Position numbers and translations under genes: made by a program. 64,000 nucleotides of DNA from an uncultured Verrucomicrobiota bacterium (GTDB lineage Bacteria; Auribacterota; JABMQX01): positions 162-64,161 of the forward strand of contig CAZXGF010000010.1 in the NCBI GenBank assembly GCA_964640185.1. Reading direction: 5' to 3'. This document shows positions 1-64,000 of this stretch, one piece after another (the stretch's first letter is position 1; every line of letters begins with the position of its first letter). A model generated the notes under the pieces. The model was not told where the DNA came from, did not search any database, and saw only the letters and a program-made list of their open reading frames with translations.

Positions 1-2
1 CT

Positions 3-395
3 GTGGCAGCATTTTCGACTTTATCCGGGGAGGTGACAGAGATGCCAGGTTTCATCGAAGTGGATAGCCGAGGCGGCGCCGCCGCCCGGTTCATCGAGAA
101 CGCTATTTACACTCTGCGCGACGAATATGCAGAGGCGGGAATCAAAATTCGTCCTTTGGTCCTGGAGTCCGTTCCTCCGGTTCCTCAGGTTATCGTCGGG
201 ATCATTACGCCCGTGCCCTCTCCCTACATCGTCAAGCTCATAGACACCATCCTGAAAGCCTTAGCTGATGCTCAGAAAGAATTACAGAACCCGCAGGTAA
301 ATATCTTCGTCACGCACCAGGAAAGCAGCATGAGATTCAGCCTCCCAGAAGATAGGGAGAAGTGCGAAGCGTATTTCGCCTCCCTTCCCTCCTGA
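3..395 (+). CDS. hypothetical protein, 5'-truncated at window edge (C-terminal 130 aa)
   Basis: Open frame running from window start to stop at 395; no recognisable motif. Confidence 0.3.
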   Translation: MAAFSTLSGEVTEMPGFIEVDSRGGAAARFIENAIYTLRDEYAEAGIKIRPLVLESVPPVPQVIVGIITPVPSPYIVKLIDTILKALADAQKELQNPQVNIFVTHQESSMRFSLPEDREKCEAYFASLPS

Positions 396-784
396 GCCGG
401 CCACTTTTTCCTTGAGCTCGGCTCATCCTGGCAGAGTCCCGTCAGGAGATTCCCTTCAGCGTTCCTGCCGGGCGCGCCCGCGTCTTAGTGGCACGGAGGT
501 GCGCTCTCGTGTCCCTATAAAGGAGAGGTGTGGAAATGGGGACGGGGTTTTTTCACAGCCCGGAGTCCGAGGGCAATTCCGCCACTGAAATGGAGCCGCA
601 CCCATTCGCCGGACCGAGGTTGCTTTTCCGTGGCAAAAGTAACGTCGCGGAGCCAAAGCACCCGAGAAACCGCGTTGACGCTCGTTGTGAATCGGGTACA
701 ATCATCAAAAAATGGGGCGGTAATACGGCGATGAGATGCTTATCTGAGACATCTCGACCGAAACACAAATCGGGAGGAAAAGTC

Positions 785-2530
785 ATGAAAAGGCGGTCAT
801 TTTTGAAGCTCACGGGCGGTGCTTTCGCGTCAACGCTTTTGGGATCGGGCCTGTCTTTCGCCAAAGGCGGCAGTGGCATTGCAAGCGGCGACGGCGTGTT
901 TATCAATGAGGACAGGGTCCGCAGCAGAAATCAAAACCGCTCGACGGTCGTGTGCCAGCGGGGGCTTGTCTGCGCCAGCCAGCCTCTCGCCAGTATTGCC
1001 GGCGTTGACGTTCTCAAAGCTGGCGGCAACGCCATTGACGCGGCGGTCTGCGCCAACGCGATGCTGAGCCTCGTCGAGCCGATGATGTGCGGCCCGGGCG
1101 GCGACCTTTTCGCAATCGTCTGGCTCGAGAAGGAGCAGAAGCTGTTTGGCCTCAACGCCAGCGGCCGCTCACCGTACGACTGGAGTCTCGACGACGCCCA
1201 AGCTCTTGGGCTAAAGGAAATTCCTCCGTACAGCCCACTTGCCTGGAGCGTGCCGGGGTGCGTGAGCGGCTGGGCGGCGCTTCTGGAACGCTTTGGCACA
1301 TTGAGCATAGCGAAGCTTCTGGAGTCGCCCATCTTCTATGCCCGTGAAGGTTTCCCGGTCTCGCCGATTATCGCCAGGAGCTGGCCAGTGGATGCAAAGA
1401 AAGACTCCAACCTCGCAAAGACCTTTTCGCCCGAGGGCAAGCCGCCGAAATTCGGAGATATTTTCAGAAACCCTGACCTCGCGCGGTTCTTCGAGGTGAT
1501 CGCTCGCGGTGGTGCGAACGCTTTTTACAGGGGAGAACTCGCCGAGAAAATCGTCAAGTTCTCCCGTTCCCACGGCGGCCGGTTCTCCATGCGAGACTTC
1601 CGTGATCACACAGTCACCTGGGTTGACCCGGTGTGTGCCAATTATCGCGGCTACGACGTGTGGGAACTTCCCCCCAACGGGCAGGGAATCGCCGCCTTGC
1701 AGATGCTCAACATACTCGAAAACTTCGACATCGCTTCTTTGACCCCCAACTCTGCCGAGCATCTGCATCTTTTTATAGAAGCGAAAAAACTGGCTTTCGA
1801 GGACCGCGCTGTTTACTATGCGGACATGGATTTTGCGGACGTGCCGGTGAAGCAGCTTATCTCGAAGGAGTATGCCCGCCGGCGTGCCAAGCTCATCAAT
1901 CCCAGGCTTGCCTCCCAGAACGTCGCCCCCGGCAAACTCACCGACAGCTCCGAAACCATCTACCTGACCGCCGCAGATGACGATGGCAACATGATCTCCC
2001 TCATCCAGAGCATTTACTATGGGTGGGGCTCCCGCTTTGTGCCGGACGGTCTCGGGTTTTGCCTCCAGAACCGAGGGCAGCTTTTCTCGCTCGACCCGAG
2101 ACACCTCAACAAGCTACAGCCCCACAAGCGTCCTTTCCACACCATCATTCCCGCTTTTGTGACCAGAGACGGCAAGCCGGTCTTTTCCTTCGGAGTGATG
2201 GGCGGCGCCTTTCAGCCACAGGGACACGCCCAAGTCCTAATGAACATAATTGACTTCGGGATGTCCCCCCAGCAGGCCGGTGAACAGCCTCGCGTCCAGC
2301 ATTCGGAAAGCTCCACGCCTACCGGACGCAAAATGGTCGGCGGCGGCAGCGTCGCTTTTGAACGGCACATCCCTGAGAGGGTCAAACAAAAGCTCGCCGA
2401 TATGGGGCACAAGATAAGGCCCGGCGTGGGCGCATTCGGCGGCTATCAGGGAATCTGGCGGAAGGCGAACCCTCGCCGTTACTTCGGGGCTTCCGATCCC
2501 CGCAAGGACGGTTGTGCGATAGGCTACTGA
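785..2530 (+). CDS. ggt: gamma-glutamyltranspeptidase (GGT), Tat/Sec-secreted
   Basis: GGAGG RBS 8 nt upstream of ATG 785; N-term MKRRSFLKLTGGAFAS (twin-Arg signal). GGNAIDAAVCANAMLSLVEP block and nucleophile region ETIYLTAADDDGNMISLIQSIY match the E. coli GGT pattern (TTHYSVVDKDGNAV). Confidence 0.85.
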   Translation: MKRRSFLKLTGGAFASTLLGSGLSFAKGGSGIASGDGVFINEDRVRSRNQNRSTVVCQRGLVCASQPLASIAGVDVLKAGGNAIDAAVCANAMLSLVEPMMCGPGGDLFAIVWLEKEQKLFGLNASGRSPYDWSLDDAQALGLKEIPPYSPLAWSVPGCVSGWAALLERFGTLSIAKLLESPIFYAREGFPVSPIIARSWPVDAKKDSNLAKTFSPEGKPPKFGDIFRNPDLARFFEVIARGGANAFYRGELAEKIVKFSRSHGGRFSMRDFRDHTVTWVDPVCANYRGYDVWELPPNGQGIAALQMLNILENFDIASLTPNSAEHLHLFIEAKKLAFEDRAVYYADMDFADVPVKQLISKEYARRRAKLINPRLASQNVAPGKLTDSSETIYLTAADDDGNMISLIQSIYYGWGSRFVPDGLGFCLQNRGQLFSLDPRHLNKLQPHKRPFHTIIPAFVTRDGKPVFSFGVMGGAFQPQGHAQVLMNIIDFGMSPQQAGEQPRVQHSESSTPTGRKMVGGGSVAFERHIPERVKQKLADMGHKIRPGVGAFGGYQGIWRKANPRRYFGASDPRKDGCAIGY

Positions 2531-3009
2531 GAGCGAGTCGCCCGGAGCTTCCCTGTGGCCGCAGTCCCAGCAAACGCAGTGCCCGGATGGCACGCCTCCG
2601 AGAATGCGCGCCCGCAATCGCTGCTCAAGCGTCCGCGCTGCGCATCAATGATATTCGAGCCGTGACGAAGTGTGTTGTTTTGCTGTGCCCCGGTTCGCTG
2701 GAGACAAAGACGACCGTCCGGGCCCGCCGGACGTCTGCTCTCCTTAAACACGCCGCCTTTGCCGGTTTCGCCGCCCACGAAACGGGAAAGTTTCGGAACC
2801 GCTGTCTGGGGTAATGCCTCAGTTACCGGCGGCTGAGGTTCGGACCTCATAGGACGCAGAGTAGCCCTTGTGCCGGTGGCATCCTGCCCCCGCCCCGCGT
2901 TCCGCGGGGGACGCCCTCGGGGCAGCGTTACATAGACCGCAACACTGAGCTGCACCTGGCAATCAAGCGCCAGACGCCCAGGGAACGACAGCCCCGCCAT
3001 GGCGGGGTG

Positions 3010-3117
3010 TCCTTCTCACCTTATTCTCTGCGCCTTTGCGCCTTTGCGTTAATCTGCTGTTCCCTTCTTGCCTCCTCCGGCTCGGCCGGCTATCCGCCCG
3101 AGACTGAGGGATTACTA
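3010..3117 (+). repeat. ~80-nt conserved module M1 (same family as 35433-35546), preceded by 16-bp palindrome CCCCGCCATGGCGGGG (2990-3005)
   Basis: Direct alignment with M2; lies just upstream of the sigma70-like promoter at 3135. Confidence 0.8.
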
Positions 3118-3134
3118 TCTGGAAGAAGAAACCC

Positions 3135-3162
3135 TTGACCCGCTAATAGGTTGCGATATAAT
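3135..3162 (+). promoter_or_regulatory. near-consensus sigma70 promoter (TTGACC-16nt-TATAAT)
   Basis: TTGACC at 3135-3140, 16-nt spacer, TATAAT at 3157-3162; ~130 nt upstream of the 3290 ORF. Confidence 0.5.
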
Positions 3163-3289
3163 AAGTTCCGTGGTGCTCGTTTTTACTATTCTTGTGCGCT
3201 CGAGGTTAAAGCGCCGGGCATAGATGTAGGGCTTTTTCCCGTGGAGCAACAAGCGAGTTTGCGGTGAGGAATCTTAGCCTTGAGCTGGA

Positions 3290-6200
3290 ATGAGAAACCT
3301 CGCGGCAGCGACTGCCGTCCTTCGCAGAAGCAAACTTAGAACTGTTCTCCTACCCAAGCCTGTGAACGTGTACGCGTCATTTCGGAAAAGCGTGGCTATG
3401 CTCCCATTTCGGATTTCGGATTTCGGATTTCGGATTTGGCAGTCGGGACGCCGGATTGCCCGCAGGGCAGCCCGCAATCCGCAATCCGCAATCCACAATA
3501 CCAGTTCGAAACACCTTTCATGCCTTTCTCTCCTTGCCTTTGTGATGGTTTTGACATCTTCTCTGTGCGCGGGGGAGAAGAAGGAGAAGCACTCGCTCCC
3601 CCGTCTGATTTTTACGCAGATACCAGCGGGAACGGATTTCGGACTTCGGACCGGCGACACGACACTGCGCGCCCCACAATCAGCCTCCCTCAATCCGCAA
3701 CCGATATCGAAGCTCGCGAACCCGCAATCCGCAATCCGCAATCCGCAATTGCAATCGGCACTCCCCGATCCACGACTAATGCCGGTGGCTGCGAATCCGC
3801 AATCCGCAATCCGCAATCCGCAATCTCCAATTGCAATCGGCACTCCCCGATCCACGACTAATGCCGGTGGCCGCGAATCCGCAATCCGCAATCCGCAATC
3901 CGCAATTGCCGCCGGCGCCCCGTTTCTCCCTCCTCTCCGAAATATACCCGGAAGCCGCGTCGTTTCCCTTGACTTTTCAAAGGGAGGGAAGACGCTCAAC
4001 GTTCTCACGCCGGAATTTGCTTCGGCGTGCTCACCGGTCGTTTCTTTCGACGGCAAGCGAGTTGTCTTCGTGGGGAAGAAAGGCGCCGACGATCCCTGGA
4101 ACGTTTGGGAGATGAGCATCAGCGGCGACGAAAAGCGGCGTATCCTGGAAACGCCGTGGGATTGCGTGACGCCCACGTATTTACCGAGCATTTACACCCT
4201 CGACAATCTCAACCCGCGAGACCAGGTCGTTTTCGCAGGGGCGGCGAGCGGCGAGGTGAACGAGTACGGCACGGGTCCGGCATGGTCTTTTTATACCTGC
4301 GAATTGAGCGGAAAAAACCTTCGGCGAATCACCTTCAACCTGAGCGCAGATTTCGACCCAGCGGTTCTTCCCGACGGGAGGATTGTGTTCAGTAGCTGGC
4401 AGCGGTTCGGAACCCGATATTACCCCACCGGGCTGTTTTCGCTTTTGACGGTGATGACTGACGGCACGGACCTCTTTCCGTTTTATGGAAACCACGAGCT
4501 GCCGATAATCAAATGCAAGCCCAGCCCCGGGCTGGGCGAGGGTGGCTGGGTTTATTTCGTGGAATCGCGCCCCGGGGAGGACCCGCTCGGCGGCGGGTCC
4601 ATTGCAGCGGTCAATCTCCGACGCAACTTCAAGACGTACACGCCGATTGCGAGCGACCGGCGAGGCATTTTCTATTCACCTTTCCCTCTTCACGGGGGAA
4701 ATCTCCTCGTCTCCTACAGAAAAAGAAGGCCCGGCGCGACGTATGGTCTGTACGAACTCTCGCCGCAGAGCGGGAGAATAGTCAAAAAGCTTTTCGACGA
4801 GCCCCGCTGGCACGATGTGGAAGCCCACACTGCCCTCCCCCGACCCAGACCCAAGGGGCGGTCGAGCGTCGTGAATTACGAGGTCCAGACCGCGGACATA
4901 TTCTGCCTTGACTGCTACTTGTCGGACTGGCCGGGAATGGAAAAGGTCGCTGCGGGCTCGCTCCGGCGGTTGCGGATTATTGAAGGCATTCCTCTGCGAG
5001 ATGACACGCCGATTGCGCATCGCGGATTGCGGATTGCGAAATCTGGAATACCGAGTGGGAAATCCGAAATCCGAAATCCGAAATCCGAGGTCCAAAATCG
5101 CAGGTCCGCAGTCGGAGGTCCGCAGTCGGAGGTCCGCAATCCGAAATCCGAAATCCGAAATGCGAAACGCGGCGAGGGTAGCGCGCTCTCCGGCACGGCG
5201 GCGAAAAAGTACTCCGCGACTCCCTTCGGTCCGAGGCGAATTCTGGGAGACATTCCACTGCCGAGCGACGGATCGTTCTACATCAAAGTGCCGTCGGAAA
5301 CTCCCATTGCGTTCCAGGTTCTCGACAAAAACGACATGGCGGTTCTCACGCACCAGAATTGGATGTGGGGCATGCCAAAAGAGAACCGTGGCTGCATCGG
5401 CTGCCACGAAGACCGAGAACGCACGCCCCCCAACCGGTTGGCGGAGGCGCTGAAGAAACCGGCGCCGAACCTGAACGTCCCCCCGGAAAAACGCCGGACA
5501 GTTGACTTCCAGCACGACATCGCGCCGCTGATCAAGACCCGCTGCCTCCAATGTCACACTCGGGAGCATCCGCGACTGGATCTAACTGACATCGCGAAGG
5601 CAGGGGTGAGCAGGGATTACCACGGGCGATTCCCGAGGGCTTACGAGGTTCTCCTTTCTCCGAGGGACCGAGGGGCGAAAGAATTAGCCGGACGTTACAT
5701 AAAGCCCGGCAGCGCCCGGGAAAGCCCGCTGATATGGCGCCTTTTTGGATTTAGCATTTCGGATTGCGGATTGCGGACTTCCGATTCGGCACTGCGCGCT
5801 CCGCAATCGGCGCTCCCCAATCCACAACCGCTGCCGGGACTCGCAATCCGCATTCCACAACCGCCGTCAGGACTCGCAATCCGCATTCCACAACCGGCGT
5901 CAGGGCTCGCAAATCCGCATTCCGCAATCCGCAATCCGCAATCCGCAATGGATGCCGGGGCCGCTGAACTCATGCCCCCGAAGATGCCTCTGAGCGACTC
6001 GGAGCGGAAGCTTTTTGTGGAGTGGATTGACCTCGGCGCGCAGTGGAGCAATCGCCCCTCGCCCGAAGATGTAGCATCGGATTTCAGACTCCGGATTTCG
6101 GATTTCAGACTGCCGACTTCGGACTTGGCAGTGCGCCCTCCGCAATGGGCACTCCCGAATCCACAACCGCTCCCGGGACTTGCAATCCGCATTCCACAAC

Positions 6201-6346
6201 CGCCGTCAGGGCTCGCAAATCCGCATTCCGCATTCCGCAATCCGCAATTTACAACTGATGCCGAGGTCGGCGAATCCGCAATCCGCAATCCGCATTCCGC
6301 AATCAAGGAGCCGGTTTCTGCCAGAGCCGCTGAGAAGGAAAAGTGA
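3290..6346 (+). CDS. TolB/PD40-like beta-propeller protein with two CxxCH heme motifs, interrupted in-frame by heptanucleotide-repeat-encoded low-complexity tracts (NPQSAIR/RISDFGF). N-terminus uncertain
   Basis: Propeller segment (VVSFDGKRVVFVGKK...PDGRIVFSSWQRFG), CIGCHED and CLQCHT, and the C-terminal LFVEWIDLGAQW block are collinear with paralog 29355-31988. Stop-free heptamer arrays are inserted at domain junctions. Stop at 6346 abuts the next gene with an AAGGAAAAG RBS. Confidence 0.55.
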   Translation: MRNLAAATAVLRRSKLRTVLLPKPVNVYASFRKSVAMLPFRISDFGFRIWQSGRRIARRAARNPQSAIHNTSSKHLSCLSLLAFVMVLTSSLCAGEKKEKHSLPRLIFTQIPAGTDFGLRTGDTTLRAPQSASLNPQPISKLANPQSAIRNPQLQSALPDPRLMPVAANPQSAIRNPQSPIAIGTPRSTTNAGGRESAIRNPQSAIAAGAPFLPPLRNIPGSRVVSLDFSKGGKTLNVLTPEFASACSPVVSFDGKRVVFVGKKGADDPWNVWEMSISGDEKRRILETPWDCVTPTYLPSIYTLDNLNPRDQVVFAGAASGEVNEYGTGPAWSFYTCELSGKNLRRITFNLSADFDPAVLPDGRIVFSSWQRFGTRYYPTGLFSLLTVMTDGTDLFPFYGNHELPIIKCKPSPGLGEGGWVYFVESRPGEDPLGGGSIAAVNLRRNFKTYTPIASDRRGIFYSPFPLHGGNLLVSYRKRRPGATYGLYELSPQSGRIVKKLFDEPRWHDVEAHTALPRPRPKGRSSVVNYEVQTADIFCLDCYLSDWPGMEKVAAGSLRRLRIIEGIPLRDDTPIAHRGLRIAKSGIPSGKSEIRNPKSEVQNRRSAVGGPQSEVRNPKSEIRNAKRGEGSALSGTAAKKYSATPFGPRRILGDIPLPSDGSFYIKVPSETPIAFQVLDKNDMAVLTHQNWMWGMPKENRGCIGCHEDRERTPPNRLAEALKKPAPNLNVPPEKRRTVDFQHDIAPLIKTRCLQCHTREHPRLDLTDIAKAGVSRDYHGRFPRAYEVLLSPRDRGAKELAGRYIKPGSARESPLIWRLFGFSISDCGLRTSDSALRAPQSALPNPQPLPGLAIRIPQPPSGLAIRIPQPASGLANPHSAIRNPQSAMDAGAAELMPPKMPLSDSERKLFVEWIDLGAQWSNRPSPEDVASDFRLRISDFRLPTSDLAVRPPQWALPNPQPLPGLAIRIPQPPSGLANPHSAFRNPQFTTDAEVGESAIRNPHSAIKEPVSARAAEKEK
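3407..3487. repeat. inverted heptamer arrays: (TTTCGGA)x3 at 3407-3430 and (GCAATCC)x3 at 3467-3487, 36-nt spacer (imperfect long hairpin)
   Basis: Direct reading of the sequence; unit GGATTTC versus reverse-complement unit GGATTGC gives 6/7 pairing. Confidence 0.85.
3717..3906. repeat. 75-bp tandem repeat x2.5, each unit = (CGCAATC)x3-4 + caattgcaatcggcactccccgatccacgactaatgccggtggc
   Basis: Units 3717-3791 and 3792-3866 near-identical, third unit partial; encodes repeated ANPQSAIRNPQSPIAIGTPRSTTNAGG. Confidence 0.85.
5023..5167. repeat. heptamer arrays (CGGATTG)x2, (GAAATCC)x4, (CGAAATC)x3 plus 14-mer (GGTCCGCAGTCGGA)x2
   Basis: Direct reading; stop-free in all six frames. Confidence 0.85.
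5746..5949. repeat. heptamer-rich tract with 33-bp tandem unit (ggactcgcaatccgcattccacaaccgccgtca) x2.5; ~190-bp segment duplicated at 6077-6303
   Basis: 5837-5869 and 5870-5902 near-identical; tract aligns with 6085-6270 (protein GLAIRIPQPPSGLA... repeated). Confidence 0.8.
6077..6303. repeat. second copy of the ~190-bp heptamer-rich segment (paralogous to 5746-5949)
   Basis: Collinear motifs: tccgcaatgggcactcccgaatccacaaccgctcccgggacttgcaatccgcattccacaaccgccgtcagggctcgcaaatccgcattccg. Confidence 0.8.
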
Positions 6347-6347
6347 T

Positions 6348-8078
6348 ATGCGATGGTTCCCCTCCCCCTCCGCGCCTTTGCGTCTCCCGCTCTCAGCCGC
6401 TTTGCGTGTTTGCGCCTTTGCGAGAGGTCTCCCCGGTGTGGTTTCTCACGCCAAGACGCCAAGACGCCAAGCGTTTCTCCTGCTCGCGATTTGCTGGCCG
6501 TTCGTGCTGGAAGGGGCGGAAAGCCTTCCTCAATATACCAACGTAACAGAGAAAGCGGGAATCGAGTTCGTCCACTGTTTCGGCGACGACAAACTGGATA
6601 CTATTGTTGAGACGACCGGCGCCGGCTGTGCCTTCTTCGACTACGACAACGACGGATACCTTGACGCATATTTTGTGAACGCCTGTTACAACAGAGTCGT
6701 CAATCATCCCAGCGGGAGGCGTTTTGCCGGAAAGCTCAAAAACGCTCTCTACCGCAACAACGGCGACGGCACTTTCACCGATGTGTCCCGGGAGTCCGGC
6801 GTTGACGACGGAGGCTTCGGCATGGGCGCCTATGCGGCTGATTACGACAACGACGGGCACACTGACCTTTTCGTGAGCAACTACGGCCCAGATGTCCTCT
6901 ACCACAACAACGGCGACGGCACCTTCACCGACGTGACCAAGAAAGCTGGCGTCAATAGCGACCTGTGGGGTATCGGGGCGACCTGGCTCGATTACGACAA
7001 CGACGGCTTCGTGGACCTTTACGTGGGCAACTACCTGACCTACGACCCCGACTATCGTTACTTCTACGCCGCCGAAAACTTCCCCGGTCCCGCCTCCTAC
7101 AAGGGGCAGCCGGACGTGCTCTATCGCAACAGGGGCGACGGCGCCTTTGAGGACGTAACCCGTAAAGCCGGCGTTTACAACCCGCAGGGCCGCGCTATGG
7201 GAATAACTTCCGGAGACTTCGATGACGACGGAGACATGGACATCTTCGTCAGTAACGACGACATGGAGAACTACTTGTACGCTAACAACGGGGACGGGAC
7301 CTTCCGCGACATCGCTCTTCTTTCCGGCACCGCCTTCGGCGCCAGCGGCGATATGACCTCCGCCATGGGGCCGGAGTTCGGCGATATTGACCGCGACGGG
7401 CTGATGGACCTGACCGTTCCGGATTTAATCTATGGCTGCATCTATCGCAACGTCGGAAATTCGATGTTCGAGGAGAAAAGCAACCTCATGGGGCTGGCTC
7501 CCGTCGTTGGCCAGTATGAGAGCTGGGCAGGCAACCTTTTCGATTACGATAACGACGGATACCTCGATTTCTTTGTCAGCAACGGCAACCCCCACCGGCT
7601 CGAGGAACAGGAGGATGTCCTCCTCCGAAACGACCGCGGCAAGAGGTTCGTTGACGTGTCCTCGATTTCGGGCGACTATTTCGCTGAGAAGTACGTGGGC
7701 CGCGGGGCGGCTGTCGGCGACTACGACAACGACGGCGATTTGGACATTCTCATTGTCAATCTGAACGGCCCCGGCCTCCTCGTCCGTAACGACGGTGCAA
7801 ATCGCAATCACTGGCTCACCATCCGCACCGTCGGGACAAAGAGCAACCGGTGCGGAATAGGCGCACGGTTTCGCCTCACGGCGGGCGATATGGTACAATT
7901 AGGGGAAGTCAAATCGGGTTCATCATATCTTTCCACGAGCGATTTGCGGGTGCACTTTGGCCTCGGACAGGAGACCGAAGCCTCCAAAATCGAAATCCGT
8001 TGGCCGAGCGGTCGGGTGCAAGTTCTGACGCGAGTGAAAGCAGACCAAATCCTGACCGTCGAGGAACCCGGGAAATAA
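6348..8078 (+). CDS. CRTAC1-family secreted protein: FG-GAP/VCBS repeats + C-terminal ASPIC/UnbV domain
   Basis: Repeated FDYDNDGYLDAYF / YAADYDNDGHTDLFVSN / LDYDNDGFVDLYVGN Ca-binding FG-GAP blocks; C-terminal NRCGIGARFRLTAGD...IEIRWPSGRVQVL. ATG 6348 sits 1 nt after the upstream stop with AAGGAAAAG RBS; long signal-like N-region (RRQAFLLLAICWPFVLEGAES). Confidence 0.75.
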   Translation: MRWFPSPSAPLRLPLSAALRVCAFARGLPGVVSHAKTPRRQAFLLLAICWPFVLEGAESLPQYTNVTEKAGIEFVHCFGDDKLDTIVETTGAGCAFFDYDNDGYLDAYFVNACYNRVVNHPSGRRFAGKLKNALYRNNGDGTFTDVSRESGVDDGGFGMGAYAADYDNDGHTDLFVSNYGPDVLYHNNGDGTFTDVTKKAGVNSDLWGIGATWLDYDNDGFVDLYVGNYLTYDPDYRYFYAAENFPGPASYKGQPDVLYRNRGDGAFEDVTRKAGVYNPQGRAMGITSGDFDDDGDMDIFVSNDDMENYLYANNGDGTFRDIALLSGTAFGASGDMTSAMGPEFGDIDRDGLMDLTVPDLIYGCIYRNVGNSMFEEKSNLMGLAPVVGQYESWAGNLFDYDNDGYLDFFVSNGNPHRLEEQEDVLLRNDRGKRFVDVSSISGDYFAEKYVGRGAAVGDYDNDGDLDILIVNLNGPGLLVRNDGANRNHWLTIRTVGTKSNRCGIGARFRLTAGDMVQLGEVKSGSSYLSTSDLRVHFGLGQETEASKIEIRWPSGRVQVLTRVKADQILTVEEPGK

Positions 8079-8079
8079 G

Positions 8080-10968
8080 ATGAAGAAAAGCGCCAAAACG
8101 CGATATTTCGCGATTGCAATCCTCATTTTCGCCGCGTGCGTGCTCGTCATCACCTTCCGCGCTTGGGCGCCGCAACGGCAGCGGCCCTCCTACTTCATGG
8201 GCGTGCGAGTATGCTTTCCATGCCACGGAGGAAGCAAAAATTGCGACCAATACAGCCTCTGGCGACTCTCCGAGCACGCCAAGGCTTATGCGGCGTTGAG
8301 TTCCCCGGAGGCTTTCGAGATCGCCGAGATTTCAGGTGTGGACATTGACCCGAGGAAAAGCCCTATTTGCTTAGGATGTCACGCAACCGCCTCCAGCGCT
8401 GAGCCGTGGCAACTGGACCCCACATTTCATCGAGAGGACGGCGTCCAGTGCGAGGTCTGCCACGGGCCGGCGAGCAATCACGTGGAAGCCTTGCGGAGCG
8501 GAAAACCTTCCCGTCAGTCCATGCTTCCTATCCCGACCCCGGACGATTGCATGGTTTGCCATCGGCATAAGGATACTCACAAGAAGGTGCTCAACACCGA
8601 AGAGTTCGACTACCAGGAAGCTCTCAAGCAAATCTCTCACGCCGGCAGCCCCGCCGCGGGCGGGGTCATGCGCCCGTCGGTCACACCCCCCTCCGCGAAG
8701 ACCAATCCGCGCCTCGTGGGGGTCAGGATGTGCTCGCAATGCCATTCCGAGGTGGAGAAGGGGGACCAGTTCGCCATGTGGGTGCAGTCAGCGCACGCCC
8801 AATCTTACGCCGTTCTCGCAACTTCCCGTGGCTGGGAAGCAGCCGCAAAGCTCGGGCTTCAAGGCAGTCCCCAGGGCAAAACCGAATGCCTTCGCTGCCA
8901 CGCAACCGGTTTCAGCAATAAGCCTTCGAGTTTCGCGGAGTCTTTCCAGGCGGAGGAAGGCGTGCAGTGCGAGTCGTGCCACGGCCCGGGAAGCGATTAC
9001 TCGAAAGAGCGCATTATGCGAGACAAGGAGGCGGCAGTAGCCGCCGGGCTTGTTATTCCGAACGAAAAAACATGCCTCGCTTGCCACAGCGGGGAATGTC
9101 CCGCGGCGCCCGAAAAGTTTGATTATGCGGCCGCCTTGAAGACAATTGAGCACCCCCGCAAGTCCCTCAGGCCCCACTCTGTTTCCATCGAGTACAAGAC
9201 GCCATTCAACTTGATCCTTTCGAAAGATGGCCGACTCGCTTACATCACCTGCGAAGGGTCCGACTCTCTGGCGATTGCCGACCTCGAAAGCCGAAAGGTC
9301 ATAGCCGAGCTCAAGGTCGGCCACCAGCCGCACGGCGTCTGCCTGAATCCCTCGGAAACCGTGGCGTACGTTTCCAACCGTGGCTCTGACACGGTTTCCG
9401 TCGTGGACCTCAACACGAACAAGGTCACGTCAACCATTGTCGTCGGGGACGAGCCTCACGGCATCATCACCGACACCAGCGGGGAAACCGTTTACGTAGT
9501 CAACGCGGGCACGAGTGACATTTCTGTGATTGACGCCCGTAAACGAACGGAAATCAAGCGGCTCGCGGCCGGGCGTGGTCCCTGGGCGATTGACCGCTCG
9601 CCCAACGGAGAATTGCTTTACGTAACCAACAATCTATCGCATTTCGTTAAGTTCCGGACTCCCTCCCTGTCGGAAGTGACCGTCATTGACATCGAAAAGA
9701 AGCAGATAGTCAACCGGATATGGGTGCGGGAAGCCAATCTTGTTCAGGGAATTGACTTCTCGCCCGATGGCGAGTTCGCCCTGGTGACCTTGCTACGAAC
9801 GAAGAACCTCGTCCCGGTGGTGCGTGTGGCGCAGGGCTGGGTTATCACAAACGGCCTCGGTATCCTCTGGAAGGACGGCCGCGTTGACCAGGTTCTCCTT
9901 GACGAGCCAAATGCCTCCTTCGCCGACCCGACAGATGTCATTATCACTCCCGACGGCAGATTCGCTTACGTGACCGGAGGCGGCGTTGACGCGGTCGCCG
10001 TCGTGGATTTGCCGAAGCTTTTCAGCATTCTGAAACGCGCGAGCGATGAAGCGCGCTCGAGGATAATGCCCAATCACCTCGGCTACGCCACCGAGTTCGT
10101 TGTCCGGCGAATCGCAACCGGCAGGAATCCGCGAGGCCTGGCCATCTCGCCCGATGGAAAACTGGTGTATGTCGCCGCCGGGCTCGATGACGCCATCACC
10201 ATAATAAACACAGATAGGCAGGAAGTCGTCGGCGCCATTGACCTCCGCGGGCCGAAAGAGATCACCCAAACGCGGTTCGGCGAGAGGGTCTTCCACAGCG
10301 CGGAAGTGACCTTCCAGAGGCAGTTCTCCTGCCATTCCTGCCACCCCGACGGAAACGTGGACGGCCTGACCTACGACCTCGAGCCGGACGGCATCGGGGT
10401 CAATCCCGTGGATAACCGAACGCTCCGAGGCATTCTTGACACCGCTCCCTTCAAGTGGACCGGTAAGAATCCTTCCCTGAGCCGCCAGTGCGGCGCGAGA
10501 TTGGCGGTCTTCTTTACGCGAATTGACCCCTTCACGCCGAAGGAGCTTGCAGCTCTCGATCGCTACATCACAACGATTCCCCGTCCGCCAAACCGCTATC
10601 GGCACCCGGAAGGTCTCACCCCCGCGCAGTCTCGCGGAAAAGCCCTCTTCGAGCGCACCGTCACTAACGATAGCAGACCGATCCCTCCGGAAGGGCGCTG
10701 CATCTTCTGCCATCCCTCTCCCTACTACACGAACTGCCGAAGCATGGATGTCGGCACTAAATCGTGGTTGGATGACCATCACCACGATTTGCTCGATGTC
10801 CCGCACCTCAACAATATCTACGAAACGCCGCCGTTTCTGCACGACGGGCGGGCTGAAACCCTCGAAGAGATTTGGACGACCTTCAACGACGAAGATAAGC
10901 ATGGCTTCGTCAACGATATGACAAAGGACCAACTGAACGATCTGGTCGAGTATATCAAAAGCCTGTGA
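8080..10968 (+). CDS. deca-heme c-type cytochrome fused to YVTN-type beta-propeller and di-heme cytochrome-c-peroxidase-like domain
   Basis: Ten CxxCH motifs (CFPCH, CLGCH, CEVCH, CMVCH, CSQCH, CLRCH, CESCH, CLACH, CHSCH, CIFCH); YVTN repeats (AYVSNRGSDTVSVVD, VYVVNAGTSDISVID). C-terminal region is homologous to 27355-29202; N-terminal TM/signal. Confidence 0.8.
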   Translation: MKKSAKTRYFAIAILIFAACVLVITFRAWAPQRQRPSYFMGVRVCFPCHGGSKNCDQYSLWRLSEHAKAYAALSSPEAFEIAEISGVDIDPRKSPICLGCHATASSAEPWQLDPTFHREDGVQCEVCHGPASNHVEALRSGKPSRQSMLPIPTPDDCMVCHRHKDTHKKVLNTEEFDYQEALKQISHAGSPAAGGVMRPSVTPPSAKTNPRLVGVRMCSQCHSEVEKGDQFAMWVQSAHAQSYAVLATSRGWEAAAKLGLQGSPQGKTECLRCHATGFSNKPSSFAESFQAEEGVQCESCHGPGSDYSKERIMRDKEAAVAAGLVIPNEKTCLACHSGECPAAPEKFDYAAALKTIEHPRKSLRPHSVSIEYKTPFNLILSKDGRLAYITCEGSDSLAIADLESRKVIAELKVGHQPHGVCLNPSETVAYVSNRGSDTVSVVDLNTNKVTSTIVVGDEPHGIITDTSGETVYVVNAGTSDISVIDARKRTEIKRLAAGRGPWAIDRSPNGELLYVTNNLSHFVKFRTPSLSEVTVIDIEKKQIVNRIWVREANLVQGIDFSPDGEFALVTLLRTKNLVPVVRVAQGWVITNGLGILWKDGRVDQVLLDEPNASFADPTDVIITPDGRFAYVTGGGVDAVAVVDLPKLFSILKRASDEARSRIMPNHLGYATEFVVRRIATGRNPRGLAISPDGKLVYVAAGLDDAITIINTDRQEVVGAIDLRGPKEITQTRFGERVFHSAEVTFQRQFSCHSCHPDGNVDGLTYDLEPDGIGVNPVDNRTLRGILDTAPFKWTGKNPSLSRQCGARLAVFFTRIDPFTPKELAALDRYITTIPRPPNRYRHPEGLTPAQSRGKALFERTVTNDSRPIPPEGRCIFCHPSPYYTNCRSMDVGTKSWLDDHHHDLLDVPHLNNIYETPPFLHDGRAETLEEIWTTFNDEDKHGFVNDMTKDQLNDLVEYIKSL

Positions 10969-10982
10969 GGAGAGATGACGTT

Positions 10983-12182
10983 ATGAGCTCGTGGCAAAGC
11001 TTGTTTTGCGGGGTTGTTCTGGTGACAATGGCCGGGGTTCTTTGGGCGGCCGAATCTTTGCCGCAGGAGCCTCCGTCGCCGGGCATGCCCTTCGTTTACA
11101 AAAAGTGGGAGGTTTTCACGACCAAGAGCACGAAGGGTGAGCTTCCCAACGACCACATCTTTTTTGTCAGGGTGGACGGCGACCGCGTATGGATCGGCAC
11201 GGAGAATGGGCTTGCCTGCTACGTGGGCGGAAAACTCAAGCAGTGGGGCGAGAAGGATGGCCTGCCCTGGCACGTCGTCTCTGCGATAGACGTCAGCCCC
11301 CTCACAGGAGACGTGTGGCTGGGTTTGTTCGGCGGCGGATTGGCTCGGTTCAGCGGGGGGCGCTTCGACCATTTCCACCAGCTCAACAGCGGCCTGGTCA
11401 ACGATGTTGTTTACGGCGTGGCGGTGCAAGACCACGTGATATGGGTCGCCACCACCGCAGGCGTCAGCTCCTACGACACAGTCACCGGCGAATGGGGCAT
11501 CTACACGGAAAAGAACGCCCCCATGGAAGAGATTTGGTGTTACAGCATCTGCTACGCCGATGGCAAGATTTACGTGGCGGTGTGGGGCGGAGGAGTGCTC
11601 GAGTGGGACGTCAAGTTGAAGCGCTGGAAAGCCTACATTGACCCGGACCGCGAGATGGAAATTGACCTCTACCGCGACGATGGGCTTGTTCACATCATCA
11701 CCACGTCTGTTGCCTACGAATCGGGTATCTTATGGGCCGCGACCTACTTCGGCCTGAGCCGCTATGACGGGAGGCACTGGCGAGGATACATGGAGCATGA
11801 GAGCGGCCTGGCGAGTGATTTCATCAACTTCAACAAGGCGAGAGGAAAGGAAGGTTGGATTTGCACCGATAAGGGGCTGTCGGTTTTGGTTGACTTCCCC
11901 ACGGACACCTGGGTAACATATAAAAAGAACGAAGAAAACGACGACGGCGTTGCTATCATCCAGCGAGGAATGCACGTCATCAAGACTGCCCCTACGAAAG
12001 GGTCCATCCCTCAGAAGTTTGTGATGTGTGTTGATTTTCAGGGCGATGACGTTTGGGTTGGAACATCCAAGGGCCTTGCCCGCGGAATTGGCAAGGGACG
12101 CTGGGTGGGGCTGAAACAGAGCAAGCCTTTCGCCTCCAAACAGTTGGCGCCGGCACAGGGCTTGGCAAGGGAAAAACCATAG
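10983..12182 (+). CDS. secreted two-component-regulator-propeller (Reg_prop) repeat protein
   Basis: GGAGAG RBS then ATG 10983; repeated VWIGTENGLACY / IWVATTAGVSSYD / ILWAATYFGLSRYDG / VWVGTSKGLARG blocks. Confidence 0.6.
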   Translation: MSSWQSLFCGVVLVTMAGVLWAAESLPQEPPSPGMPFVYKKWEVFTTKSTKGELPNDHIFFVRVDGDRVWIGTENGLACYVGGKLKQWGEKDGLPWHVVSAIDVSPLTGDVWLGLFGGGLARFSGGRFDHFHQLNSGLVNDVVYGVAVQDHVIWVATTAGVSSYDTVTGEWGIYTEKNAPMEEIWCYSICYADGKIYVAVWGGGVLEWDVKLKRWKAYIDPDREMEIDLYRDDGLVHIITTSVAYESGILWAATYFGLSRYDGRHWRGYMEHESGLASDFINFNKARGKEGWICTDKGLSVLVDFPTDTWVTYKKNEENDDGVAIIQRGMHVIKTAPTKGSIPQKFVMCVDFQGDDVWVGTSKGLARGIGKGRWVGLKQSKPFASKQLAPAQGLAREKP

Positions 12183-12193
12183 GAGGCTGGAAA

Positions 12194-13579
12194 ATGTCCC
12201 CGGGGAAATTGTTCAGTTCAATTGTGCTTATCCTTTTCGTTCTTTCCCACGTTGCGGCGGTGTTAGCCGAGGAGCAAAAGACCCCATCCGTCCAGGCAAG
12301 CATCAGCTACGGCAACACCCCGGACCGCTACAAACCGTTCGGGCGTTTCGCCGAGCCTTACAAGAGATTCTTCCTCGAGCCGATCGAATACACCGGTCCA
12401 GGGCGCGAAAAACCGGAGCCCAAAGGGCTGAAGTCGGTCAAAATCGGTTTCCTCGGCCCCATCGAGCAGACGGTTTCGGTCGCGACCGGCGGCATGTCCC
12501 ACGAGAAACCACTCGGCACCAAGATGCTTCAGGGGGTCCAGCTCGCCATTGAGCAAGCCAATGCTCGCGGAGGATACCGAAATCGCATCCCCTATAAGCT
12601 CATCGTCCGAAACGATAACGGACTATGGGGCGCCTCCGGCAACGAGATCATCCATCTGGCGTACAGAGAGAAGGTTTGGACCATTATCGGCACCATTGAC
12701 GGCGCCAACAGCCACATCGCCATTCGTGCATGTCTCAAGGCGGAACTCCCCATCGTGAACACGGGAGATACAGACCCCACGTTCATCGAGACAAATATCC
12801 CCTGGGTGTTCAGGTGCATCAGCGACGACCGCCAGATGTGTTACCTTCTGTGCGATTACGCGTACAAGAAGTTGGAGCTCAAACGCATCGCGGGCCTGCG
12901 AGCAAGCAACCGATATGGACGTGTCAATATGGATGAATTCCGGGACGGCTCTCGCCGACTCGGCCATCCCCTCGCCGCAGAACTTCAGTACATGGTCGGC
13001 AACACCGACTTCCGCCCCCAGCTTGAGCGTATAAAGAGTATGCGTGTGGATGGCGTGGTGACCTATGGGGATGCCCAGGAATCCGGCCTCATTCTCAAGC
13101 AGATGCGAGAGATAGGAATGACCGAGCAGGTGTTCCTCGCAAGCGACCGCATCGTCTTCGATGAGTTCCTCAAAATAGTGGGCGAAAACCCGGGTCCCGT
13201 TGTTGCAGGTTATCCTTACGACCCCACTCGCGATGACCCAAAACTTCGTGCTTTCAGAAAGGCATTCCGCGAGGAGTTCAAAGAAGAGCCCGAGCAATAC
13301 GCCGCTCACGGCTACGACGGCGCCTCCATTATTATCGAAGCTATCGAGAAAGCCGGCCTCAATCGGGCGCTCATTCGCGACGCCATGGCTGAGGTGCAGC
13401 GCTACCACGGCGTTACCGGCGAGATCATCTTCGACGCCGCCCACAATGATATAAGTCCCGCATCCCTGGCAATTCTTGAGAATGGGAAGTTCGACTTCTA
13501 CACTCGCGAGGAGCTTTTCGGGCCCGCCGCAACTGAAACGCAACAGGCTTCAATTACAGATAGTCCTGGGAAGTTATGA
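12194..13579 (+). CDS. periplasmic substrate-binding protein, LivK/branched-chain amino-acid-binding family (Peripla_BP_6)
   Basis: AGGAGG RBS before ATG 12194; signal peptide; KIGFLGPI...GVQLAIEQANARGGYRNRIPYKLIVRNDNG...WTIIGTIDGANSHIAIRA pattern. Confidence 0.75.
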   Translation: MSPGKLFSSIVLILFVLSHVAAVLAEEQKTPSVQASISYGNTPDRYKPFGRFAEPYKRFFLEPIEYTGPGREKPEPKGLKSVKIGFLGPIEQTVSVATGGMSHEKPLGTKMLQGVQLAIEQANARGGYRNRIPYKLIVRNDNGLWGASGNEIIHLAYREKVWTIIGTIDGANSHIAIRACLKAELPIVNTGDTDPTFIETNIPWVFRCISDDRQMCYLLCDYAYKKLELKRIAGLRASNRYGRVNMDEFRDGSRRLGHPLAAELQYMVGNTDFRPQLERIKSMRVDGVVTYGDAQESGLILKQMREIGMTEQVFLASDRIVFDEFLKIVGENPGPVVAGYPYDPTRDDPKLRAFRKAFREEFKEEPEQYAAHGYDGASIIIEAIEKAGLNRALIRDAMAEVQRYHGVTGEIIFDAAHNDISPASLAILENGKFDFYTREELFGPAATETQQASITDSPGKL

Positions 13580-14832
13580 TTAGCACCGGCCTCGCCATTT
13601 CCTCGACCGGCAGCCGGCGGGGTGCAATAAGGTGTGTCACCGGCGTCACGCTCGGCCTTGCCATTGCAATTTCCCTCGCGGCCCAAACAGGCGGCGGGAC
13701 CGCCCCCCCCATTCACAAAAGTATCCTCGATAATAAAGCGGAGTATTACGGCCCGGAAAGAGACGAGCCTGAACCTTCAAACATCCAGGAAGTTCGTATT
13801 GGTTTTTTCTCGCCGCGCGATTCGCAAAACCTCGTCGGGCGTAATATGTGGCGCGGAGCGACGCTCGCCGTCGAAAGAGCTAACGCCGAAGGAGGCTATC
13901 GGGGAAAGCCTTTTCGGCTGGTCTGCCGCTGGGCGGACGACCCCTGGGGCGCGGGTTCAAGAGAAATGACCCGCCTCGTCTATGAGGACAAGGCGTGGGC
14001 GATAATCGGCTCAATTGACGGCGCCTCAACCCATGTCGCCGAGCAGGTCGCCACCAGAACGCGCATCACCCTCCTCTCCCCTTTGTCCGGCGACCCGAGC
14101 CTCACCCATGCCGCGGTCCCCTGGATGTTCAGGCTGCCGCCCGACGATTCTTCCGTCGCCGAAGCACTTGCCGGAATCGCCGTCCGCGAGAGGGGCTTTC
14201 GGCGAATCATCGTTTTAAGTTCCGCCGACCATGATGGCAGGACAGGCAGCATAGAAATACTTCCCGCCCTGGCTCGCCTCCGCGTAGCCCCCGTCCTCCA
14301 TCTGACTTTCGACCCATCCCAGACCGACTTTTCACAGCAGCTCAATCTGATTTCTTCCACATCGAGCGAGGCCATCTTCCTATGGGGCCTGCCCGATTCA
14401 TCCCTGCGCCTCCTCCTCGCTTTACGCGGGCGGAGAATAGACCTGCCAGTCTTCGGCCCGGCCGTTTTCTCTCTGCCATCCTTCATTCGCAAAGCTGGGG
14501 GCGCTGCTGAAGGACTCACGACCTGCCGACTCGCGTGGGGACGCGACAATCCTCGCTGGAACAGCTTCAGCAGAGAATTCGAGGCCCGCTTTGGCGAAAA
14601 GCCCGCCGATGACGCAGCCCTCACCTACGACGCAGCAAGCATCATCATCAAGGCTGTCCGTAGCGCAGGTCTCAACCGCGCACGGATACGCGACGCGGTC
14701 GCAGAGATGAGCGCATTCGTGGGTCTCGCAGGAAAGGTCGCATGGGACAATGGCGGCGGCAACATCGCCGCCCCTCAGCCGGTGAGAGTTCGCGGCGGGC
14801 GCCTTTGCCAGATCGTCCTTAGCCCCGGATAA
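13576..14832 (+). CDS. LivK-like periplasmic binding protein paralog
   Basis: ATGA start/stop overlap with upstream gene; VRIGFFSP...ATLAVERANAEGGYRGKPFRLVCRWADDPWG...WAIIGSIDGASTHVAEQV parallels the upstream paralog. Confidence 0.65.
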   Translation: MISTGLAISSTGSRRGAIRCVTGVTLGLAIAISLAAQTGGGTAPPIHKSILDNKAEYYGPERDEPEPSNIQEVRIGFFSPRDSQNLVGRNMWRGATLAVERANAEGGYRGKPFRLVCRWADDPWGAGSREMTRLVYEDKAWAIIGSIDGASTHVAEQVATRTRITLLSPLSGDPSLTHAAVPWMFRLPPDDSSVAEALAGIAVRERGFRRIIVLSSADHDGRTGSIEILPALARLRVAPVLHLTFDPSQTDFSQQLNLISSTSSEAIFLWGLPDSSLRLLLALRGRRIDLPVFGPAVFSLPSFIRKAGGAAEGLTTCRLAWGRDNPRWNSFSREFEARFGEKPADDAALTYDAASIIIKAVRSAGLNRARIRDAVAEMSAFVGLAGKVAWDNGGGNIAAPQPVRVRGGRLCQIVLSPG

Positions 14833-14952
14833 GTCCCGCAGACTACCTTCTCTCACAGCTTTCTCAGTGATGATCCGCGTTGCGTCCAACTCATTGCCGA
14901 GAGGAAACCAACGCGCTGTCTTGACAATCAAGTTCAAGCCCTGGTTCGGGAG

Positions 14953-16095
14953 TTACTTCTTTTGCGGAAGGTATTTCTGGATCAGTTGCCAAACTGCTTG
15001 ATCACATGCTGTCTCCGCCTTCTTCCCTCCGATATTGCACGCCGCTACGACTGCAAAGTCCTTGTTGGGTGCGAGCCACATGACGGCAAAAAACATTTTG
15101 TTTGATCCGTTGTGCGTCAAGACGGTCCCGTTCCCCCAGTCTCGCCTGGTCACAACCCAGCCGAGGGCGTAAGCCTGTCCCGAAACAGGAGTATGTAGTT
15201 TCCGGAAAGATGCCTTTGACAACAACTTCTCGTTTCCTTTTATGCCGTTGAGGTGAAAGGCCGCCCACCTGGCGAGATCACTGATTGAACAGTGAACTGT
15301 CCCTGCCGGCCCAATCGCTGGCGGGTTGTCGGCTTGGGGTCCGGGAGGAATCGGCTTCGGTTTGCCGTTTTCGAGGACGTGCCCCCAAGGCTGGTCTATT
15401 TGTCCCGGTTTTGCAGGGGGGCCAAAACCCGCAGATGTCATCCCGAGCGGAGTGAAGATATGACGCTTCATAAGAGATTCCCAGGACTCGCCTGTGACTT
15501 TCTCCATCATTGCCCCGGCAATAGCATACCCCGCGTTCGAGTAGATGAATCTCTCACCCGGTGTTGCCTCAGGCTTATGCTTAACGACCTCTTCCAGGAG
15601 AAACAATCTCTGCTGGGTGGGCGTCAAGGATTCAGACTTCTGCCATATTCTGCTCCACAGATTGTCCCTATCCAGGTGAGCTGGCACGCCGCCGCGATGG
15701 GCCAGAAGCTGTTCGATAGTCACGAGCTGATAATCCTTCTGCATGGACTCCTTCAGTTCCGGAAACGCGTCCGCCACGGTCATGTCCCAGGATAGCTTGC
15801 CCTGTTCTACTAAGATAGCTGCCAGCGTCGCGGTCATCGCCTTGGTGCATGAGCCAATGTGGAACTTGTCATCTACGGACACACGTTTCGGGCAACCGCT
15901 CTTTCTATATCCCACCGCACCCACGGCAACGAGCTGGTTATCCTTGACGACCGCCGCCGCCAGGGCCGGAAGCTGGTATTCCTTGCGAAGTGGTCCCAGA
16001 ATCTCGCTGATGTTCTTTGGCGCGCATTCGGCAGACAACAAATAACCGGCGAAGAACAGAACAGCATATCGGTGTATGGCCATGCTTCGTGCCAT
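14953..16095 (-). CDS. beta-lactamase-family serine hydrolase (class C / esterase EstB-like)
   Basis: S-x-x-K motif FHIGSCTKAMTA, Y-x-N motif IYSNAGYAIAG, N-terminal signal peptide. Confidence 0.8.
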   Translation of the reverse strand: MARSMAIHRYAVLFFAGYLLSAECAPKNISEILGPLRKEYQLPALAAAVVKDNQLVAVGAVGYRKSGCPKRVSVDDKFHIGSCTKAMTATLAAILVEQGKLSWDMTVADAFPELKESMQKDYQLVTIEQLLAHRGGVPAHLDRDNLWSRIWQKSESLTPTQQRLFLLEEVVKHKPEATPGERFIYSNAGYAIAGAMMEKVTGESWESLMKRHIFTPLGMTSAGFGPPAKPGQIDQPWGHVLENGKPKPIPPGPQADNPPAIGPAGTVHCSISDLARWAAFHLNGIKGNEKLLSKASFRKLHTPVSGQAYALGWVVTRRDWGNGTVLTHNGSNKMFFAVMWLAPNKDFAVVAACNIGGKKAETACDQAVWQLIQKYLPQKK

Positions 16096-16223
16096 CTACG
16101 CCCCTCCGTCTGCCAGACTATTCATTATCTGGGTTCCGTATAGCAGCCTTCTTCTGGCAGATGTACCGCATAATCGCCTACCTCGTCGCGTGACGCTCAT
16201 CATCTAACTATCGCATTCCGAGT

Positions 16224-16490
16224 GGGTGTGGCCGCGTCGCCGTGGCGTGTCCTCACGGCTCGTTTTGAACCTCTCCCGTCGCACGTTGACGCCGTGGATC
16301 TGTGCCCTCTGTCCCTCTATCATAGAAAGGAAAGGGCCACCGCCTCCTTTTCGCCCGCCCTCGGCGGGGGCCGCAGTCAGCCACCGGCTTTAGTCGGTGG
16401 TATGGATACGAGATTCTTCTCGTGGGAGCCGGCTTCAGCCCCGCCGAGGCGGGGCTTCTCGACCACAGGATTCATGCGAATTTCGCCACG
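16224..16490 (+). repeat. dispersed ~260-nt structured intergenic element, copy R1
   Basis: ~85% identical to 22263-22516 and to the reverse complement of 42845-43212. Conserved hairpin CCACCGGCTTTAGTCGGTGG; second hairpin has a compensatory extended stem (GCCCCGCC/GGCGGGGC). Confidence 0.8.
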
Positions 16491-16506
16491 CAGATACAGC
16501 CGCGCC

Positions 16507-17067
16507 CTATTCGCTGAGCTTGACGGCCGTCCCGTAAGCTAAAAGTTCAGACGCACTTGCCACAACACTCGTGGTCATATAGCGAACATTGATTATCGCG
16601 TCCGCCCCCATCTTTCCAGCCTGGGCGACCATCCTATTAGTAGCTGCTGCCCGAGCCCTTCGCATCATCTCTGTGTATTCAGTCAATTCGCCGCCGAGGA
16701 TCAACCGGACTATGGCGGATAGGTCTTTGCCAAGCCAGATAGCAAATACCGTCTGGCCCTGGACGAGACCGAGAATCTCCGTGATCTCTCGGCCAGGTAT
16801 TTCTGCCGAATTCATCAGCAAAACCGTGCGGTCGAACTCAGTGGGCAGCGGCCCCTCTCCTGATGCCTTCTTTTTCCTTTGTTCGAGAGCCACTGTCAGC
16901 AGAACCACAAGGATACCCCCCAGAAGGCAGAAAATTGCCGTCCGGAGCCACCAGGGCACAGGCGCCGGATCATCGGCAACGACCACGTGCCACGGTATCC
17001 CAACAAATACTGCCGTGAACAGCCCGACCACGAACGCCAGCGACCCAATCTGTCGAATCGTTTTCAT
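16507..17067 (-). CDS. YbjQ/UPF0145 (DUF74) family protein with N-terminal TM helices
   Basis: ITEILGLVQG...GADAIINVRYMTT...ELLAYGTAVKL core; RBS GGAGGAACT 5 nt before ATG. Confidence 0.7.
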   Translation of the reverse strand: MKTIRQIGSLAFVVGLFTAVFVGIPWHVVVADDPAPVPWWLRTAIFCLLGGILVVLLTVALEQRKKKASGEGPLPTEFDRTVLLMNSAEIPGREITEILGLVQGQTVFAIWLGKDLSAIVRLILGGELTEYTEMMRRARAAATNRMVAQAGKMGADAIINVRYMTTSVVASASELLAYGTAVKLSE

Positions 17068-17114
17068 AGTTCCTCCTTAGACCAGTAGAATCCGAAAAAT
17101 CTCAGCTAACCAGC
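17027..17114 (-). repeat. ybjQ 5' module copy A (RBS + first codons + upstream CAGCTAAC box), part of intact gene
   Basis: ~90% identical over ~80 bp to 18870-18949; diverged homolog at 20129-20290. Confidence 0.8.
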
Positions 17115-17181
17115 GAGCTGACCGCCGCAGCAGAACCTCCCGCGGCTTTTCAACCCCTAGGTTCAAGCCGTTGTTCCAAGT

Positions 17182-18672
17182 CTATCGCCACTTAAGGTTA
17201 CGCAAATCTTTTTCGACTTCACAAAGGAGTTTTGCTTGGACCACTACGAACTTCTCAGGGGCAGGGGTCGACGGAGTCGTCACTCCCGCGTACTTCTTGA
17301 AGCAAGTCGCGATCTTGGCACGCTTGGACTTCACCTTGCTCTTTTTGCCGTGGTCTACGTCGTGCTGCTCGGCAGTTCTCAATATGTTTACATCTGCAAA
17401 GCTTGCGGGCCAATCGCCCTGGAGTCGAGTTCCCACACTCTCCCGAAAAACGAAGTACAGTCCGTCAATCCAGTCTCGGTATCCCGTGTAGTTCTTAATG
17501 CACTGACCAATGTTCGCGAGCGCATTTGCGGTCTTGCTCGTGGCCCTAAACAGGTCTTCGCGCTTTTCTCCTGCGTACTCCTCATTTCGCTGCTCAACAA
17601 GATTACGAATGCGCCTGGCACGTTCAGCGAGGGACTTGTGGATCGCGCTCTCTGCGACGACGCTGACGCCTAGGATGTCAACAAAAGTAGGATCGTAAGC
17701 CAGAAGTTTGCCCAGGAGTATTTCGTTACGGATCTGTGCACCGCGACGGATGTTGGCGTTGACTGTTTTCTGGAAGGCCAGGTATTCAGGATCAGTGGCT
17801 TTCTGCCCCAGGGTAACTTGCCTCGAGAGTTCTTCCATGAAGAACTCAAAAAATTGCCTCAGCCGTTTCGCTGTTCCTTTGTGCTTACCTCTCTGAATGA
17901 CGCGCGACACCAACGTGGCGAATGATTGGACGATCGTGCGTTTTCGGAGTATACGACTCGCCGTTGGAAACACGTCGTCTAAGAAATTGAAGGTGGCGAC
18001 CAGCCTCTTTGCGGCTGTCGACTCCCCACTGAAACTTGCTTGGCTCAAAAATGTCGTGTTTAGGTCCTTGTAGCGAAGACTGGTTTCTATGCCCTCAATC
18101 TCAATCGCCGCAACCTTGGCGACTATATCGAAATGGCCGTACCGCTTATCAGTTGCGGTGACTTTCTCCTCGAAGAACTTGTGCGTTGACAGGTTCTTGC
18201 TGAAGTCTCGCAGCTTGCTTTGGACAGAATTAAGCTTCTCACTGCTTGTCAACGGGAGTCCTCCTTGGAGCCGCTGGAAGAACTCCTTCAACTCCTCTTC
18301 GTCAGCGTCACTGATTTCATCGAACTCGATCTCAAAGTCATCAAATAGGTCGGCCAGATGCTCCGGGAGACCCTTATAGTATTGCGCGCCGAATTCTTCT
18401 GCTGACGACGCGTTCAGCGCGAGTTCATTGTCGAAGAACTCGAACACCGCCACGAGTCGTTGTTGCCCGTCGACGACCTCGTACTCATTGGGCTGTGAAG
18501 AGGTTTTCAGGACATAGAATTTGGGCAACTTCCATCCGCGGAGGATCGAGTCGATAAGCAACTGCTTCTTGCTCTTTGGCCAGACCTTCTGGCGCTGCCA
18601 ATCTGGAATCTCGTACCGGTCCCGACGTTTGTATATTTTGTCCAGTGCCCTCTTTTCCGCTCGCATTTGCAT
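17182..18672 (-). CDS. DUF262 (ParB-like nuclease superfamily, GmrSD N-terminal domain) protein
   Basis: IPDWQRQKVW and VVDGQQRLVAVFEF hallmark motifs; AGGAGGT RBS 7 nt before ATG at 18672; C-terminal half unassigned. Confidence 0.75.
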   Translation of the reverse strand: MQMRAEKRALDKIYKRRDRYEIPDWQRQKVWPKSKKQLLIDSILRGWKLPKFYVLKTSSQPNEYEVVDGQQRLVAVFEFFDNELALNASSAEEFGAQYYKGLPEHLADLFDDFEIEFDEISDADEEELKEFFQRLQGGLPLTSSEKLNSVQSKLRDFSKNLSTHKFFEEKVTATDKRYGHFDIVAKVAAIEIEGIETSLRYKDLNTTFLSQASFSGESTAAKRLVATFNFLDDVFPTASRILRKRTIVQSFATLVSRVIQRGKHKGTAKRLRQFFEFFMEELSRQVTLGQKATDPEYLAFQKTVNANIRRGAQIRNEILLGKLLAYDPTFVDILGVSVVAESAIHKSLAERARRIRNLVEQRNEEYAGEKREDLFRATSKTANALANIGQCIKNYTGYRDWIDGLYFVFRESVGTRLQGDWPASFADVNILRTAEQHDVDHGKKSKVKSKRAKIATCFKKYAGVTTPSTPAPEKFVVVQAKLLCEVEKDLRNLKWR

Positions 18673-18869
18673 GAGATACCTCCTGTTGCGCCTGACGCTC
18701 CCAAAGATTGGCTCAGGGCCGCCTCGCACGCGGCGTGCAAGTGCAGCCGCTGCTTCCGTAGCATTGGCTCTTAGTCACAGGTCCAAGTGTACTCTTATGG
18801 TTTCGTCAAGGGACCCTGCCAGCCATTTCTCCGTCTTGGAAGGTTTCCCTAATAACCCGAGCACGGACC

Positions 18870-18949
18870 CCAGCGAGCCAATCTGTCGAATCGTTTTCAT
18901 AGTTCCTCCTTAGACCAGTAGAATCGGAAAGCCTCAGCTAACGGCGTGC
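18870..18949 (-). repeat. ybjQ 5' module copy B (hairpin, CAGCTAAC box, RBS, first 10 codons MKTIRQIGSL then diverges to a stop)
   Basis: Sequence identity with 17027-17114; upstream imperfect hairpin GAGCGGCGCGG..CCGCGTCCGGCTC at 18929-18966. Confidence 0.75.
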
Positions 18950-19007
18950 CGAGCGGCGCGGCCGTTAGCCCGCGTCCGGCTCCAGCGATGGTTTAGGGAT
19001 TCTACTT

Positions 19008-19640
19008 CTATTCCCCGATGATTCCAATGCTAATGATGGCGAACAGAACCAAGACTAAAGTACTCCAAAGGCCCAGGGGGCCAAGCATCCTTGTAGTCCT
19101 CTTATATGCGTCGTATTGTTCGCGAAATCTCATGCCAATGTCGTATTTCTCCTCAAGGACCGCTTGTACGATGTTGAGGCCCTGGACCAGGGGGAACATC
19201 AGCAGACCATCCAGGTTCCTCGTGATGAGTGGCAACCCCAGCGCGACCCAAACGATGCCCGTATAGATAGGATGCCTGAAATAGCGATAAGTCCCAGTTG
19301 TGAGTAGTCCTGCTTTTACGTCCCGCCCGCCAAGGGCTTTTCTCTTTGCGGCAGTGGTAACCGCCAGGGCGATTCCGGAAATAACTAAAGTAGAACCGAT
19401 CACCGGGAAACCGTAACGGACACTGGTGCTTCGCATAAAGGCGGCTGGAGGGATGCCGTCGCTGGCAGGCGGCAGGACAACTATAAGGTAGCAGAGAAGG
19501 TTATATGTTAGCACAGCCAGCAGATTGGCGATCTTGTTCTCAAGGATTCTCTGATATCTCCTGCGATCCCTGAGGAACCATGCGAAGACCCCGACGAGGG
19601 CTCCAAGCATTGCGAATAGGCTAAATCGAATGATCCACAT
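19008..19640 (-). CDS. isoprenylcysteine carboxyl methyltransferase (ICMT)/PEMT-family membrane methyltransferase
   Basis: Multi-TM; RHPIYTG motif plus downstream EE..L acidic patch typical of the ICMT family. Confidence 0.65.
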   Translation of the reverse strand: MWIIRFSLFAMLGALVGVFAWFLRDRRRYQRILENKIANLLAVLTYNLLCYLIVVLPPASDGIPPAAFMRSTSVRYGFPVIGSTLVISGIALAVTTAAKRKALGGRDVKAGLLTTGTYRYFRHPIYTGIVWVALGLPLITRNLDGLLMFPLVQGLNIVQAVLEEKYDIGMRFREQYDAYKRTTRMLGPLGLWSTLVLVLFAIISIGIIGE

Positions 19641-19680
19641 TGGGCTTTAGTGCATTCCCCCATACCTGCTTTGCCGATGC

Positions 19681-20085
19681 CTAACGCTGCGGCTTCTCCG
19701 CGCCCGCTGGAGCGACTTGCTGGGGTTTGGATTGTCTTTTGCGCTCAATCCATAAACTTGAAACGATTCCTGCCAACGAAAAGACGAAGATCGGAAGGAG
19801 ATCACTTGTAGTACGCTCGACATGATGGGCTGTTCCCAACGTTGTTACCCGAACGTAGAATTTTTCATCTTCAGACTTTTGATAGTCACCACTTTCCCCA
19901 ATCACTTGAGAGGCTGTCGCGACGGGTTCAACCTTTGCGGTGTAATGGGTTGGCTTCAAGACTCGATACTGAGCGTGATAGTGGACAAAACGCGCAAATA
20001 CCCATGTGCTAACAGTCCAAAAACAGATCATCGCAAAAATGACCAGAGGAAGCATGTGATAAAACCTCTCTTGCTGCCTTTTCAT
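19681..20085 (-). CDS. small membrane protein, hypothetical
   Basis: Two predicted TM segments flanking a polar core; no motif recognised. Confidence 0.4.
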   Translation of the reverse strand: MKRQQERFYHMLPLVIFAMICFWTVSTWVFARFVHYHAQYRVLKPTHYTAKVEPVATASQVIGESGDYQKSEDEKFYVRVTTLGTAHHVERTTSDLLPIFVFSLAGIVSSLWIERKRQSKPQQVAPAGAEKPQR

Positions 20086-20128
20086 GCCTGTCTCCTTTCA
20101 TTGCCGAACTATTGATTATCCTGAGCTG

Positions 20129-20242
20129 TCAGGCCACGGCCGGATCATCGGCAACCATCACGTGCCACGGGATCCCGGCAAATACTGCTGTGAAGAGCCC
20201 CAACACGAACGCCACCGAGCCAATTTGTCAAAGTATTTTCAT
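20129..20242 (-). pseudogene. ybjQ-like N-terminal gene fragment (copy C of the 5' module) with in-frame TGA at codon 5
   Basis: Translates MKIL*QIGSVAFVLGLFTAVFAGIPWHVMVADDP, versus MKTIRQIGSLAFVVGLFTAVFVGIPWHVVVADDP in the intact gene at 16507-17067. Confidence 0.7.
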
Positions 20243-20304
20243 AGCGCCTGCTTAGGCAACTAAAATCCAAAATGTCAGCTAACGACATAGCTCAGCGGCG
20301 CGCC

Positions 20305-21702
20305 TTATTGCGCGTCCGGTGGAGCGTTGTGTTGGGTGGAAGAATCGTCTCTTTCCCGAGCCGACAGTACTTTCAGCGCACCCTCGCATGCCTCCAGAAT
20401 CTGTGGGCTCTTGTAGTTGATCGCCTTCCATCGTCGTTGTGTCTCTTCGATTACGCTCCTGGTTCTGGGATCCCCGATACGCAGAAATGCGTAGACAGCC
20501 GCATAAGTCTCGCAGTACGCCCGCATATTGGCCCCGGACTTGTACGCATGCTTGCTCTCCCAATCAGGTTTAGCCATCTGCTGCTTCCAATGCTCGTTGT
20601 GTTTGTTCAACAGATCAATAAGAAAGGGCACAGCGCTCTCGCACCGGATCTCGCCTAAGAGATGTATAACACGCCTCCTGAGGAAGTCGCGCAGACTGAC
20701 TTTGGCTCCTTCGATATGTGAAGCAAGCTCGGCGCTGTCTAAATCGAGCCCTTGGTCTTTCCATTCTCTCTGGAGCTTGCGTTTGGTATTCTCGTACAAC
20801 GCGTTGAGATGAGGGGTGGCGAGTCGTTGCTCTGATCCGGGTCCATCTTTGAGTCCCTTGCGTCTCAGGATGTCCTGGTCAGTTTCCTCAAAAAGTTTGA
20901 TAAGCTCAGGGCATGCAGCATCACCACATGCCACAAGGCCATCTCTGGGTTCGTTTTTCATCCCCCACTGAAAAGATTCTATGAAGTATGGAAGCAATCT
21001 CACAACTCTGGTTTTGGGGTCACGGATCCTGAGCAGGCGTTGGAGTTTTAGATGATCCAGGTACCGCTGGGCACGCTCCTCTATGGCAACGTTCTTTTCC
21101 AGTTGCTGTCTGACAGCCGCTTCCGGATCTTCGGCTAAGTACGCCAAGAAGTAGCTTTTCAGAGACAGCGGTTGGATATCCTGCGGGTCTATGATCCCCA
21201 ACATTTGGGTATTTGAACGCTCGCTTCCCCAACGGTCAGTGCGTTTGCGGAGGAACCAGAGATTGTCTTCCCGTGCGTCCTTCAAAAGAGGCTCACAACT
21301 GAACGAACTGTTACCAGTGTCGAGTATGTAGATTGGGCCTGTCGGGGCGTGTTTCCGGCCCTTCTGCTCTTGAGGTCTGAAACCGTGTCCCCAGTATTTC
21401 CCGCCCACGCGGGGATCGAGGCCATAATGAATAATGATCATGATCTCCTTCTTGTGACATGTTCCCTTTATGACCTCAGTGATGACCAGCCTCGCGTGAT
21501 GTTCCCAGCTTATCCCCTCTTGTCGTTTCCGCTTGTGGGAAACATACTTGATGGAGCGTTCCTTCAAGTGCCCCACAACCATCAGTTCAGCCCGTTCCAC
21601 TACCGTCGCATCCTCGTATCTCGGTCGTAGCTCCGCGTTAGCGGTACTCGAACAGGCAATAAGCATCGGGAGAAACATCGCCAATCTTTTTGCAAGGGTC
21701 AT
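20305..21702 (-). CDS. lipoprotein, hypothetical (lipobox LIAC)
   Basis: GGAGAAAAG RBS; MTLAKRLAMFLPMLIACSS signal/lipobox. Start ATG overlaps the HicB-like stop (ATGA), implying translational coupling. Confidence 0.55.
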   Translation of the reverse strand: MTLAKRLAMFLPMLIACSSTANAELRPRYEDATVVERAELMVVGHLKERSIKYVSHKRKRQEGISWEHHARLVITEVIKGTCHKKEIMIIIHYGLDPRVGGKYWGHGFRPQEQKGRKHAPTGPIYILDTGNSSFSCEPLLKDAREDNLWFLRKRTDRWGSERSNTQMLGIIDPQDIQPLSLKSYFLAYLAEDPEAAVRQQLEKNVAIEERAQRYLDHLKLQRLLRIRDPKTRVVRLLPYFIESFQWGMKNEPRDGLVACGDAACPELIKLFEETDQDILRRKGLKDGPGSEQRLATPHLNALYENTKRKLQREWKDQGLDLDSAELASHIEGAKVSLRDFLRRRVIHLLGEIRCESAVPFLIDLLNKHNEHWKQQMAKPDWESKHAYKSGANMRAYCETYAAVYAFLRIGDPRTRSVIEETQRRWKAINYKSPQILEACEGALKVLSARERDDSSTQHNAPPDAQ

Positions 21703-21974
21703 CGTCTTTTCTCCGCACAACAATGATTATCTTGTTCCGTATAACGTCCCAAGTCGGGACGTTTTGCAGTATAAGACGCCGGCAAATCATGGCAAGAGTC
21801 GCACGCAAGCCGTTGGTTTTCAGTGGCTTGCATCATCGTCTTGCATTCCGCTTTGAGGCTCTCGAGCAGTTCCTCTCGCGTTCTTTCCTGGCAGTTCACA
21901 CCCGGAATCTCCTCTATCCATCCAATCCACCAATCTCCGTCCTTTTGCGTTATGGCTGTGTATGAGTTTGGCAT
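21699..21974 (-). CDS. HicB-family antitoxin-like protein (UPF0150); no recognisable HicA partner
   Basis: YTAITQKDGDWWIGWIEEIPGVNCQERTREELLESLKEA resembles the HicB N-domain. Confidence 0.55.
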   Translation of the reverse strand: MPNSYTAITQKDGDWWIGWIEEIPGVNCQERTREELLESLKAECKTMMQATENQRLACDSCHDLPASYTAKRPDLGRYTEQDNHCCAEKRR

Positions 21975-22262
21975 CTGAACACTCGCTTTCCCTGCACAGA
22001 TCTACAAAGAGTCTATCTGTGTACAAACGCCCCCACGCTTGATTGACTGGATGGGCCCATATTGCTGCACTCTTGACGCCATTACGGCCAACACGTGGCA
22101 TCCCGCCTTTGGCGGGACCCGTGAACCGTCATGAGCAAGATGCCCATGCCACTGAGGGAAAAATGCTATTCCAGCTACTGATGATCATCCTGCCCCTTCT
22201 GAGTCTAAGAACCATGCTCCCACACAGCTCTCCGAGCTGTCAAGCACTGTCTGGCAAATGGG

Positions 22263-22516
22263 TGTGGCCGCGTCTCCGTGGCATCCTCCGACGCCTGGTT
22301 TTGAACGTGTCCCGCCTCACGTTGACGCGGTGGATATGTCCAGCCTTTCGCTCTGTCGCAGAACGGAGAACGCCAGGGTTTCCTTTTCGCGTGCCCTCAG
22401 CGGGCGCCGGACTTAGCCACCGGCTTTAGTCGGTGGTATCGGATACGGGTTTTTTCTCGTGAGAGCCGGCTTCGGCCGGGCTTCTCGACCAGAGGATTCA
22501 TCCGAATTTCGCCACG
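22263..22516 (+). repeat. dispersed ~260-nt structured intergenic element, copy R2
   Basis: Aligns end-to-end with R1; hairpin GCCGG-C-UUCG-G-CCGGC present here. Confidence 0.8.
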
Positions 22517-22836
22517 GGAATACGACCACAACCCCCTTGAATGCAAGTGGCGGCCGCACGTTTGGAGATAAGCACATTCGTGACCGTTCACGGCACAGTC
22601 ACGAGGAAAGTGTCGCGCGTCCAGGGTGAGGCGGCGAGGACCGAGTCCTTCTCATCTTTCTCTCTGCGCCCCTGCGCCTTTGCCTTACTCCCCTTTTCCC
22701 TCTAAAACCCTTCAAGAGCGAGAAAGACCGCCGCACCGCCCTCTCCATCTACCGCAAAGCCCGCCGAATCTACGCCGACATCGAAAAACGCGCCCTCGCC
22801 AGCGGCAAACAGCCGGATTCGAAAACCCGCGTTCTA

Positions 22837-23745
22837 CTAACTGGGATGCTTTGGTTCCCAGCCCCCGATCTTGTCCCCCGTCCTCAAAAGCTGTTCGGGG
22901 AGCTTTCGCAGTGTGATTTCATGCTCCTCTCGGTCCCAGCGCGTAACCTTCACTTTGCGTTTGAGCATCCGCCTTTCGCCCACATCCATGCCTATAAGCA
23001 GCCCCAGGATATAGACCGGGAGAAGAATAGCGAGGGCAAGGCGCGGGTCCTGGCCGCAGGAGCTTGCGAGCCGGGACACGAGGACTACTGCCAAGAGGCT
23101 CAAAACCACCATGACGGTTATACACGCCCGGAGGGAGGGCCACCTCTTGACAAACTGCTCATACTTCGGGTGGAAGACCACCGGGTTCGTCTTATGGGCG
23201 TAGGTGTAGCTTATGTACACCTTGCGACTGAGAGTGCGGGCTTGCGAAGCCTCTGCGCCAATGGCCGCCGCGGGCACGAGCATGAGAAGAAAGACGCCGG
23301 TTTGAACAAAGCCGTCCTGCGCGCTCCGTCCCGAAAGACACCCTGCCGTCAGGACTACCGCCAATGTCAGGACGACGATGACGCCCACGCGCATCGCGAT
23401 ACCAAATAGGCTCCTCCCGGGCTTTATGCTGTGGGTCCATCCGCGCTGCTTTAGGAGCTCATGATGCCGGTCCCTGAGCCAATAGTAAGTGCTTCTTCGG
23501 GCGCAGAAATGCCAGATGAGAAGTGCCGCGAGCAGCAGGGAAAGGTGAAACAACACCCGAAAGGTCTCAGAGGCCCAAAAGCTATGGCCAGCCCTGACCA
23601 GCCCGTTGATGACTAGGCCGTAAGCGGCTATAACAAACCCCATCTCGGTCGCTTCCAGCGTCTGGAGGTGGCGCATGCTCTCCAAGTAGTCGAGCTGCTT
23701 TAGCTTCTCCCTCGCAATCTCTTCATCGCCTGAGTTTCCTGACAT
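22837..23745 (-). CDS. polytopic membrane protein, hypothetical
   Basis: AAAGGAGGT RBS then ATG (MSGNSGDEE...); ~6 hydrophobic segments. Confidence 0.45.
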   Translation of the reverse strand: MSGNSGDEEIAREKLKQLDYLESMRHLQTLEATEMGFVIAAYGLVINGLVRAGHSFWASETFRVLFHLSLLLAALLIWHFCARRSTYYWLRDRHHELLKQRGWTHSIKPGRSLFGIAMRVGVIVVLTLAVVLTAGCLSGRSAQDGFVQTGVFLLMLVPAAAIGAEASQARTLSRKVYISYTYAHKTNPVVFHPKYEQFVKRWPSLRACITVMVVLSLLAVVLVSRLASSCGQDPRLALAILLPVYILGLLIGMDVGERRMLKRKVKVTRWDREEHEITLRKLPEQLLRTGDKIGGWEPKHPS

Positions 23746-23777
23746 TGCACTACCTCCTTTCGACAATCGGACCGCCC

Positions 23778-25670
23778 TCACTCCTGACTCAGGACGAGAA
23801 TGCTGACGCTCAGCTTGTCGAACGTCATCTTCCGGTTCCATTCGGGCACGTCCTCTTCGCGGATGGTGACGGCTGGGGGCTTGCCGGGCTCGTTGTAGGA
23901 GTTTTGGTTCGGGCCGGTCATTACGAGGCGCCTGACGTGGGTCACTTTACCCAAGCCGGTGGTCTCGAGCAAAGCCTCCACGGGAGCCGTGCTGCCGTTG
24001 ACGACGCCGATGTACGCGGTCTTGCGGTCGTCGCTGAGGCTTGCCACGGCATCGAGGGGGCCGTTGCCTTCCGCCTTGACGCGCACTGGGCCGAAATTGT
24101 TGCGGTACATGACGAGCGGCAAAGCGATGGTGTCAAATGCGGCATGAGTCCGTGTGGTCTTGATTGCGCCGAGAACGTTTACGGTCTGGGCGAGGTTCGC
24201 CATGTAAAGCATGTCGTTGTTGCGGAACATTTCGTGGAGCGCGAGGGCGATTCCAATGGCGTCCCTGAGCTCGTAGCGAATACCCGCCTGCCCGTAAATC
24301 TCCGTCCCGTGCCAGTAGTTCCACTCGTCCATCGCAATGGGAATCCTTTTCCCTTTCAGCGCCGGAATGCTCTCGTGATACTTCCTCACCGCGCGGACTA
24401 TTCTCCTGACCTGATTGCGAGCCTGCACGATGTCCTCCGCCAACTTCGGCTTCCTGCCGACGTAGAAATGCTCGCTGAGATAGTCCATGCGGTCGGCGCA
24501 GTTGCTCAGCATCGCCTCGTCCCACTTCCCGACGTTTCCGACGGCGACCAACTTGATGCTGGGGTCCGCGGCGCGCATCTTTTCCGCAAACAGATTGTGC
24601 TTTTTGACATACTCCCCGACGGGCATGTGCCCCAGTTGCCAATTGCCGTACATCTCGTTGCCGATGCCCCACCATTTCACACCGTACGGCGTCAGATGCC
24701 CGTTCTTCGCGCGAACCCTCCCCCATTTGGAGTCCGCGCTTCCATTGCAGTACTCCAGCTCCTCGAGGGCAAGCTGCACGTCACCCAGGCCGGAATTGAC
24801 GACCACAAGAGGCTCGGTATCAAGCAGCCGGCAGAAGGTCAGGAACTCGTCAATGCCGAAATCGTTGTGCTCGATCCCTCGCCATGCCGGATTTTTGCGA
24901 GGGGGCCGTTTGTCGGGGTCGCCGATACCATCCCTCCAGTCGTATCCGCTGACGAAGTTGCCGCCCGGCCAGCGATAGATCGGCGAGTTGAGCTGCCGCA
25001 GCAAACTGAGAGTGTCCGCTCGCATTCCGTCTATGTTGTCCGCGGGCATCAGCGAAGCAGCTCCGATAGATAGCTTCCCTTTCTTCCCGAAACCGATAGC
25101 CATCTCACCCTCGCCCGTCGTCTCTCCGGCCGTGAATCGAAAGTTGAACTTGGCGAACTCGCCGGAAGGCTTCAACTTCGCGACGATCTGGGACGTTTTT
25201 CTATGCTTTCCGGCTCCTACGAGCACAAGGACTTGGCTCACCTCCCCTTCCGCCTTGAGAACAGCTCTGCCGACATATTCCTTCCCCTCGACAAATGCGA
25301 GGTTTCCGTGTGCGATGCTATAAATATTCCCGTTGCCCTTCTCCAGCGATAGAACAGGCGTCCACTTCCCGAGGTACGGATTGCGCTCATCCATCGTAAC
25401 CTTGAAATCGTCGCTCTTCCCCTTAACCTTCCAGGGCGATTCCTTACTCCCGACCTCGTAAAAGAACTTCCGATCCTCGAGCATCTCGGCCCAGATGCCG
25501 CCGTAAATGCACCGCCCCAGATGCTCGATAAACTGCCCATACACATACTTCGAGATTCTTCCCTGCTCCTGCGAGAAATCAACGGCGACCACCCTTTCCT
25601 CTCCGGCGAATGAGCAATCAGCCGCCACGGCCAACAGAAGCACAGGCACAATTACGCAGATGTATTTCAT
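23778..25670 (-). CDS. alpha-L-arabinofuranosidase, GH51
   Basis: GQFIEHLGRCIYGGIW and WGIGNEMYGNWQ catalytic blocks typical of AbfA; signal peptide. Confidence 0.85.
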   Translation of the reverse strand: MKYICVIVPVLLLAVAADCSFAGEERVVAVDFSQEQGRISKYVYGQFIEHLGRCIYGGIWAEMLEDRKFFYEVGSKESPWKVKGKSDDFKVTMDERNPYLGKWTPVLSLEKGNGNIYSIAHGNLAFVEGKEYVGRAVLKAEGEVSQVLVLVGAGKHRKTSQIVAKLKPSGEFAKFNFRFTAGETTGEGEMAIGFGKKGKLSIGAASLMPADNIDGMRADTLSLLRQLNSPIYRWPGGNFVSGYDWRDGIGDPDKRPPRKNPAWRGIEHNDFGIDEFLTFCRLLDTEPLVVVNSGLGDVQLALEELEYCNGSADSKWGRVRAKNGHLTPYGVKWWGIGNEMYGNWQLGHMPVGEYVKKHNLFAEKMRAADPSIKLVAVGNVGKWDEAMLSNCADRMDYLSEHFYVGRKPKLAEDIVQARNQVRRIVRAVRKYHESIPALKGKRIPIAMDEWNYWHGTEIYGQAGIRYELRDAIGIALALHEMFRNNDMLYMANLAQTVNVLGAIKTTRTHAAFDTIALPLVMYRNNFGPVRVKAEGNGPLDAVASLSDDRKTAYIGVVNGSTAPVEALLETTGLGKVTHVRRLVMTGPNQNSYNEPGKPPAVTIREEDVPEWNRKMTFDKLSVSILVLSQE

Positions 25671-25774
25671 AGGTCACTTCTCCCACTGATAACGACTTGA
25701 CATCCTCGCCATTAACCGTCGCCTTCGCCCGGCCTCCCTCGAAGCCGGACTGCGACGACACACACTTCTCTCCT

Positions 25775-26203
25775 TCAGGACTCCTCCGGCGAGCCGGCGT
25801 CCTCGCCCTGACCAAGAAGCTTTCTCAAAGCGTCCGAACCTTCCGGTTTCTCCTCCTTTCTTTTCTCTTTCCGCCGGACAAAATCCGGGCATGTGTCGGT
25901 GGCTTCCACCTCCTTCATGTGCAACATGCAGCGCTGGGTGAAAGGATTCACCACGTAGTGCGCGCAATGAAGGCACAGCCTCACGCCATCTTCTTCCGAA
26001 AAGACTTTTGGCGCCTGCCTTTCGACGAACTCGACTTCCTCGTCCTCCGTGAATTCCGTCCGGCACACCGAACAGACCAATTTCTCTCCGACTTTCTTCA
26101 GCCCCTCAAACACGGGGCGGCGAATCACGAGAGTTACCTTCCCGCAGAGGGGGCAGAAAATCTCCGCCTTTCTCGAATCCTTTCCCATAGCACAATCCTC
26201 CAT
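25775..26203 (-). CDS. zinc-ribbon protein, hypothetical
   Basis: CPLCG...CSVCR...CLHCAHY cysteine pairs; lysine/glutamate-rich tail. Confidence 0.35.
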   Translation of the reverse strand: MEDCAMGKDSRKAEIFCPLCGKVTLVIRRPVFEGLKKVGEKLVCSVCRTEFTEDEEVEFVERQAPKVFSEEDGVRLCLHCAHYVVNPFTQRCMLHMKEVEATDTCPDFVRRKEKRKEEKPEGSDALRKLLGQGEDAGSPEES

Positions 26204-27354
26204 GCGGCAGCACGTCGCAAGATTTCCGCATGCTTGCTCGGATGATAGCCTCGCCCTATCCGCTTGTCAACGTGCACGGCCCTGAAGATGTGGCTGTGTT
26301 TCGCTGCCATGCCAGGTGGCTTTCCTTGTTTGAAACGACCTGAGCTGCAACGTTATGGGCGTCCACGGACGGCCTTGACACCGAAGCGGCGTCAGCGCAG
26401 CGCGGGCGGAAAGCCTCATTTATACGTAGTTTTGACGCAAATAGTGCCTTTTTTTCGCGCGTAATTCATTGTTACAGAAGGAAATGCAACCCGGCCTTTA
26501 ACCCCGAAAAGGGGCGAAAACTCCAGTAAATTCCAGTAGTCTCTCGACGAGAGGGCATACTGGAATGCCCGCTTTTCGGAAGGCTGGATCGGTTACGGTT
26601 GCGACTGCCATTCTTTTGGCACATTCATATCACAATTGCTGCCATTTGTCAAGAAGGGGGAATCTCGGTGGGTAACGCATCAGTCTCGGGGGGAGAGGAA
26701 CTCACCGCAGAGAGCGCAGAGGGCGCGGAGAAAATATTTACCCATCTTCGATGGACGCACAGGACAGCCCCATGGGCGGCTGACGAGCCTCGGGGGAGTT
26801 CCGTTTTCCTTTTTGGCCAGCGCCCGTCACTGTGTGCTCTGAAGGAACAATGATAGCGCGTGGCTCGGATCTGACGAAGCGCCCTCGTGGCATCTCGGCG
26901 GAGGTCCCGCGGAACGCGGGATGAACACTCATGGGCAAGATGCCCATGCTACGTCCCTCTACGTGCTCTGCGCACTCTGCGGTTTCACCCTTAGCCACCG
27001 GTAAGTGAGGGGTTACCTCGATGGGGCCGTATTTGCGTGGGATAATTCTCGCAGCCTGCAACGGCAGCACTCCTGCCGGTGAAAGTCCGGCGACGGTATC
27101 TGCCCGATGATGCCGTGTAGTCATACCCGACTCAGGGCAAGGGGGACCTTTCCCGGGGAAAGCTCGGGTGTAGAACCTCCATAAGCGGTGAAGAGCCGTG
27201 AAGTGGGAAGGAGCTGCCAGGAGAGGCGGCTCGGGCTGTAGTAGCGAAGATGCGGGTGGACAACATAACCCCCGCGGAGGGAAGGGCCTGTGGGCTCGGG
27301 GTGCTTGTGAGCTCCGGAAAGGGCTGTGCGTAGTGCCCTGTGGAGGCTAATCGC

Positions 27355-29202
27355 TTATTGGGACAGAACAAACTCGACGAGGTCCGCGAGCTCCTTGTCG
27401 CTCAGTTGCGAGGTGGTCCCGTGGGTGTCGTTCTCGTTAAACTTAGTTACAACTTCGCTCATGGTCGCGGCACGGCCATCGTAGAGGTATGGCGCCGTTC
27501 GCCACGCCTCAACCAGGGTTGGGGTGTCGAACTGGCGGTTCTCTTCCATGCCCCTGCCAGTGCCCACATCGTGTTTGCGCATGTCTGTGTACAACGGCGG
27601 AGGATGGCACCTCGCGCAGCCAGCTTTCTCAAAGACCTTTTTGCCTCGGACGGCCGAGGCGCTCAACGTCCCCTCGACCAGAAAGGGACTCGGAATCGGT
27701 TGCAGCGACTGGAGGTATTGGTCAATCGCAACGGCATCCGCTTCCGGGCGCACAGCGAACTGAATATGTTCGATGCCCGCGCGCACGGCGGACTCGGCAT
27801 TCTCACGCACGCCGGTGACCATCGCAGGCGGGGTTTTGTGCGAGAGGAGCAGGCTTTTGGTGTTCTTCGGGTTGCCCATACCGTCGTTGAGGAGGTCCCA
27901 GTTCAGGGTGTCGGCGCGCCCCCCCGGATGACAGCTCGAGCAGCTCTGCCATTTCTGAAAGCACAGCCTCGCATCGTGGAAGAAGATCTCGCCCCTTCGC
28001 ACGGCACTCATGCGGAACTGTGCCGTCAGCGGCAGAGACCGAGCTTTGGGCCGCGCCAGGCTGACGTCCACGACGCCAATTGTGTCGGTGAAATACTCGG
28101 CGGTATATACCTTCGTGCCGACGATGGTTAGAGCGCGCGGGCCATTGCCGGGGAGACTCAGGCGGCGTCGCACATCCGGAAAAAACGACAGGTCGTTTGG
28201 AACATCGGCGGCTGATGATGACACCTGGGAGACCCTTTCACCGCGAGCGACCCGGGCGAGCTTCTCGTGGAGCTTCGCTCTGTCAATAACGCTCACCTCG
28301 TGGGAGCCAGCGTGGGCGACGCAGATGTACTTGCCGTCAGCCGTGCACGCGACGCCCCAGGGGTTAGCCCCGCCGGAGGCCACATCATCCAGAAGGACCG
28401 TGTTCAAAACTGTTCGCTCCGCGACATCGAGAATGCTGAGGGCGTTGGTGTTCATCCAGCCCCGCTCGAGTTGCGTGGTTGGAAGCGGATACCGAGCCAG
28501 GATGTGGGTTACGTACGCGTGGCGGCCATGGGGCGAGATGCAGATACCCCTCAGCGCGGTGCTGCCGTTGTGCAACCGGACGCTGTTGACCACCTTCCGC
28601 GAAGATGTGCCGATGACCGAAACAGCCGCCGCCACGTAATCTTCGTCGGCAGCCCCCTCGGGCAAATGGTTCGCAACAAACAAATACTCGCCGTCCGGGG
28701 TCATGGCCGCGGCGATGGGCTCGCGCATCACGGGGACCCGGGCAACCTCCGTTTTCGAGGCAAGGTTGATGACCGAGACGTCGTTGTCGAACCGGTTGCA
28801 GACGTAGAGCGTTTTGCCATCGGGGCTGACGACGGGCGCCATAGGGGTGTGCCCCGCCGGAATACGGCACGTGATCTTTCCGTTTTTCGAGTCAATTACG
28901 TACACGCCGCCTCTGGGAAAGCAACCAGCCACGTACAAGCGGCTCTCGTCGGGAGAGAGCGCGAGTCCGGCGGGGCGGCCCGGGAGCAAAATGGTCCGGC
29001 TGACTTTCCCACTTGCGATGTCGAACACGGCGATGCGTTTCGCCGTGGCTTCGGCGACGTAAAGCGTCGTGCCTTCCATATCTGAGGCCAATGCCGTCGG
29101 CGAAGCGTAACTTTCCTGGACGGCGCCCGCGCTTGCCGCAAAAATGATGGATGCGCAAAGCCCGCCCTCGAGCAGCGTTGCATTGCGGAGCACTCGCCTC
29201 AT
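27355..29202 (-). CDS. YVTN beta-propeller / di-heme cytochrome-c-peroxidase-like protein
   Basis: YVTN repeats (LYVAEATAKRIAVFD, LYVAGCFPRGGVYVID, LYVCNRFDNDVSVIN); CSSCH and CARCH heme motifs; homologous to the C-terminal part of 8080-10968. Confidence 0.75.
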   Translation of the reverse strand: MRRVLRNATLLEGGLCASIIFAASAGAVQESYASPTALASDMEGTTLYVAEATAKRIAVFDIASGKVSRTILLPGRPAGLALSPDESRLYVAGCFPRGGVYVIDSKNGKITCRIPAGHTPMAPVVSPDGKTLYVCNRFDNDVSVINLASKTEVARVPVMREPIAAAMTPDGEYLFVANHLPEGAADEDYVAAAVSVIGTSSRKVVNSVRLHNGSTALRGICISPHGRHAYVTHILARYPLPTTQLERGWMNTNALSILDVAERTVLNTVLLDDVASGGANPWGVACTADGKYICVAHAGSHEVSVIDRAKLHEKLARVARGERVSQVSSSAADVPNDLSFFPDVRRRLSLPGNGPRALTIVGTKVYTAEYFTDTIGVVDVSLARPKARSLPLTAQFRMSAVRRGEIFFHDARLCFQKWQSCSSCHPGGRADTLNWDLLNDGMGNPKNTKSLLLSHKTPPAMVTGVRENAESAVRAGIEHIQFAVRPEADAVAIDQYLQSLQPIPSPFLVEGTLSASAVRGKKVFEKAGCARCHPPPLYTDMRKHDVGTGRGMEENRQFDTPTLVEAWRTAPYLYDGRAATMSEVVTKFNENDTHGTTSQLSDKELADLVEFVLSQ

Positions 29203-29354
29203 TTCTTCTCTTCTCCTCTCCTATTTTAGTGCCTCGGCATTTCAACAAAGATATGTTTGTCGAGTAACGCGGAGTTATCGGAAAGTGAGTCAGGTTCGAC
29301 GATGAATGCAGAATGAACAGCCCGCGCGCGCTCGTTGGGCGGTGTCAGGAGTTG

Positions 29355-31988
29355 TTACTCTTGTTTGTCATTCCGACTTTGTGGCCTTTCCGCCATTATG
29401 GATTCGCGGTCGGCGACCTCGCTATGTTGGCTTTGCTTTGCGATAAGCTTCTCGATATTGTTTCGCTCGATTTCCTCCATGCGCTTGCGTTTCTGCGTGA
29501 AGTGGTTGTACTTGCGAACATCGTCGGGCGACCATGCGTTGGCTTCTGTATAGTCGCCGCAATACGGAACTAACAGGTCTATCCAGCAAGCGAGCTTGTC
29601 GAATTCCTCTCGGGTCATTTTTACACCCTCATGCCCTGTTTCGAGCAGTGTGATGAGCAGGCTCCTGGCGGCTCCCGCGTAGTACGGCGGAAGCGCAGGC
29701 GGCGCCGACTGGGCACTGATCCAGTTCACGAGCTCGCTCGACTGGCCTCGCCGCGTCAGCGCCAGATAGGAATCGCTCCACTTTCGCCCTGCTACAGTGT
29801 CCTGCATTTGCTTGCCCAAAAGACTGAAGGAGGTCTCGCTGCCACGGCCCTGTCGCGGGTCTTTGGGAGTGCCGGACTGAGCCCCGCCATTGTGGCAGCG
29901 GATGCAGTGCCGGTCAAGAATCGGCTGGATTTCCCCGATAAAACTAAATCCCCTCGGGGGTCCGTAAAAGGGCTCGAGCTGCCTCGGCCCCGCTGCCATT
30001 GCGAGGGTCGCTTTTGTGACGAGTGGCGTGGAGTTCTTGCTTTCGTGGCAGCCAACGCAGGAGAACACCTCCCCCGGCTGGAGGGTGGACCAGCTCCGCA
30101 TGGTCTGGACAGCGTGCCGCTTTTCATCGAGGGCCTGAAAGTAAACAGGTGTGCGCGCCGGCACGGTGAAGCAGGCTGAGCCGTCCTCGTACACTTGGGC
30201 GTCGCCCAGCACAATCTTAATGTCCCAGCTCCCGTTGCCAATCGCGATGGGGGTGCTAATGAGGGCACTCCCGGCGGGGCCGCGATTTCGGTTTTCCCCA
30301 ATGCCCGCCGCACGGTATTCGAGCGCCACCACGCGAAGTCGCTTGACAGTTCCGCGAGGAACGCCTCGCAGGCTCGGCCCGGCGTAAATGTCCTGGACAT
30401 AGTAGGCGCCTGTCTTCTTGCGGTAATCCACGACGCTCGGACGCACGTGCGGCCTCTTGCGCGGCGAGAGCGGCACGGGCTGGTTGCAGGAGATGCGCGG
30501 GTCAGATACCAAAAGCTCTCGCCGGCCGTCAATGGTCATGAAATAGATGGCGTAGGGCCGCACATACCTTTTGCTCCCGCTGCCGTAAGGGTCGTAGGTC
30601 ACAAGGAAGCACGTCTCACTCAGCGGGTAGGGATATTGAAACTGGTCGCCGTCCTGGCCGTACTGGTCAACGCGAACGGCCCGGGTCTCGCGAACCGGGG
30701 CGACCAACTGCACGCCGGCGGCTTCTTGGCGGCCCCGCCGGATGTCTATGATGGCCAGCTTCCCCCGCTGGTGAGTGTGGTGCCCGGACAAAACCGCGAC
30801 GATCTCACTTGAGGCGGGGATGCCCCTGGCGTGCATGATGGTGGTGGGAAACCAGGAGTTGTTCCCATAACACTCGGTTTGACCCGTTCCGTCGGGGTTC
30901 ATCCGGAACAGGGGTTGGGTGTAGATTTGACCCCGATCGCTGTATTCCCAGCGAGTATAGATGACCTGACCATCATCCCGCACGGACGGATAATTGGTGT
31001 GGACCTGGTCGAAGGTCAACCGGCGGAGATAGCTTCCGTCCTTGTCGCAAGTGTAAAGGTTACTGACCTCGGTCCACCAGCAGTCCACCGTTTGCACACA
31101 GCGGGTTGAGCTAAACACGATGTCGCCATTGGGTAGGTACGCTGGCTCGTAATCTGCGAAGCCCAGGCCGAAGGTGAGCTGGCGGACAGTCCCGCTCGCC
31201 ACGTCCATCTCGTAAAGATGGTAGTCGTCCTTGCGGTCAGATTTCTTCCACGCGAAGAGGATACGTTTGGCATCGTACGAGACAGCGGGGTCGCGGATGA
31301 CGCCATTCGGGTCGTGGATGAGGGTCTGCACATCGCCGTAGTTGCCGTTCATCTTCAGAAGGCAGAGGCTGGCGCCCGGTATGAAATGCCGCTCGCTCTG
31401 GGCGTCAGACTGGCCCTCGGTATAGGCATAATGTGATCCGCCCAGATTGTAATGTTTCGTGAAAACGATCTTCGCGCAGTGCTCGAGCAGAGGTTTGAGG
31501 CGCATCCCTCGCCGTCGTTCGCAGGCTTTCACGTAAAGGTCCAGCCAGCGGTGGTCATCCGGCGCGGACCCGCCGGCGCAAAGCTCCTCGAGTTCCCCCC
31601 GGAAATCCCCGCCGCCCGGGCCAATTTCGTCCAAAACCCGGGCGACCATCTTCTTCTCGAGCTCGGTGTCGCTGGCATTGCCAAACCAGTTGTGGAAGTC
31701 TTTGCCCACGTCCTGAAGTGCCCAGTCACATCGAATTGGAAAATCGGTCTCAACCTGCGACCAAAGCTTCGCTTGCCGCTGGCGTTTGTCCTTCTCTGAA
31801 ACCTCCAGCTTCTCCAACGCTTCGCGTGAGGCAAGCATTGTCTCGCTCCAGGTATCCCGCTTGATATAGCATCGTGGCTTTTCACTCCGTTGCGCCCGCC
31901 CACCTGTAGCGGCGCTCTCGACGCTGAGAAAAGAGCTGAAGAAGAAATAAACCAGTCCAGCCCCACAAGCGGCGATTGTTACTCTCAT
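29355..31988 (-). CDS. TolB/PD40-like beta-propeller protein with CxxCH motifs (repeat-free paralog of 3290-6346)
   Basis: CVGCHES and CIRCHNG; propeller (PNGDIVFSSTRC, DGQVIYTRWEYSD); C-terminal FDKLACWIDLLVPYCGDY block; signal peptide. Confidence 0.75.
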   Translation of the reverse strand: MRVTIAACGAGLVYFFFSSFLSVESAATGGRAQRSEKPRCYIKRDTWSETMLASREALEKLEVSEKDKRQRQAKLWSQVETDFPIRCDWALQDVGKDFHNWFGNASDTELEKKMVARVLDEIGPGGGDFRGELEELCAGGSAPDDHRWLDLYVKACERRRGMRLKPLLEHCAKIVFTKHYNLGGSHYAYTEGQSDAQSERHFIPGASLCLLKMNGNYGDVQTLIHDPNGVIRDPAVSYDAKRILFAWKKSDRKDDYHLYEMDVASGTVRQLTFGLGFADYEPAYLPNGDIVFSSTRCVQTVDCWWTEVSNLYTCDKDGSYLRRLTFDQVHTNYPSVRDDGQVIYTRWEYSDRGQIYTQPLFRMNPDGTGQTECYGNNSWFPTTIMHARGIPASSEIVAVLSGHHTHQRGKLAIIDIRRGRQEAAGVQLVAPVRETRAVRVDQYGQDGDQFQYPYPLSETCFLVTYDPYGSGSKRYVRPYAIYFMTIDGRRELLVSDPRISCNQPVPLSPRKRPHVRPSVVDYRKKTGAYYVQDIYAGPSLRGVPRGTVKRLRVVALEYRAAGIGENRNRGPAGSALISTPIAIGNGSWDIKIVLGDAQVYEDGSACFTVPARTPVYFQALDEKRHAVQTMRSWSTLQPGEVFSCVGCHESKNSTPLVTKATLAMAAGPRQLEPFYGPPRGFSFIGEIQPILDRHCIRCHNGGAQSGTPKDPRQGRGSETSFSLLGKQMQDTVAGRKWSDSYLALTRRGQSSELVNWISAQSAPPALPPYYAGAARSLLITLLETGHEGVKMTREEFDKLACWIDLLVPYCGDYTEANAWSPDDVRKYNHFTQKRKRMEEIERNNIEKLIAKQSQHSEVADRESIMAERPQSRNDKQE

Positions 31989-32186
31989 GGTGCCTTCCTC
32001 GCCTCAAAACCGGGCAGCGTTTGCGGAATGCGTTTATGGAATGTCGGGCTCGCCTGTCCCTGTGGAGCACAGACTCCAAGACCAACCAGAAGCCTCTCTG
32101 AGATTTGCGCGTTTTGGACTCGGCCTTGATGGGTGACAGCGCGCGCAGAGACGTCGGCATGCCGCAGGCCATTCTCTGCTACGTCG

Positions 32187-33616
32187 CTACTTTCTCTGGC
32201 GGCAGATGTACAGGACTGCATCGCCGCGGAAGGGCGCCGTGAACTTCCGTTTGGCGCCGCCGGAGGTCTTTTTTGCTCTTAACGGCTTGCCGGTGCTGGG
32301 GTTGAACCACTCGACAAAGAGCGGACCCTTGCCCGCGGACAGGTCCACTGTCACCGTGCCCCCGGAGGGTAGATAAACGAGGTATTCTGAGCCCCGATTC
32401 GCCAGGCAGTACTTCGTCGAGGCAAGCCCGTTGTGCGGGACCATTTTCACGAGGTTCATGCGCCTGGCGTACTGGAGAGTGTATCCCATGCTGCGGCGGA
32501 TGGGGTCGAACTTCGGGTCTAACTGACTGCCGAGGACGACGCCTTTGTAGGGGTCCATGAAGATGGGATTGAAACCCCTGACGAAGCTTTTCCACACCCA
32601 TGCCTGATTGCCGCCGATTCCCCAGAGGTGGTCGGTGTCGCTGAGGACAACTTTGCGTCCATCGGCCGCCGGCGGATTGTCGCGATAGCCTCCCTCCGGA
32701 TTGGGAGAGACCCACTCGGCGGGACTCTCGAAAAGCGTGCTGTTTTTCCCGCCCCTGTACTGGAATGTCATGCCGACGGGATGCTGCTTCGGCTTGCCTT
32801 TCTCGTACTTGTGAATGGAATCAATCATGTGATACTGCCACTTTGTGGATGGCGGATGGTTCTCGTTCGATATCTCGTAGAGGACGTTGTCGAGGTCGTT
32901 GACGGTGTCAATGACCTTTCTGACATACGCTTCCTGCAAGGCGGTGATGGCCGGGTTAGCGAGGGTGTGGATTTCAAGCCCCTTGCTGTCGCTGTTCAGG
33001 TCGCCATTTATGCCGTTGACGTTGTTGTCGCGGTTGAAAGGATGTCCTTCCCAGGCGCCGGGCGAAAACTGGACGCCCCATCCCTCGAAGAGCATGACGG
33101 AGACGTAGATGCCCCGGTCACGCGCGGCGGTTACTCTGGCTCGCAACCGATTGAAGTAGTCTTGATTGAATTTCTTTAGATTGAACTTCGGCTTTCCATC
33201 CAAAGCCTTACCCGGGCCCGTGCGCGCCCACGGTTGGAAAGTGGCATGGTGAACGTCTTTTTTTCGAAAAGCGGGGTTATTCCCTCTGGTGTCCCAGGTC
33301 GTTGACTCCCAGGTCCACATCCGAATGAAATTGTGATTGAGCCGCCGCATCCAGCCGAGATAGGCGGGGAAGTCGAAGCGAGGCGGGGGATCGCTCGGGC
33401 CCATATCCACGAGGTTGCTCCAGGTATGTGAACCGGTGAGGTAAACTGCTTTGCCGCTACCGTCCGTGAAGTAGCGGGGATTCTTCTTACAGACCCTGAG
33501 GGGGCCGGTGGTTTTGGCGGCATGTCCCACTGCGAGGAGAGCCGCGAATGTGAGCAGTAGCAACAGTACGAATTTTGTGACTTCCTTCATTCGTCTCTCC
33601 GGTACACGCATCTGAT
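32187..33616 (-). CDS. GH5-like glycoside hydrolase (DUF4038/GH140-like catalytic TIM barrel), secreted
   Basis: GAGGAGGT RBS; signal peptide; YEISNENHP (catalytic NE) block. Confidence 0.65.
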
Positions 33617-33693
33617 ACCTCCTCTCTGATTTTTCTTGATTGCCTGATGGCAACTCTGGTGCTGCTGATGCCAAACTCATTCTGCCAATATCT

Positions 33694-34329
33694 CTAAATC
33701 TTGGGAAAGCCCTTGCCGTTCGAAAGGGTCGAACGTTGTTGCTCTATTGCGGAAGCGTGCACCTCGGCCTCCATAACGCTTAGAGCGATCTGGGCTGTCT
33801 CCTCTAAGCTTCGCGTGACGGGGACAACTGTGAGGGCTTCCAGGTCGTGTGAGGTAACTGCCAAATACAATAAGCCCTCAAGGTCAAGAACCGTGGACGG
33901 GTCAAAACGGAAGCATGCTATGTTGTCAAGCAGCCCTTTCTGCTTCTTCAACCGAGTGTAGTGCTCCATGATCTGTCCCATCGCCACCGGCCGTTCAAAC
34001 ATGTAGAAAGCGTTCCAACCGTACTCCATCGGAAAGTCGGGTCTGTCGGGTTTCCAAACCAAATCGCTGGTGGGGATTGTTACCCGTCCTCCGAACAACC
34101 AGAACGGCCGCCTCAGCCTGGTCTCCACCAATGCATCCTGCGCTCTAATTACCTTCCATATCCCACGATCTATCGAATCGCGGGGCACGACCATGTAGAG
34201 AGTCCCCTTCTCGCGCTGGCAAACTCCCATAACCACCTTAAGCTCCGCGTTTGCAGCGACGGACTCGAAATCTATCCGGATCTCTTCAGTTCCGTTGGAT
34301 ATCACGAAGATATAGCCGCCAGCCCTCAT
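33694..34329 (-). CDS. hypothetical protein
   Basis: AAGGAGAG RBS; no motif recognised. Confidence 0.4.
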   Translation of the reverse strand: MRAGGYIFVISNGTEEIRIDFESVAANAELKVVMGVCQREKGTLYMVVPRDSIDRGIWKVIRAQDALVETRLRRPFWLFGGRVTIPTSDLVWKPDRPDFPMEYGWNAFYMFERPVAMGQIMEHYTRLKKQKGLLDNIACFRFDPSTVLDLEGLLYLAVTSHDLEALTVVPVTRSLEETAQIALSVMEAEVHASAIEQQRSTLSNGKGFPKI

Positions 34330-34523
34330 ACTCTCCGCTCTCCTTCGCTGACGTTGCTGCCAGGAGGCGCGCTGGTCTCGCGGTCCATGGGCGCGTTCAC
34401 CAATTATCATGCCGCATTTTCTACTTTGCGGCGCCGACCCAACCGGTCTTCTGAATTGAGACGATGTTCTTCAGAGTCAAAGCCCCCGAGCTGTCCGTCT
34501 TGCTGCCATAGACACGTATCTCG

Positions 34524-35144
34524 TCAATGAGTCCCCGGAAGATTCGGTCGGCCGTTCCGGGGCTGCGAGTGGCGGTGTTGAAATGGCCGAGGGTTGACTT
34601 TCAGCGATTGGAGGCGGTCTATGCTTCTTCTGATGGTTTCATCGTCCCATCCCATGAGGTAATAGGTCGTGGTACCGTTCCAGAAATAGTGCTCGCCGGT
34701 CCCCTCCCAGACGAAATGCCACGGATATTTCTTGTCAAGCCTCAGAATGCCCCGCCGTTTGCCCTCTTTTGCGCGGAAGGTTCCTTTGTGCGATTTTTCA
34801 AAGCTTCCCTGGCGGTAGTTGACAGAAAACGAATACTTCCCGAGTTCGTCCGGCATGAAACGGATGCGGAATAGGCTTCCGTCCTGCGAATCGCAGAAGC
34901 CAACCACTCGGATGGACCTGCCTCCCTCGCGCTGAAAACTTCCCTCGACGACGACATCGGTGAAGGGATTGCGTGCATCGGGTCTTTCGACATTCAGCGT
35001 GACCTCGGCAAAATCATACGCTTCAACCACCGGGGCAGATTGGGAAAAAGTGACGCTTTTGGGGGCAGCTTTCAGTAGCGCGGGCTGGGTCAAGGCTGTC
35101 AAGAAGATAGCGGGCAACAACAAAGCTTGTGGGCGGCAGTGCAT
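34524..35144 (-). CDS. DUF5060 domain protein (N-terminal module usually fused to DUF4038 glycosidases), possibly truncated
   Basis: HYFWNGTTTYYLMGWDDETIRRSIDRL block; ends shortly after the domain. Confidence 0.5.
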   Translation of the reverse strand: MHCRPQALLLPAIFLTALTQPALLKAAPKSVTFSQSAPVVEAYDFAEVTLNVERPDARNPFTDVVVEGSFQREGGRSIRVVGFCDSQDGSLFRIRFMPDELGKYSFSVNYRQGSFEKSHKGTFRAKEGKRRGILRLDKKYPWHFVWEGTGEHYFWNGTTTYYLMGWDDETIRRSIDRLQSLKVNPRPFQHRHSQPRNGRPNLPGTH

Positions 35145-35432
35145 AGTGGCCTCTTTTTCTATCGTGCTGTCAAGAGCCGGGAAAGGCAGGAAAACCGTTT
35201 CCCGCGTGCGAGGGCTATATTGGCTATTTTCGCCTGGAGGGAGGGCAAAGTCAAGCGCTTCCCGGAAGAAGGGTGCGGCTGTGTTTCGGTGGGAAGGAAA
35301 GGGGGGAGAAACCTTAACGCAGAGACGCAGAGAGGGGCTGAATGGCAAAAGCCGGACCACTCCTTTGTGGCGCGGGCGTCTCGCCCGTGAAGAATCATGG
35401 GCAAGATGCCCATGCCACGGGACAGGCGAGGA

Positions 35433-35546
35433 CGGACTCCTTCTCATTCTTCTTCTCTCTGCGACTCTGCGCCTTTGCGTTAATCTGCTGTTCCCTTCTT
35501 GCCTCCTCCAGCTCGGCCAGCTATCCGCCCGAGACTGAAGGGTTAC
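35433..35546 (+). repeat. ~80-nt conserved module M2 (GCGCCTTTGCGTTAATCTGCTGTTCCCTTCTTGCCTCCTCC...CCGCCCGAGACTGA)
   Basis: Differs from 3033-3117 by three transitions over ~80 nt; preceded by hairpin CATGGGCAAGATGCCCATG at 35395-35413. Confidence 0.8.
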
Positions 35547-35634
35547 ATACAGCCGCACATTCCGATTGCCTCGGTGTTGTTCTATTTGATACTTTCAGAG
35601 GAAAATCGAGGTTTCAATCTGGCTGGAAAGGGGT

Positions 35635-37047
35635 GTGATGATGCATTGGCCACGTAAGGTAATCGTGTGCGCGTTAAGTGTGGCGGCGCTGTGGAGTCTC
35701 GGCACGCGGTCGGCGACCGGTCTTGAGGTCGCAGACATCGGAAATCGGTTGGAACTGTTCGTTGATTCGCATCGAATCGAATCGCTGGATGGCGTGCGGC
35801 TCGTGGTCCATCACCCGAAGCGGATGGAGACGGCCTTGAAACTAAACGACGCCTGGGACGGAAAGTATAGCGCGTATTTCACCGTTTTTGAGGACAAAGG
35901 CTTGTTCCGAATGTACTATCGCGGCTGGGCGCAACTCAAGGGCGGGGAACAGGTTACCTGCTACGCGGAGAGCAAGGACGGAATCCACTGGCGCAAACCG
36001 AAGCTGGGGCTTTTTGAGCTCGTCGGTTCGAAGGAGAACAACATCATATTGAGGGCGCCGGGCGACAAGGGGACGCACAATTTCACGCCGTTTAAGGATA
36101 CGCGACCGGGCGTGCCTGCCGACCAGCGGTACAAGGCGCTGGGGGGCAAGCCGTCGTATGCGTTCTTGTCGGGCGACGGTATCCATTGGCGGCGGCTTGG
36201 TGACGAACCCGTCCTTACGAAGGGGGCGTTTGATTCGCAGAACCTCGCGTTCTGGGACCCAAACAAACAAAAGTATGCGACGTACTATCGCATTTTCACC
36301 CGAGGAGTGCGCGCCGTCGCAACGGCAAGCTCCGAGGACTTTATCCATTGGACAGACCCTAAACCCATCGAGCTGGGAGACACTCCGCCAGAGCATTTTT
36401 ACACTAACGCGACGCTCCCCTACTTCCGCGCCCCGCACTATTATTTTTCGTTTCCGAAGCGGTTCATCCCTGCTCGGAAGCGATTGCCGACCCACAAAGG
36501 GCGAGGGATTTCGGAAGGCATTTTTCTGAGCAGCCGAGACGGGCTGCACTTTGACCGAACGTTTATGGAGGCTTTCATCCGCCCCGGTCGCGACCGTTTG
36601 AACTGGGGTGACCGCAGCAACATGCCGGTATGGGGCATCCTACAAACGGCGCCGGACGAGATGTCCATCTACTTCAGCCAGAACTATAGCTACCCGACGC
36701 ACCACATTCGTCGTGGAGTTCTTCGGCTCGACGGCGTCGCGTCGGCCTCAGCCGGTTACGAGGGCGGGGAACTGGTGACGAAACCTATCCGCTTCAGCGG
36801 CAGGAAGCTCATACTCAACTATGCGACGGCTGCTTCCGGGAGCATTCGCGTTGAGATTCAGAGCCTCAAGGGCAAACCGTTTCCGGGCTTCTCGCTTGCG
36901 GAGGCAAAAGAATTGTATGGGGACGACATCGCGGAGGCTTATTCCTGGAAGTCCGGCGGCGATGTCTCCGCGCTCGCCGGGATGCCGGTGCGCCTGCGGT
37001 TCGCGATGAAGGATGCAGACCTGTATTCCTATCGCTTCGGCGAATGA
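35635..37047 (+). CDS. secreted BNR/Asp-box beta-propeller protein, glycosidase (sialidase/GH-propeller)-like
   Basis: Three S-x-D-G-x-x-W Asp-boxes (SKDGIHW, SGDGIHW, SEDFIHW); signal peptide. Confidence 0.6.
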   Translation: MMMHWPRKVIVCALSVAALWSLGTRSATGLEVADIGNRLELFVDSHRIESLDGVRLVVHHPKRMETALKLNDAWDGKYSAYFTVFEDKGLFRMYYRGWAQLKGGEQVTCYAESKDGIHWRKPKLGLFELVGSKENNIILRAPGDKGTHNFTPFKDTRPGVPADQRYKALGGKPSYAFLSGDGIHWRRLGDEPVLTKGAFDSQNLAFWDPNKQKYATYYRIFTRGVRAVATASSEDFIHWTDPKPIELGDTPPEHFYTNATLPYFRAPHYYFSFPKRFIPARKRLPTHKGRGISEGIFLSSRDGLHFDRTFMEAFIRPGRDRLNWGDRSNMPVWGILQTAPDEMSIYFSQNYSYPTHHIRRGVLRLDGVASASAGYEGGELVTKPIRFSGRKLILNYATAASGSIRVEIQSLKGKPFPGFSLAEAKELYGDDIAEAYSWKSGGDVSALAGMPVRLRFAMKDADLYSYRFGE

Positions 37048-37276
37048 GCTTCCATTTGTTCCCGATTCGGCTCGGAATTGTGAGTAGATTCTGAAATGCT
37101 CTGCGTCTTGGCGCCTTTGCGTTAAAAAGCAAGGGGGTGGCTTGACAGGATGAACAGCATTGAGAGCATGCACGCTACGCTGTTATGTTGTCCACACAAA
37201 CTGCGCCGCGCGAACGCGCGGAAGGAGGGCCAATGAGCAGGGCGGATAAACGCAGAGGCGCAGAGGGCATCCCAGG

Positions 37277-40066
37277 ATGAAACTGAAAAAGGGAGTTTTG
37301 CTATCTATGGCAGCACAGGTTTTGATTCCGTCGGCGTCGGTTATGGGAGAGGTGAGGCCGACCCGCCTGCGGTGCGAGTATGCGGCGAATCCTTTGAGTA
37401 TTGATGTGGCGAGGCCGCGGCTGAGCTGGGTTCTCGTTTCCAACGAGCGTGCTGAAGCGCAGACGGCGTATCGGGTACTCGTGGCAAGCGAGGAAGCGAA
37501 GCTCGCAGCCGGACTCGGAGACCTCTGGGACAGCGGGAAGGTCGCGTCCGCCCAATCCATCCACGTGGTCTATGGAGGCAAGCCGCTGCGTTCGCGAATG
37601 CGGGTACATTGGAAGGTGCGTGCGTGGGATAGGGAAGGCAAGGCATCGCCGTGGAGCGAGAACGCTATGTGGCAGATGGGTCTGCTTGAGCCCGCAGATT
37701 GGAAAGCGAAGTGGGTCGGCGCCGGCGGCTCATCGTCCGTGGCGATGTTGCGGAAGACGTTTCGTGTCCCCTCGCGGGTCAAGTGTGCCACTATCTACGT
37801 GTCAGCACTGGGGCTATACGAGCTTCGGCTCAGCGGGAAACGTGTCGGTGAGAACCTGCTGGCGCCCGAGTGGACGAACTACGGCAAACGGGTGCAATAT
37901 CAGACGTACGATGTCACGGATATGCTCCAACCGGGCGAGAACGCTATCGGGGCGATTGTGGGCGAAGGGTGGTATGCCGGTCGGATCGGAATCGCCCAAA
38001 TCGTTGTTCCCGCTGGGCCGTCGCGGGGTCTGTACGGACCGCGGCCGCGGTTTCTGTTTCAGATGGAGGTCAAACTCGCCGACGGCGGCACGCGGATTAT
38101 CGTCTCGGACAAGACCTGGAGGGTGACGACGGACGGTCCCATCCGCAGCTCGTGCCTGCTGGACGGCGAGGTTTATGACGCGCGATTGGAGATGCCGGGA
38201 TGGGACCTGCCGCGATTCGATGACTCGCGGTGGAAACCCGTGGATGTGGGGCCGGGGGTCCCCGTTAAGCTCGTCGCGCAGCCCAACGAGCCGATACGTA
38301 TCGTCGAGGAATTGAAGCCGACTGGGATGACCGAGCCGACGCCTCGGGTCTTCGTGTTCGACTTCGGTCAGAACATGGTCGGTTGGTGTCGGCTGAAAGT
38401 TCGAGGCCCGGCCGGCACGGCGGTAACGCTCCGGCATGCCGAAGTCCTCGACGACGACGGGAATATTTATACGGATAACCTTCGAGTACCGAAGGAAGGC
38501 GGGGCAGCGGGCGCCCGTCAAACGGACAAGTACATGCTCCGCGGTAAGGGCGAGGAGGTGTTTGAGCCGCATTTCACCTATCACGGCTTCCGCTACGTTG
38601 AAGTGCGGGGTCTTTCCCAAAAGCCTTCGCTTGATTCGCTGACTGGCTGCGTCATCCACTCGGCGGTTTCACCCGCAGGCCGGTTCGAGTGCTCAAGCCC
38701 GATGCTCAACAAGCTGATGGAAAACATCCGGTGGACGCAGCGAGGGAACATGCACAGCATTCCGACCGACTGCCCGCAAAGGGATGAGCGAATGGGGTGG
38801 TTGGGCGATGCGCAGGTCTTCTCGCAGACGGCATGCTTCAATATGGACATGGCAAGGTTCTTCACGAAATGGCTGCGCGATATTCGCGACGCCCAAGCGG
38901 ATGACGGGCGATACCCCGATTTCGCCCCACATCCTTTCGACCCGAACGCGAGGTTCTCGGGGTCGCCGGGGTGGGCTGATGGCGGCGTAATCATCCCCTG
39001 GCGGGTCTATGTGAATTATGGCGATAAGAGAATCCTCGAAGAGCATTTCGATTCGGCGAAACGCTGGGTTGAATATGTCCGCGGCCAAAGCCCGGAGCTT
39101 ATCTGGACGGGGCATCGCGGCAACGATTACGGCGACTGGCTTAACGGGGACACGCTTCTCCTCGACGGGTGGCCCGACTCCGGCGGCGCGGTCCCGAATG
39201 AGGTCTTGGCGACGGCTTTCTTCGCTCGCTCCACGGAGTTGCTTTCCAGGATGGCAGCGGTCATCGGGCGCGCGGATGATGCCGCACGTTACGCGTCTCT
39301 GGCGAAGTCCATCAAAACCGCTTTCAACCGCGCTTTCGTAAAGCCCGACGGCTGCATCCAGGGCGATACGCAGGCCGGTTACGCCCTGGCGCTTCGCTTC
39401 GACCTGATTCCTGATGCGCGCCGAGACATCGCGGCGAAACTCATGGTCGAGCGCATTAAGGAACGCAACTGGCGCCTCTCGACGGGAATTCAGAGCACCA
39501 CGCGGCTCATGCTCGAGCTAACACGCAACGGGCGTAACGATGTGGCGTACCGGCTTATCAACGAGCGGACGGTCCCGTCGTGGGCTTATATGGTCGAGCA
39601 CGGTGCGACAACCATTTGGGAGCGGTGGGACGGCTACGTGGAAGGCCGCGGCTTCCGGGACCCCTCGATGAACTCTTTCAACCACTGCGCCTTTGGGGGC
39701 GTGGGTGAGTGGATGTTTCGGACCATCGTAGGGATCAATCCCGATGAAGAAAGCCCCGGGTTTAAGCACTTCACGATTCGCCCGCGCCCGGGTGGGGGCC
39801 TTGAATGGGCCAGGGGAACGTACGAGTCTATATATGGCGCAGTCGTTTCTGACTGGAAGATGAACGCCGATTTGTTCACGCTCGACGTGACGGTCCCCGT
39901 CAACACAACGGCCACGGTTTATGTGCCAGCCAGCGGACGAGCCGCTGTTACCGAGAGCGGTAAACGAGCGGAAAAGAGTGAGGGCGTCGAGTTTTTGCGG
40001 ACGGAAGATGGCTCGGTGGTTTACAGAGTGGGTTCTGGGAAGTACCGGTTCGTGGCTCGCCAGTGA
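37277..40066 (+). CDS. alpha-L-rhamnosidase, GH78
   Basis: N-terminal PTRLRCEYAANPLSIDVARPRLSW and six-hairpin region GDAQVFSQTACFNMDMARFFTKWLRD are characteristic of GH78. Confidence 0.85.
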   Translation: MKLKKGVLLSMAAQVLIPSASVMGEVRPTRLRCEYAANPLSIDVARPRLSWVLVSNERAEAQTAYRVLVASEEAKLAAGLGDLWDSGKVASAQSIHVVYGGKPLRSRMRVHWKVRAWDREGKASPWSENAMWQMGLLEPADWKAKWVGAGGSSSVAMLRKTFRVPSRVKCATIYVSALGLYELRLSGKRVGENLLAPEWTNYGKRVQYQTYDVTDMLQPGENAIGAIVGEGWYAGRIGIAQIVVPAGPSRGLYGPRPRFLFQMEVKLADGGTRIIVSDKTWRVTTDGPIRSSCLLDGEVYDARLEMPGWDLPRFDDSRWKPVDVGPGVPVKLVAQPNEPIRIVEELKPTGMTEPTPRVFVFDFGQNMVGWCRLKVRGPAGTAVTLRHAEVLDDDGNIYTDNLRVPKEGGAAGARQTDKYMLRGKGEEVFEPHFTYHGFRYVEVRGLSQKPSLDSLTGCVIHSAVSPAGRFECSSPMLNKLMENIRWTQRGNMHSIPTDCPQRDERMGWLGDAQVFSQTACFNMDMARFFTKWLRDIRDAQADDGRYPDFAPHPFDPNARFSGSPGWADGGVIIPWRVYVNYGDKRILEEHFDSAKRWVEYVRGQSPELIWTGHRGNDYGDWLNGDTLLLDGWPDSGGAVPNEVLATAFFARSTELLSRMAAVIGRADDAARYASLAKSIKTAFNRAFVKPDGCIQGDTQAGYALALRFDLIPDARRDIAAKLMVERIKERNWRLSTGIQSTTRLMLELTRNGRNDVAYRLINERTVPSWAYMVEHGATTIWERWDGYVEGRGFRDPSMNSFNHCAFGGVGEWMFRTIVGINPDEESPGFKHFTIRPRPGGGLEWARGTYESIYGAVVSDWKMNADLFTLDVTVPVNTTATVYVPASGRAAVTESGKRAEKSEGVEFLRTEDGSVVYRVGSGKYRFVARQ

Positions 40067-40069
40067 ACA

Positions 40070-41449
40070 CTACCTGGCGGGGTTCGTGCTGTTCAGGTAT
40101 TCCTCGATATTGGTGTAGCCATCTCCGTCTTTGTCCGCGGCACTGTCGGACGCGTCGTGGGGATTTAACTCATGCTTTATTTCCCACGCATCCGGCATGC
40201 CGTCATGGTCGCTATCTTTAGGCGAGGGAAGGGACTTCAGTTCTGGCCACCCGCCGACTTCCCTTTGCGAATCAATTATTCGCCCTTTCCCTGTCCGAAT
40301 CTCGTCCATTATGCGGGCGTCCACGGCGTCGCGCTCTGGCAGGTTGGCGCCGCAGGAAGCGAGGATTCTTTCGTAAGCCCTTAGAGCACTGTCCGTCTTG
40401 ACTGCCGCCACCGGATAAGCCTTCTTCATCTTGTTGCATTCTTTCGCACGGGAAATGAGGTTCCAGTTGTCCCGGTTAGCGTCCCCACCGCCGGCCAGAT
40501 AATTACCTTCGACGTACATCTGTGTCGCCTCGCCGCCAACGCGAAACGCGTAGCCGGTCGGCCGCTTGATGTAGTTGCCAATGTAATTGATTCTCGCAGG
40601 ATCCTTCGCCGTATAGCCGTATGAATTGTAGATAAGGTTGTTCCGAAAATCGAGCATGATGCTTCCCTTCCCGTACGTTCCCGGGCGAGGGCTGCGAGAG
40701 CTGTGATGTGCGTAAACGTTATGGTGGAAGGTGATATTTCCATTGCATCTGAGGAGCGAGCCGTAACCGTGGGGGCCCTTTTGGTGATAGCTCCGGTTCA
40801 GCGATTCGCTGATGATGCACCACTGCACTGTCACGTTGGTGATGCCTTCGCCGGAGACGGAAAGCGCCTCGTCAATCGCCCAACTCGTCGAGCAGTGGTC
40901 CAGGATGACATCCCGGCTGGGCACGCCCATCGAAAGAGCGTCCGGCTGGAAACTTTTGCCCCGTTTCTTGTACGCTGGGCCGAGCTCGTCCCCCGGGCGA
41001 AAACGGACGTAACGCACAATCACGTCGTGGGCGCGAATTGTGGTCTCATGGTTTTTCAGGCAGATTCCTTCGCCCGGTGCGCTTTGACCGGCGATGGTGA
41101 TGTAAGGTTTCGTGATGTCGAGTGCGATCTTGAGCGGTATTGCCCCCGAGACCCGGAAGACCACAATGCGAGGCCCTTCTGCGTCGCACGCCGCGCGGAG
41201 GCTGCCCCGGACCGGCTGCTCGTCACCCGGAAGATAGTCGTCCAGCTTCGTGACGAACAGCACTTTCCCGTGCCGTCCGCCGAGGGCGTACCTCCCGAAG
41301 CCCTCCGCCCCGGGGAAAGCGAGGGTTCGTGCATTCGCAGCCAGCTCTTCAGCTCCCAGCCGGGGCGCCGCACAAAACGCGAGCGGCGATGCCACGACCA
41401 TCAGCGCAACAAAACCGTCCCTACGCATAGTTCCTACAAAACCTTCCAA
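40070..41449 (-). CDS. pectate lyase (PL1) with C-terminal TSP3/dockerin-like Ca-binding tail
   Basis: FPGAEGFGRYALGGRHGKVLFVTKLDDY...GSLRAACDAEGPRIVVF is the classic PL1 N-terminus; beta-helix NN/WIDH-like repeats; tail DSDHDGMPDAWE...DKDGDGYTNIEEY. Confidence 0.8.
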   Translation of the reverse strand: MEGFVGTMRRDGFVALMVVASPLAFCAAPRLGAEELAANARTLAFPGAEGFGRYALGGRHGKVLFVTKLDDYLPGDEQPVRGSLRAACDAEGPRIVVFRVSGAIPLKIALDITKPYITIAGQSAPGEGICLKNHETTIRAHDVIVRYVRFRPGDELGPAYKKRGKSFQPDALSMGVPSRDVILDHCSTSWAIDEALSVSGEGITNVTVQWCIISESLNRSYHQKGPHGYGSLLRCNGNITFHHNVYAHHSSRSPRPGTYGKGSIMLDFRNNLIYNSYGYTAKDPARINYIGNYIKRPTGYAFRVGGEATQMYVEGNYLAGGGDANRDNWNLISRAKECNKMKKAYPVAAVKTDSALRAYERILASCGANLPERDAVDARIMDEIRTGKGRIIDSQREVGGWPELKSLPSPKDSDHDGMPDAWEIKHELNPHDASDSAADKDGDGYTNIEEYLNSTNPAR

Positions 41450-41468
41450 ACTGTACTCCCGCGAGAAT

Positions 41469-41487
41469 CATGGGCAAGATGCTCATG
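41469..41487. promoter_or_regulatory. hairpin/palindrome CATGGGCAAGATGCTCATG, 20 nt upstream of the pectate lyase start codon
   Basis: Same 8-bp-stem palindrome at 22130-22148, 26930-26948 and 35395-35413. Confidence 0.5.
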
Positions 41488-41521
41488 CCACGGCGAACTC
41501 TTGCAGAGGCGGCGGACACGT

Positions 41522-42568
41522 TCACCGGTTTTTGCTCGGCTTCACAGTGGGGCCGGTCACCCTCTTGACCAGGAGGTCCTCAAACGCCGCCATATCCTTC
41601 CACTCCGTCGCCACCCTTATGACCTTTGCGGCGGGGTCAATGACTGTGTAGCCGTCGTCCGTTACGCGGATGCCCAACTTCTCGACCCGGACAAGCTTTT
41701 CGGAGAATGCGAGGTACACGGCTACCGTATCGAAGAGCGTGCTGCTTGCGGACTTGGGCTGCTCTTTGTTCCCCGACCAGATGCGATAGTTCTCGATGAC
41801 CGCGGCAGCGACCCTGTCCTTTGAGTCGCGAACCGTCCTGTACTTTTCGCCTTTTAGGTGAACAAGGCCGCACGTGTCCAGCGGCGTGATGGTTATCCTC
41901 CACGGAGCGGTGAGCACCTTCTGGCATGATTTGGGGTCGGCGCGCACGTTGTACTCCGCGGCAACCTTCTTGCTCCCGCCGTAGCCGCGACGCACGCTGC
42001 CGTGCATGCCGACGAAGCGGGCTTTGCGGGCGATCCTGGGCTCGAGCTCGAGCGCGGCAGCAACGTTCGGAATTGGCCCGGTCCCAATCAGCGTCACCCG
42101 CCGCGGCGACTTCATTATGGTATCAACGATGGCTTTGACGCCGTTCTGGTGTACCTTGCCCGGGTACGACTTCAACTCGTAGCCCTCAATCCAAGCCGAT
42201 TGGCCGCCGCTGCCGCTCTTCGGGCCGGCGCCGACCCCCACGGGGATGTCCGTTCTCCCGGCTGTCTCGAGGAGTTTTGCGAGCAGGCGCGCCCGGTAAA
42301 GCGATTTGCCTTGGTCGCCGACGACCAGTTTGATGTCCACTTCGGGGGACTTCAGCAGCAGCGCCAGCGCCCAAGTGTCGTCAATATCATCACCAATATC
42401 AGTGTCGAAAATCACTGGAATCTTCCTCGATGCTCGCGGGACTTTCGCGGCGCCGGATGCGGCGTTGCTCTTCAATCCATAGGTGCAGGCAGACCCTATC
42501 ACGAGGAGGCCTACGATGGCTCGAATCGGGATTGCCGACAAGATGATCTGACACACTGCTCGTTTCAT
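41522..42568 (-). CDS. inosine-uridine-preferring nucleoside hydrolase (IUNH family), secreted
   Basis: IPVIFDTDIGDDIDDTWALALLL (DxDxxxDD) signature. Confidence 0.85.
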   Translation of the reverse strand: MKRAVCQIILSAIPIRAIVGLLVIGSACTYGLKSNAASGAAKVPRASRKIPVIFDTDIGDDIDDTWALALLLKSPEVDIKLVVGDQGKSLYRARLLAKLLETAGRTDIPVGVGAGPKSGSGGQSAWIEGYELKSYPGKVHQNGVKAIVDTIMKSPRRVTLIGTGPIPNVAAALELEPRIARKARFVGMHGSVRRGYGGSKKVAAEYNVRADPKSCQKVLTAPWRITITPLDTCGLVHLKGEKYRTVRDSKDRVAAAVIENYRIWSGNKEQPKSASSTLFDTVAVYLAFSEKLVRVEKLGIRVTDDGYTVIDPAAKVIRVATEWKDMAAFEDLLVKRVTGPTVKPSKNR

Positions 42569-42844
42569 TGCGCGCTCCTTTCTTTCCGCTCAACCGGAAT
42601 TTCACGTTTTTGCGGGCAGCTTTTATACATGGAGGTTGTCGCAACATTCACCCGGCGAGGAACGATGAGCCGAGTCTCTCCCGAGCAGCCCACTCTACCC
42701 AAGAGTATGGTGCATTCGCTCTCGAAAGTCGAGCTATTTGATGAATCGGGAAGATCCTGCCTCCGGGACGGCGTTACTCTTGCCAAACCTACCTACTGGA
42801 ATGCAAACCGGCGCCGTCAACAGGTGCGGCTATATTTGCGAGGG

Positions 42845-43212
42845 GGAATTCGGATGAATCCTCCGGTCGAGAAGCCCGGCTAAAGCCGGCTCTCACGAGA
42901 ACAATCCCGAATCCGATACCACCGACTAAAGCCGGTGGCTAAGTACAACTGTTCGTAAATACGGCCACGTATTGTGGATTCAAAATCTGATATGTTTCAT
43001 GGCCTTTTGGTCATTGCAACATCCGAATACGTTACCGAGTTTATGAATCAGAACACTAAGCCCGGTGCCCGCTGGGGGCACGCGAAAAGGAAGCCGTGGC
43101 GTTTTCCGTTGTACGGTAAAGGGCCAAACTGAACGAATGCACAGCATCAACCTCGGGCAGGAGAGCTTCAAAACGAGGCGTCAGAGCATGCCAGCGACTG
43201 GCGGCCACACCC
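42845..43212 (-). repeat. dispersed ~260-nt structured element, copy R3 (reverse orientation), interrupted by a 112-bp insertion
   Basis: Reverse complement aligns with R1/R2 on both sides of the insertion at 42944-43055. Confidence 0.8.
42944..43055. mobile_element. 112-bp AT-richer insertion inside R3, flanked by 5-bp direct duplication CTAAG/CTTAG (MITE-like?)
   Basis: R2 has a single cttag at the homologous point; R3 has cttag-[112 bp]-cttag (42939-42943 and 43056-43060 on the plus strand). Confidence 0.55.
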
Positions 43213-43363
43213 GCGTCAACGGCGGGCTTTACATCTGCGGGGCGGATGGCATATACTTTCACTGCTCGAGAGTGTCCGACGGGAAATGTGGCGCAGCAAG
43301 AGCGTGGCCGCACTGCCCCTGTAAGTTGAAACCATTATTTCACTACAAGCAAAGGAGTTAAAA

Positions 43364-44377
43364 ATGTGCACGATGAAACATGCGTTCCAACTTTCGGCGC
43401 TGGTGATTGTGGCCCTGATAGGTTTGCCCGGCAACCGCGTCAAGGCGGAAAAGCAGTGGATTGTCTTCGACGGTTATGAGGGCCCGGGCAAGGGGAAACA
43501 CATCGTCCTTGTAAGCGGGGATGAAGAGTATCGTTCCGAAGAATTGATACCGCAACTGGCAAAGATTTTGGCCAAGCATCAGGGATTCAAGTGTACGGTG
43601 CTGTTTGCGATTGACAGAGAAGACGGCACCATCAACCCGGAACAGCTCGACAACATCCCCGGCCTTGAAGCGCTCAAAACCGCGGACCTGATGGTGATTT
43701 TCACCCGTTTCCGAGACCTCCCCGACGAGCAGATGAAGTACATCGTGGATTACATCAACTCCGGCAAGCCCGTCATCGGATTGAGAACGTCAACGCATGC
43801 GTTCAATTTCAGAAGGCATAAGACCTATGCGAAGTACAGTTTCAACGACAGAGATTTCAAAGGGGGATTCGGGAGGCAGGTTTTGGGCGAGACCTGGATA
43901 AGCCACTATGGGCATCACCAGCGAGAAAGCACGCGCGGACTCGTCGCAAAGGGCATGGAGAACCATCCGATCGTCAAAGGCGCCAAAGACATCTGGGGAC
44001 CGTCTGACGTTTACGGCATCACGACGTTGAGCGGCGACAGCAAGCCGGTAATCATGGGGCAAGTTCTTGCGGGTATGAATCACGACGACAAACCGCAACC
44101 CGGCAAGAAACTCGTCCCCGTCGCATGGATCAAGACCTATACGGGCGACAAGGGCAAGACCTGTCGCGTTTTCTCCACCACCATGGGGCACGGCGGCGAC
44201 CTTAAGAGCGAGGGATTCCGCCGCCTCCTCGTCAACGCCTGCTACTGGGCGATGGGGTTGGAGGACAGAATCCGGCCCAAGAGCAAAGTTGACCTTGTCG
44301 GCGAGTACAACCCCAACAGGATTGGCGTCGGTCGGCACAAAAAAGGATTGAAGCCTTCGGATTATAGGATCAAGTGA
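43364..44377 (+). CDS. ThuA-like (class I glutamine-amidotransferase-like fold) secreted protein
   Basis: HIVLVSGDEEYRSEE...DLMVIFTRF...TMGHGGDL layout resembles ThuA/GATase1-like proteins. Confidence 0.45.
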   Translation: MCTMKHAFQLSALVIVALIGLPGNRVKAEKQWIVFDGYEGPGKGKHIVLVSGDEEYRSEELIPQLAKILAKHQGFKCTVLFAIDREDGTINPEQLDNIPGLEALKTADLMVIFTRFRDLPDEQMKYIVDYINSGKPVIGLRTSTHAFNFRRHKTYAKYSFNDRDFKGGFGRQVLGETWISHYGHHQRESTRGLVAKGMENHPIVKGAKDIWGPSDVYGITTLSGDSKPVIMGQVLAGMNHDDKPQPGKKLVPVAWIKTYTGDKGKTCRVFSTTMGHGGDLKSEGFRRLLVNACYWAMGLEDRIRPKSKVDLVGEYNPNRIGVGRHKKGLKPSDYRIK

Positions 44378-44441
44378 CCCGCGGGCCCATACGTCGCATA
44401 AAAGGCCTCGGGCTGAACCGTCTCCCACTGGAGGGAGGAAA

Positions 44442-45578
44442 ATGCACAAGGAAAAATCACGCACCTTCGCGATGGCGGCGAGAATGTGTGCTGCGCTGGC
44501 AACGGGAGCTCTTGTTGCTACGAGTCTGCTATCGAGCGGTCGTGCCGAAAAAGGGTCTGGCAAAAGTGTCCCCGTCATTTACTGCAGCGACCTCTTTCAC
44601 CCGCCGGATGACCCGGACGATTGGTTTGATCTGGCGACGGTTTTTTCGATTGATGAGCTCGACGTTCGCGGGATCGTGCTCGACCAGGGTGAAAAACAGA
44701 TGCGAAAGCCGGGAAGAATCCCCATCGAGCAGATGATGGCAATCACGGGCAAGAAGGTTGCGTTCGCCTGCGGGCTGCCGAACAAGCTGAAGTCTCCGTC
44801 CGATAAAGGACTCGACCAGCCGGAGAGATTCCAGGAAGGAGTGAAGCTCATCATCAACGTCCTCCAAAACTCCGAAAGGAAAGTCACGTTGATAACTGTT
44901 GGCAGCCTGCGCGATGTGTGCGCAGCTTTCAACCGGGCGCCACAACTCCTCAAAGAAAAGGTAGAAAAGCTTTACATGAGCGCGGGGAATTCCGGCGGCG
45001 GGAATGAATATAACGTGGGACTCGATGCACACGCGTACGTCGGGGTGATGCGATCCGGTTTGCCGATTTACTGGCTGCCCTGTTTCGGGAGGGAACCGTT
45101 CGTTTCAAAATGGGGGTTCAAGCAGGGCGACCTCTTGGGCAATTGGTCTGTGAAAATGCAGGACTATTTCGCCTACGGACTGATGAAAGTTGACCCTGAG
45201 AAGGTTGATCCTGTCGTGGCTCTCCAAAAACCTATTGCGGACAAAGTGAAGAAGAGGATTTGGGGGATGAACCGCTCGATGTGGTCAACGGCATCCTTCA
45301 TAGACGCCGCGGGTAGGACGTTGCAGGTCAAGGACGGGCGTTGGCGCGCTCTGCCCCGGAGCCGCCCCGGGGAAAATCCAGCGGGAGAAAAACCGGTGTT
45401 CCGGTTTGTCCCTGCGAAGGTTACCGTCAGCGACAAGGCAAGGACGCCCTTTGAGCACATTGAGGTCAACTCCTCCGAGCCCAACATGCGCGTTTTTCGA
45501 TTTGAAGGCACGCTGTCCGACTACAATGAGGCTATGAAACAGTCCCTGGACGGCTTGCTAAAAAACCTCGGTCGCTGA
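44442..45578 (+). CDS. nucleoside-hydrolase-like fold protein (DUF1593/IUNH-like), secreted
   Basis: VIYCSDLFHPPDDPDDWFDLATV resembles the Asp-cluster of the NH fold. Confidence 0.4.
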   Translation: MHKEKSRTFAMAARMCAALATGALVATSLLSSGRAEKGSGKSVPVIYCSDLFHPPDDPDDWFDLATVFSIDELDVRGIVLDQGEKQMRKPGRIPIEQMMAITGKKVAFACGLPNKLKSPSDKGLDQPERFQEGVKLIINVLQNSERKVTLITVGSLRDVCAAFNRAPQLLKEKVEKLYMSAGNSGGGNEYNVGLDAHAYVGVMRSGLPIYWLPCFGREPFVSKWGFKQGDLLGNWSVKMQDYFAYGLMKVDPEKVDPVVALQKPIADKVKKRIWGMNRSMWSTASFIDAAGRTLQVKDGRWRALPRSRPGENPAGEKPVFRFVPAKVTVSDKARTPFEHIEVNSSEPNMRVFRFEGTLSDYNEAMKQSLDGLLKNLGR

Positions 45579-45733
45579 CGGCATGTCCCGGTTGAGGGTG
45601 AAACCGCAGACCTCCCTTCCGCGCTCTCTGCCGTGGGTTTACCTCCCGCTGAAACTGGGCGATTACGCACAATCTGTTGACATCGAAGGCGCGCAAGGCG
45701 CAATATGATGTCAATGACGCGGCCCCTGAAAAC

Positions 45734-45808
45734 GCGCCTGTAGCTCAGTTAGGATAGAGCACGGGATTCCTAATCCCGGTGTCGGAGGTTCAAATCCTCT
45801 CAGGCGCA
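45734..45808 (+). tRNA. tRNA-Arg (anticodon CCT)
   Basis: Cloverleaf by hand: acceptor GCGCCTG/CAGGCGC, D-arm GCTC..GAGC, anticodon arm CGGGA-TTCCTAA-TCCCG, T-arm GGAGG-TTCAAAT-CCTCT, discriminator A; 75 nt. Confidence 0.85.
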
Positions 45809-45931
45809 ATTGCTTATGACTTCCACTAACCCCACTGGGACGGTTTCGGGACGGTTTTTTCTTGACAAGACTCCCCCCTGTAATACGCTTCTCATAGTTG
45901 ACTAACCTCCAGTGGAGGCTCCGAAAGGACT

Positions 45932-46761
45932 GTGAGAAGGCGTCCCGATTCCCGCTTTTGGCACTATGATTTCTGGTATCGCGGGTGGCGGTATAAGGGT
46001 TCTACGAAGCAGACCTCCAAGGCCCGCGCGCAAGAATACGAAGCACACCAGCGCGAACTCGTCAGGGGAGGGTGGGAGCCGCATTTCACATCGCCCCACT
46101 TGAAAGACCTGCTCTCGCAATATATGGAGTGGCTTGAGGCGAACAACAAATCACCCGCGCACATAGACAGGGCACGGCGGGGATTGAGGAACGTTCTCAG
46201 TCGGATGAAACGGGTGAGGGTTGCCGAGGACATCAGGCCGAAGGAAATAGACGAGTATAAGAAGCAGCGCTTGGGGGAGTGTTCGCCCTTCACAGTCAAC
46301 ACGGAGCTTCGCTACTTGCGAGCCTTCCTCAAGCGTTGCGTTAAACAGGGCTGGTTACAATCCATGCCAGCGGAGATCGAGCAAGTAAGCACACCCCAGG
46401 TCAGGGGCGGGTCGTTTTCCTATCAGAGAGCGAAATAGGCCCCTTCCTTGCCCAGTTGAAGCCGTGGGCGCGGAGAGCGGCAGGCTTGATATTGCGGACA
46501 GGATTGCGGCTTGGCGAGGCGAGATTCCTTCAGTGGGAGGACGTTGACCTTGAGGCCGGCGAGCTATGGGTTCCCAAGAAGCCGGACTTGGGGTTCGCCC
46601 CTAAGAGCCGGAGGGAAAGGTGCATTGCGCTCCCCCCGAACTTAATAGAAGAACTCGCGGCCCGTAGAAAGCAAAAGGGTTGGGTGCTTCGCGGCCCCAG
46701 AGGTGAACCGGGAAAGGCGAGCCATTGTCAGGCGTGGCGAGTGAGACGGTTGACAGGGTGA
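45932..46761 (+). pseudogene. tyrosine recombinase (phage integrase) remnant: N-terminal SAM-like domain (45932-46438), frameshift, start of catalytic domain (46456-46761), truncated before H-R-Y
   Basis: LILRTGLRLGEARFLQWEDVDLEAGELWV box-I motif; the two ORFs are in different frames; located directly 3' of the tRNA. Confidence 0.7.
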
Positions 46762-46852
46762 TCCGCTTATGGCGAATTAGAACGACGAAAGCTGGGGGAC
46801 GTACCCAAAAGTAACCGATGAAAGCCTCTACGACCCCGACGAATTGAAGAGA

Positions 46853-47737
46853 TTATCGGGATGAAATTGAGGCATATTCCTGGGATTTCGCGCGATTGAT
46901 TGCCTTCTGTTCTTTTTCCTTCAGTTCCTCGATCATTCTTGCCAAGAACCGAGCGTCTATAGGTTCCTGACCTTTCGGTGTCTTTTCATATAGTCGTTTC
47001 ATCAGATGAAAGACACGTCTGCGCGTTTCCTCGGACATTGCACTGGTCGCAGCACTGAAAGAGCCGTAGTACTCTCTTATCTTCGCATTGATACATTCCA
47101 TTGCAAAGTAGGCTCGGCGTAGTTTTTCTATTGTGGAACCCAGCAAATGAGCGAGAGCGTTCACTTTGCTTTTCCCAGAAACAGAGAAAGAGATAAGAGG
47201 AACTTTTGTATCTTTTTCGGTGCGGTCATCGGCGAGATATTTCCAAATTCTGCAATTCTCTTCTGCTTCATATCGTATGTTAGAAAGTATAGCTTTCTCA
47301 CCCTCTGCTTTTTCCTTTTGCCGCTCCATTCTCGCCGCTTCAGCCTCATCTACCATACGCTTTGTGGAAGCAGCATATTCAAGGGTAACACTAATCAGGA
47401 CAATGATTGCAGATGCTTGGATCGCCTCCGGGAATTTCGCACCGAAGATGAGCGACAAGATGAACACCAAAAAGGCGACAGAGACACCGCAGCACAAAGC
47501 TCTATATCCGCTCCAAGACCGTTTGAGCCAAGCACCTATTCCCTTCGTAGCCTTTTGAAGGTTCTGTTTGTGTGGGCAACACATGATTTTCAGGCAAGGA
47601 TACCACAAGAGCCAAAGCGATCCCAGACCTTTTTTCTCCTCTGTGGGCAAGCGCGTAACCGCCCGCTTTCTCGGATGGCCGAAAGCATTGAGCATCCTTT
47701 GGGACACCATAATGCTTTCGCAAACGATGTACGGCAA
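46853..47737 (-). CDS. hypothetical membrane protein (AT-richer islet)
   Basis: ORF with two central TM helices; local GC clearly lower than surroundings. Confidence 0.4.
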   Translation of the reverse strand: MPYIVCESIMVSQRMLNAFGHPRKRAVTRLPTEEKKGLGSLWLLWYPCLKIMCCPHKQNLQKATKGIGAWLKRSWSGYRALCCGVSVAFLVFILSLIFGAKFPEAIQASAIIVLISVTLEYAASTKRMVDEAEAARMERQKEKAEGEKAILSNIRYEAEENCRIWKYLADDRTEKDTKVPLISFSVSGKSKVNALAHLLGSTIEKLRRAYFAMECINAKIREYYGSFSAATSAMSEETRRRVFHLMKRLYEKTPKGQEPIDARFLARMIEELKEKEQKAINRAKSQEYASISSR

Positions 47738-47847
47738 ATCTCAACGTTGATCTGGAGTTATTGCCCTGAGCAAGATCATTGACAGATATTGACAATGCAA
47801 GGTTCGCCACAGAAGAGATGATGCTCGCTCGCGCCGGGTCGCAGGAC

Positions 47848-48048
47848 TTAGTGTTCTGAATACACGATCAAGACTGCCAGGTTAGCTCCCCCGTATGGGC
47901 CTTCCCCGAAACCACCTTCACCATATCCTGGCCCTTTTTGAATATCAGACGCATATTCAATATGAAATACGTTTTCTGTGGACAGGAACTCATTCATGTT
48001 CTTCTCTAATTCAAGGATGTCATTCCCCATTACGAGCTTCGCCTTCAT
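47848..48048 (-). CDS. small hypothetical protein (66 aa)
   Basis: GAGGAGGG RBS 8 nt upstream of ATG; Gly-rich tail. Confidence 0.3.
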   Translation of the reverse strand: MKAKLVMGNDILELEKNMNEFLSTENVFHIEYASDIQKGPGYGEGGFGEGPYGGANLAVLIVYSEH

Positions 48049-48451
48049 CGTACTGCCCTCCTCTCTTTAGCTTGAAAGATATTTTTGCCACAGATGAGTT
48101 TACTTTCACAGGATTTTGTTCCCTACGCAAAAGAAAAAGCATTCTCCTATCCAGGGAAGCTGCTTGTGTTCCACAAGGGAAAAAGGAAGATTAAATCTCC
48201 CACTCCTCCGACATTTCACCTTTCTCTCCCTGTCAGACCTTTTCCGTGCCTTTCCGGTCAAGCTGTGTCGCTTGTGGATTGGCGGGGTGATACAAAAATT
48301 TCGGAACGATCAGGAATAAGAAGGTGTTCTAAAAATGCGGGAAAAAAATGGCAAAAAAAGAAAAAAAACTTGACAAAAAGCTGCTGGTATGCGATATGCT
48401 AACATCACATTTCATAAGAAAGAGGCCCCTTGTAAAGGGAGGAAACAGAAG

Positions 48452-48769
48452 GTGGAGCCGCTGGGATTTGTCATCCTTACTATTGAATATCGTCAAGAAC
48501 AAGACCGCGTGCTTGCCAGATGTCGCGAATTGAGCACTTCTACGTTCGGTGATACATTTGAAGAAGCTCAAGAAGCCATTCTTGAGGCCATTGTGCTACA
48601 CGTAAACACTTTGGAAGATGTTGGCGAACGGGAGCGCTTTTTCAAGGAACATAACATTAAGTTTTACCGTACAAGGCCTCGTCGCCACAGTTCAATAAGC
48701 ATCCCACCGGATAAGCATCTCTTCTATCAGCGTGTAATGCAGCCTGTGTTCCAAGCGGCAAGCGCGTAA
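48452..48769 (+). CDS. HicB-family antitoxin-like protein
   Basis: GGGAGGA RBS then GTG 48452; FVILTIEYRQEQDRVLARCRELSTSTFGDTFEEAQEAILEAIVLHVNTLED fits the HicB N-domain. Confidence 0.5.
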   Translation: MEPLGFVILTIEYRQEQDRVLARCRELSTSTFGDTFEEAQEAILEAIVLHVNTLEDVGERERFFKEHNIKFYRTRPRRHSSISIPPDKHLFYQRVMQPVFQAASA

Positions 48770-49026
48770 TGGGGGAATCTCTTCCAGCAATCAGCGGCAA
48801 GCAGTTAATAAAGCTTCTCGTGAAAGACGGCTGGGAAATCAGAAGAAAAGCGAAACATGGGTTTTCGTTGGCAAAATGCCTACCAGCTCGAACGCTCGTT
48901 ACCCTTGTTCCCAATAAATCCAAACCTCTGCCCATAGGCACACTTTCCGACATCTGGGGTGTTGACCAAACTCGTTATGGCAGAAAGGGAATTCAAAAAC
49001 TCATAGAAAAACACGGCCTCAAATGA
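48769..49026 (+). CDS. HicA-family toxin-like protein (YcfA-like)
   Basis: TAATG overlap with upstream gene; GKQLIKLLVKDGWEIRRKAKHGFSLAK...TLVTLVPNK...PIGTLSDI parallels the HicA pattern. Confidence 0.5.
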   Translation: MGESLPAISGKQLIKLLVKDGWEIRRKAKHGFSLAKCLPARTLVTLVPNKSKPLPIGTLSDIWGVDQTRYGRKGIQKLIEKHGLK

Positions 49027-49905
49027 TCTTGGCCTTCTATCGCACATCGCATGTATCACTACGTAAGGCTCAAGGCGTTACCAGGCACAGCTTTCCACAA
49101 TCCTACCACATTCCTGTTCCTCGTATGGGCGATTAAGCCGACGCCAAGACTCGGACGGTCTATGTATTAAGCAACAAAGATTTCAAGCAAATTTTCCTAT
49201 TTTTGGGGAAAGCTTGCTTTGCGTTGTTTTCTTTGGAAAAACTTTTTGCGGGGGAGATCAAATTCCCGTTTTGTGCCCCCCCTTCCGAAAGGCAATTTTG
49301 GGTTGCCCGCCGCCTGCTTGATTCACTAAGCCCCGAATCACCTCCATGCAGGTCTGCTATCCTTTTCCCTGTGAGGTTGCGCTATGGCGACCAGGACTGT
49401 GCCACTTTGCCCCTCCACATGCAACAAACGCCTTGTTCTAAGAGGTTTCCCTTCTGTGCGCTGTGAGCGTTGCAGTCCTCAGAGGGAAACTTTACAGGAG
49501 TTTCCCCAAAAACGGCGAGGATGGCGTTGTAACCTATTGGTACCAAGGCAGAAATCGAAACTGCCAACTGTGAGGCCTTTCTTTTGCATAAAAAATGGGG
49601 AAACTTTTTGATGAAGAAGGAGACCTCCTGAGGTGAAAGTTGTGGGTTTGAAAAACAACACAACCACCTGAAGGTCGGAGATGAACCGTAGCCAAGTAGA
49701 GGACAGATTCGAAAGGGCGAATTGGAGAATTTTGGGGGAGACTTTCCGAGGGAAATACTTCTTGACAACACGGTTTGCATTGTCGTATTCGGTGTCGGGG
49801 GTGGCCGGCGGCATAATCCGGAAACATCGGCGGCACAATCGAGGTCAGCAGTGTAATCGGAAAGGGAGCGGCTTTTATCATCTGATTGCGACGGAGCGTG
49901 AGTAA

Positions 49906-50325
49906 ATGAGCGAAGCCAGCGCACGCCAATGCGAAAAGCAAAAAGGCAAAATCCTGGTTGTGGACGACGAGCTGATCGTTTGCAAGAGCTGCGTCAGGGT
50001 GCTTGCCCCGGAAGGATATTCCGTCACGACCACTCAAAGCGGACGTGAGGGAATCGAGAGGGGCGCCTCCGGCGATTTCGATGTAGCAATTGTGGATCTG
50101 AAGATGCCCGACATGGACGGAATGGAGGTTCTTCACGCAATAAAGGAAAAGCAGCCCGAGGTGCAGGTCATTGTGATAACCGGTTATTCGACGGCATCCA
50201 CAGCGGTTGATGTTATCAAGCTCGGGGCTGGTGAGTACCTCCCTAAGCCTTTCACTCCGGATGAGCTTCTCGCTGCAGTCAGCAGGGCTATGAAGAGTAG
50301 AAGAGCGATCGCCGAGAATCGTTAG
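49906..50325 (+). CDS. stand-alone response-regulator receiver domain (CheY-like)
   Basis: ILVVDDE, phospho-acceptor AIVDLKMPDMDG, conserved T/K (VIVITGY...LPKPF). Confidence 0.8.
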   Translation: MSEASARQCEKQKGKILVVDDELIVCKSCVRVLAPEGYSVTTTQSGREGIERGASGDFDVAIVDLKMPDMDGMEVLHAIKEKQPEVQVIVITGYSTASTAVDVIKLGAGEYLPKPFTPDELLAAVSRAMKSRRAIAENR

Positions 50326-50665
50326 CTCAGGGACTAACCACAGGAGAAGTTTGGTCCTGAGCACATCGGCGGCAACAGCAGGGGCGTGCAGTGAGCCTAT
50401 ACGCCCGTCCGGAAGATGACGCCCAGCAGCACCGCTTCCGGTTTAAAGCGCGCCCCGCTTCCGCCTCCCCTGGAGCGACTTACGCTCACAAGAATGCACC
50501 ATCTTGTGCGTAAAATGACCATATATGCTATAAATAAGCAAGGGCAAAGAATCGTAGCGCCCAGGCATCGCCACCGGCCCAAATTGCCGTTCCGGACGGC
50601 TTGATGGCCCCACTGAGGAAATCACCCGTGCCGGGCATTTAACCCACTTTTTTGGGGTCGAACAG

Positions 50666-53600
50666 GTGGAGCAGTTGAAATTCTTCGATGTCGGTCAAGA
50701 AGGAATTGGGGAGGTGCGGGAGGGCCCGCCGTCCTTGCCGAGTTCCCCAGATGAACTCGCCTATTGGTTCTCAGAGGCTGTTAAGGCTGAGATCGAGGAG
50801 TTGTCAAAGAAGGGGGGACAGCAATCTTATGAGCTGCTATCGGGGGAGTTAATCAAGACAATAGGTTCCAGCCAAGGGATTTTTTCATTTATACTCGCTG
50901 ATGGCACAAGGATTCCTGAGGATGCAACCGGGCAACTAAAGACGGAAAGTGCAGAATACACCGCCACTGTAATACGCCAGGAAGTTAACCGTATCCAAAT
51001 CCAGCTCGAAGCGAGTTCCCGACTTCCCGATGCCATTTCCAGGGCGATTCTTTTAATCGACGACACGGCTCTCCTTCGACGACTGGCGGATGTACTTGAC
51101 GCTAAGGCTGAGAACCCAACGGGAGTTCGACCTTTAGCGGTAAAAGTATTCCATCCCGTCCAGGCAGAAATTGGGACTGCACTTTTACCTGACATCCCAG
51201 CGTTGGTTGATAAGAATCCCCGGAACCGCCACGTGTGGGAAAAAGCGTGTGGCTCCTCCGTCACGTATATATGGGGACCGCCGGGTACCGGAAAAACGTT
51301 CTCAATCGCTCATCTTGTGGCCACCCTCATCGCATTGCATGAGAGAGTTCTTGTACTCAGCCATACGAATGCGGCCGTAGATCAGTCCCTATATGAGGCG
51401 GTAAAACGCGCGGGTTCAGAAGAGGAGCAAGATGGACCGCTCGCCGTACATCCCTTCCTTCAGGAGGGCAAGATACTTAGGATCGGGCCAACAACGAATC
51501 AGAAGATTCCCGACCCCGTTCGGTTGGACTGGGTGGTCGGCCAAAAGACCAGCGACATAAGCAAAGAGATCGTAGCTCTGGAGTCAAAAGCGAAACCACT
51601 TAGGGAGCAACTTGAATACGGCAATGCCATAATTGCAGAGTGGGACAAACTTTCGGATCTCGCGAACCGCTACGAATCAGCCGCTGAATCCGAAAGCTCC
51701 TGCAAAGACAAAACGAGAGCCGCCAGAGACCAGTTAAGAAACCACGGGAATATAGTTAGGCAGCGAGGCCTCGAACTTGAAGAGGCCAAAGGCGCCTGGC
51801 TTTTTCGGAAGAGAAAGATACAACGCGCTTCCAACGCCTTGCGTGTAGCGCATGAACTATTCACGCATTCCAAAGAAGCGTTGGAACTCCTTCACGCAAA
51901 GCAGACCGCGGCTCGCGACTTAGCTGTTACGCTTAAGTTAGCACTCGATAGACAACGGAGTGCATGTCAACAGCTGCTGCCCCGGGAAATCCTTGAGAAC
52001 GAGGTGGGAAATATAGCCAAGCGCTTGGAACCGCTGGAGACAAGGATTCAATTGCTCCAACAAGAACTCTCGGAACTTGAGCAGAAGCTGGTTGAAAAAG
52101 CCCGAGCGATTTTCTGCACCCTGACCAAGAACTATACCGACAGAACGTTGGAAGATCAGGCCTTTGACGCGGTAATCGTCGATGAGATTTCCATGGCACT
52201 TCCACCTTTGATTTTCCTGGCTGCGGCTCGGGCAATCAAACGCATTATTTTGGTCGGGGACTTTTGTCAACTTCCTCCAATTGTCCGGAGCGATACGCCT
52301 ATAAGCGATGAGAGACTTGGGACGGATGTCTTTCATCTGGCTGGTGTCGCACACGATTGTAAACCAGCAGAAGGATGCGTTGTTTTGGAAAGGTTGACCG
52401 AGCAGCGAAGAATGCTGCCCGAAATTGCCAACATTGCGCGGCATCTGGTTTACGACCAGACCGGTGTTAGACTCGAAGATCATCAGTCGCTGAAGAAGCG
52501 CCTGAAGCAAATTCACGAACACCCCACGCACGCTTGGCTTAGGTCTCTCCCGGGCAGCACGCTACTCATAGTCGATACTGCGGACTTGCATTGTTGGAGC
52601 GGCAAACAACCTGGTAGCCTCAGCCGTTTTAATTTCTATTCAGCAACAGTCGCTGTAGAGACTGCAGCCCTGGCCGTATCAGATCTCCCAAGGCCCGACC
52701 GTGTTAGTAGCCCCAGACCTATTGGCATCGTCACTCCTTTTGTGGCTCAACGAAGGCTCATTACGAAGATGCTGAGGAACTTAGACCTGGAAGATTGGGT
52801 TCAAGCAGGAACAGTTCATACGTTTCAGGGGGGGCAGGCCGATCTGATCATATTCGATTCCGTTTTGGATGAACCGTATTGGTCCGCCAGGCTCGTCACA
52901 CCTAGGTACCTCAAAGAGGTTAGACGCGAGCTCAACGTTGCAGTGACCCGGGCCAAGAACAAATTCATTCTCATAGGGTCCTCTGAATGGCTCAACGAGC
53001 GCGCCAGGGCAGCCAGTGGTCTTGGCCAACTTTGGATGTATCTCAGAAACCATGCCGATCTCGTGTCAGCCGCGGACTTGCCCATAGAGGATCTTCCGAA
53101 CCGGATATTTGGCTTCTCTGTCGATAGTACGAAGTGGTGCGTCCCAAGACAAAGCCATGGCTTGGCTTGGGAACCCCTTGACGAAAATACCTTTTTCCAT
53201 CGTTTCATAGCCGATATCAATTCAGCTTCTAAGAGCATCCTCGCATTCGCCCCTTATTTCGGCAGCTATCGCTGGCCCAGAGTCCAGCCAGCCTTCTATG
53301 CCGCCCTGAACAAAAAGCCCCGAGTCGAGATCACCATCGTCACTCCGCGGCTTAATGATGTTGACCCGGCAGCAAGAGCCTACACGAAAAAGGCCCTCCT
53401 GAATTTAAAAGAGCAGGGGGCGACCGTAGTTCCCGCAAGTGGTATGCATGGAAAGGACGTAATTATCGATGAGCGGATTCTTTATACCGGCAGCATGAAT
53501 TGGTCCAGCCATCGAGGCAGGCAGGAAACCGCGCATCGGTTCGAGGCGCCCGAATATGTGAAGTGCTACTTGGAATTGCTCCAGGCAAAGCATTTTCGTC

Positions 53601-53920
53601 AGGCAGTAATTCTTGAGGACGGCTCGCCGCGAGTCTGCCCCTTCTGCCACGAGCCCACCTGGGTCGTTAATCAAGGGAGGCAACACGGCGCTTGGGACTT
53701 CCAGGCGGTCAAAGTGGGCTGCAGCAATAAGGATAGGGCCGATTGTCCGGGGTATCTGAGGAATATCGATGAGCGCCCTCCATTTACCGCCATTCCAAGG
53801 TGCGAAATTGACGGTCGCACGAAATACAGGCGTGTACGGAGAGGCAGGGGCGAAAGATGGCAGTGCCCCAAGCACCCGAAACAATGTCCACTCATCAAGG
53901 TTGTCCCGGGAGATCCATGA
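50666..53920 (+). CDS. SF1 Upf1-like (AAA_11/AAA_12, COG1112) helicase fused to C-terminal phospholipase-D (single HKD) nuclease domain and Cys-rich Zn-ribbon tail; type II Mokosh (MkoC)-like defence candidate
   Basis: Walker A WGPPGTGKTF (~aa 204); motif II FDAVIVDEISM; motifs V/VI TVHTFQGGQADLIIFDSV / NVAVTRAKNKFILIG; HKD motif HGKDVIIDERILYTGSMNWS (~aa 927); CPFCH..C..CP cysteines at the C-terminus. GTG start assumed. Confidence 0.8.
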   Translation: MEQLKFFDVGQEGIGEVREGPPSLPSSPDELAYWFSEAVKAEIEELSKKGGQQSYELLSGELIKTIGSSQGIFSFILADGTRIPEDATGQLKTESAEYTATVIRQEVNRIQIQLEASSRLPDAISRAILLIDDTALLRRLADVLDAKAENPTGVRPLAVKVFHPVQAEIGTALLPDIPALVDKNPRNRHVWEKACGSSVTYIWGPPGTGKTFSIAHLVATLIALHERVLVLSHTNAAVDQSLYEAVKRAGSEEEQDGPLAVHPFLQEGKILRIGPTTNQKIPDPVRLDWVVGQKTSDISKEIVALESKAKPLREQLEYGNAIIAEWDKLSDLANRYESAAESESSCKDKTRAARDQLRNHGNIVRQRGLELEEAKGAWLFRKRKIQRASNALRVAHELFTHSKEALELLHAKQTAARDLAVTLKLALDRQRSACQQLLPREILENEVGNIAKRLEPLETRIQLLQQELSELEQKLVEKARAIFCTLTKNYTDRTLEDQAFDAVIVDEISMALPPLIFLAAARAIKRIILVGDFCQLPPIVRSDTPISDERLGTDVFHLAGVAHDCKPAEGCVVLERLTEQRRMLPEIANIARHLVYDQTGVRLEDHQSLKKRLKQIHEHPTHAWLRSLPGSTLLIVDTADLHCWSGKQPGSLSRFNFYSATVAVETAALAVSDLPRPDRVSSPRPIGIVTPFVAQRRLITKMLRNLDLEDWVQAGTVHTFQGGQADLIIFDSVLDEPYWSARLVTPRYLKEVRRELNVAVTRAKNKFILIGSSEWLNERARAASGLGQLWMYLRNHADLVSAADLPIEDLPNRIFGFSVDSTKWCVPRQSHGLAWEPLDENTFFHRFIADINSASKSILAFAPYFGSYRWPRVQPAFYAALNKKPRVEITIVTPRLNDVDPAARAYTKKALLNLKEQGATVVPASGMHGKDVIIDERILYTGSMNWSSHRGRQETAHRFEAPEYVKCYLELLQAKHFRQAVILEDGSPRVCPFCHEPTWVVNQGRQHGAWDFQAVKVGCSNKDRADCPGYLRNIDERPPFTAIPRCEIDGRTKYRRVRRGRGERWQCPKHPKQCPLIKVVPGDP

Positions 53921-53985
53921 CAATAATGCGGGCCACTCACCGCACAACCTCCTGTGGACCAAGGGGTTTCTTGGAGCAGCACCGC

Positions 53986-54837
53986 TCAATACTCCGCAGG
54001 GAGAGCTTGGAGCTGTTCAAGGGTGAAGACGGGGCCGTCTTTGCATACGTAGAGGTTGCCGATGTTGCATCGGCCGCATTTGCCGATGCCGCACTTCATA
54101 CGCATTTCTAAGGATACCACGATGTTCTCCGGCGGGAAGCCGAGGTCACTGAGGACGGGGAAGGTGAATTTCAGCATGATGGGGGGGCCGCAGACGAGAC
54201 AGATGGCGCTCTCGGAGGAAGGGGCGACCTCTTTCAGGACAGTGGGCACGAACCCCTCCCTGCCGGTCCACGACTCGTCCCCTTTGTCAACGGTCACGTA
54301 CATCTCGATATCGTCGCGCTCCTCCCACTCCTTCAGCTCTTCCTTGTAAATCAGCTCTCCGGGGCTTCTGGCGCCGTAGATGCAGGTCAGGTTGTTGATG
54401 CGTCCCCGGTTCTCCGGAGCGAGCAGATAGCGGATGGCGCTTCGCAGCGTCGTGAAGGCGAATCCGCCGCCGACGATGAGGACATTTTTTCCCTCTATCT
54501 GGTCGAGCGGATACGATTTCCCGAGAGGGCCTCTCACACCGATGATTCTCCCTTCCTCCGAATTGTGGAGGTCGGAAGTAACCACGCCCATCCTCTTGAC
54601 AGTGAAAAGGAGGTAGCCTTCTTCTGTCGGGGAGGAGGCGATGCCGATGGGCGATTCTCCCTTCCCGAAGATGGACAGTTCCGCAAACTGACCGGGGAGG
54701 TACTGGAAGGCTTCCTCATGTTCCTTATTGAGGAAGGCCAGTTTGAAGGTCTTGATGTCTCGGTCGGCGTTTTCGACCGTTACCTTCTGAATCTCCACCG
54801 GATATGGTAGATATGGATTTCCGTGGTTTCCCTTCAC
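53986..54837 (-). CDS. FAD/NAD(P)-binding [2Fe-2S] oxidoreductase subunit (FlxA/AsrB/HydG-like)
   Basis: FNR-like fold (RMGVVTS, NVLIVGGGFAFTTLRS) and C-terminal CGIGKCGRC cluster. Confidence 0.7.
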   Translation of the reverse strand: MKGNHGNPYLPYPVEIQKVTVENADRDIKTFKLAFLNKEHEEAFQYLPGQFAELSIFGKGESPIGIASSPTEEGYLLFTVKRMGVVTSDLHNSEEGRIIGVRGPLGKSYPLDQIEGKNVLIVGGGFAFTTLRSAIRYLLAPENRGRINNLTCIYGARSPGELIYKEELKEWEERDDIEMYVTVDKGDESWTGREGFVPTVLKEVAPSSESAICLVCGPPIMLKFTFPVLSDLGFPPENIVVSLEMRMKCGIGKCGRCNIGNLYVCKDGPVFTLEQLQALPAEY

Positions 54838-55847
54838 GGTGCTATTACCTCTCTGAGGTCAATGTTGACCGGACAGTTCACGATGCAGCGCCCGCAGCCC
54901 ACGCAGAACAACTGGCCGCTGTTGTCCACCGCGTAGCTGAACTTGTGCATGAATCGCTGACGAACCCTCTCCTTCTGGCTCGGGCGAGGATTGTGCCCGG
55001 AAGCGTGCAGTGTGAACGGGGAATACATGCAAGAATCCCATGTCCGCACTCTCCTTCCATTCTCCCTGAGCGTCTCATCGGTCACGTCGAAGCAATAGCA
55101 CGTCGGGCAGAAATAGGTGCATATCCCGCAGCCGAGACATTTCTGCGAGGGAGCTTCCCACAGGTCTGAATCGAAAGCCTTCGCAAGCCTCTCCGCAACG
55201 CCATCCAGGGGTAATTTCTCCATGCGCGAAGCTGCCTCCTCGGCGATTTTTTTCTTCTGGGCGACCTGTTTCTTGGTCGCGTCCTTCGTCATCTTCGAGA
55301 ACTGATTGAGGAACTCTTCCCCGCGTTCGGAGACTGCCTCAAGGAGGAAAGCCTCACCCAGATCGAAGAGGAGAATGTCTGAGCCTTCCGCAGCAGCCGG
55401 TCCCCCACCGACGGAAGTGCAAAAGCATGTGGTTGCCGGGTTAGCACATGCCACCGAAATGACCACGGTGTTCTCGCGCTTTTGCTTGTAGTAGAAGTCC
55501 TCCGGCTCCTCCAGGAACACTTTGTCGAGCAGCCAGATAGCTCTTGCGTCGCAGGGTCGAAGCCCCAGCAGAACCCTTTTCTGCGGGGCAGGGGCGGCGT
55601 CCTCAGCCAGCTCCCCCCGGCAGAAGCGGCAAAGAACCTCGGACTGAGGCAGGAAGAACTCCTTCGGTGACATCTTAAAGTTGCGGTAGTCGAAGTCAAA
55701 CTCCGGTTCTTCCCCGACTTCGCCCAAAGTTACCTCGCCGCCGTTACGGACAGGCCCGTACAAACGGTAACCGCGCGAGACGATGGCTTTCGCAAGGTCG
55801 GCGAACTTTTTTTTGTCAACGGTTTTTGCAATCATGATTTCCGGCAT
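54834..55847 (-). CDS. 4Fe-4S dicluster subunit (FlxB/AsrA/HydB-like)
   Basis: CLGCGICTYFCPTC and CVGCGRCIVNCP ferredoxin motifs; 4-nt overlap with downstream gene. Confidence 0.7.
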   Translation of the reverse strand: MPEIMIAKTVDKKKFADLAKAIVSRGYRLYGPVRNGGEVTLGEVGEEPEFDFDYRNFKMSPKEFFLPQSEVLCRFCRGELAEDAAPAPQKRVLLGLRPCDARAIWLLDKVFLEEPEDFYYKQKRENTVVISVACANPATTCFCTSVGGGPAAAEGSDILLFDLGEAFLLEAVSERGEEFLNQFSKMTKDATKKQVAQKKKIAEEAASRMEKLPLDGVAERLAKAFDSDLWEAPSQKCLGCGICTYFCPTCYCFDVTDETLRENGRRVRTWDSCMYSPFTLHASGHNPRPSQKERVRQRFMHKFSYAVDNSGQLFCVGCGRCIVNCPVNIDLREVIAP

Positions 55848-55850
55848 CGG

Positions 55851-56855
55851 CTATGGTTCTGTGATGAAAGACTGATCGTCCTCCATCTTAAAGGTGCACA
55901 ACGGCGGAGGCTCTTCAAGGGAAACGCCCGCCTCGTATCCGAACAATTCCTTGACGTCTTTGAGGATTTTTCGCGTGAAGAGGCGAAGGTCAATGTCCAT
56001 GGGGCAAGCCCGTACACAGGCGCCGCAATCAACACACCGCCCCGCCTGGTGAAAAATCCGCCCCAGATGGTAAATCATAACCTCTGTGAGGTCCTTGCCG
56101 ACGCCGATCCACCTGGGTTGGGTTTGCTCCGCGAAGCAGGTCGTGCAGTAGCAATTGGGGCACGCCTGACGGCAGGCGTAACACCGAATGCACTTGGAAA
56201 TCTCGGCGACGAACGCATCCCACCTCTCCTGCGACGATTTCGCTTCAAAATCGGCAATGTCCCCGAAATCGGCTTCAGCTTGCTTTTCGGCGAGTTCCTG
56301 TCCGACACGAATATCACAGACGGGCGCATCGGGATGGGGACAGCCCTTGCACGAATCGAAAATGACTTCATCCCTGCCGAGGCGGATGTCCTTGCCTCCG
56401 TCAACATGCACGGTGAGCGTACCATCTTCGGCGATCTCTCCGCCCGCCGGTTCCTTTCCATCCAGAGCTGCCTGGACTTTCTTCAGGTCAACAACTCCTC
56501 GGCACGGGACGCCCACGATGATAAGGTTGTCACGCGGCGCCTGCTTTTCCTTGACCAGTCCCACCAGAGACCGCCCGTCGCAACCCTTTGCGACAACCGC
56601 AACCCTGGGAGGTCTCCAGTCTTTCGGGCGTCCCTCCCTGGAGAAGAGGCGGGGCAGATACACGGCGAGATTGTTCGAGCAGAAGCCATCCCAGACAAGC
56701 CTGTCACAGTCTCCGGCACTGGTCACGAAACAGGGGGTCGTTCTCAAGGGGAGTGTCCCCTTCTCATAGCCGATGAGAAGGTCTATTTTCTTCTCCTCGA
56801 AGAGCTTTTTTGCGACAGCTTTCAGGTCGTCGGACATCTTCACGTTCTCGCTCAT
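55851..56855 (-). CDS. iron-sulfur subunit (FlxC-like; FrhB-N-like + 2x[4Fe-4S])
   Basis: KCIRCYACRQACPNCYC and CVDCGACVRACP; ATGA overlap with mvhD stop. Confidence 0.55.
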   Translation of the reverse strand: MSENVKMSDDLKAVAKKLFEEKKIDLLIGYEKGTLPLRTTPCFVTSAGDCDRLVWDGFCSNNLAVYLPRLFSREGRPKDWRPPRVAVVAKGCDGRSLVGLVKEKQAPRDNLIIVGVPCRGVVDLKKVQAALDGKEPAGGEIAEDGTLTVHVDGGKDIRLGRDEVIFDSCKGCPHPDAPVCDIRVGQELAEKQAEADFGDIADFEAKSSQERWDAFVAEISKCIRCYACRQACPNCYCTTCFAEQTQPRWIGVGKDLTEVMIYHLGRIFHQAGRCVDCGACVRACPMDIDLRLFTRKILKDVKELFGYEAGVSLEEPPPLCTFKMEDDQSFITEP

Positions 56856-57331
56856 AGTTTTTTCGTCAGCTTCTGGATCGGCCCCACACGCTTGACGCTT
56901 TCGATCACTTTCTGCAGAATCTGCGCGAACCTTCCACCTTCGGCGGCAGAGACCCATGAAAATTGAACTCGCTCCGCCTCAATTCCGACGTACTCCAGCC
57001 AGTTTTTGAGAAGGGCGAACTTTCTTCTGGCGACCAGGTTGCCGCTGATGTAATGGCAATCTCCCGGGTGGCATCCGGATACCAGGACGCCATCAATCCC
57101 TTGCCGCAGGGCGCTGAGAATGAAAAGTGGATTGATCCTGCCCGAACAGGGGACACGTATGACACGGACGTTCGGCGGATACTGGATTCGGCTCACTCCC
57201 GCCAGGTCGGCGCCCGCGTACGAGCACCAGTTGCACAGAAACGCCACAATCCGAGGTTGCCACTCCTCCGCAGGTGTTTCCTCTTGCTTTTTGGTTGTCT
57301 CTTGTTTCTCAGCAGTCTTCATTTTCGTCAC
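56852..57331 (-). CDS. mvhD: methyl-viologen-reducing hydrogenase delta subunit MvhD/FlxD
   Basis: IVAFLCNWCSYAGADLAG...VIRVPCSGRINPLFILSALRQGIDGVLVSGCHPGDCHY. Confidence 0.85.
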   Translation of the reverse strand: MTKMKTAEKQETTKKQEETPAEEWQPRIVAFLCNWCSYAGADLAGVSRIQYPPNVRVIRVPCSGRINPLFILSALRQGIDGVLVSGCHPGDCHYISGNLVARRKFALLKNWLEYVGIEAERVQFSWVSAAEGGRFAQILQKVIESVKRVGPIQKLTKKL

Positions 57332-60300
57332 AATTCTGCAATCGCTGCCAGTATCTGCTCATCGGCGAAGCCTTTCAGGTCAATGGCGTTCGACCGGCAC
57401 GAAGCCGCGCATGCTCCACAGCCCTTGCACAGCGCCTCGTTCACGACAGCCACTTGTTTTTCGGCGTCCAGTTCGATAGCCTGGTAGGCACACACCTCCA
57501 CGCACACGCCGCAGCCCTGGCACCTTTCCTCAAGAACTCGAGAGACTTTCCCTTCGGCTTCGATCTCGGTCTTGGCCAAGATGGTGCCGGCTCTGCCCGC
57601 CGCGGCGCGAGCCTGAGAGATAGTCTCGGGAATGTCCTTCGGATAGTGAGCCAGCCCGCAGACGAACACACCGTCGGTGGCGAAATCCACGGGCCGCAGT
57701 TTCACGTGGGCTTCGAGGAAGAATCCATCGGCGTCCAGCGGCACCTTCAGCAATTGCGATAACCAGGGATTGTCCGGATTGGCGACGACGCCTTCGCTGA
57801 GTACCACCAAGTCCGGATGGAAGGAGAGAACGCGACTCAGGATTCTGTCCTTCACTTGAACTTGGAGTTTCTGGGCGTTTCTGCCGACGGTGGGCTTGGC
57901 ATCCTCCTCGTAGCGTATGAACACGACACCCTTCTCACGAGCCTTCTGGTAGTAATCTTCCTTCAGACCGTACGTGCGCACATCCCTGTACAGGACGTAA
58001 ACCGCCAGGTCGGGATTGATTTCCTTGAGTTTCAAGGCGTTCTTCACGGCGGTACCGCAGCAGACGCGGCTGCAATAGGGATGAGATTCATCGCGGGAGC
58101 CGACGCACTGAATCATCACCACCGATTTCATTTCGCTAAAGCAGGAGTCGGAGCCATCACCATTCTTCAGGAACATCTGTTCGAGTTCCACCTGGGTCAT
58201 CACGCGGGAGTCCTCGCCGTAGAGGTATTCTTGCGGCTCGTAGGGTAACCCGCCGGTCGCGACGATAACTACGCCGTGCTCGATAGGCTCAGCGACACCC
58301 TCAAGGGCAGTTTTGAAGTTCCCAACGTAGCCCGCTATCTCCTTGATTCTGGCGCCGGCATGGACGGCGATCCTGTCGTTTGCGGTCACCTTCTCTATCA
58401 AGGATTCCAGGAAAGGACCAGTTTCCAATCCGTCGAGCGTGTAGCGAACTTTCCTCAGGTTGCCGCCCAGCTCGTTTTCCTTTTCGACGATAGTCACCGG
58501 GAAGCCCTGCGCGGCTAAGTCGAGAGCGGCAGTCATACCCGCTAATCCGCCCCCAATAACGAGGGCGGATTGCACGACGGGCAAGCTCATCTTATGGAGC
58601 GGCTCAAGCCGAGCAACCTTGGCCACCGCCATGCGCATCAAGTCCTTGGCTTTTTCCGTAGCTGCTTCCGGTTGCTTCTGGTGGACCCAGGAGCACTGCT
58701 CTCTTATGTTGGCAAATTCGAACAAATAGGGATTCAACCCGGATTCCCTGAGAGTGCTCTGGAACAGAGGCTCGTGGGTTCGGGGCGTGCAGGCACACAC
58801 GACCACACGATTCAACTCTTTTTCTTTGATAGCCTCTCCAATGACCTTCTGGGAATCCTGCGAGCAGGCGAAAAGGAGATGATCGGCGTGGACAACGTGG
58901 GGCAATGACCGACCATATTCCGAGACGCTCTCCACATCCACTGTGCTGGCGATGTTGATGCCGCAGTGACAGACGAACACGCCGATGCGGGGCGGCTCGC
59001 CCCGGATGTCCCGTTCGGGTGGAAATTCCTTCTTGATTATTCTGACTTCCTGACCAGCCACCGTGGCCGCGGCAGCGGACGCCGCCGCGCTCGCCTGCAT
59101 GACCGACTCCGGAATGTCCTTCGGCCCGGCAAGGCTTCCACAGACGAAAACGCCCGGTCTGTCGGTATCCACGGGGGCGAACATGTCGCTGGCGATGAAC
59201 CCGTCGTCGTTGAGGTTGACGCCCAGTCTCCTGGCGAGCTCCTTGTGGGCTGGCGAGGTCACCAACCCCACGGACAGAACCACAAGCTCGAACGATTCCT
59301 CGAGCAGACGTCCATCATCGCTACTGTGACGAATGATGAGGTTCTCGGTTTTGGGGTCCACTTCCACGGAGGAGATGCGACCGTGGATGAAGCGGGTGTG
59401 GTGCTGGTCCCTGGCACGATCAATGAAGTTGTCGAAGTGTTTCCCATAGGCGCGGATGTCCATACTGAAAATGGCCACGTCCACATCGGAGGAGTGCTCT
59501 TTGGTAATGATGGCGTCCTTGGCTGCCTGCATACAGCAGATGGCGGAACAGTATCTATTGCCGAGCTGCATGTCCCGCGAGCCGACGCATTGTAAGAAGG
59601 CGATGCTCTCCGGTTCCTTCCCGTCCGAAGGACGACGAACCTGGCCTGCGGTGGGACCGGAAGCGCTGAGAATCCGCTCGTACTCGATACTGGTCATCAC
59701 GTTGGGAAACGTTTTGTAGCCGTACTCATCCTTGAGAGTGGCGTCGAATTCCGCCGAGCCCGCCGCCAGGACGATAGCTCCGACATCCAGGTCGAGCAGT
59801 TGCTCCTTCTGCTCGAAATCCACGGCATTTAGCTCACAAAACTTCTCGCAGACGCGGCATTTCCCCCTCTGGAGGTAGATGCAGCTTTCCTTGTCAATGA
59901 CGGGGATGGCGGGGACCGCCTGCGGGAAAGCAATATGAATGCACTTGGTTTTAGTGAGGCCTTTGTTGTATTCGTCAGGGATTCTTACCGGACACTTGGT
60001 CATGCACACGCCGCAGCCGGTGCATTTCTCCTCATTCACATAGCGGGGCCTTTTGAGGACCCTGACGCGGAAGTTGGGCGCCTTCCCCTCTACGCTCTGG
60101 ACATCGGCGTTGGTAACGATGGTGATATAGGGATGGCTTGCCGCCTCGACCAGTTTCGGAGAGAGAATGCACATGGCACAGTCATTGGTGGGGAAGGTCT
60201 TGTCCAACTGGGCCATTCTCCCCCCGATGCTGGGTCCCTTTTCCACCAGCCACGTCTGGACGTTCATCTCCGCCAGGTCAAGCGCCGCTTGAATCCCGGC

Positions 60301-60336
60301 AATCCCCCCGCCAATAACGAGCGCACTTTTCTTCAT
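57328..60336 (-). CDS. hdrA: heterodisulfide reductase subunit A (long, tandem HdrA modules)
   Basis: ALVIGGGIAGIQAALDLAE...GGRMAQLDKTFPTNDCAMC at the N-terminus, repeated as ALVIGGGLAGMTAALDLA mid-protein; multiple Cx2Cx2Cx3C clusters. Confidence 0.85.
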   Translation of the reverse strand: MKKSALVIGGGIAGIQAALDLAEMNVQTWLVEKGPSIGGRMAQLDKTFPTNDCAMCILSPKLVEAASHPYITIVTNADVQSVEGKAPNFRVRVLKRPRYVNEEKCTGCGVCMTKCPVRIPDEYNKGLTKTKCIHIAFPQAVPAIPVIDKESCIYLQRGKCRVCEKFCELNAVDFEQKEQLLDLDVGAIVLAAGSAEFDATLKDEYGYKTFPNVMTSIEYERILSASGPTAGQVRRPSDGKEPESIAFLQCVGSRDMQLGNRYCSAICCMQAAKDAIITKEHSSDVDVAIFSMDIRAYGKHFDNFIDRARDQHHTRFIHGRISSVEVDPKTENLIIRHSSDDGRLLEESFELVVLSVGLVTSPAHKELARRLGVNLNDDGFIASDMFAPVDTDRPGVFVCGSLAGPKDIPESVMQASAAASAAAATVAGQEVRIIKKEFPPERDIRGEPPRIGVFVCHCGINIASTVDVESVSEYGRSLPHVVHADHLLFACSQDSQKVIGEAIKEKELNRVVVCACTPRTHEPLFQSTLRESGLNPYLFEFANIREQCSWVHQKQPEAATEKAKDLMRMAVAKVARLEPLHKMSLPVVQSALVIGGGLAGMTAALDLAAQGFPVTIVEKENELGGNLRKVRYTLDGLETGPFLESLIEKVTANDRIAVHAGARIKEIAGYVGNFKTALEGVAEPIEHGVVIVATGGLPYEPQEYLYGEDSRVMTQVELEQMFLKNGDGSDSCFSEMKSVVMIQCVGSRDESHPYCSRVCCGTAVKNALKLKEINPDLAVYVLYRDVRTYGLKEDYYQKAREKGVVFIRYEEDAKPTVGRNAQKLQVQVKDRILSRVLSFHPDLVVLSEGVVANPDNPWLSQLLKVPLDADGFFLEAHVKLRPVDFATDGVFVCGLAHYPKDIPETISQARAAAGRAGTILAKTEIEAEGKVSRVLEERCQGCGVCVEVCAYQAIELDAEKQVAVVNEALCKGCGACAASCRSNAIDLKGFADEQILAAIAEL

Positions 60337-61469
60337 CTCTGCTCACCAAGCGTGCGTTTCGCCCTTTTCTTCTTGCGCAGGGCAAACGACACAATTTTGG
60401 CCATCATCTGTGTCTTATGAAGACGTGATTGATCTTTGCCCCGGGGCGACCATTCCCGGATGTACTTCTCCTGCCTGGCTCCGTTGTAGATTTTCTCGCC
60501 GACACCTGTGCGGACGATGGTGGTGGTGTATCCGTCGGGCGAGCCCAGCCCACCGCAAGATATGTCGGCGTAATCGCAGGCGAAGTCGGAACAGGCGAAG
60601 CAAGCCGGCCTCGCAACATCATCCACCGCCTCGAAAGGAACGTGGACAACCTCGCCGTTCTCCTGCGTGACGATGACGTTATCTTTGATGTTAAGTTTTC
60701 GGATGCTCTTCAGCCTCACGCCGATATTCCTCTCCAGCTTTTTTCGAGCCTTTTCGTCGAAGGAGAAGTTTTCCATGCAGAACAAACCTATCGTCAGGGC
60801 TATGGTGTCGGAAGGAACGACCCTCAATAGCTGCATCTTGCGAAAGGTATAGATCTGACAGGGTGTCCCCACCAGAGCGATCCGGTCGAAGTTTTGCTCT
60901 CCGAGACGTTTTATGTCCCGGATGGAGGGGACGAAGCTGGTGTATTGCTTGCCGATTTCGTCGAGATGGAAGGTTTCCTCGAAATGGGAACCCGCGGCTT
61001 CGAGGAGATCCTCCGGCTTGGTGGCCACCATCGGCTGACGGGCAAAGGGGCCGACTCTCCTGGAAACGATTGCCCCCTGAATCAGCTTCTTCTCGAGGGC
61101 GTATGTCAGGAGGGAGGTGACGACACCGCCGTCGGTGCAAACGTCCATGATTTTCGGGGAAGTCGTCCTGGCGGAAACGAGCTTGCGGTAAGGCCCGATG
61201 GGGGCCTTCCATCCCATCTTCTCATCGAGCTCGTTGTTGAGGGCCTTTATCTGCGGGCAAATGAGGTAGCAGATGCCGCACTTGACGCACTTTTCCTCGT
61301 CCGCGAACCGTGGAGAGCCGTCCTCGCCTGTCTCGAGGGCGTCGAACTCACCCGCGGAGCAGAAGGAGACACATCCTCCGCATCTGCCGCAGATACCTCT
61401 ATCCTGAACCTCCACGATCAGGTCGCGGAAGGTCTTCACTTCGTCAAGTGTTGGAGTGCTTTTTCCCAT
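60333..61469 (-). CDS. coenzyme F420 hydrogenase/dehydrogenase beta-subunit family protein (FrhB/FdhB-like)
   Basis: N-terminal 2x4Fe-4S (CGRCGGCVSFC, CVKCGICYLICP) + FrhB core (ALVGTPCQIYTFRK...GLFCMENFS). Confidence 0.7.
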   Translation of the reverse strand: MGKSTPTLDEVKTFRDLIVEVQDRGICGRCGGCVSFCSAGEFDALETGEDGSPRFADEEKCVKCGICYLICPQIKALNNELDEKMGWKAPIGPYRKLVSARTTSPKIMDVCTDGGVVTSLLTYALEKKLIQGAIVSRRVGPFARQPMVATKPEDLLEAAGSHFEETFHLDEIGKQYTSFVPSIRDIKRLGEQNFDRIALVGTPCQIYTFRKMQLLRVVPSDTIALTIGLFCMENFSFDEKARKKLERNIGVRLKSIRKLNIKDNVIVTQENGEVVHVPFEAVDDVARPACFACSDFACDYADISCGGLGSPDGYTTTIVRTGVGEKIYNGARQEKYIREWSPRGKDQSRLHKTQMMAKIVSFALRKKKRAKRTLGEQR

Positions 61470-61944
61470 AGTCGTCTATCTTCTTTTTGAGTTCGTTGAG
61501 GATCTCTTTTCTGCCATCGAAGCTGTGCGTGACGAGGTCGTGGCGAAGCATTTGGGAGAACCGTTCCACCTCATCCATTCTGTCCAGGATATCCGGCGGG
61601 GCGTGCTTACCCTTGATCGCCAGATACCTCAGCGCCCGCATCACGTCGGTAAAGTTGACTTTCTGCGGGCATCGGGCGTAGCAACGGTAACAGATCATGC
61701 AGAACCAGATCAGGGGCGAGCCGAGAACCTCCTCCCTCATGCCGAAGAGAATCTGCCGGATGATTTTTCGGGGATTGTATTCCTCGTCTATATCGGTCAC
61801 CGGACAGCCAGCGGCGCAGGTGCCGCAGGCGAAACATCTCCTGACATGCTGGCCGCCCGGCTGCGAAGCCACCTCATCGCAGAAAGTGGGATCAAGTTCC
61901 TCAACGACGATGGTCTTTTCGCTCGTTTCTTTTTCAGACTCCAT
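61444..61944 (-). CDS. heterodisulfide reductase subunit C-like 4Fe-4S protein
   Basis: CFACGTCAAGCP and CMICYRCYARCP. Confidence 0.65.
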   Translation of the reverse strand: MESEKETSEKTIVVEELDPTFCDEVASQPGGQHVRRCFACGTCAAGCPVTDIDEEYNPRKIIRQILFGMREEVLGSPLIWFCMICYRCYARCPQKVNFTDVMRALRYLAIKGKHAPPDILDRMDEVERFSQMLRHDLVTHSFDGRKEILNELKKKIDDYGKKHSNT

Positions 61945-61960
61945 GTTTTCACCTCTTGCT

Positions 61961-62551
61961 TTATATCCGACGCAAATCGCTTAGCTGGTCTTGGGCGTTG
62001 GCGCCTCGGTGAGTGTCGTCACTCGCCGCCCGGAGAATCATTTCTACTGCCCTTGAAACGGCGTCCTGGACGGGCGGTGACAAACCCGGAGCAACTTTCC
62101 CCGGAATAGTCTGCACCTGGCAGGCGAGCAACTCCACATCCAACCGGCACAATTCCTTCAGCTCGTAAAGCAGGTTGGACGTCGGAACCTGATGCATGGA
62201 GAAGTCGTCCAGTTTTTTCAAGGGCACCGATTTCAGCGATGGCCGAAACAGGACTCCTGGCTTTAACCCCTTGTCAATGGCGTCCACAATGATGATTCTC
62301 CGGGGTCTCGTCTTGCTGAGAGTTATATCGAAAAGGATTTCCCTGACCGAAGTGCCTGCATCAATGACACATAATCCCTCGGGCAGGTCCGCCTTCGCCA
62401 GCAAGCTTTGAGCGACGGCTGGCCCAAAGCCGTCATCTCCGAATAGAATGTTCCCGCACCCCAGCACCAGAATCGGACTGGAGCAATACTCCGGGATAAA
62501 ATCGCTTATCACTTCACTCTCCGCATTTGCCTGCGCGCCTTTGCGCCTCAC
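61961..62551 (-). CDS. [NiFe] hydrogenase maturation endopeptidase (HycI/HoxW family)
   Basis: ILVLGCGNILFGDDGFGPAVAQSL...IIIVDAID. Confidence 0.8.
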   Translation of the reverse strand: MRRKGAQANAESEVISDFIPEYCSSPILVLGCGNILFGDDGFGPAVAQSLLAKADLPEGLCVIDAGTSVREILFDITLSKTRPRRIIIVDAIDKGLKPGVLFRPSLKSVPLKKLDDFSMHQVPTSNLLYELKELCRLDVELLACQVQTIPGKVAPGLSPPVQDAVSRAVEMILRAASDDTHRGANAQDQLSDLRRI

Positions 62552-62594
62552 CGTTCCACATCTTTAACATTCTTCACCGCAGACGGGCAGAGCA

Positions 62595-64000
62595 TCAGTT
62601 CTCAAGTTTCGCCAGCACGTTTCCGGATGCGTCCACGATATCCATCTTCACCGAGAGTGTCTCGTCGAAGGCATGCGTCGCACAGGAGAGGCATGGATCG
62701 TACGCGCGGATGGCCATCTCCACGCGGTTCAGAATGCCCTGATCGTATTTTCCGTCTTTGATCAGAGACATTGCCGCCTGCTTGACGGACATATTGATCG
62801 GCGCGTTGTTATGCGTTGTGCCGACGATGAGGTTGCAATTGGTAACCAGACCGTTCTCGTCGGTTTCATAATCGTGGATCAAGGTTCCTCTTGGAGCCTC
62901 GACGCAGCCGACTCCCCTCGCGGCGCGGGGCGTCACCGGTACCCTTGTCTCCTTGCTTGTGATTTCCGGATCGTTCAGCAGCTCCACCGCACGCTCAGCG
63001 GCATAGACCAGCTCGATAAGCCGCGCCCAATTGTAGAGCAAGGTCTGCTGAGCGGGCCGCCCGAACTTCTCTCGAAACTCCTCCAGCTCGGCCTGAGCGA
63101 GCGGTGTCGCAATCTTCTCGCAGACGTTGATGCGAGCCAGCGCGTTGGTGCGATAAATGCCGCTGGGCGAATCCAGGTCCATGGAGAAATCGCCCCACTT
63201 CTTCGCGTAGGGGAACTTCAGGTACGACCACGGCTCGATATGCTCGCCGATGTACTCCGTGTAGTCCTTGGGCTCGAACTCCTCATAGCTGCCGTCGGGC
63301 TTCATCAACCTGAGTTTCCCGTCATAGATCTCCAGACTGCCGTCATCGGCCACCAGGCCCAAAAAGCCGGTTTCGATGACCCCGAGGCTATTGATGGCAT
63401 CGAGGTACTTGGAGAACAGGTTCTCCTTGGCGAAAGAGATGGCGAACTTCGCAAACTCCAGTACCTCGATCGCCATGGGCAGGACTTTCTGCCGCTCTTC
63501 CTCAAGAAGAGGCTTGCTGAAACCTCCCGGCACGGCGGTCACCGGATGAATGGACTTGCCGGAGATGATGTTGAGCATCTGAGTGCCGAGGTATCGGGCG
63601 TGGACGACCTTTTTGCCCACTTCGGGGTTCGCCTGCAAAATGCCGAACACGTTGCGAACGGAGTAGTCGGCATCCGGGCCCATCACGAAGTCGGGCCCCG
63701 CCAGGAAGAAGAAGTGGAGAATTTTGTCCGAGCAGTAAGCGATGTTCTGGCAAAGCTCTCGCAGCTTTCTGCCGGCAGGCGGTATTTCCACTCCAAACAC
63801 CGCATCGTTGGCCTTTGCGGAAGCGAGGTGGTGGTGCCAGGGGCATACCCCGCAGATGCTGGTGACAATTCGCGGCATTTCTTCCACCGGCCGGCCGATG
63901 ACAAACTGCTCGAAACCTCGCAGTTCGACGACGTTCACGAAGGTATCGGCGACGTTGCCGGAATCATCGAGGTAAATCGTGACCTTGGCGTGTCCCTCTA
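62595..64000 (-). CDS. mvhA: [NiFe] hydrogenase large subunit, Mvh/group-3c-like; 5' end beyond window
   Basis: N-terminal metal site RIVTSICGVCPWHH and C-terminal DPCLSCATHA. Upstream in-frame EGHAKVTIYLDDSGNVADTF matches the MvhA N-terminus, so the ORF runs off the window. Confidence 0.85.
   Translation of the reverse strand, partial: EGHAKVTIYLDDSGNVADTFVNVVELRGFEQFVIGRPVEEMPRIVTSICGVCPWHHHLASAKANDAVFGVEIPPAGRKLRELCQNIAYCSDKILHFFFLAGPDFVMGPDADYSVRNVFGILQANPEVGKKVVHARYLGTQMLNIISGKSIHPVTAVPGGFSKPLLEEERQKVLPMAIEVLEFAKFAISFAKENLFSKYLDAINSLGVIETGFLGLVADDGSLEIYDGKLRLMKPDGSYEEFEPKDYTEYIGEHIEPWSYLKFPYAKKWGDFSMDLDSPSGIYRTNALARINVCEKIATPLAQAELEEFREKFGRPAQQTLLYNWARLIELVYAAERAVELLNDPEITSKETRVPVTPRAARGVGCVEAPRGTLIHDYETDENGLVTNCNLIVGTTHNNAPINMSVKQAAMSLIKDGKYDQGILNRVEMAIRAYDPCLSCATHAFDETLSVKMDIVDASGNVLAKLEN

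Follow-up and report, generated by a model that had tools for sequence, protein, structure and literature searches.

The window, the whole stretch of 64,000 nucleotides that was analysed, stems from an uncultured Verrucomicrobiota bacterium and carries a gene that encodes, in one chain and in this order, an Upf1-like SF1B helicase, a PLD nuclease, and two zinc ribbons. The gene and its parts are listed below; conservation counts here and throughout were taken over 121 family sequences.

50666..53920, + strand: helicase–PLD–zinc-ribbon gene; complete ORF, 1084 aa, GTG start, TGA stop
50738..51235, + strand: stalk helix, six-strand beta-barrel (domain 1B), and stalk helix (residues 25-190)
51275..51298, + strand: Walker A motif GPPGTGKT (residues 204-211); K210 conserved in 121/121 family sequences
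51536..52099, + strand: insertion into RecA1 of about 190 aa (residues 291-478), helical and resembling a coiled coil, where Upf1 has its domain 1C
52181..52192, + strand: Walker B/motif II, DEIS (residues 506-509); D506 and E507 conserved in 120/121 family sequences
52346..53065, + strand: RecA2 (residues 561-800), assigned by AAA_12 (576-773) and by PDB sequence matches to Upf1, Dna2, and IGHMBP2
53171..53590, + strand: single-HKD PLD nuclease of the Zucchini/Nuc type (residues 836-975), assigned by PLDc_2 and a fold model
53618..53917, + strand: two tandem zinc ribbons (residues 985-1084), assigned by conserved ligands and a model
53949..53966, + strand: terminator-like hairpin, 29 nt past the stop codon

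The ORF described in the original prediction and all of the motifs quoted for it are present. The start codon is uncertain by about three codons: public gene calls for this ORF give 1084 or 1081 aa, and homology within the family starts near residue 25. A promoter scan upstream of the gene found none, and the terminator-like hairpin is weak evidence because such sites are no more frequent in this region than expected by chance. The Pfam searches that had been suggested as a check recovered all three expected domains above their gathering cut-offs, namely AAA_11 at residues 186-542 (6e-31), AAA_12 at 576-773 (4e-23), and PLDc_2 at 848-966 (6e-12). Decayed or fragmentary copies do occur in the family; however, with an uninterrupted frame of 1084 codons and all catalytic and zinc-ligand residues intact, there is next to no probability that the gene is an inactive relic. 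Moreover, an identical protein was recovered in two independent Logan assemblies, and JGI contigs of the same species, obtained from six further samples, have the same gene beside the 10-gene hydrogenase/Hdr-like operon that adjoins it in the window.

The N-terminal 190 residues or so, for which the original prediction could name no counterpart, are not an extra domain. They form the stalk and 1B barrel that Upf1-like helicases have in common and resemble those of Upf1, Sen1, IGHMBP2, and Dna2. The protein thus combines the features that define an Upf1-like SF1B helicase: two RecA domains with SF1 motifs (in RecA2, TVHTFQG at 716-722 and NVAVTRAK at 757-764) together with the stalk and 1B barrel. 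From this family membership, the helicase is predicted to translocate 5'->3' on single-stranded RNA or DNA. The insertion at residues 291-478 splits the Pfam AAA_11 match; weak matches to the coiled coils of SMC, JetC, and LmuB were obtained across residues 293-507 by profile search, and the insertion is the least conserved region of the protein (mean column conservation of 0.45 over the 121 sequences). The helicase core, including the stalk and 1B barrel, is shared with eukaryotic Upf1, IGHMBP2, Sen1/SETX, Dna2, and MOV10L1. However, identity to eukaryotic Upf1-like helicases and to Zucchini/PLD6 is only 11-24%, the CH domain and the membrane anchor of the eukaryotic counterparts are missing, and helicase and PLD domain reside in one chain, unlike in these proteins.

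Since the top PDB sequence matches of the 1084-aa protein, and thus the closest solved sequences, were Upf1, Dna2, and IGHMBP2, and the best NCBIfam match was the IGHMBP2-family model, we considered a housekeeping helicase-nuclease acting in DNA repair or replication (Dna2/RecD-like) or in RNA quality control (Upf1/IGHMBP2-like). All such models scored far under their cut-offs: 139.8 versus 348.9 for IGHMBP2 (TIGR00376), 41.8 versus 310 for RecD (TIGR01447), and 41.5 versus 500 for RecD2 (TIGR01448). Profile searches therefore did not place the ATPase in a housekeeping helicase family, an outcome that had been named beforehand as one that would speak against a defence role. Membership of PLuB was likewise rejected (NCBIfam NF040671, 101 bits versus a cut-off of 999), and no literature on PLuB was found.

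The nuclease domain contains one HKD motif, H928-G-K930-x4-D935-x6-G942-S-x-N945 (nt 53447-53500), in which H928, K930, D935, and N945 are conserved in 121/121 family sequences. Foldseek searches with the model of the domain (pLDDT 85) matched mouse Zucchini best (4ggj, E 8e-7), besides Nuc (1byr) and NucT (6ehi). Hence, the HKD region matches both PLD profiles and the PLD-nuclease fold, as the proposed assignment required. In Nuc and Zucchini, two HKD copies pair in a homodimer to form the active site. As one HKD amounts to half a PLD active site, cleavage by the present protein should need two PLD domains; given this pairing requirement, the nuclease would stay off in the free monomer.

Zucchini carries an internal zinc finger, whereas the zinc ribbons of the 1084-aa protein form a C-terminal tail. 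This Cys-rich tail was found at residues 985-1084, where it had been noted before. Likely ligands are C991, C994, C1019, and C1027 in the first ribbon and C1046, (D1049), C1067, H1070, and C1074 in the second. The Cys/His ligands are conserved in 115-120 of the 121 family sequences, conservation of the tail region is 0.74, and the tail model has a pLDDT of >90 over most of its length. The zinc-ribbon tail for which the original prediction could name no counterpart is thus a module of two ribbons in tandem. Five relatives of about 26% identity carry Zn_ribbon_Top1 (PF01396) at the same position (53-69 bits, E 7e-19 to 2e-14). In contrast to these clear matches, the tails of the window gene's own family stayed below threshold (12-17 bits versus a cut-off of 32, in three of ten sequences). 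A second sub-threshold Pfam match of the tail was Zn_ribbon_recom, and alignment of the family tail with the Top1-type tails of the relatives by hhalign was weak (probability 32%). A profile of the tail gave no meaningful match among PDB sequences. Its only matches in a set of 5.8 billion proteins were decayed members of the window gene's own family or fragments from their C-terminus, and no different architecture was among them. Judged from these sequence comparisons, the tail probably consists of diverged ribbons of the topoisomerase I type.

Full-length homologues, at least 120 in number and 45-57% identical, are spread across distant phyla. Seven homologue loci were examined, and these had no neighbour in common. 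Four of the seven are clear defence islands with Gabija-like OLD/UvrD genes, STAND NTPases, SIR2, GmrSD, a restriction-modification methylase with ResIII, MNT/HepT, and integrases; the remaining three showed no recognisable defence neighbours. Within the species, all contigs that extend past the neighbouring gene carry the helicase–PLD gene. In contrast, three relatives retain the 10-gene operon and lack the gene, the neighbouring protein being 89%, 82%, and 82% identical. Synteny in these relatives breaks where the operon ends; the operon-adjacent slot is occupied by a GajA/AriA/NsnB-like ATPase in one of them and by toxin-type or toxin-antitoxin-like genes and unknowns in the other two. Conservation in a syntenic core-genome context, which would have spoken against a defence role, was thus not observed: the gene is missing from relatives that keep the operon, and its homologues lie in unrelated contexts. 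Some homologues are found among rho, dtd, dxs, and xseAB, as might be expected of a housekeeping gene. Nevertheless, the scatter over unrelated phyla with no conserved partner, the absence from the three close relatives, the model scores given above, and a GC3 value atypical for the source genome make a housekeeping role very unlikely.

The region upstream of the helicase–PLD gene contains the following features:

45734..45808, + strand: tRNA-Arg(CCT), at the left edge of a low-GC islet
45932..46761, + strand: degraded tyrosine integrase, split into two ORFs (Int_N 5e-6; partial Phage_integrase 6e-7)
48769..49026, + strand: HicA-type toxin gene (Pfam HicA_toxin, 28.2 bits versus a cut-off of 27)
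49906..50325, + strand: stand-alone response-regulator receiver gene (Response_reg 2e-30), 340 nt upstream of the helicase–PLD gene

The islet had been described as tRNA-linked, AT-richer, and bearing an integrase remnant and HicAB. The tRNA-Arg gene was confirmed at its left edge, as were the integrase remnant, with Int_N in ORF 45932-46438 and the partial Phage_integrase in ORF 46456-46761, and the low GC content (0.45-0.50 at 47-50 kb versus 0.57 for the window). The HicA gene is HicA-like also by PADLOC (1.6e-4); HicB was not recovered, as the adjacent ORF matches no profile. PADLOC recognised no system in the islet besides this weak HicA match. The 3' end of the tRNA-Arg gene is not repeated anywhere else in the window, and the island therefore cannot be delimited as a clean insertion. 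The helicase–PLD gene itself has a GC3 of 0.555 versus 0.67-0.74 in the flanking genes. Its scanned neighbouring ORFs comprise the response regulator and redox genes. A functional tie to the response regulator was rejected because that gene is missing beside the other family members, at all seven homologue loci.

The presence of a tRNA gene, a decayed integrase, and the HicA toxin in a stretch of low GC content would also fit cargo that serves a mobile element, in competition between elements, plasmid exclusion, or addiction, and does not protect the host from phages. One homologue adjoins four integrase genes, and the toxin-antitoxin-like genes in the same slot of relatives point in this direction as well. 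However, the integrase is broken, neither an att repeat nor further functions of an element were found, and searches of PLSDB plasmids and IMG/VR viral contigs returned no full-length family member. Mobility of the gene is for this reason deduced solely from patchy distribution and base composition. Such cargo, which we regard as unlikely, would overlap in mechanism with a host defence protein and differ only in beneficiary and target.

Mokosh has been defined by Millman et al. as the combination of a COG1112/Upf1-like helicase with a PLD nuclease, in type II within a single gene, and mutations in the ATPase or the PLD domain abolished defence (Millman et al.). The original prediction of a type II Mokosh-like protein is supported by this definition, as the present gene shares the architecture: one stand-alone gene with an Upf1-like/COG1112 helicase followed by a PLD nuclease with one HKD motif. 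The ATP-binding and PLD active-site residues, both needed in the Mokosh systems tested, are intact and conserved in 120-121 of the 121 family sequences. At the sequence level, the resemblance is partial. The PADLOC MkoC model PDLC03924 matched the 1084-aa protein with 129.4 bits (3.3e-38), the best stretch pairing residues 681-956, from RecA2 into the PLD domain, with model positions 855-1108 of 1136. As a comparator we used the full-length MkoC encoded on the Vibrio coralliilyticus plasmid p337 (WP_064487259.1), which scored 1413.7 bits over positions 5-1135; for E. coli yjhR/MkoC, a search for an intact copy yielded only truncated or IS-disrupted remnants. Alignment with the genuine MkoC by hhalign (probability 99.2%, 27% identity) spanned only residues 490-928 versus 690-1129 and ran collinearly between helicase motif II and the HKD motif, both included, and BLASTP gave 24-29% identity over RecA2 and the PLD domain. 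The N-terminal half of MkoC, with about 290 aa ahead of Walker A compared to about 200 in the 1084-aa protein, could not be aligned. MkoC also stops about 35-45 aa past the HKD motif without a zinc-ribbon tail, and the coiled-coil insertion of about 190 aa is a further difference between the family and MkoC. The protein therefore lies outside the canonical MkoC sequence family, and the earlier suspicion of a variant is borne out by the profile scores (129 versus 1414 bits).

The best PADLOC match was not MkoC but MkoA (PDLC03920, 204 bits, 1.1e-60), in which residues 87-796 aligned with positions 519-1101 of 1112. MkoA and MkoC were thus the top matches in the PADLOC check that had been proposed, and a full-length MkoC match was not obtained. 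MkoA has also been described as Upf1-like, and judged by its match, the helicase module together with part of the 1B/stalk region resembles MkoA more than MkoC. However, Pfam detected no kinase in the 1084-aa protein that would correspond to the Ser/Thr-kinase region of type I MkoA, the first 520 or so MkoA positions remained unmatched, and the PLD domain is fused within one ORF, whereas type I Mokosh has a separate mkoB PLD gene. A further likeness, drawn by description, is to CnuH of type II/III CoCoNuT, an Upf1-like helicase that contains an OB/stalk module and, downstream of Walker A, a coiled-coil insertion; the 1084-aa protein has a corresponding helicase, OB/stalk, and large helical insertion. 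Some CnuH proteins are fused to or paired with PLD or Vsr nucleases, and genes for CnuB/McrB and CnuC/McrC accompany that of CnuH in nearly all cases. Although these likenesses, together with the score on the MkoA model, could indicate a helicase-effector of a multi-gene system, either McrBC of the CoCoNuT type or type I Mokosh with a distant partner, neither CnuB/McrB nor CnuC/McrC was found in the scanned ORFs of the window or at the seven homologue loci, and the scanned flanking ORFs and these loci contain no kinase or separate PLD gene either. Moreover, the nuclease is already part of the same chain and there is no conserved neighbour, which renders such a system extremely unlikely.

Taken together, the helicase–PLD gene stands alone, its loci vary and are often rich in defence genes, and close relatives lack it. 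Most likely, it is a distant cousin of type II Mokosh that acts by itself in defence against phages or other mobile DNA, and its product is probably a Mokosh type II-like immunity protein that is self-contained, horizontally acquired, and directed against nucleic acids. The transfer of function draws on architecture and distant homology, as the MkoC profile match is partial and weak; a literature search for phage-protection experiments on family members found none. According to the mechanism that we propose for this immunity protein, the helicase would load on a single-stranded part of the invader's nucleic acid (transcripts of a phage, or ssDNA intermediates that arise in replication or entry) and move 5'->3' using ATP, while the zinc ribbons may contribute extra single-strand binding. 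For cleavage, two PLD domains would then have to meet, probably through convergence of two molecules on the substrate or through their dimerisation there. As candidate functions, the variable coiled-coil insertion may mediate dimerisation or sense the trigger. Dimer gating, the function of this insertion, and the target type are all inferred. A preprint described the E. coli type II Mokosh protein as a monomer in solution that, in one panel, protected against one ssDNA phage only. It has also been proposed in a preprint, for Mokosh in general, that the helicase-nuclease pairing mirrors that of MOV10L1 and PLD6 in piRNA biogenesis. Based on this restriction to an ssDNA phage and on the topoisomerase-type ribbon tails of the relatives, we lean slightly towards ssDNA or DNA-RNA intermediates over RNA as the target.

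Mokosh is common and has been put forward as the bacterial equivalent of the MOV10L1-Zucchini step in the biogenesis of piRNAs. The family represents a compact, strongly conserved one-protein version with a clean domain layout, and this layout, a PLD domain whose closest solved structure is Zucchini, and the extra tail, predicted to bind nucleic acids, make it a tractable subject of study. It could inform on recognition of RNA versus ssDNA, on silencing through half active sites, and on how often helicase-PLD fusions have originated. Beyond the family, profile searches revealed a wider unnamed helicase-PLD clade with topoisomerase-type zinc ribbons, which includes the five relatives with Zn_ribbon_Top1 tails and, among the matches listed, occurs in Bacillota, Clostridia, Planctomycetaceae, Hydrogenedentota, Nanopelagicales, and Streptomyces. 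In an exhaustive profile search, the best 150 clusters (50% identity) all scored at least 430 bits; with the core family and its fragments set aside, most of the clusters that rank lower cover the helicase and continue through the PLD domain. Among the matches listed, members of the clade share the domain order 1B/stalk–helicase–PLD, with about 26% identity along almost the entire protein. Most have a C-terminal Cys-rich tail, those of Nanopelagicales and Streptomyces with one ribbon, and the PADLOC pattern is partial in the same way as in the family. Possibly, though on balance doubtfully, the family and this larger sister clade form a separate, unannotated Mokosh-like branch, composed of an MkoA-type helicase, a PLD domain, and ssDNA-binding ribbons, that would recognise ssDNA or replication intermediates, not RNA, and be activated by substrate-driven pairing of half sites. 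If so, current HMM-based tools would give too low a count for defence of the Mokosh type, and the view of Mokosh as RNA surveillance would fail for that branch. For both the family and the large sister clade, the PADLOC MkoC profile gives no more than partial coverage, which constitutes an annotation gap in that model.

The uninterrupted ORF and all motifs quoted in the original prediction were confirmed in the sequence, and Pfam assigned AAA_11, AAA_12 and PLDc_2, each above its gathering score. The features of the gene and its product are:

50666–53920, + strand: uninterrupted ORF of 1084 codons with a GTG start
residues 186–542: AAA_11 (Pfam, 6e-31)
residues 204–211: helicase motif GPPGTGKT
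residues 291–478: insertion of ~190 aa between motif Ia and motif II, interrupting the AAA_11 match
residues 506–509: helicase motif DEIS
residues 576–773: AAA_12 (Pfam, 4e-23)
residues 716–722: helicase motif TVHTFQG
residues 757–764: helicase motif NVAVTRAK
residues 848–966: PLDc_2 (Pfam, 6e-12)
residues 928–945: single HKD motif, HGKDVIIDERILYTGSMN
C991/C994/C1019/C1027: putative ligands of zinc-ribbon unit 1
C1046/(D1049)/C1067/H1070/C1074: putative ligands of zinc-ribbon unit 2

Downstream of the HKD motif the C-terminus is rich in cysteine. The start codon is uncertain by about three codons, with public gene calls of 1081 or 1084 aa, and residues 1–24 are not conserved and were modelled with low confidence. 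Two independent public assemblies contain an identical protein.

At least 120 homologues were obtained from 5.8 billion proteins by a word-indexed search. Almost all are full-length (median 1053 aa), and they are 45–57% identical except for one 93% neighbour. All of those listed are unnamed or annotated as 'AAA domain-containing protein', and the sources named for them include Chlamydiota, Gamma- and Deltaproteobacteria, Thermodesulfobacteriota, Planctomycetes and Peptococcaceae. In all 121 family sequences Walker A K210 is invariant, as are the four residues checked in the HKD motif; Walker B D506/E507 are kept in 120. When 1.84 billion representatives were searched exhaustively by HMM, 2442 proteins reached E ≤ 1e-30, and clustering at 50% identity reduced the core family among them to a handful of clusters. 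Each of the top 150 clusters scored at least 430 bits; most of those below the core family are ~1000–1450 aa long, with a match that extends from the 1B/stalk, or else from the RecA1 insertion, across the PLD domain. According to domain HMMs built here, second-tier relatives carry the helicase and PLD modules, several of them also the N-terminal module, and the same HMMs did not detect the core-family tail in them. A profile search with the tail found nothing beyond fragments or decayed copies of the core family. Several short database proteins (P0241–P0265) are such C-terminal fragments or decayed copies, P0252 lacking some zinc ligands, and a frameshift or assembly error divides the copy in a Sedimentisphaerales MAG (L016, 9932–13125) into two overlapping ORFs. 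Bacillus-group genomes and a plasmid of Aulosira contain helicase-only relatives sharing the N-terminal module. Helicases without a PLD domain were seen on Aulosira laxa plasmid1 (L006, 6004–8634) and at loci L022–L027 (Bacillus-group genomes and a Cellulosilyticum MAG), most with 1B/stalk; at the end of the Aulosira protein are two CxxC...C ribbons, of which one is a weak match to Zn_ribbon_Top1.

The N-terminal ~190 aa had been described as having no nameable counterpart. In a model built on a 46-sequence alignment (mean pLDDT 87), this region is predicted to fold as a helix, a six-strand beta-barrel and a further helix, and its top Foldseek matches in the PDB were the Upf1 helicase core (2xzo_A, E 1.4e-4), yeast Upf1, human Upf1 and IGHMBP2. 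The modelled fold and these matches indicate that the region is ordinary Upf1-core anatomy, the stalk and 1B barrel common to every Upf1-like core, with no added domain. The insertion at residues 291–478 appears to occupy the position of Upf1 domain 1C. It gave only weak coiled-coil matches, to SMC, JetC and LmuB, and is the least conserved part of the family (mean column conservation 0.45). A C-terminal model (residues 800–1084, pLDDT 85) was closest to mouse Zucchini/PLD6 (4ggj, E 8e-7), Salmonella Nuc (1byr) and Helicobacter NucT.

The final 100 residues were modelled as two zinc ribbons, with pLDDT >90 over most of their length. The putative ligands of both units are kept in 115–120 of the 121 family sequences, and conservation of the tail (0.74) is at the level of the catalytic domains. 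No match to PDB sequences was obtained with the tail; Pfam gave sub-threshold matches to Zn_ribbon_Top1 for unit 1 and to Zn_ribbon_recom for unit 2. The ~26%-identity relatives carry a tail at the equivalent position that matches Zn_ribbon_Top1 with 53–69 bits in five sequences, four of which have two tandem stretches. The spacing of unit 2 (RRGRGExWQCPKHPKEC) resembles that of the relatives (RxGRxGxFLGCSRYPxC), and profile-profile comparison of the two sets of tails gave a weak match (probability 32%). Judged from sequence, the core-family tail probably consists of diverged topoisomerase-I-type zinc ribbons. The predicted Cys-rich tail is corrected to a tandem zinc-ribbon module.

Mokosh systems combine a COG1112/Upf1-like RNA-helicase domain with a PLD nuclease (Millman et al.). 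In type I these are encoded by separate genes, the helicase gene also carrying a Ser/Thr-kinase domain, while type II is a single gene encoding an N-terminal helicase and a C-terminal PLD domain; defence was lost when either the ATP-binding site or the PLD site was mutated (Millman et al.). By its predicted domains, the protein qualifies architecturally as type II Mokosh, as had been proposed. However, by sequence profile it lies outside the canonical MkoC family: the PADLOC MkoC profile gave 129 bits (best stretch 681–956 against 855–1108 of 1136), compared to 1414 bits over positions 5–1135 for a full-length MkoC from a Vibrio coralliilyticus plasmid. BLASTP identity was 24% to the V. coralliilyticus MkoC (over 491–953) and 29% to the E. 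coli K-12 yjhR remnant (over 646–962). An hhalign alignment to MkoC was collinear (probability 99.2%) and limited to the section from motif II through the HKD motif, and the helicase module scored higher on the MkoA than on the MkoC model (204 bits, residues 87–796). Canonical MkoC also has a different and longer N-terminus and lacks the zinc-ribbon tail. Sister-clade fusions displayed the same partial PADLOC match pattern. The fusion may be shared with MkoC by descent or may have an independent origin. CnuH of CoCoNuT systems resembles the family in its OB/stalk module and coiled-coil insertion but is encoded with McrB and McrC, neither of which was found among the window ORFs scanned or at the seven homologue loci. 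The protein is best regarded as representing a so far uncharacterised, Mokosh-like lineage of helicase-PLD fusions. The architecture will not surprise a specialist; the family reveals an annotation gap and is a good compact model for the Mokosh-type mechanism. Separately, E. coli yjhR (L003, 10016–11032; L004; L005) is a truncated or IS-interrupted type II Mokosh remnant in the three genomes inspected of 1730 matching, and in these it adjoins remnants of a phosphorothioate-dependent restriction gene.

The gene is autonomous and turns over horizontally, and it encodes a domain set whose catalytic and zinc sites are intact and conserved. Upf1-like SF1B enzymes travel 5'→3' along single strands, and in PLD nucleases of the Nuc/Zucchini type two subunits, each with an HKD motif, together build a single active site. 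In a possible mechanism, the helicase would engage single-stranded nucleic acid of the invader, with the zinc ribbons contributing extra grip on the single strand. Cleavage would require pairing of two PLD domains on the substrate, which would leave the free monomer harmless, and the variable coiled coil may serve pairing or sensing. [quoted passage not shown] The ssDNA-phage result and the topoisomerase-type ribbons of the relatives tilt us slightly towards ssDNA or replication intermediates as the target.

Within the same species, the gene is present on every contig reaching beyond the neighbouring 283-aa gene. Three relatives, in which the neighbouring protein is 89%, 82% and 82% identical, keep the whole 10-gene hydrogenase/Hdr-like operon, and purpose-built HMMs detected no helicase-PLD gene in any of them. 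Past the operon, these relatives carry:

L118, 10877–12649: AAA_15 ATPase, NsnB/AriA/GajA-like
L119, 10852–15196: four-gene operon of unknowns (461, 138, 205 and 200 aa) and a PIN_3 protein
L121, 10968–12993: PDDEXK_3 protein and HicA

The position past the operon thus looks like a variable hotspot. The 200-aa protein of L119 matches PDC-M19A (2e-14), and the four-gene operon could be an undescribed system. We also compared the surroundings of seven homologues, taking at most 10 kb on either side. No neighbour is common to all seven. Four lie in obvious defence islands, and no recognisable defence neighbours were seen at the other three. The islands contain:

island 1: NB-ARC/TPR STAND proteins, SIR2_2, AAA_15 ATPase and IS elements
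island 2: GmrSD_N with MNT/HepT
island 3: Gabija-like OLD-TOPRIM and UvrD pair, nSTAND NTPase and four integrases
island 4: SNF2, GmrSD_N, N6_N4 methylase and ResIII

Housekeeping helicase models scored far under their cut-offs on the protein, and neither PLSDB plasmids nor IMG/VR yielded a full-length copy. Context and presence/absence support the reading as a defence gene. The prediction of a type II Mokosh-like candidate, possibly a variant, is supported with the corrections described here. At one homologue locus (L009), a 646-aa SIR2_2 gene (13170–15110) begins 4 bp past the stop of the family member, within a STAND/AAA_15/IS-rich island; in that genome alone, the two may share an operon.

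Several profile-less ORFs lie upstream of the gene in the window, together with:

45734–45808: tRNA-Arg(CCT)
45932–46761: tyrosine integrase, broken into two ORFs
48769–49026: HicA
49906–50325: stand-alone receiver-domain gene

Downstream and convergent is a redox operon encoding HdrA-like, FlpD, ferredoxin-like and FAD/NAD-binding proteins, which extends into NiFe-hydrogenase genes according to gene calls on same-species contigs. GC content is 0.45–0.50 at 47–50 kb, compared to 0.57 overall; that of the gene is 0.527, with a GC3 of 0.555 compared to 0.67–0.74 in flanking core genes. A search for a repeat of the tRNA-Arg 3' end found none and hence no recognisable att site, which does not bear out a clean tRNA-bounded island. 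PADLOC recognised no other system within the islet. Nor was the expected HicB identified: the putative partner of HicA, an ORF of 105–126 aa, has no HicB profile match. It precedes HicA and overlaps its start, an unusual hicAB order (48389–49026).

A second lower-GC stretch (0.51–0.54) at ~17000–22000 may be a second defence islet of the window. It encodes a 515-aa GmrSD_N/DUF262 protein (17185–18729, − strand; Pfam 4.8e-20; PADLOC NsnA 1.1e-28) along with profile-less ORFs at 19008–19640 and 20305–21723. Elsewhere in the window, two large proteins (3290–6346, + strand; 29355–31988, − strand) match HZS_alpha, the hydrazine-synthase-alpha middle domain, at 1e-22 and 3e-32, and a third (8080–10968, + strand) combines cytochrome c554 with a beta-propeller, a repertoire of redox genes that is unusual for the host.
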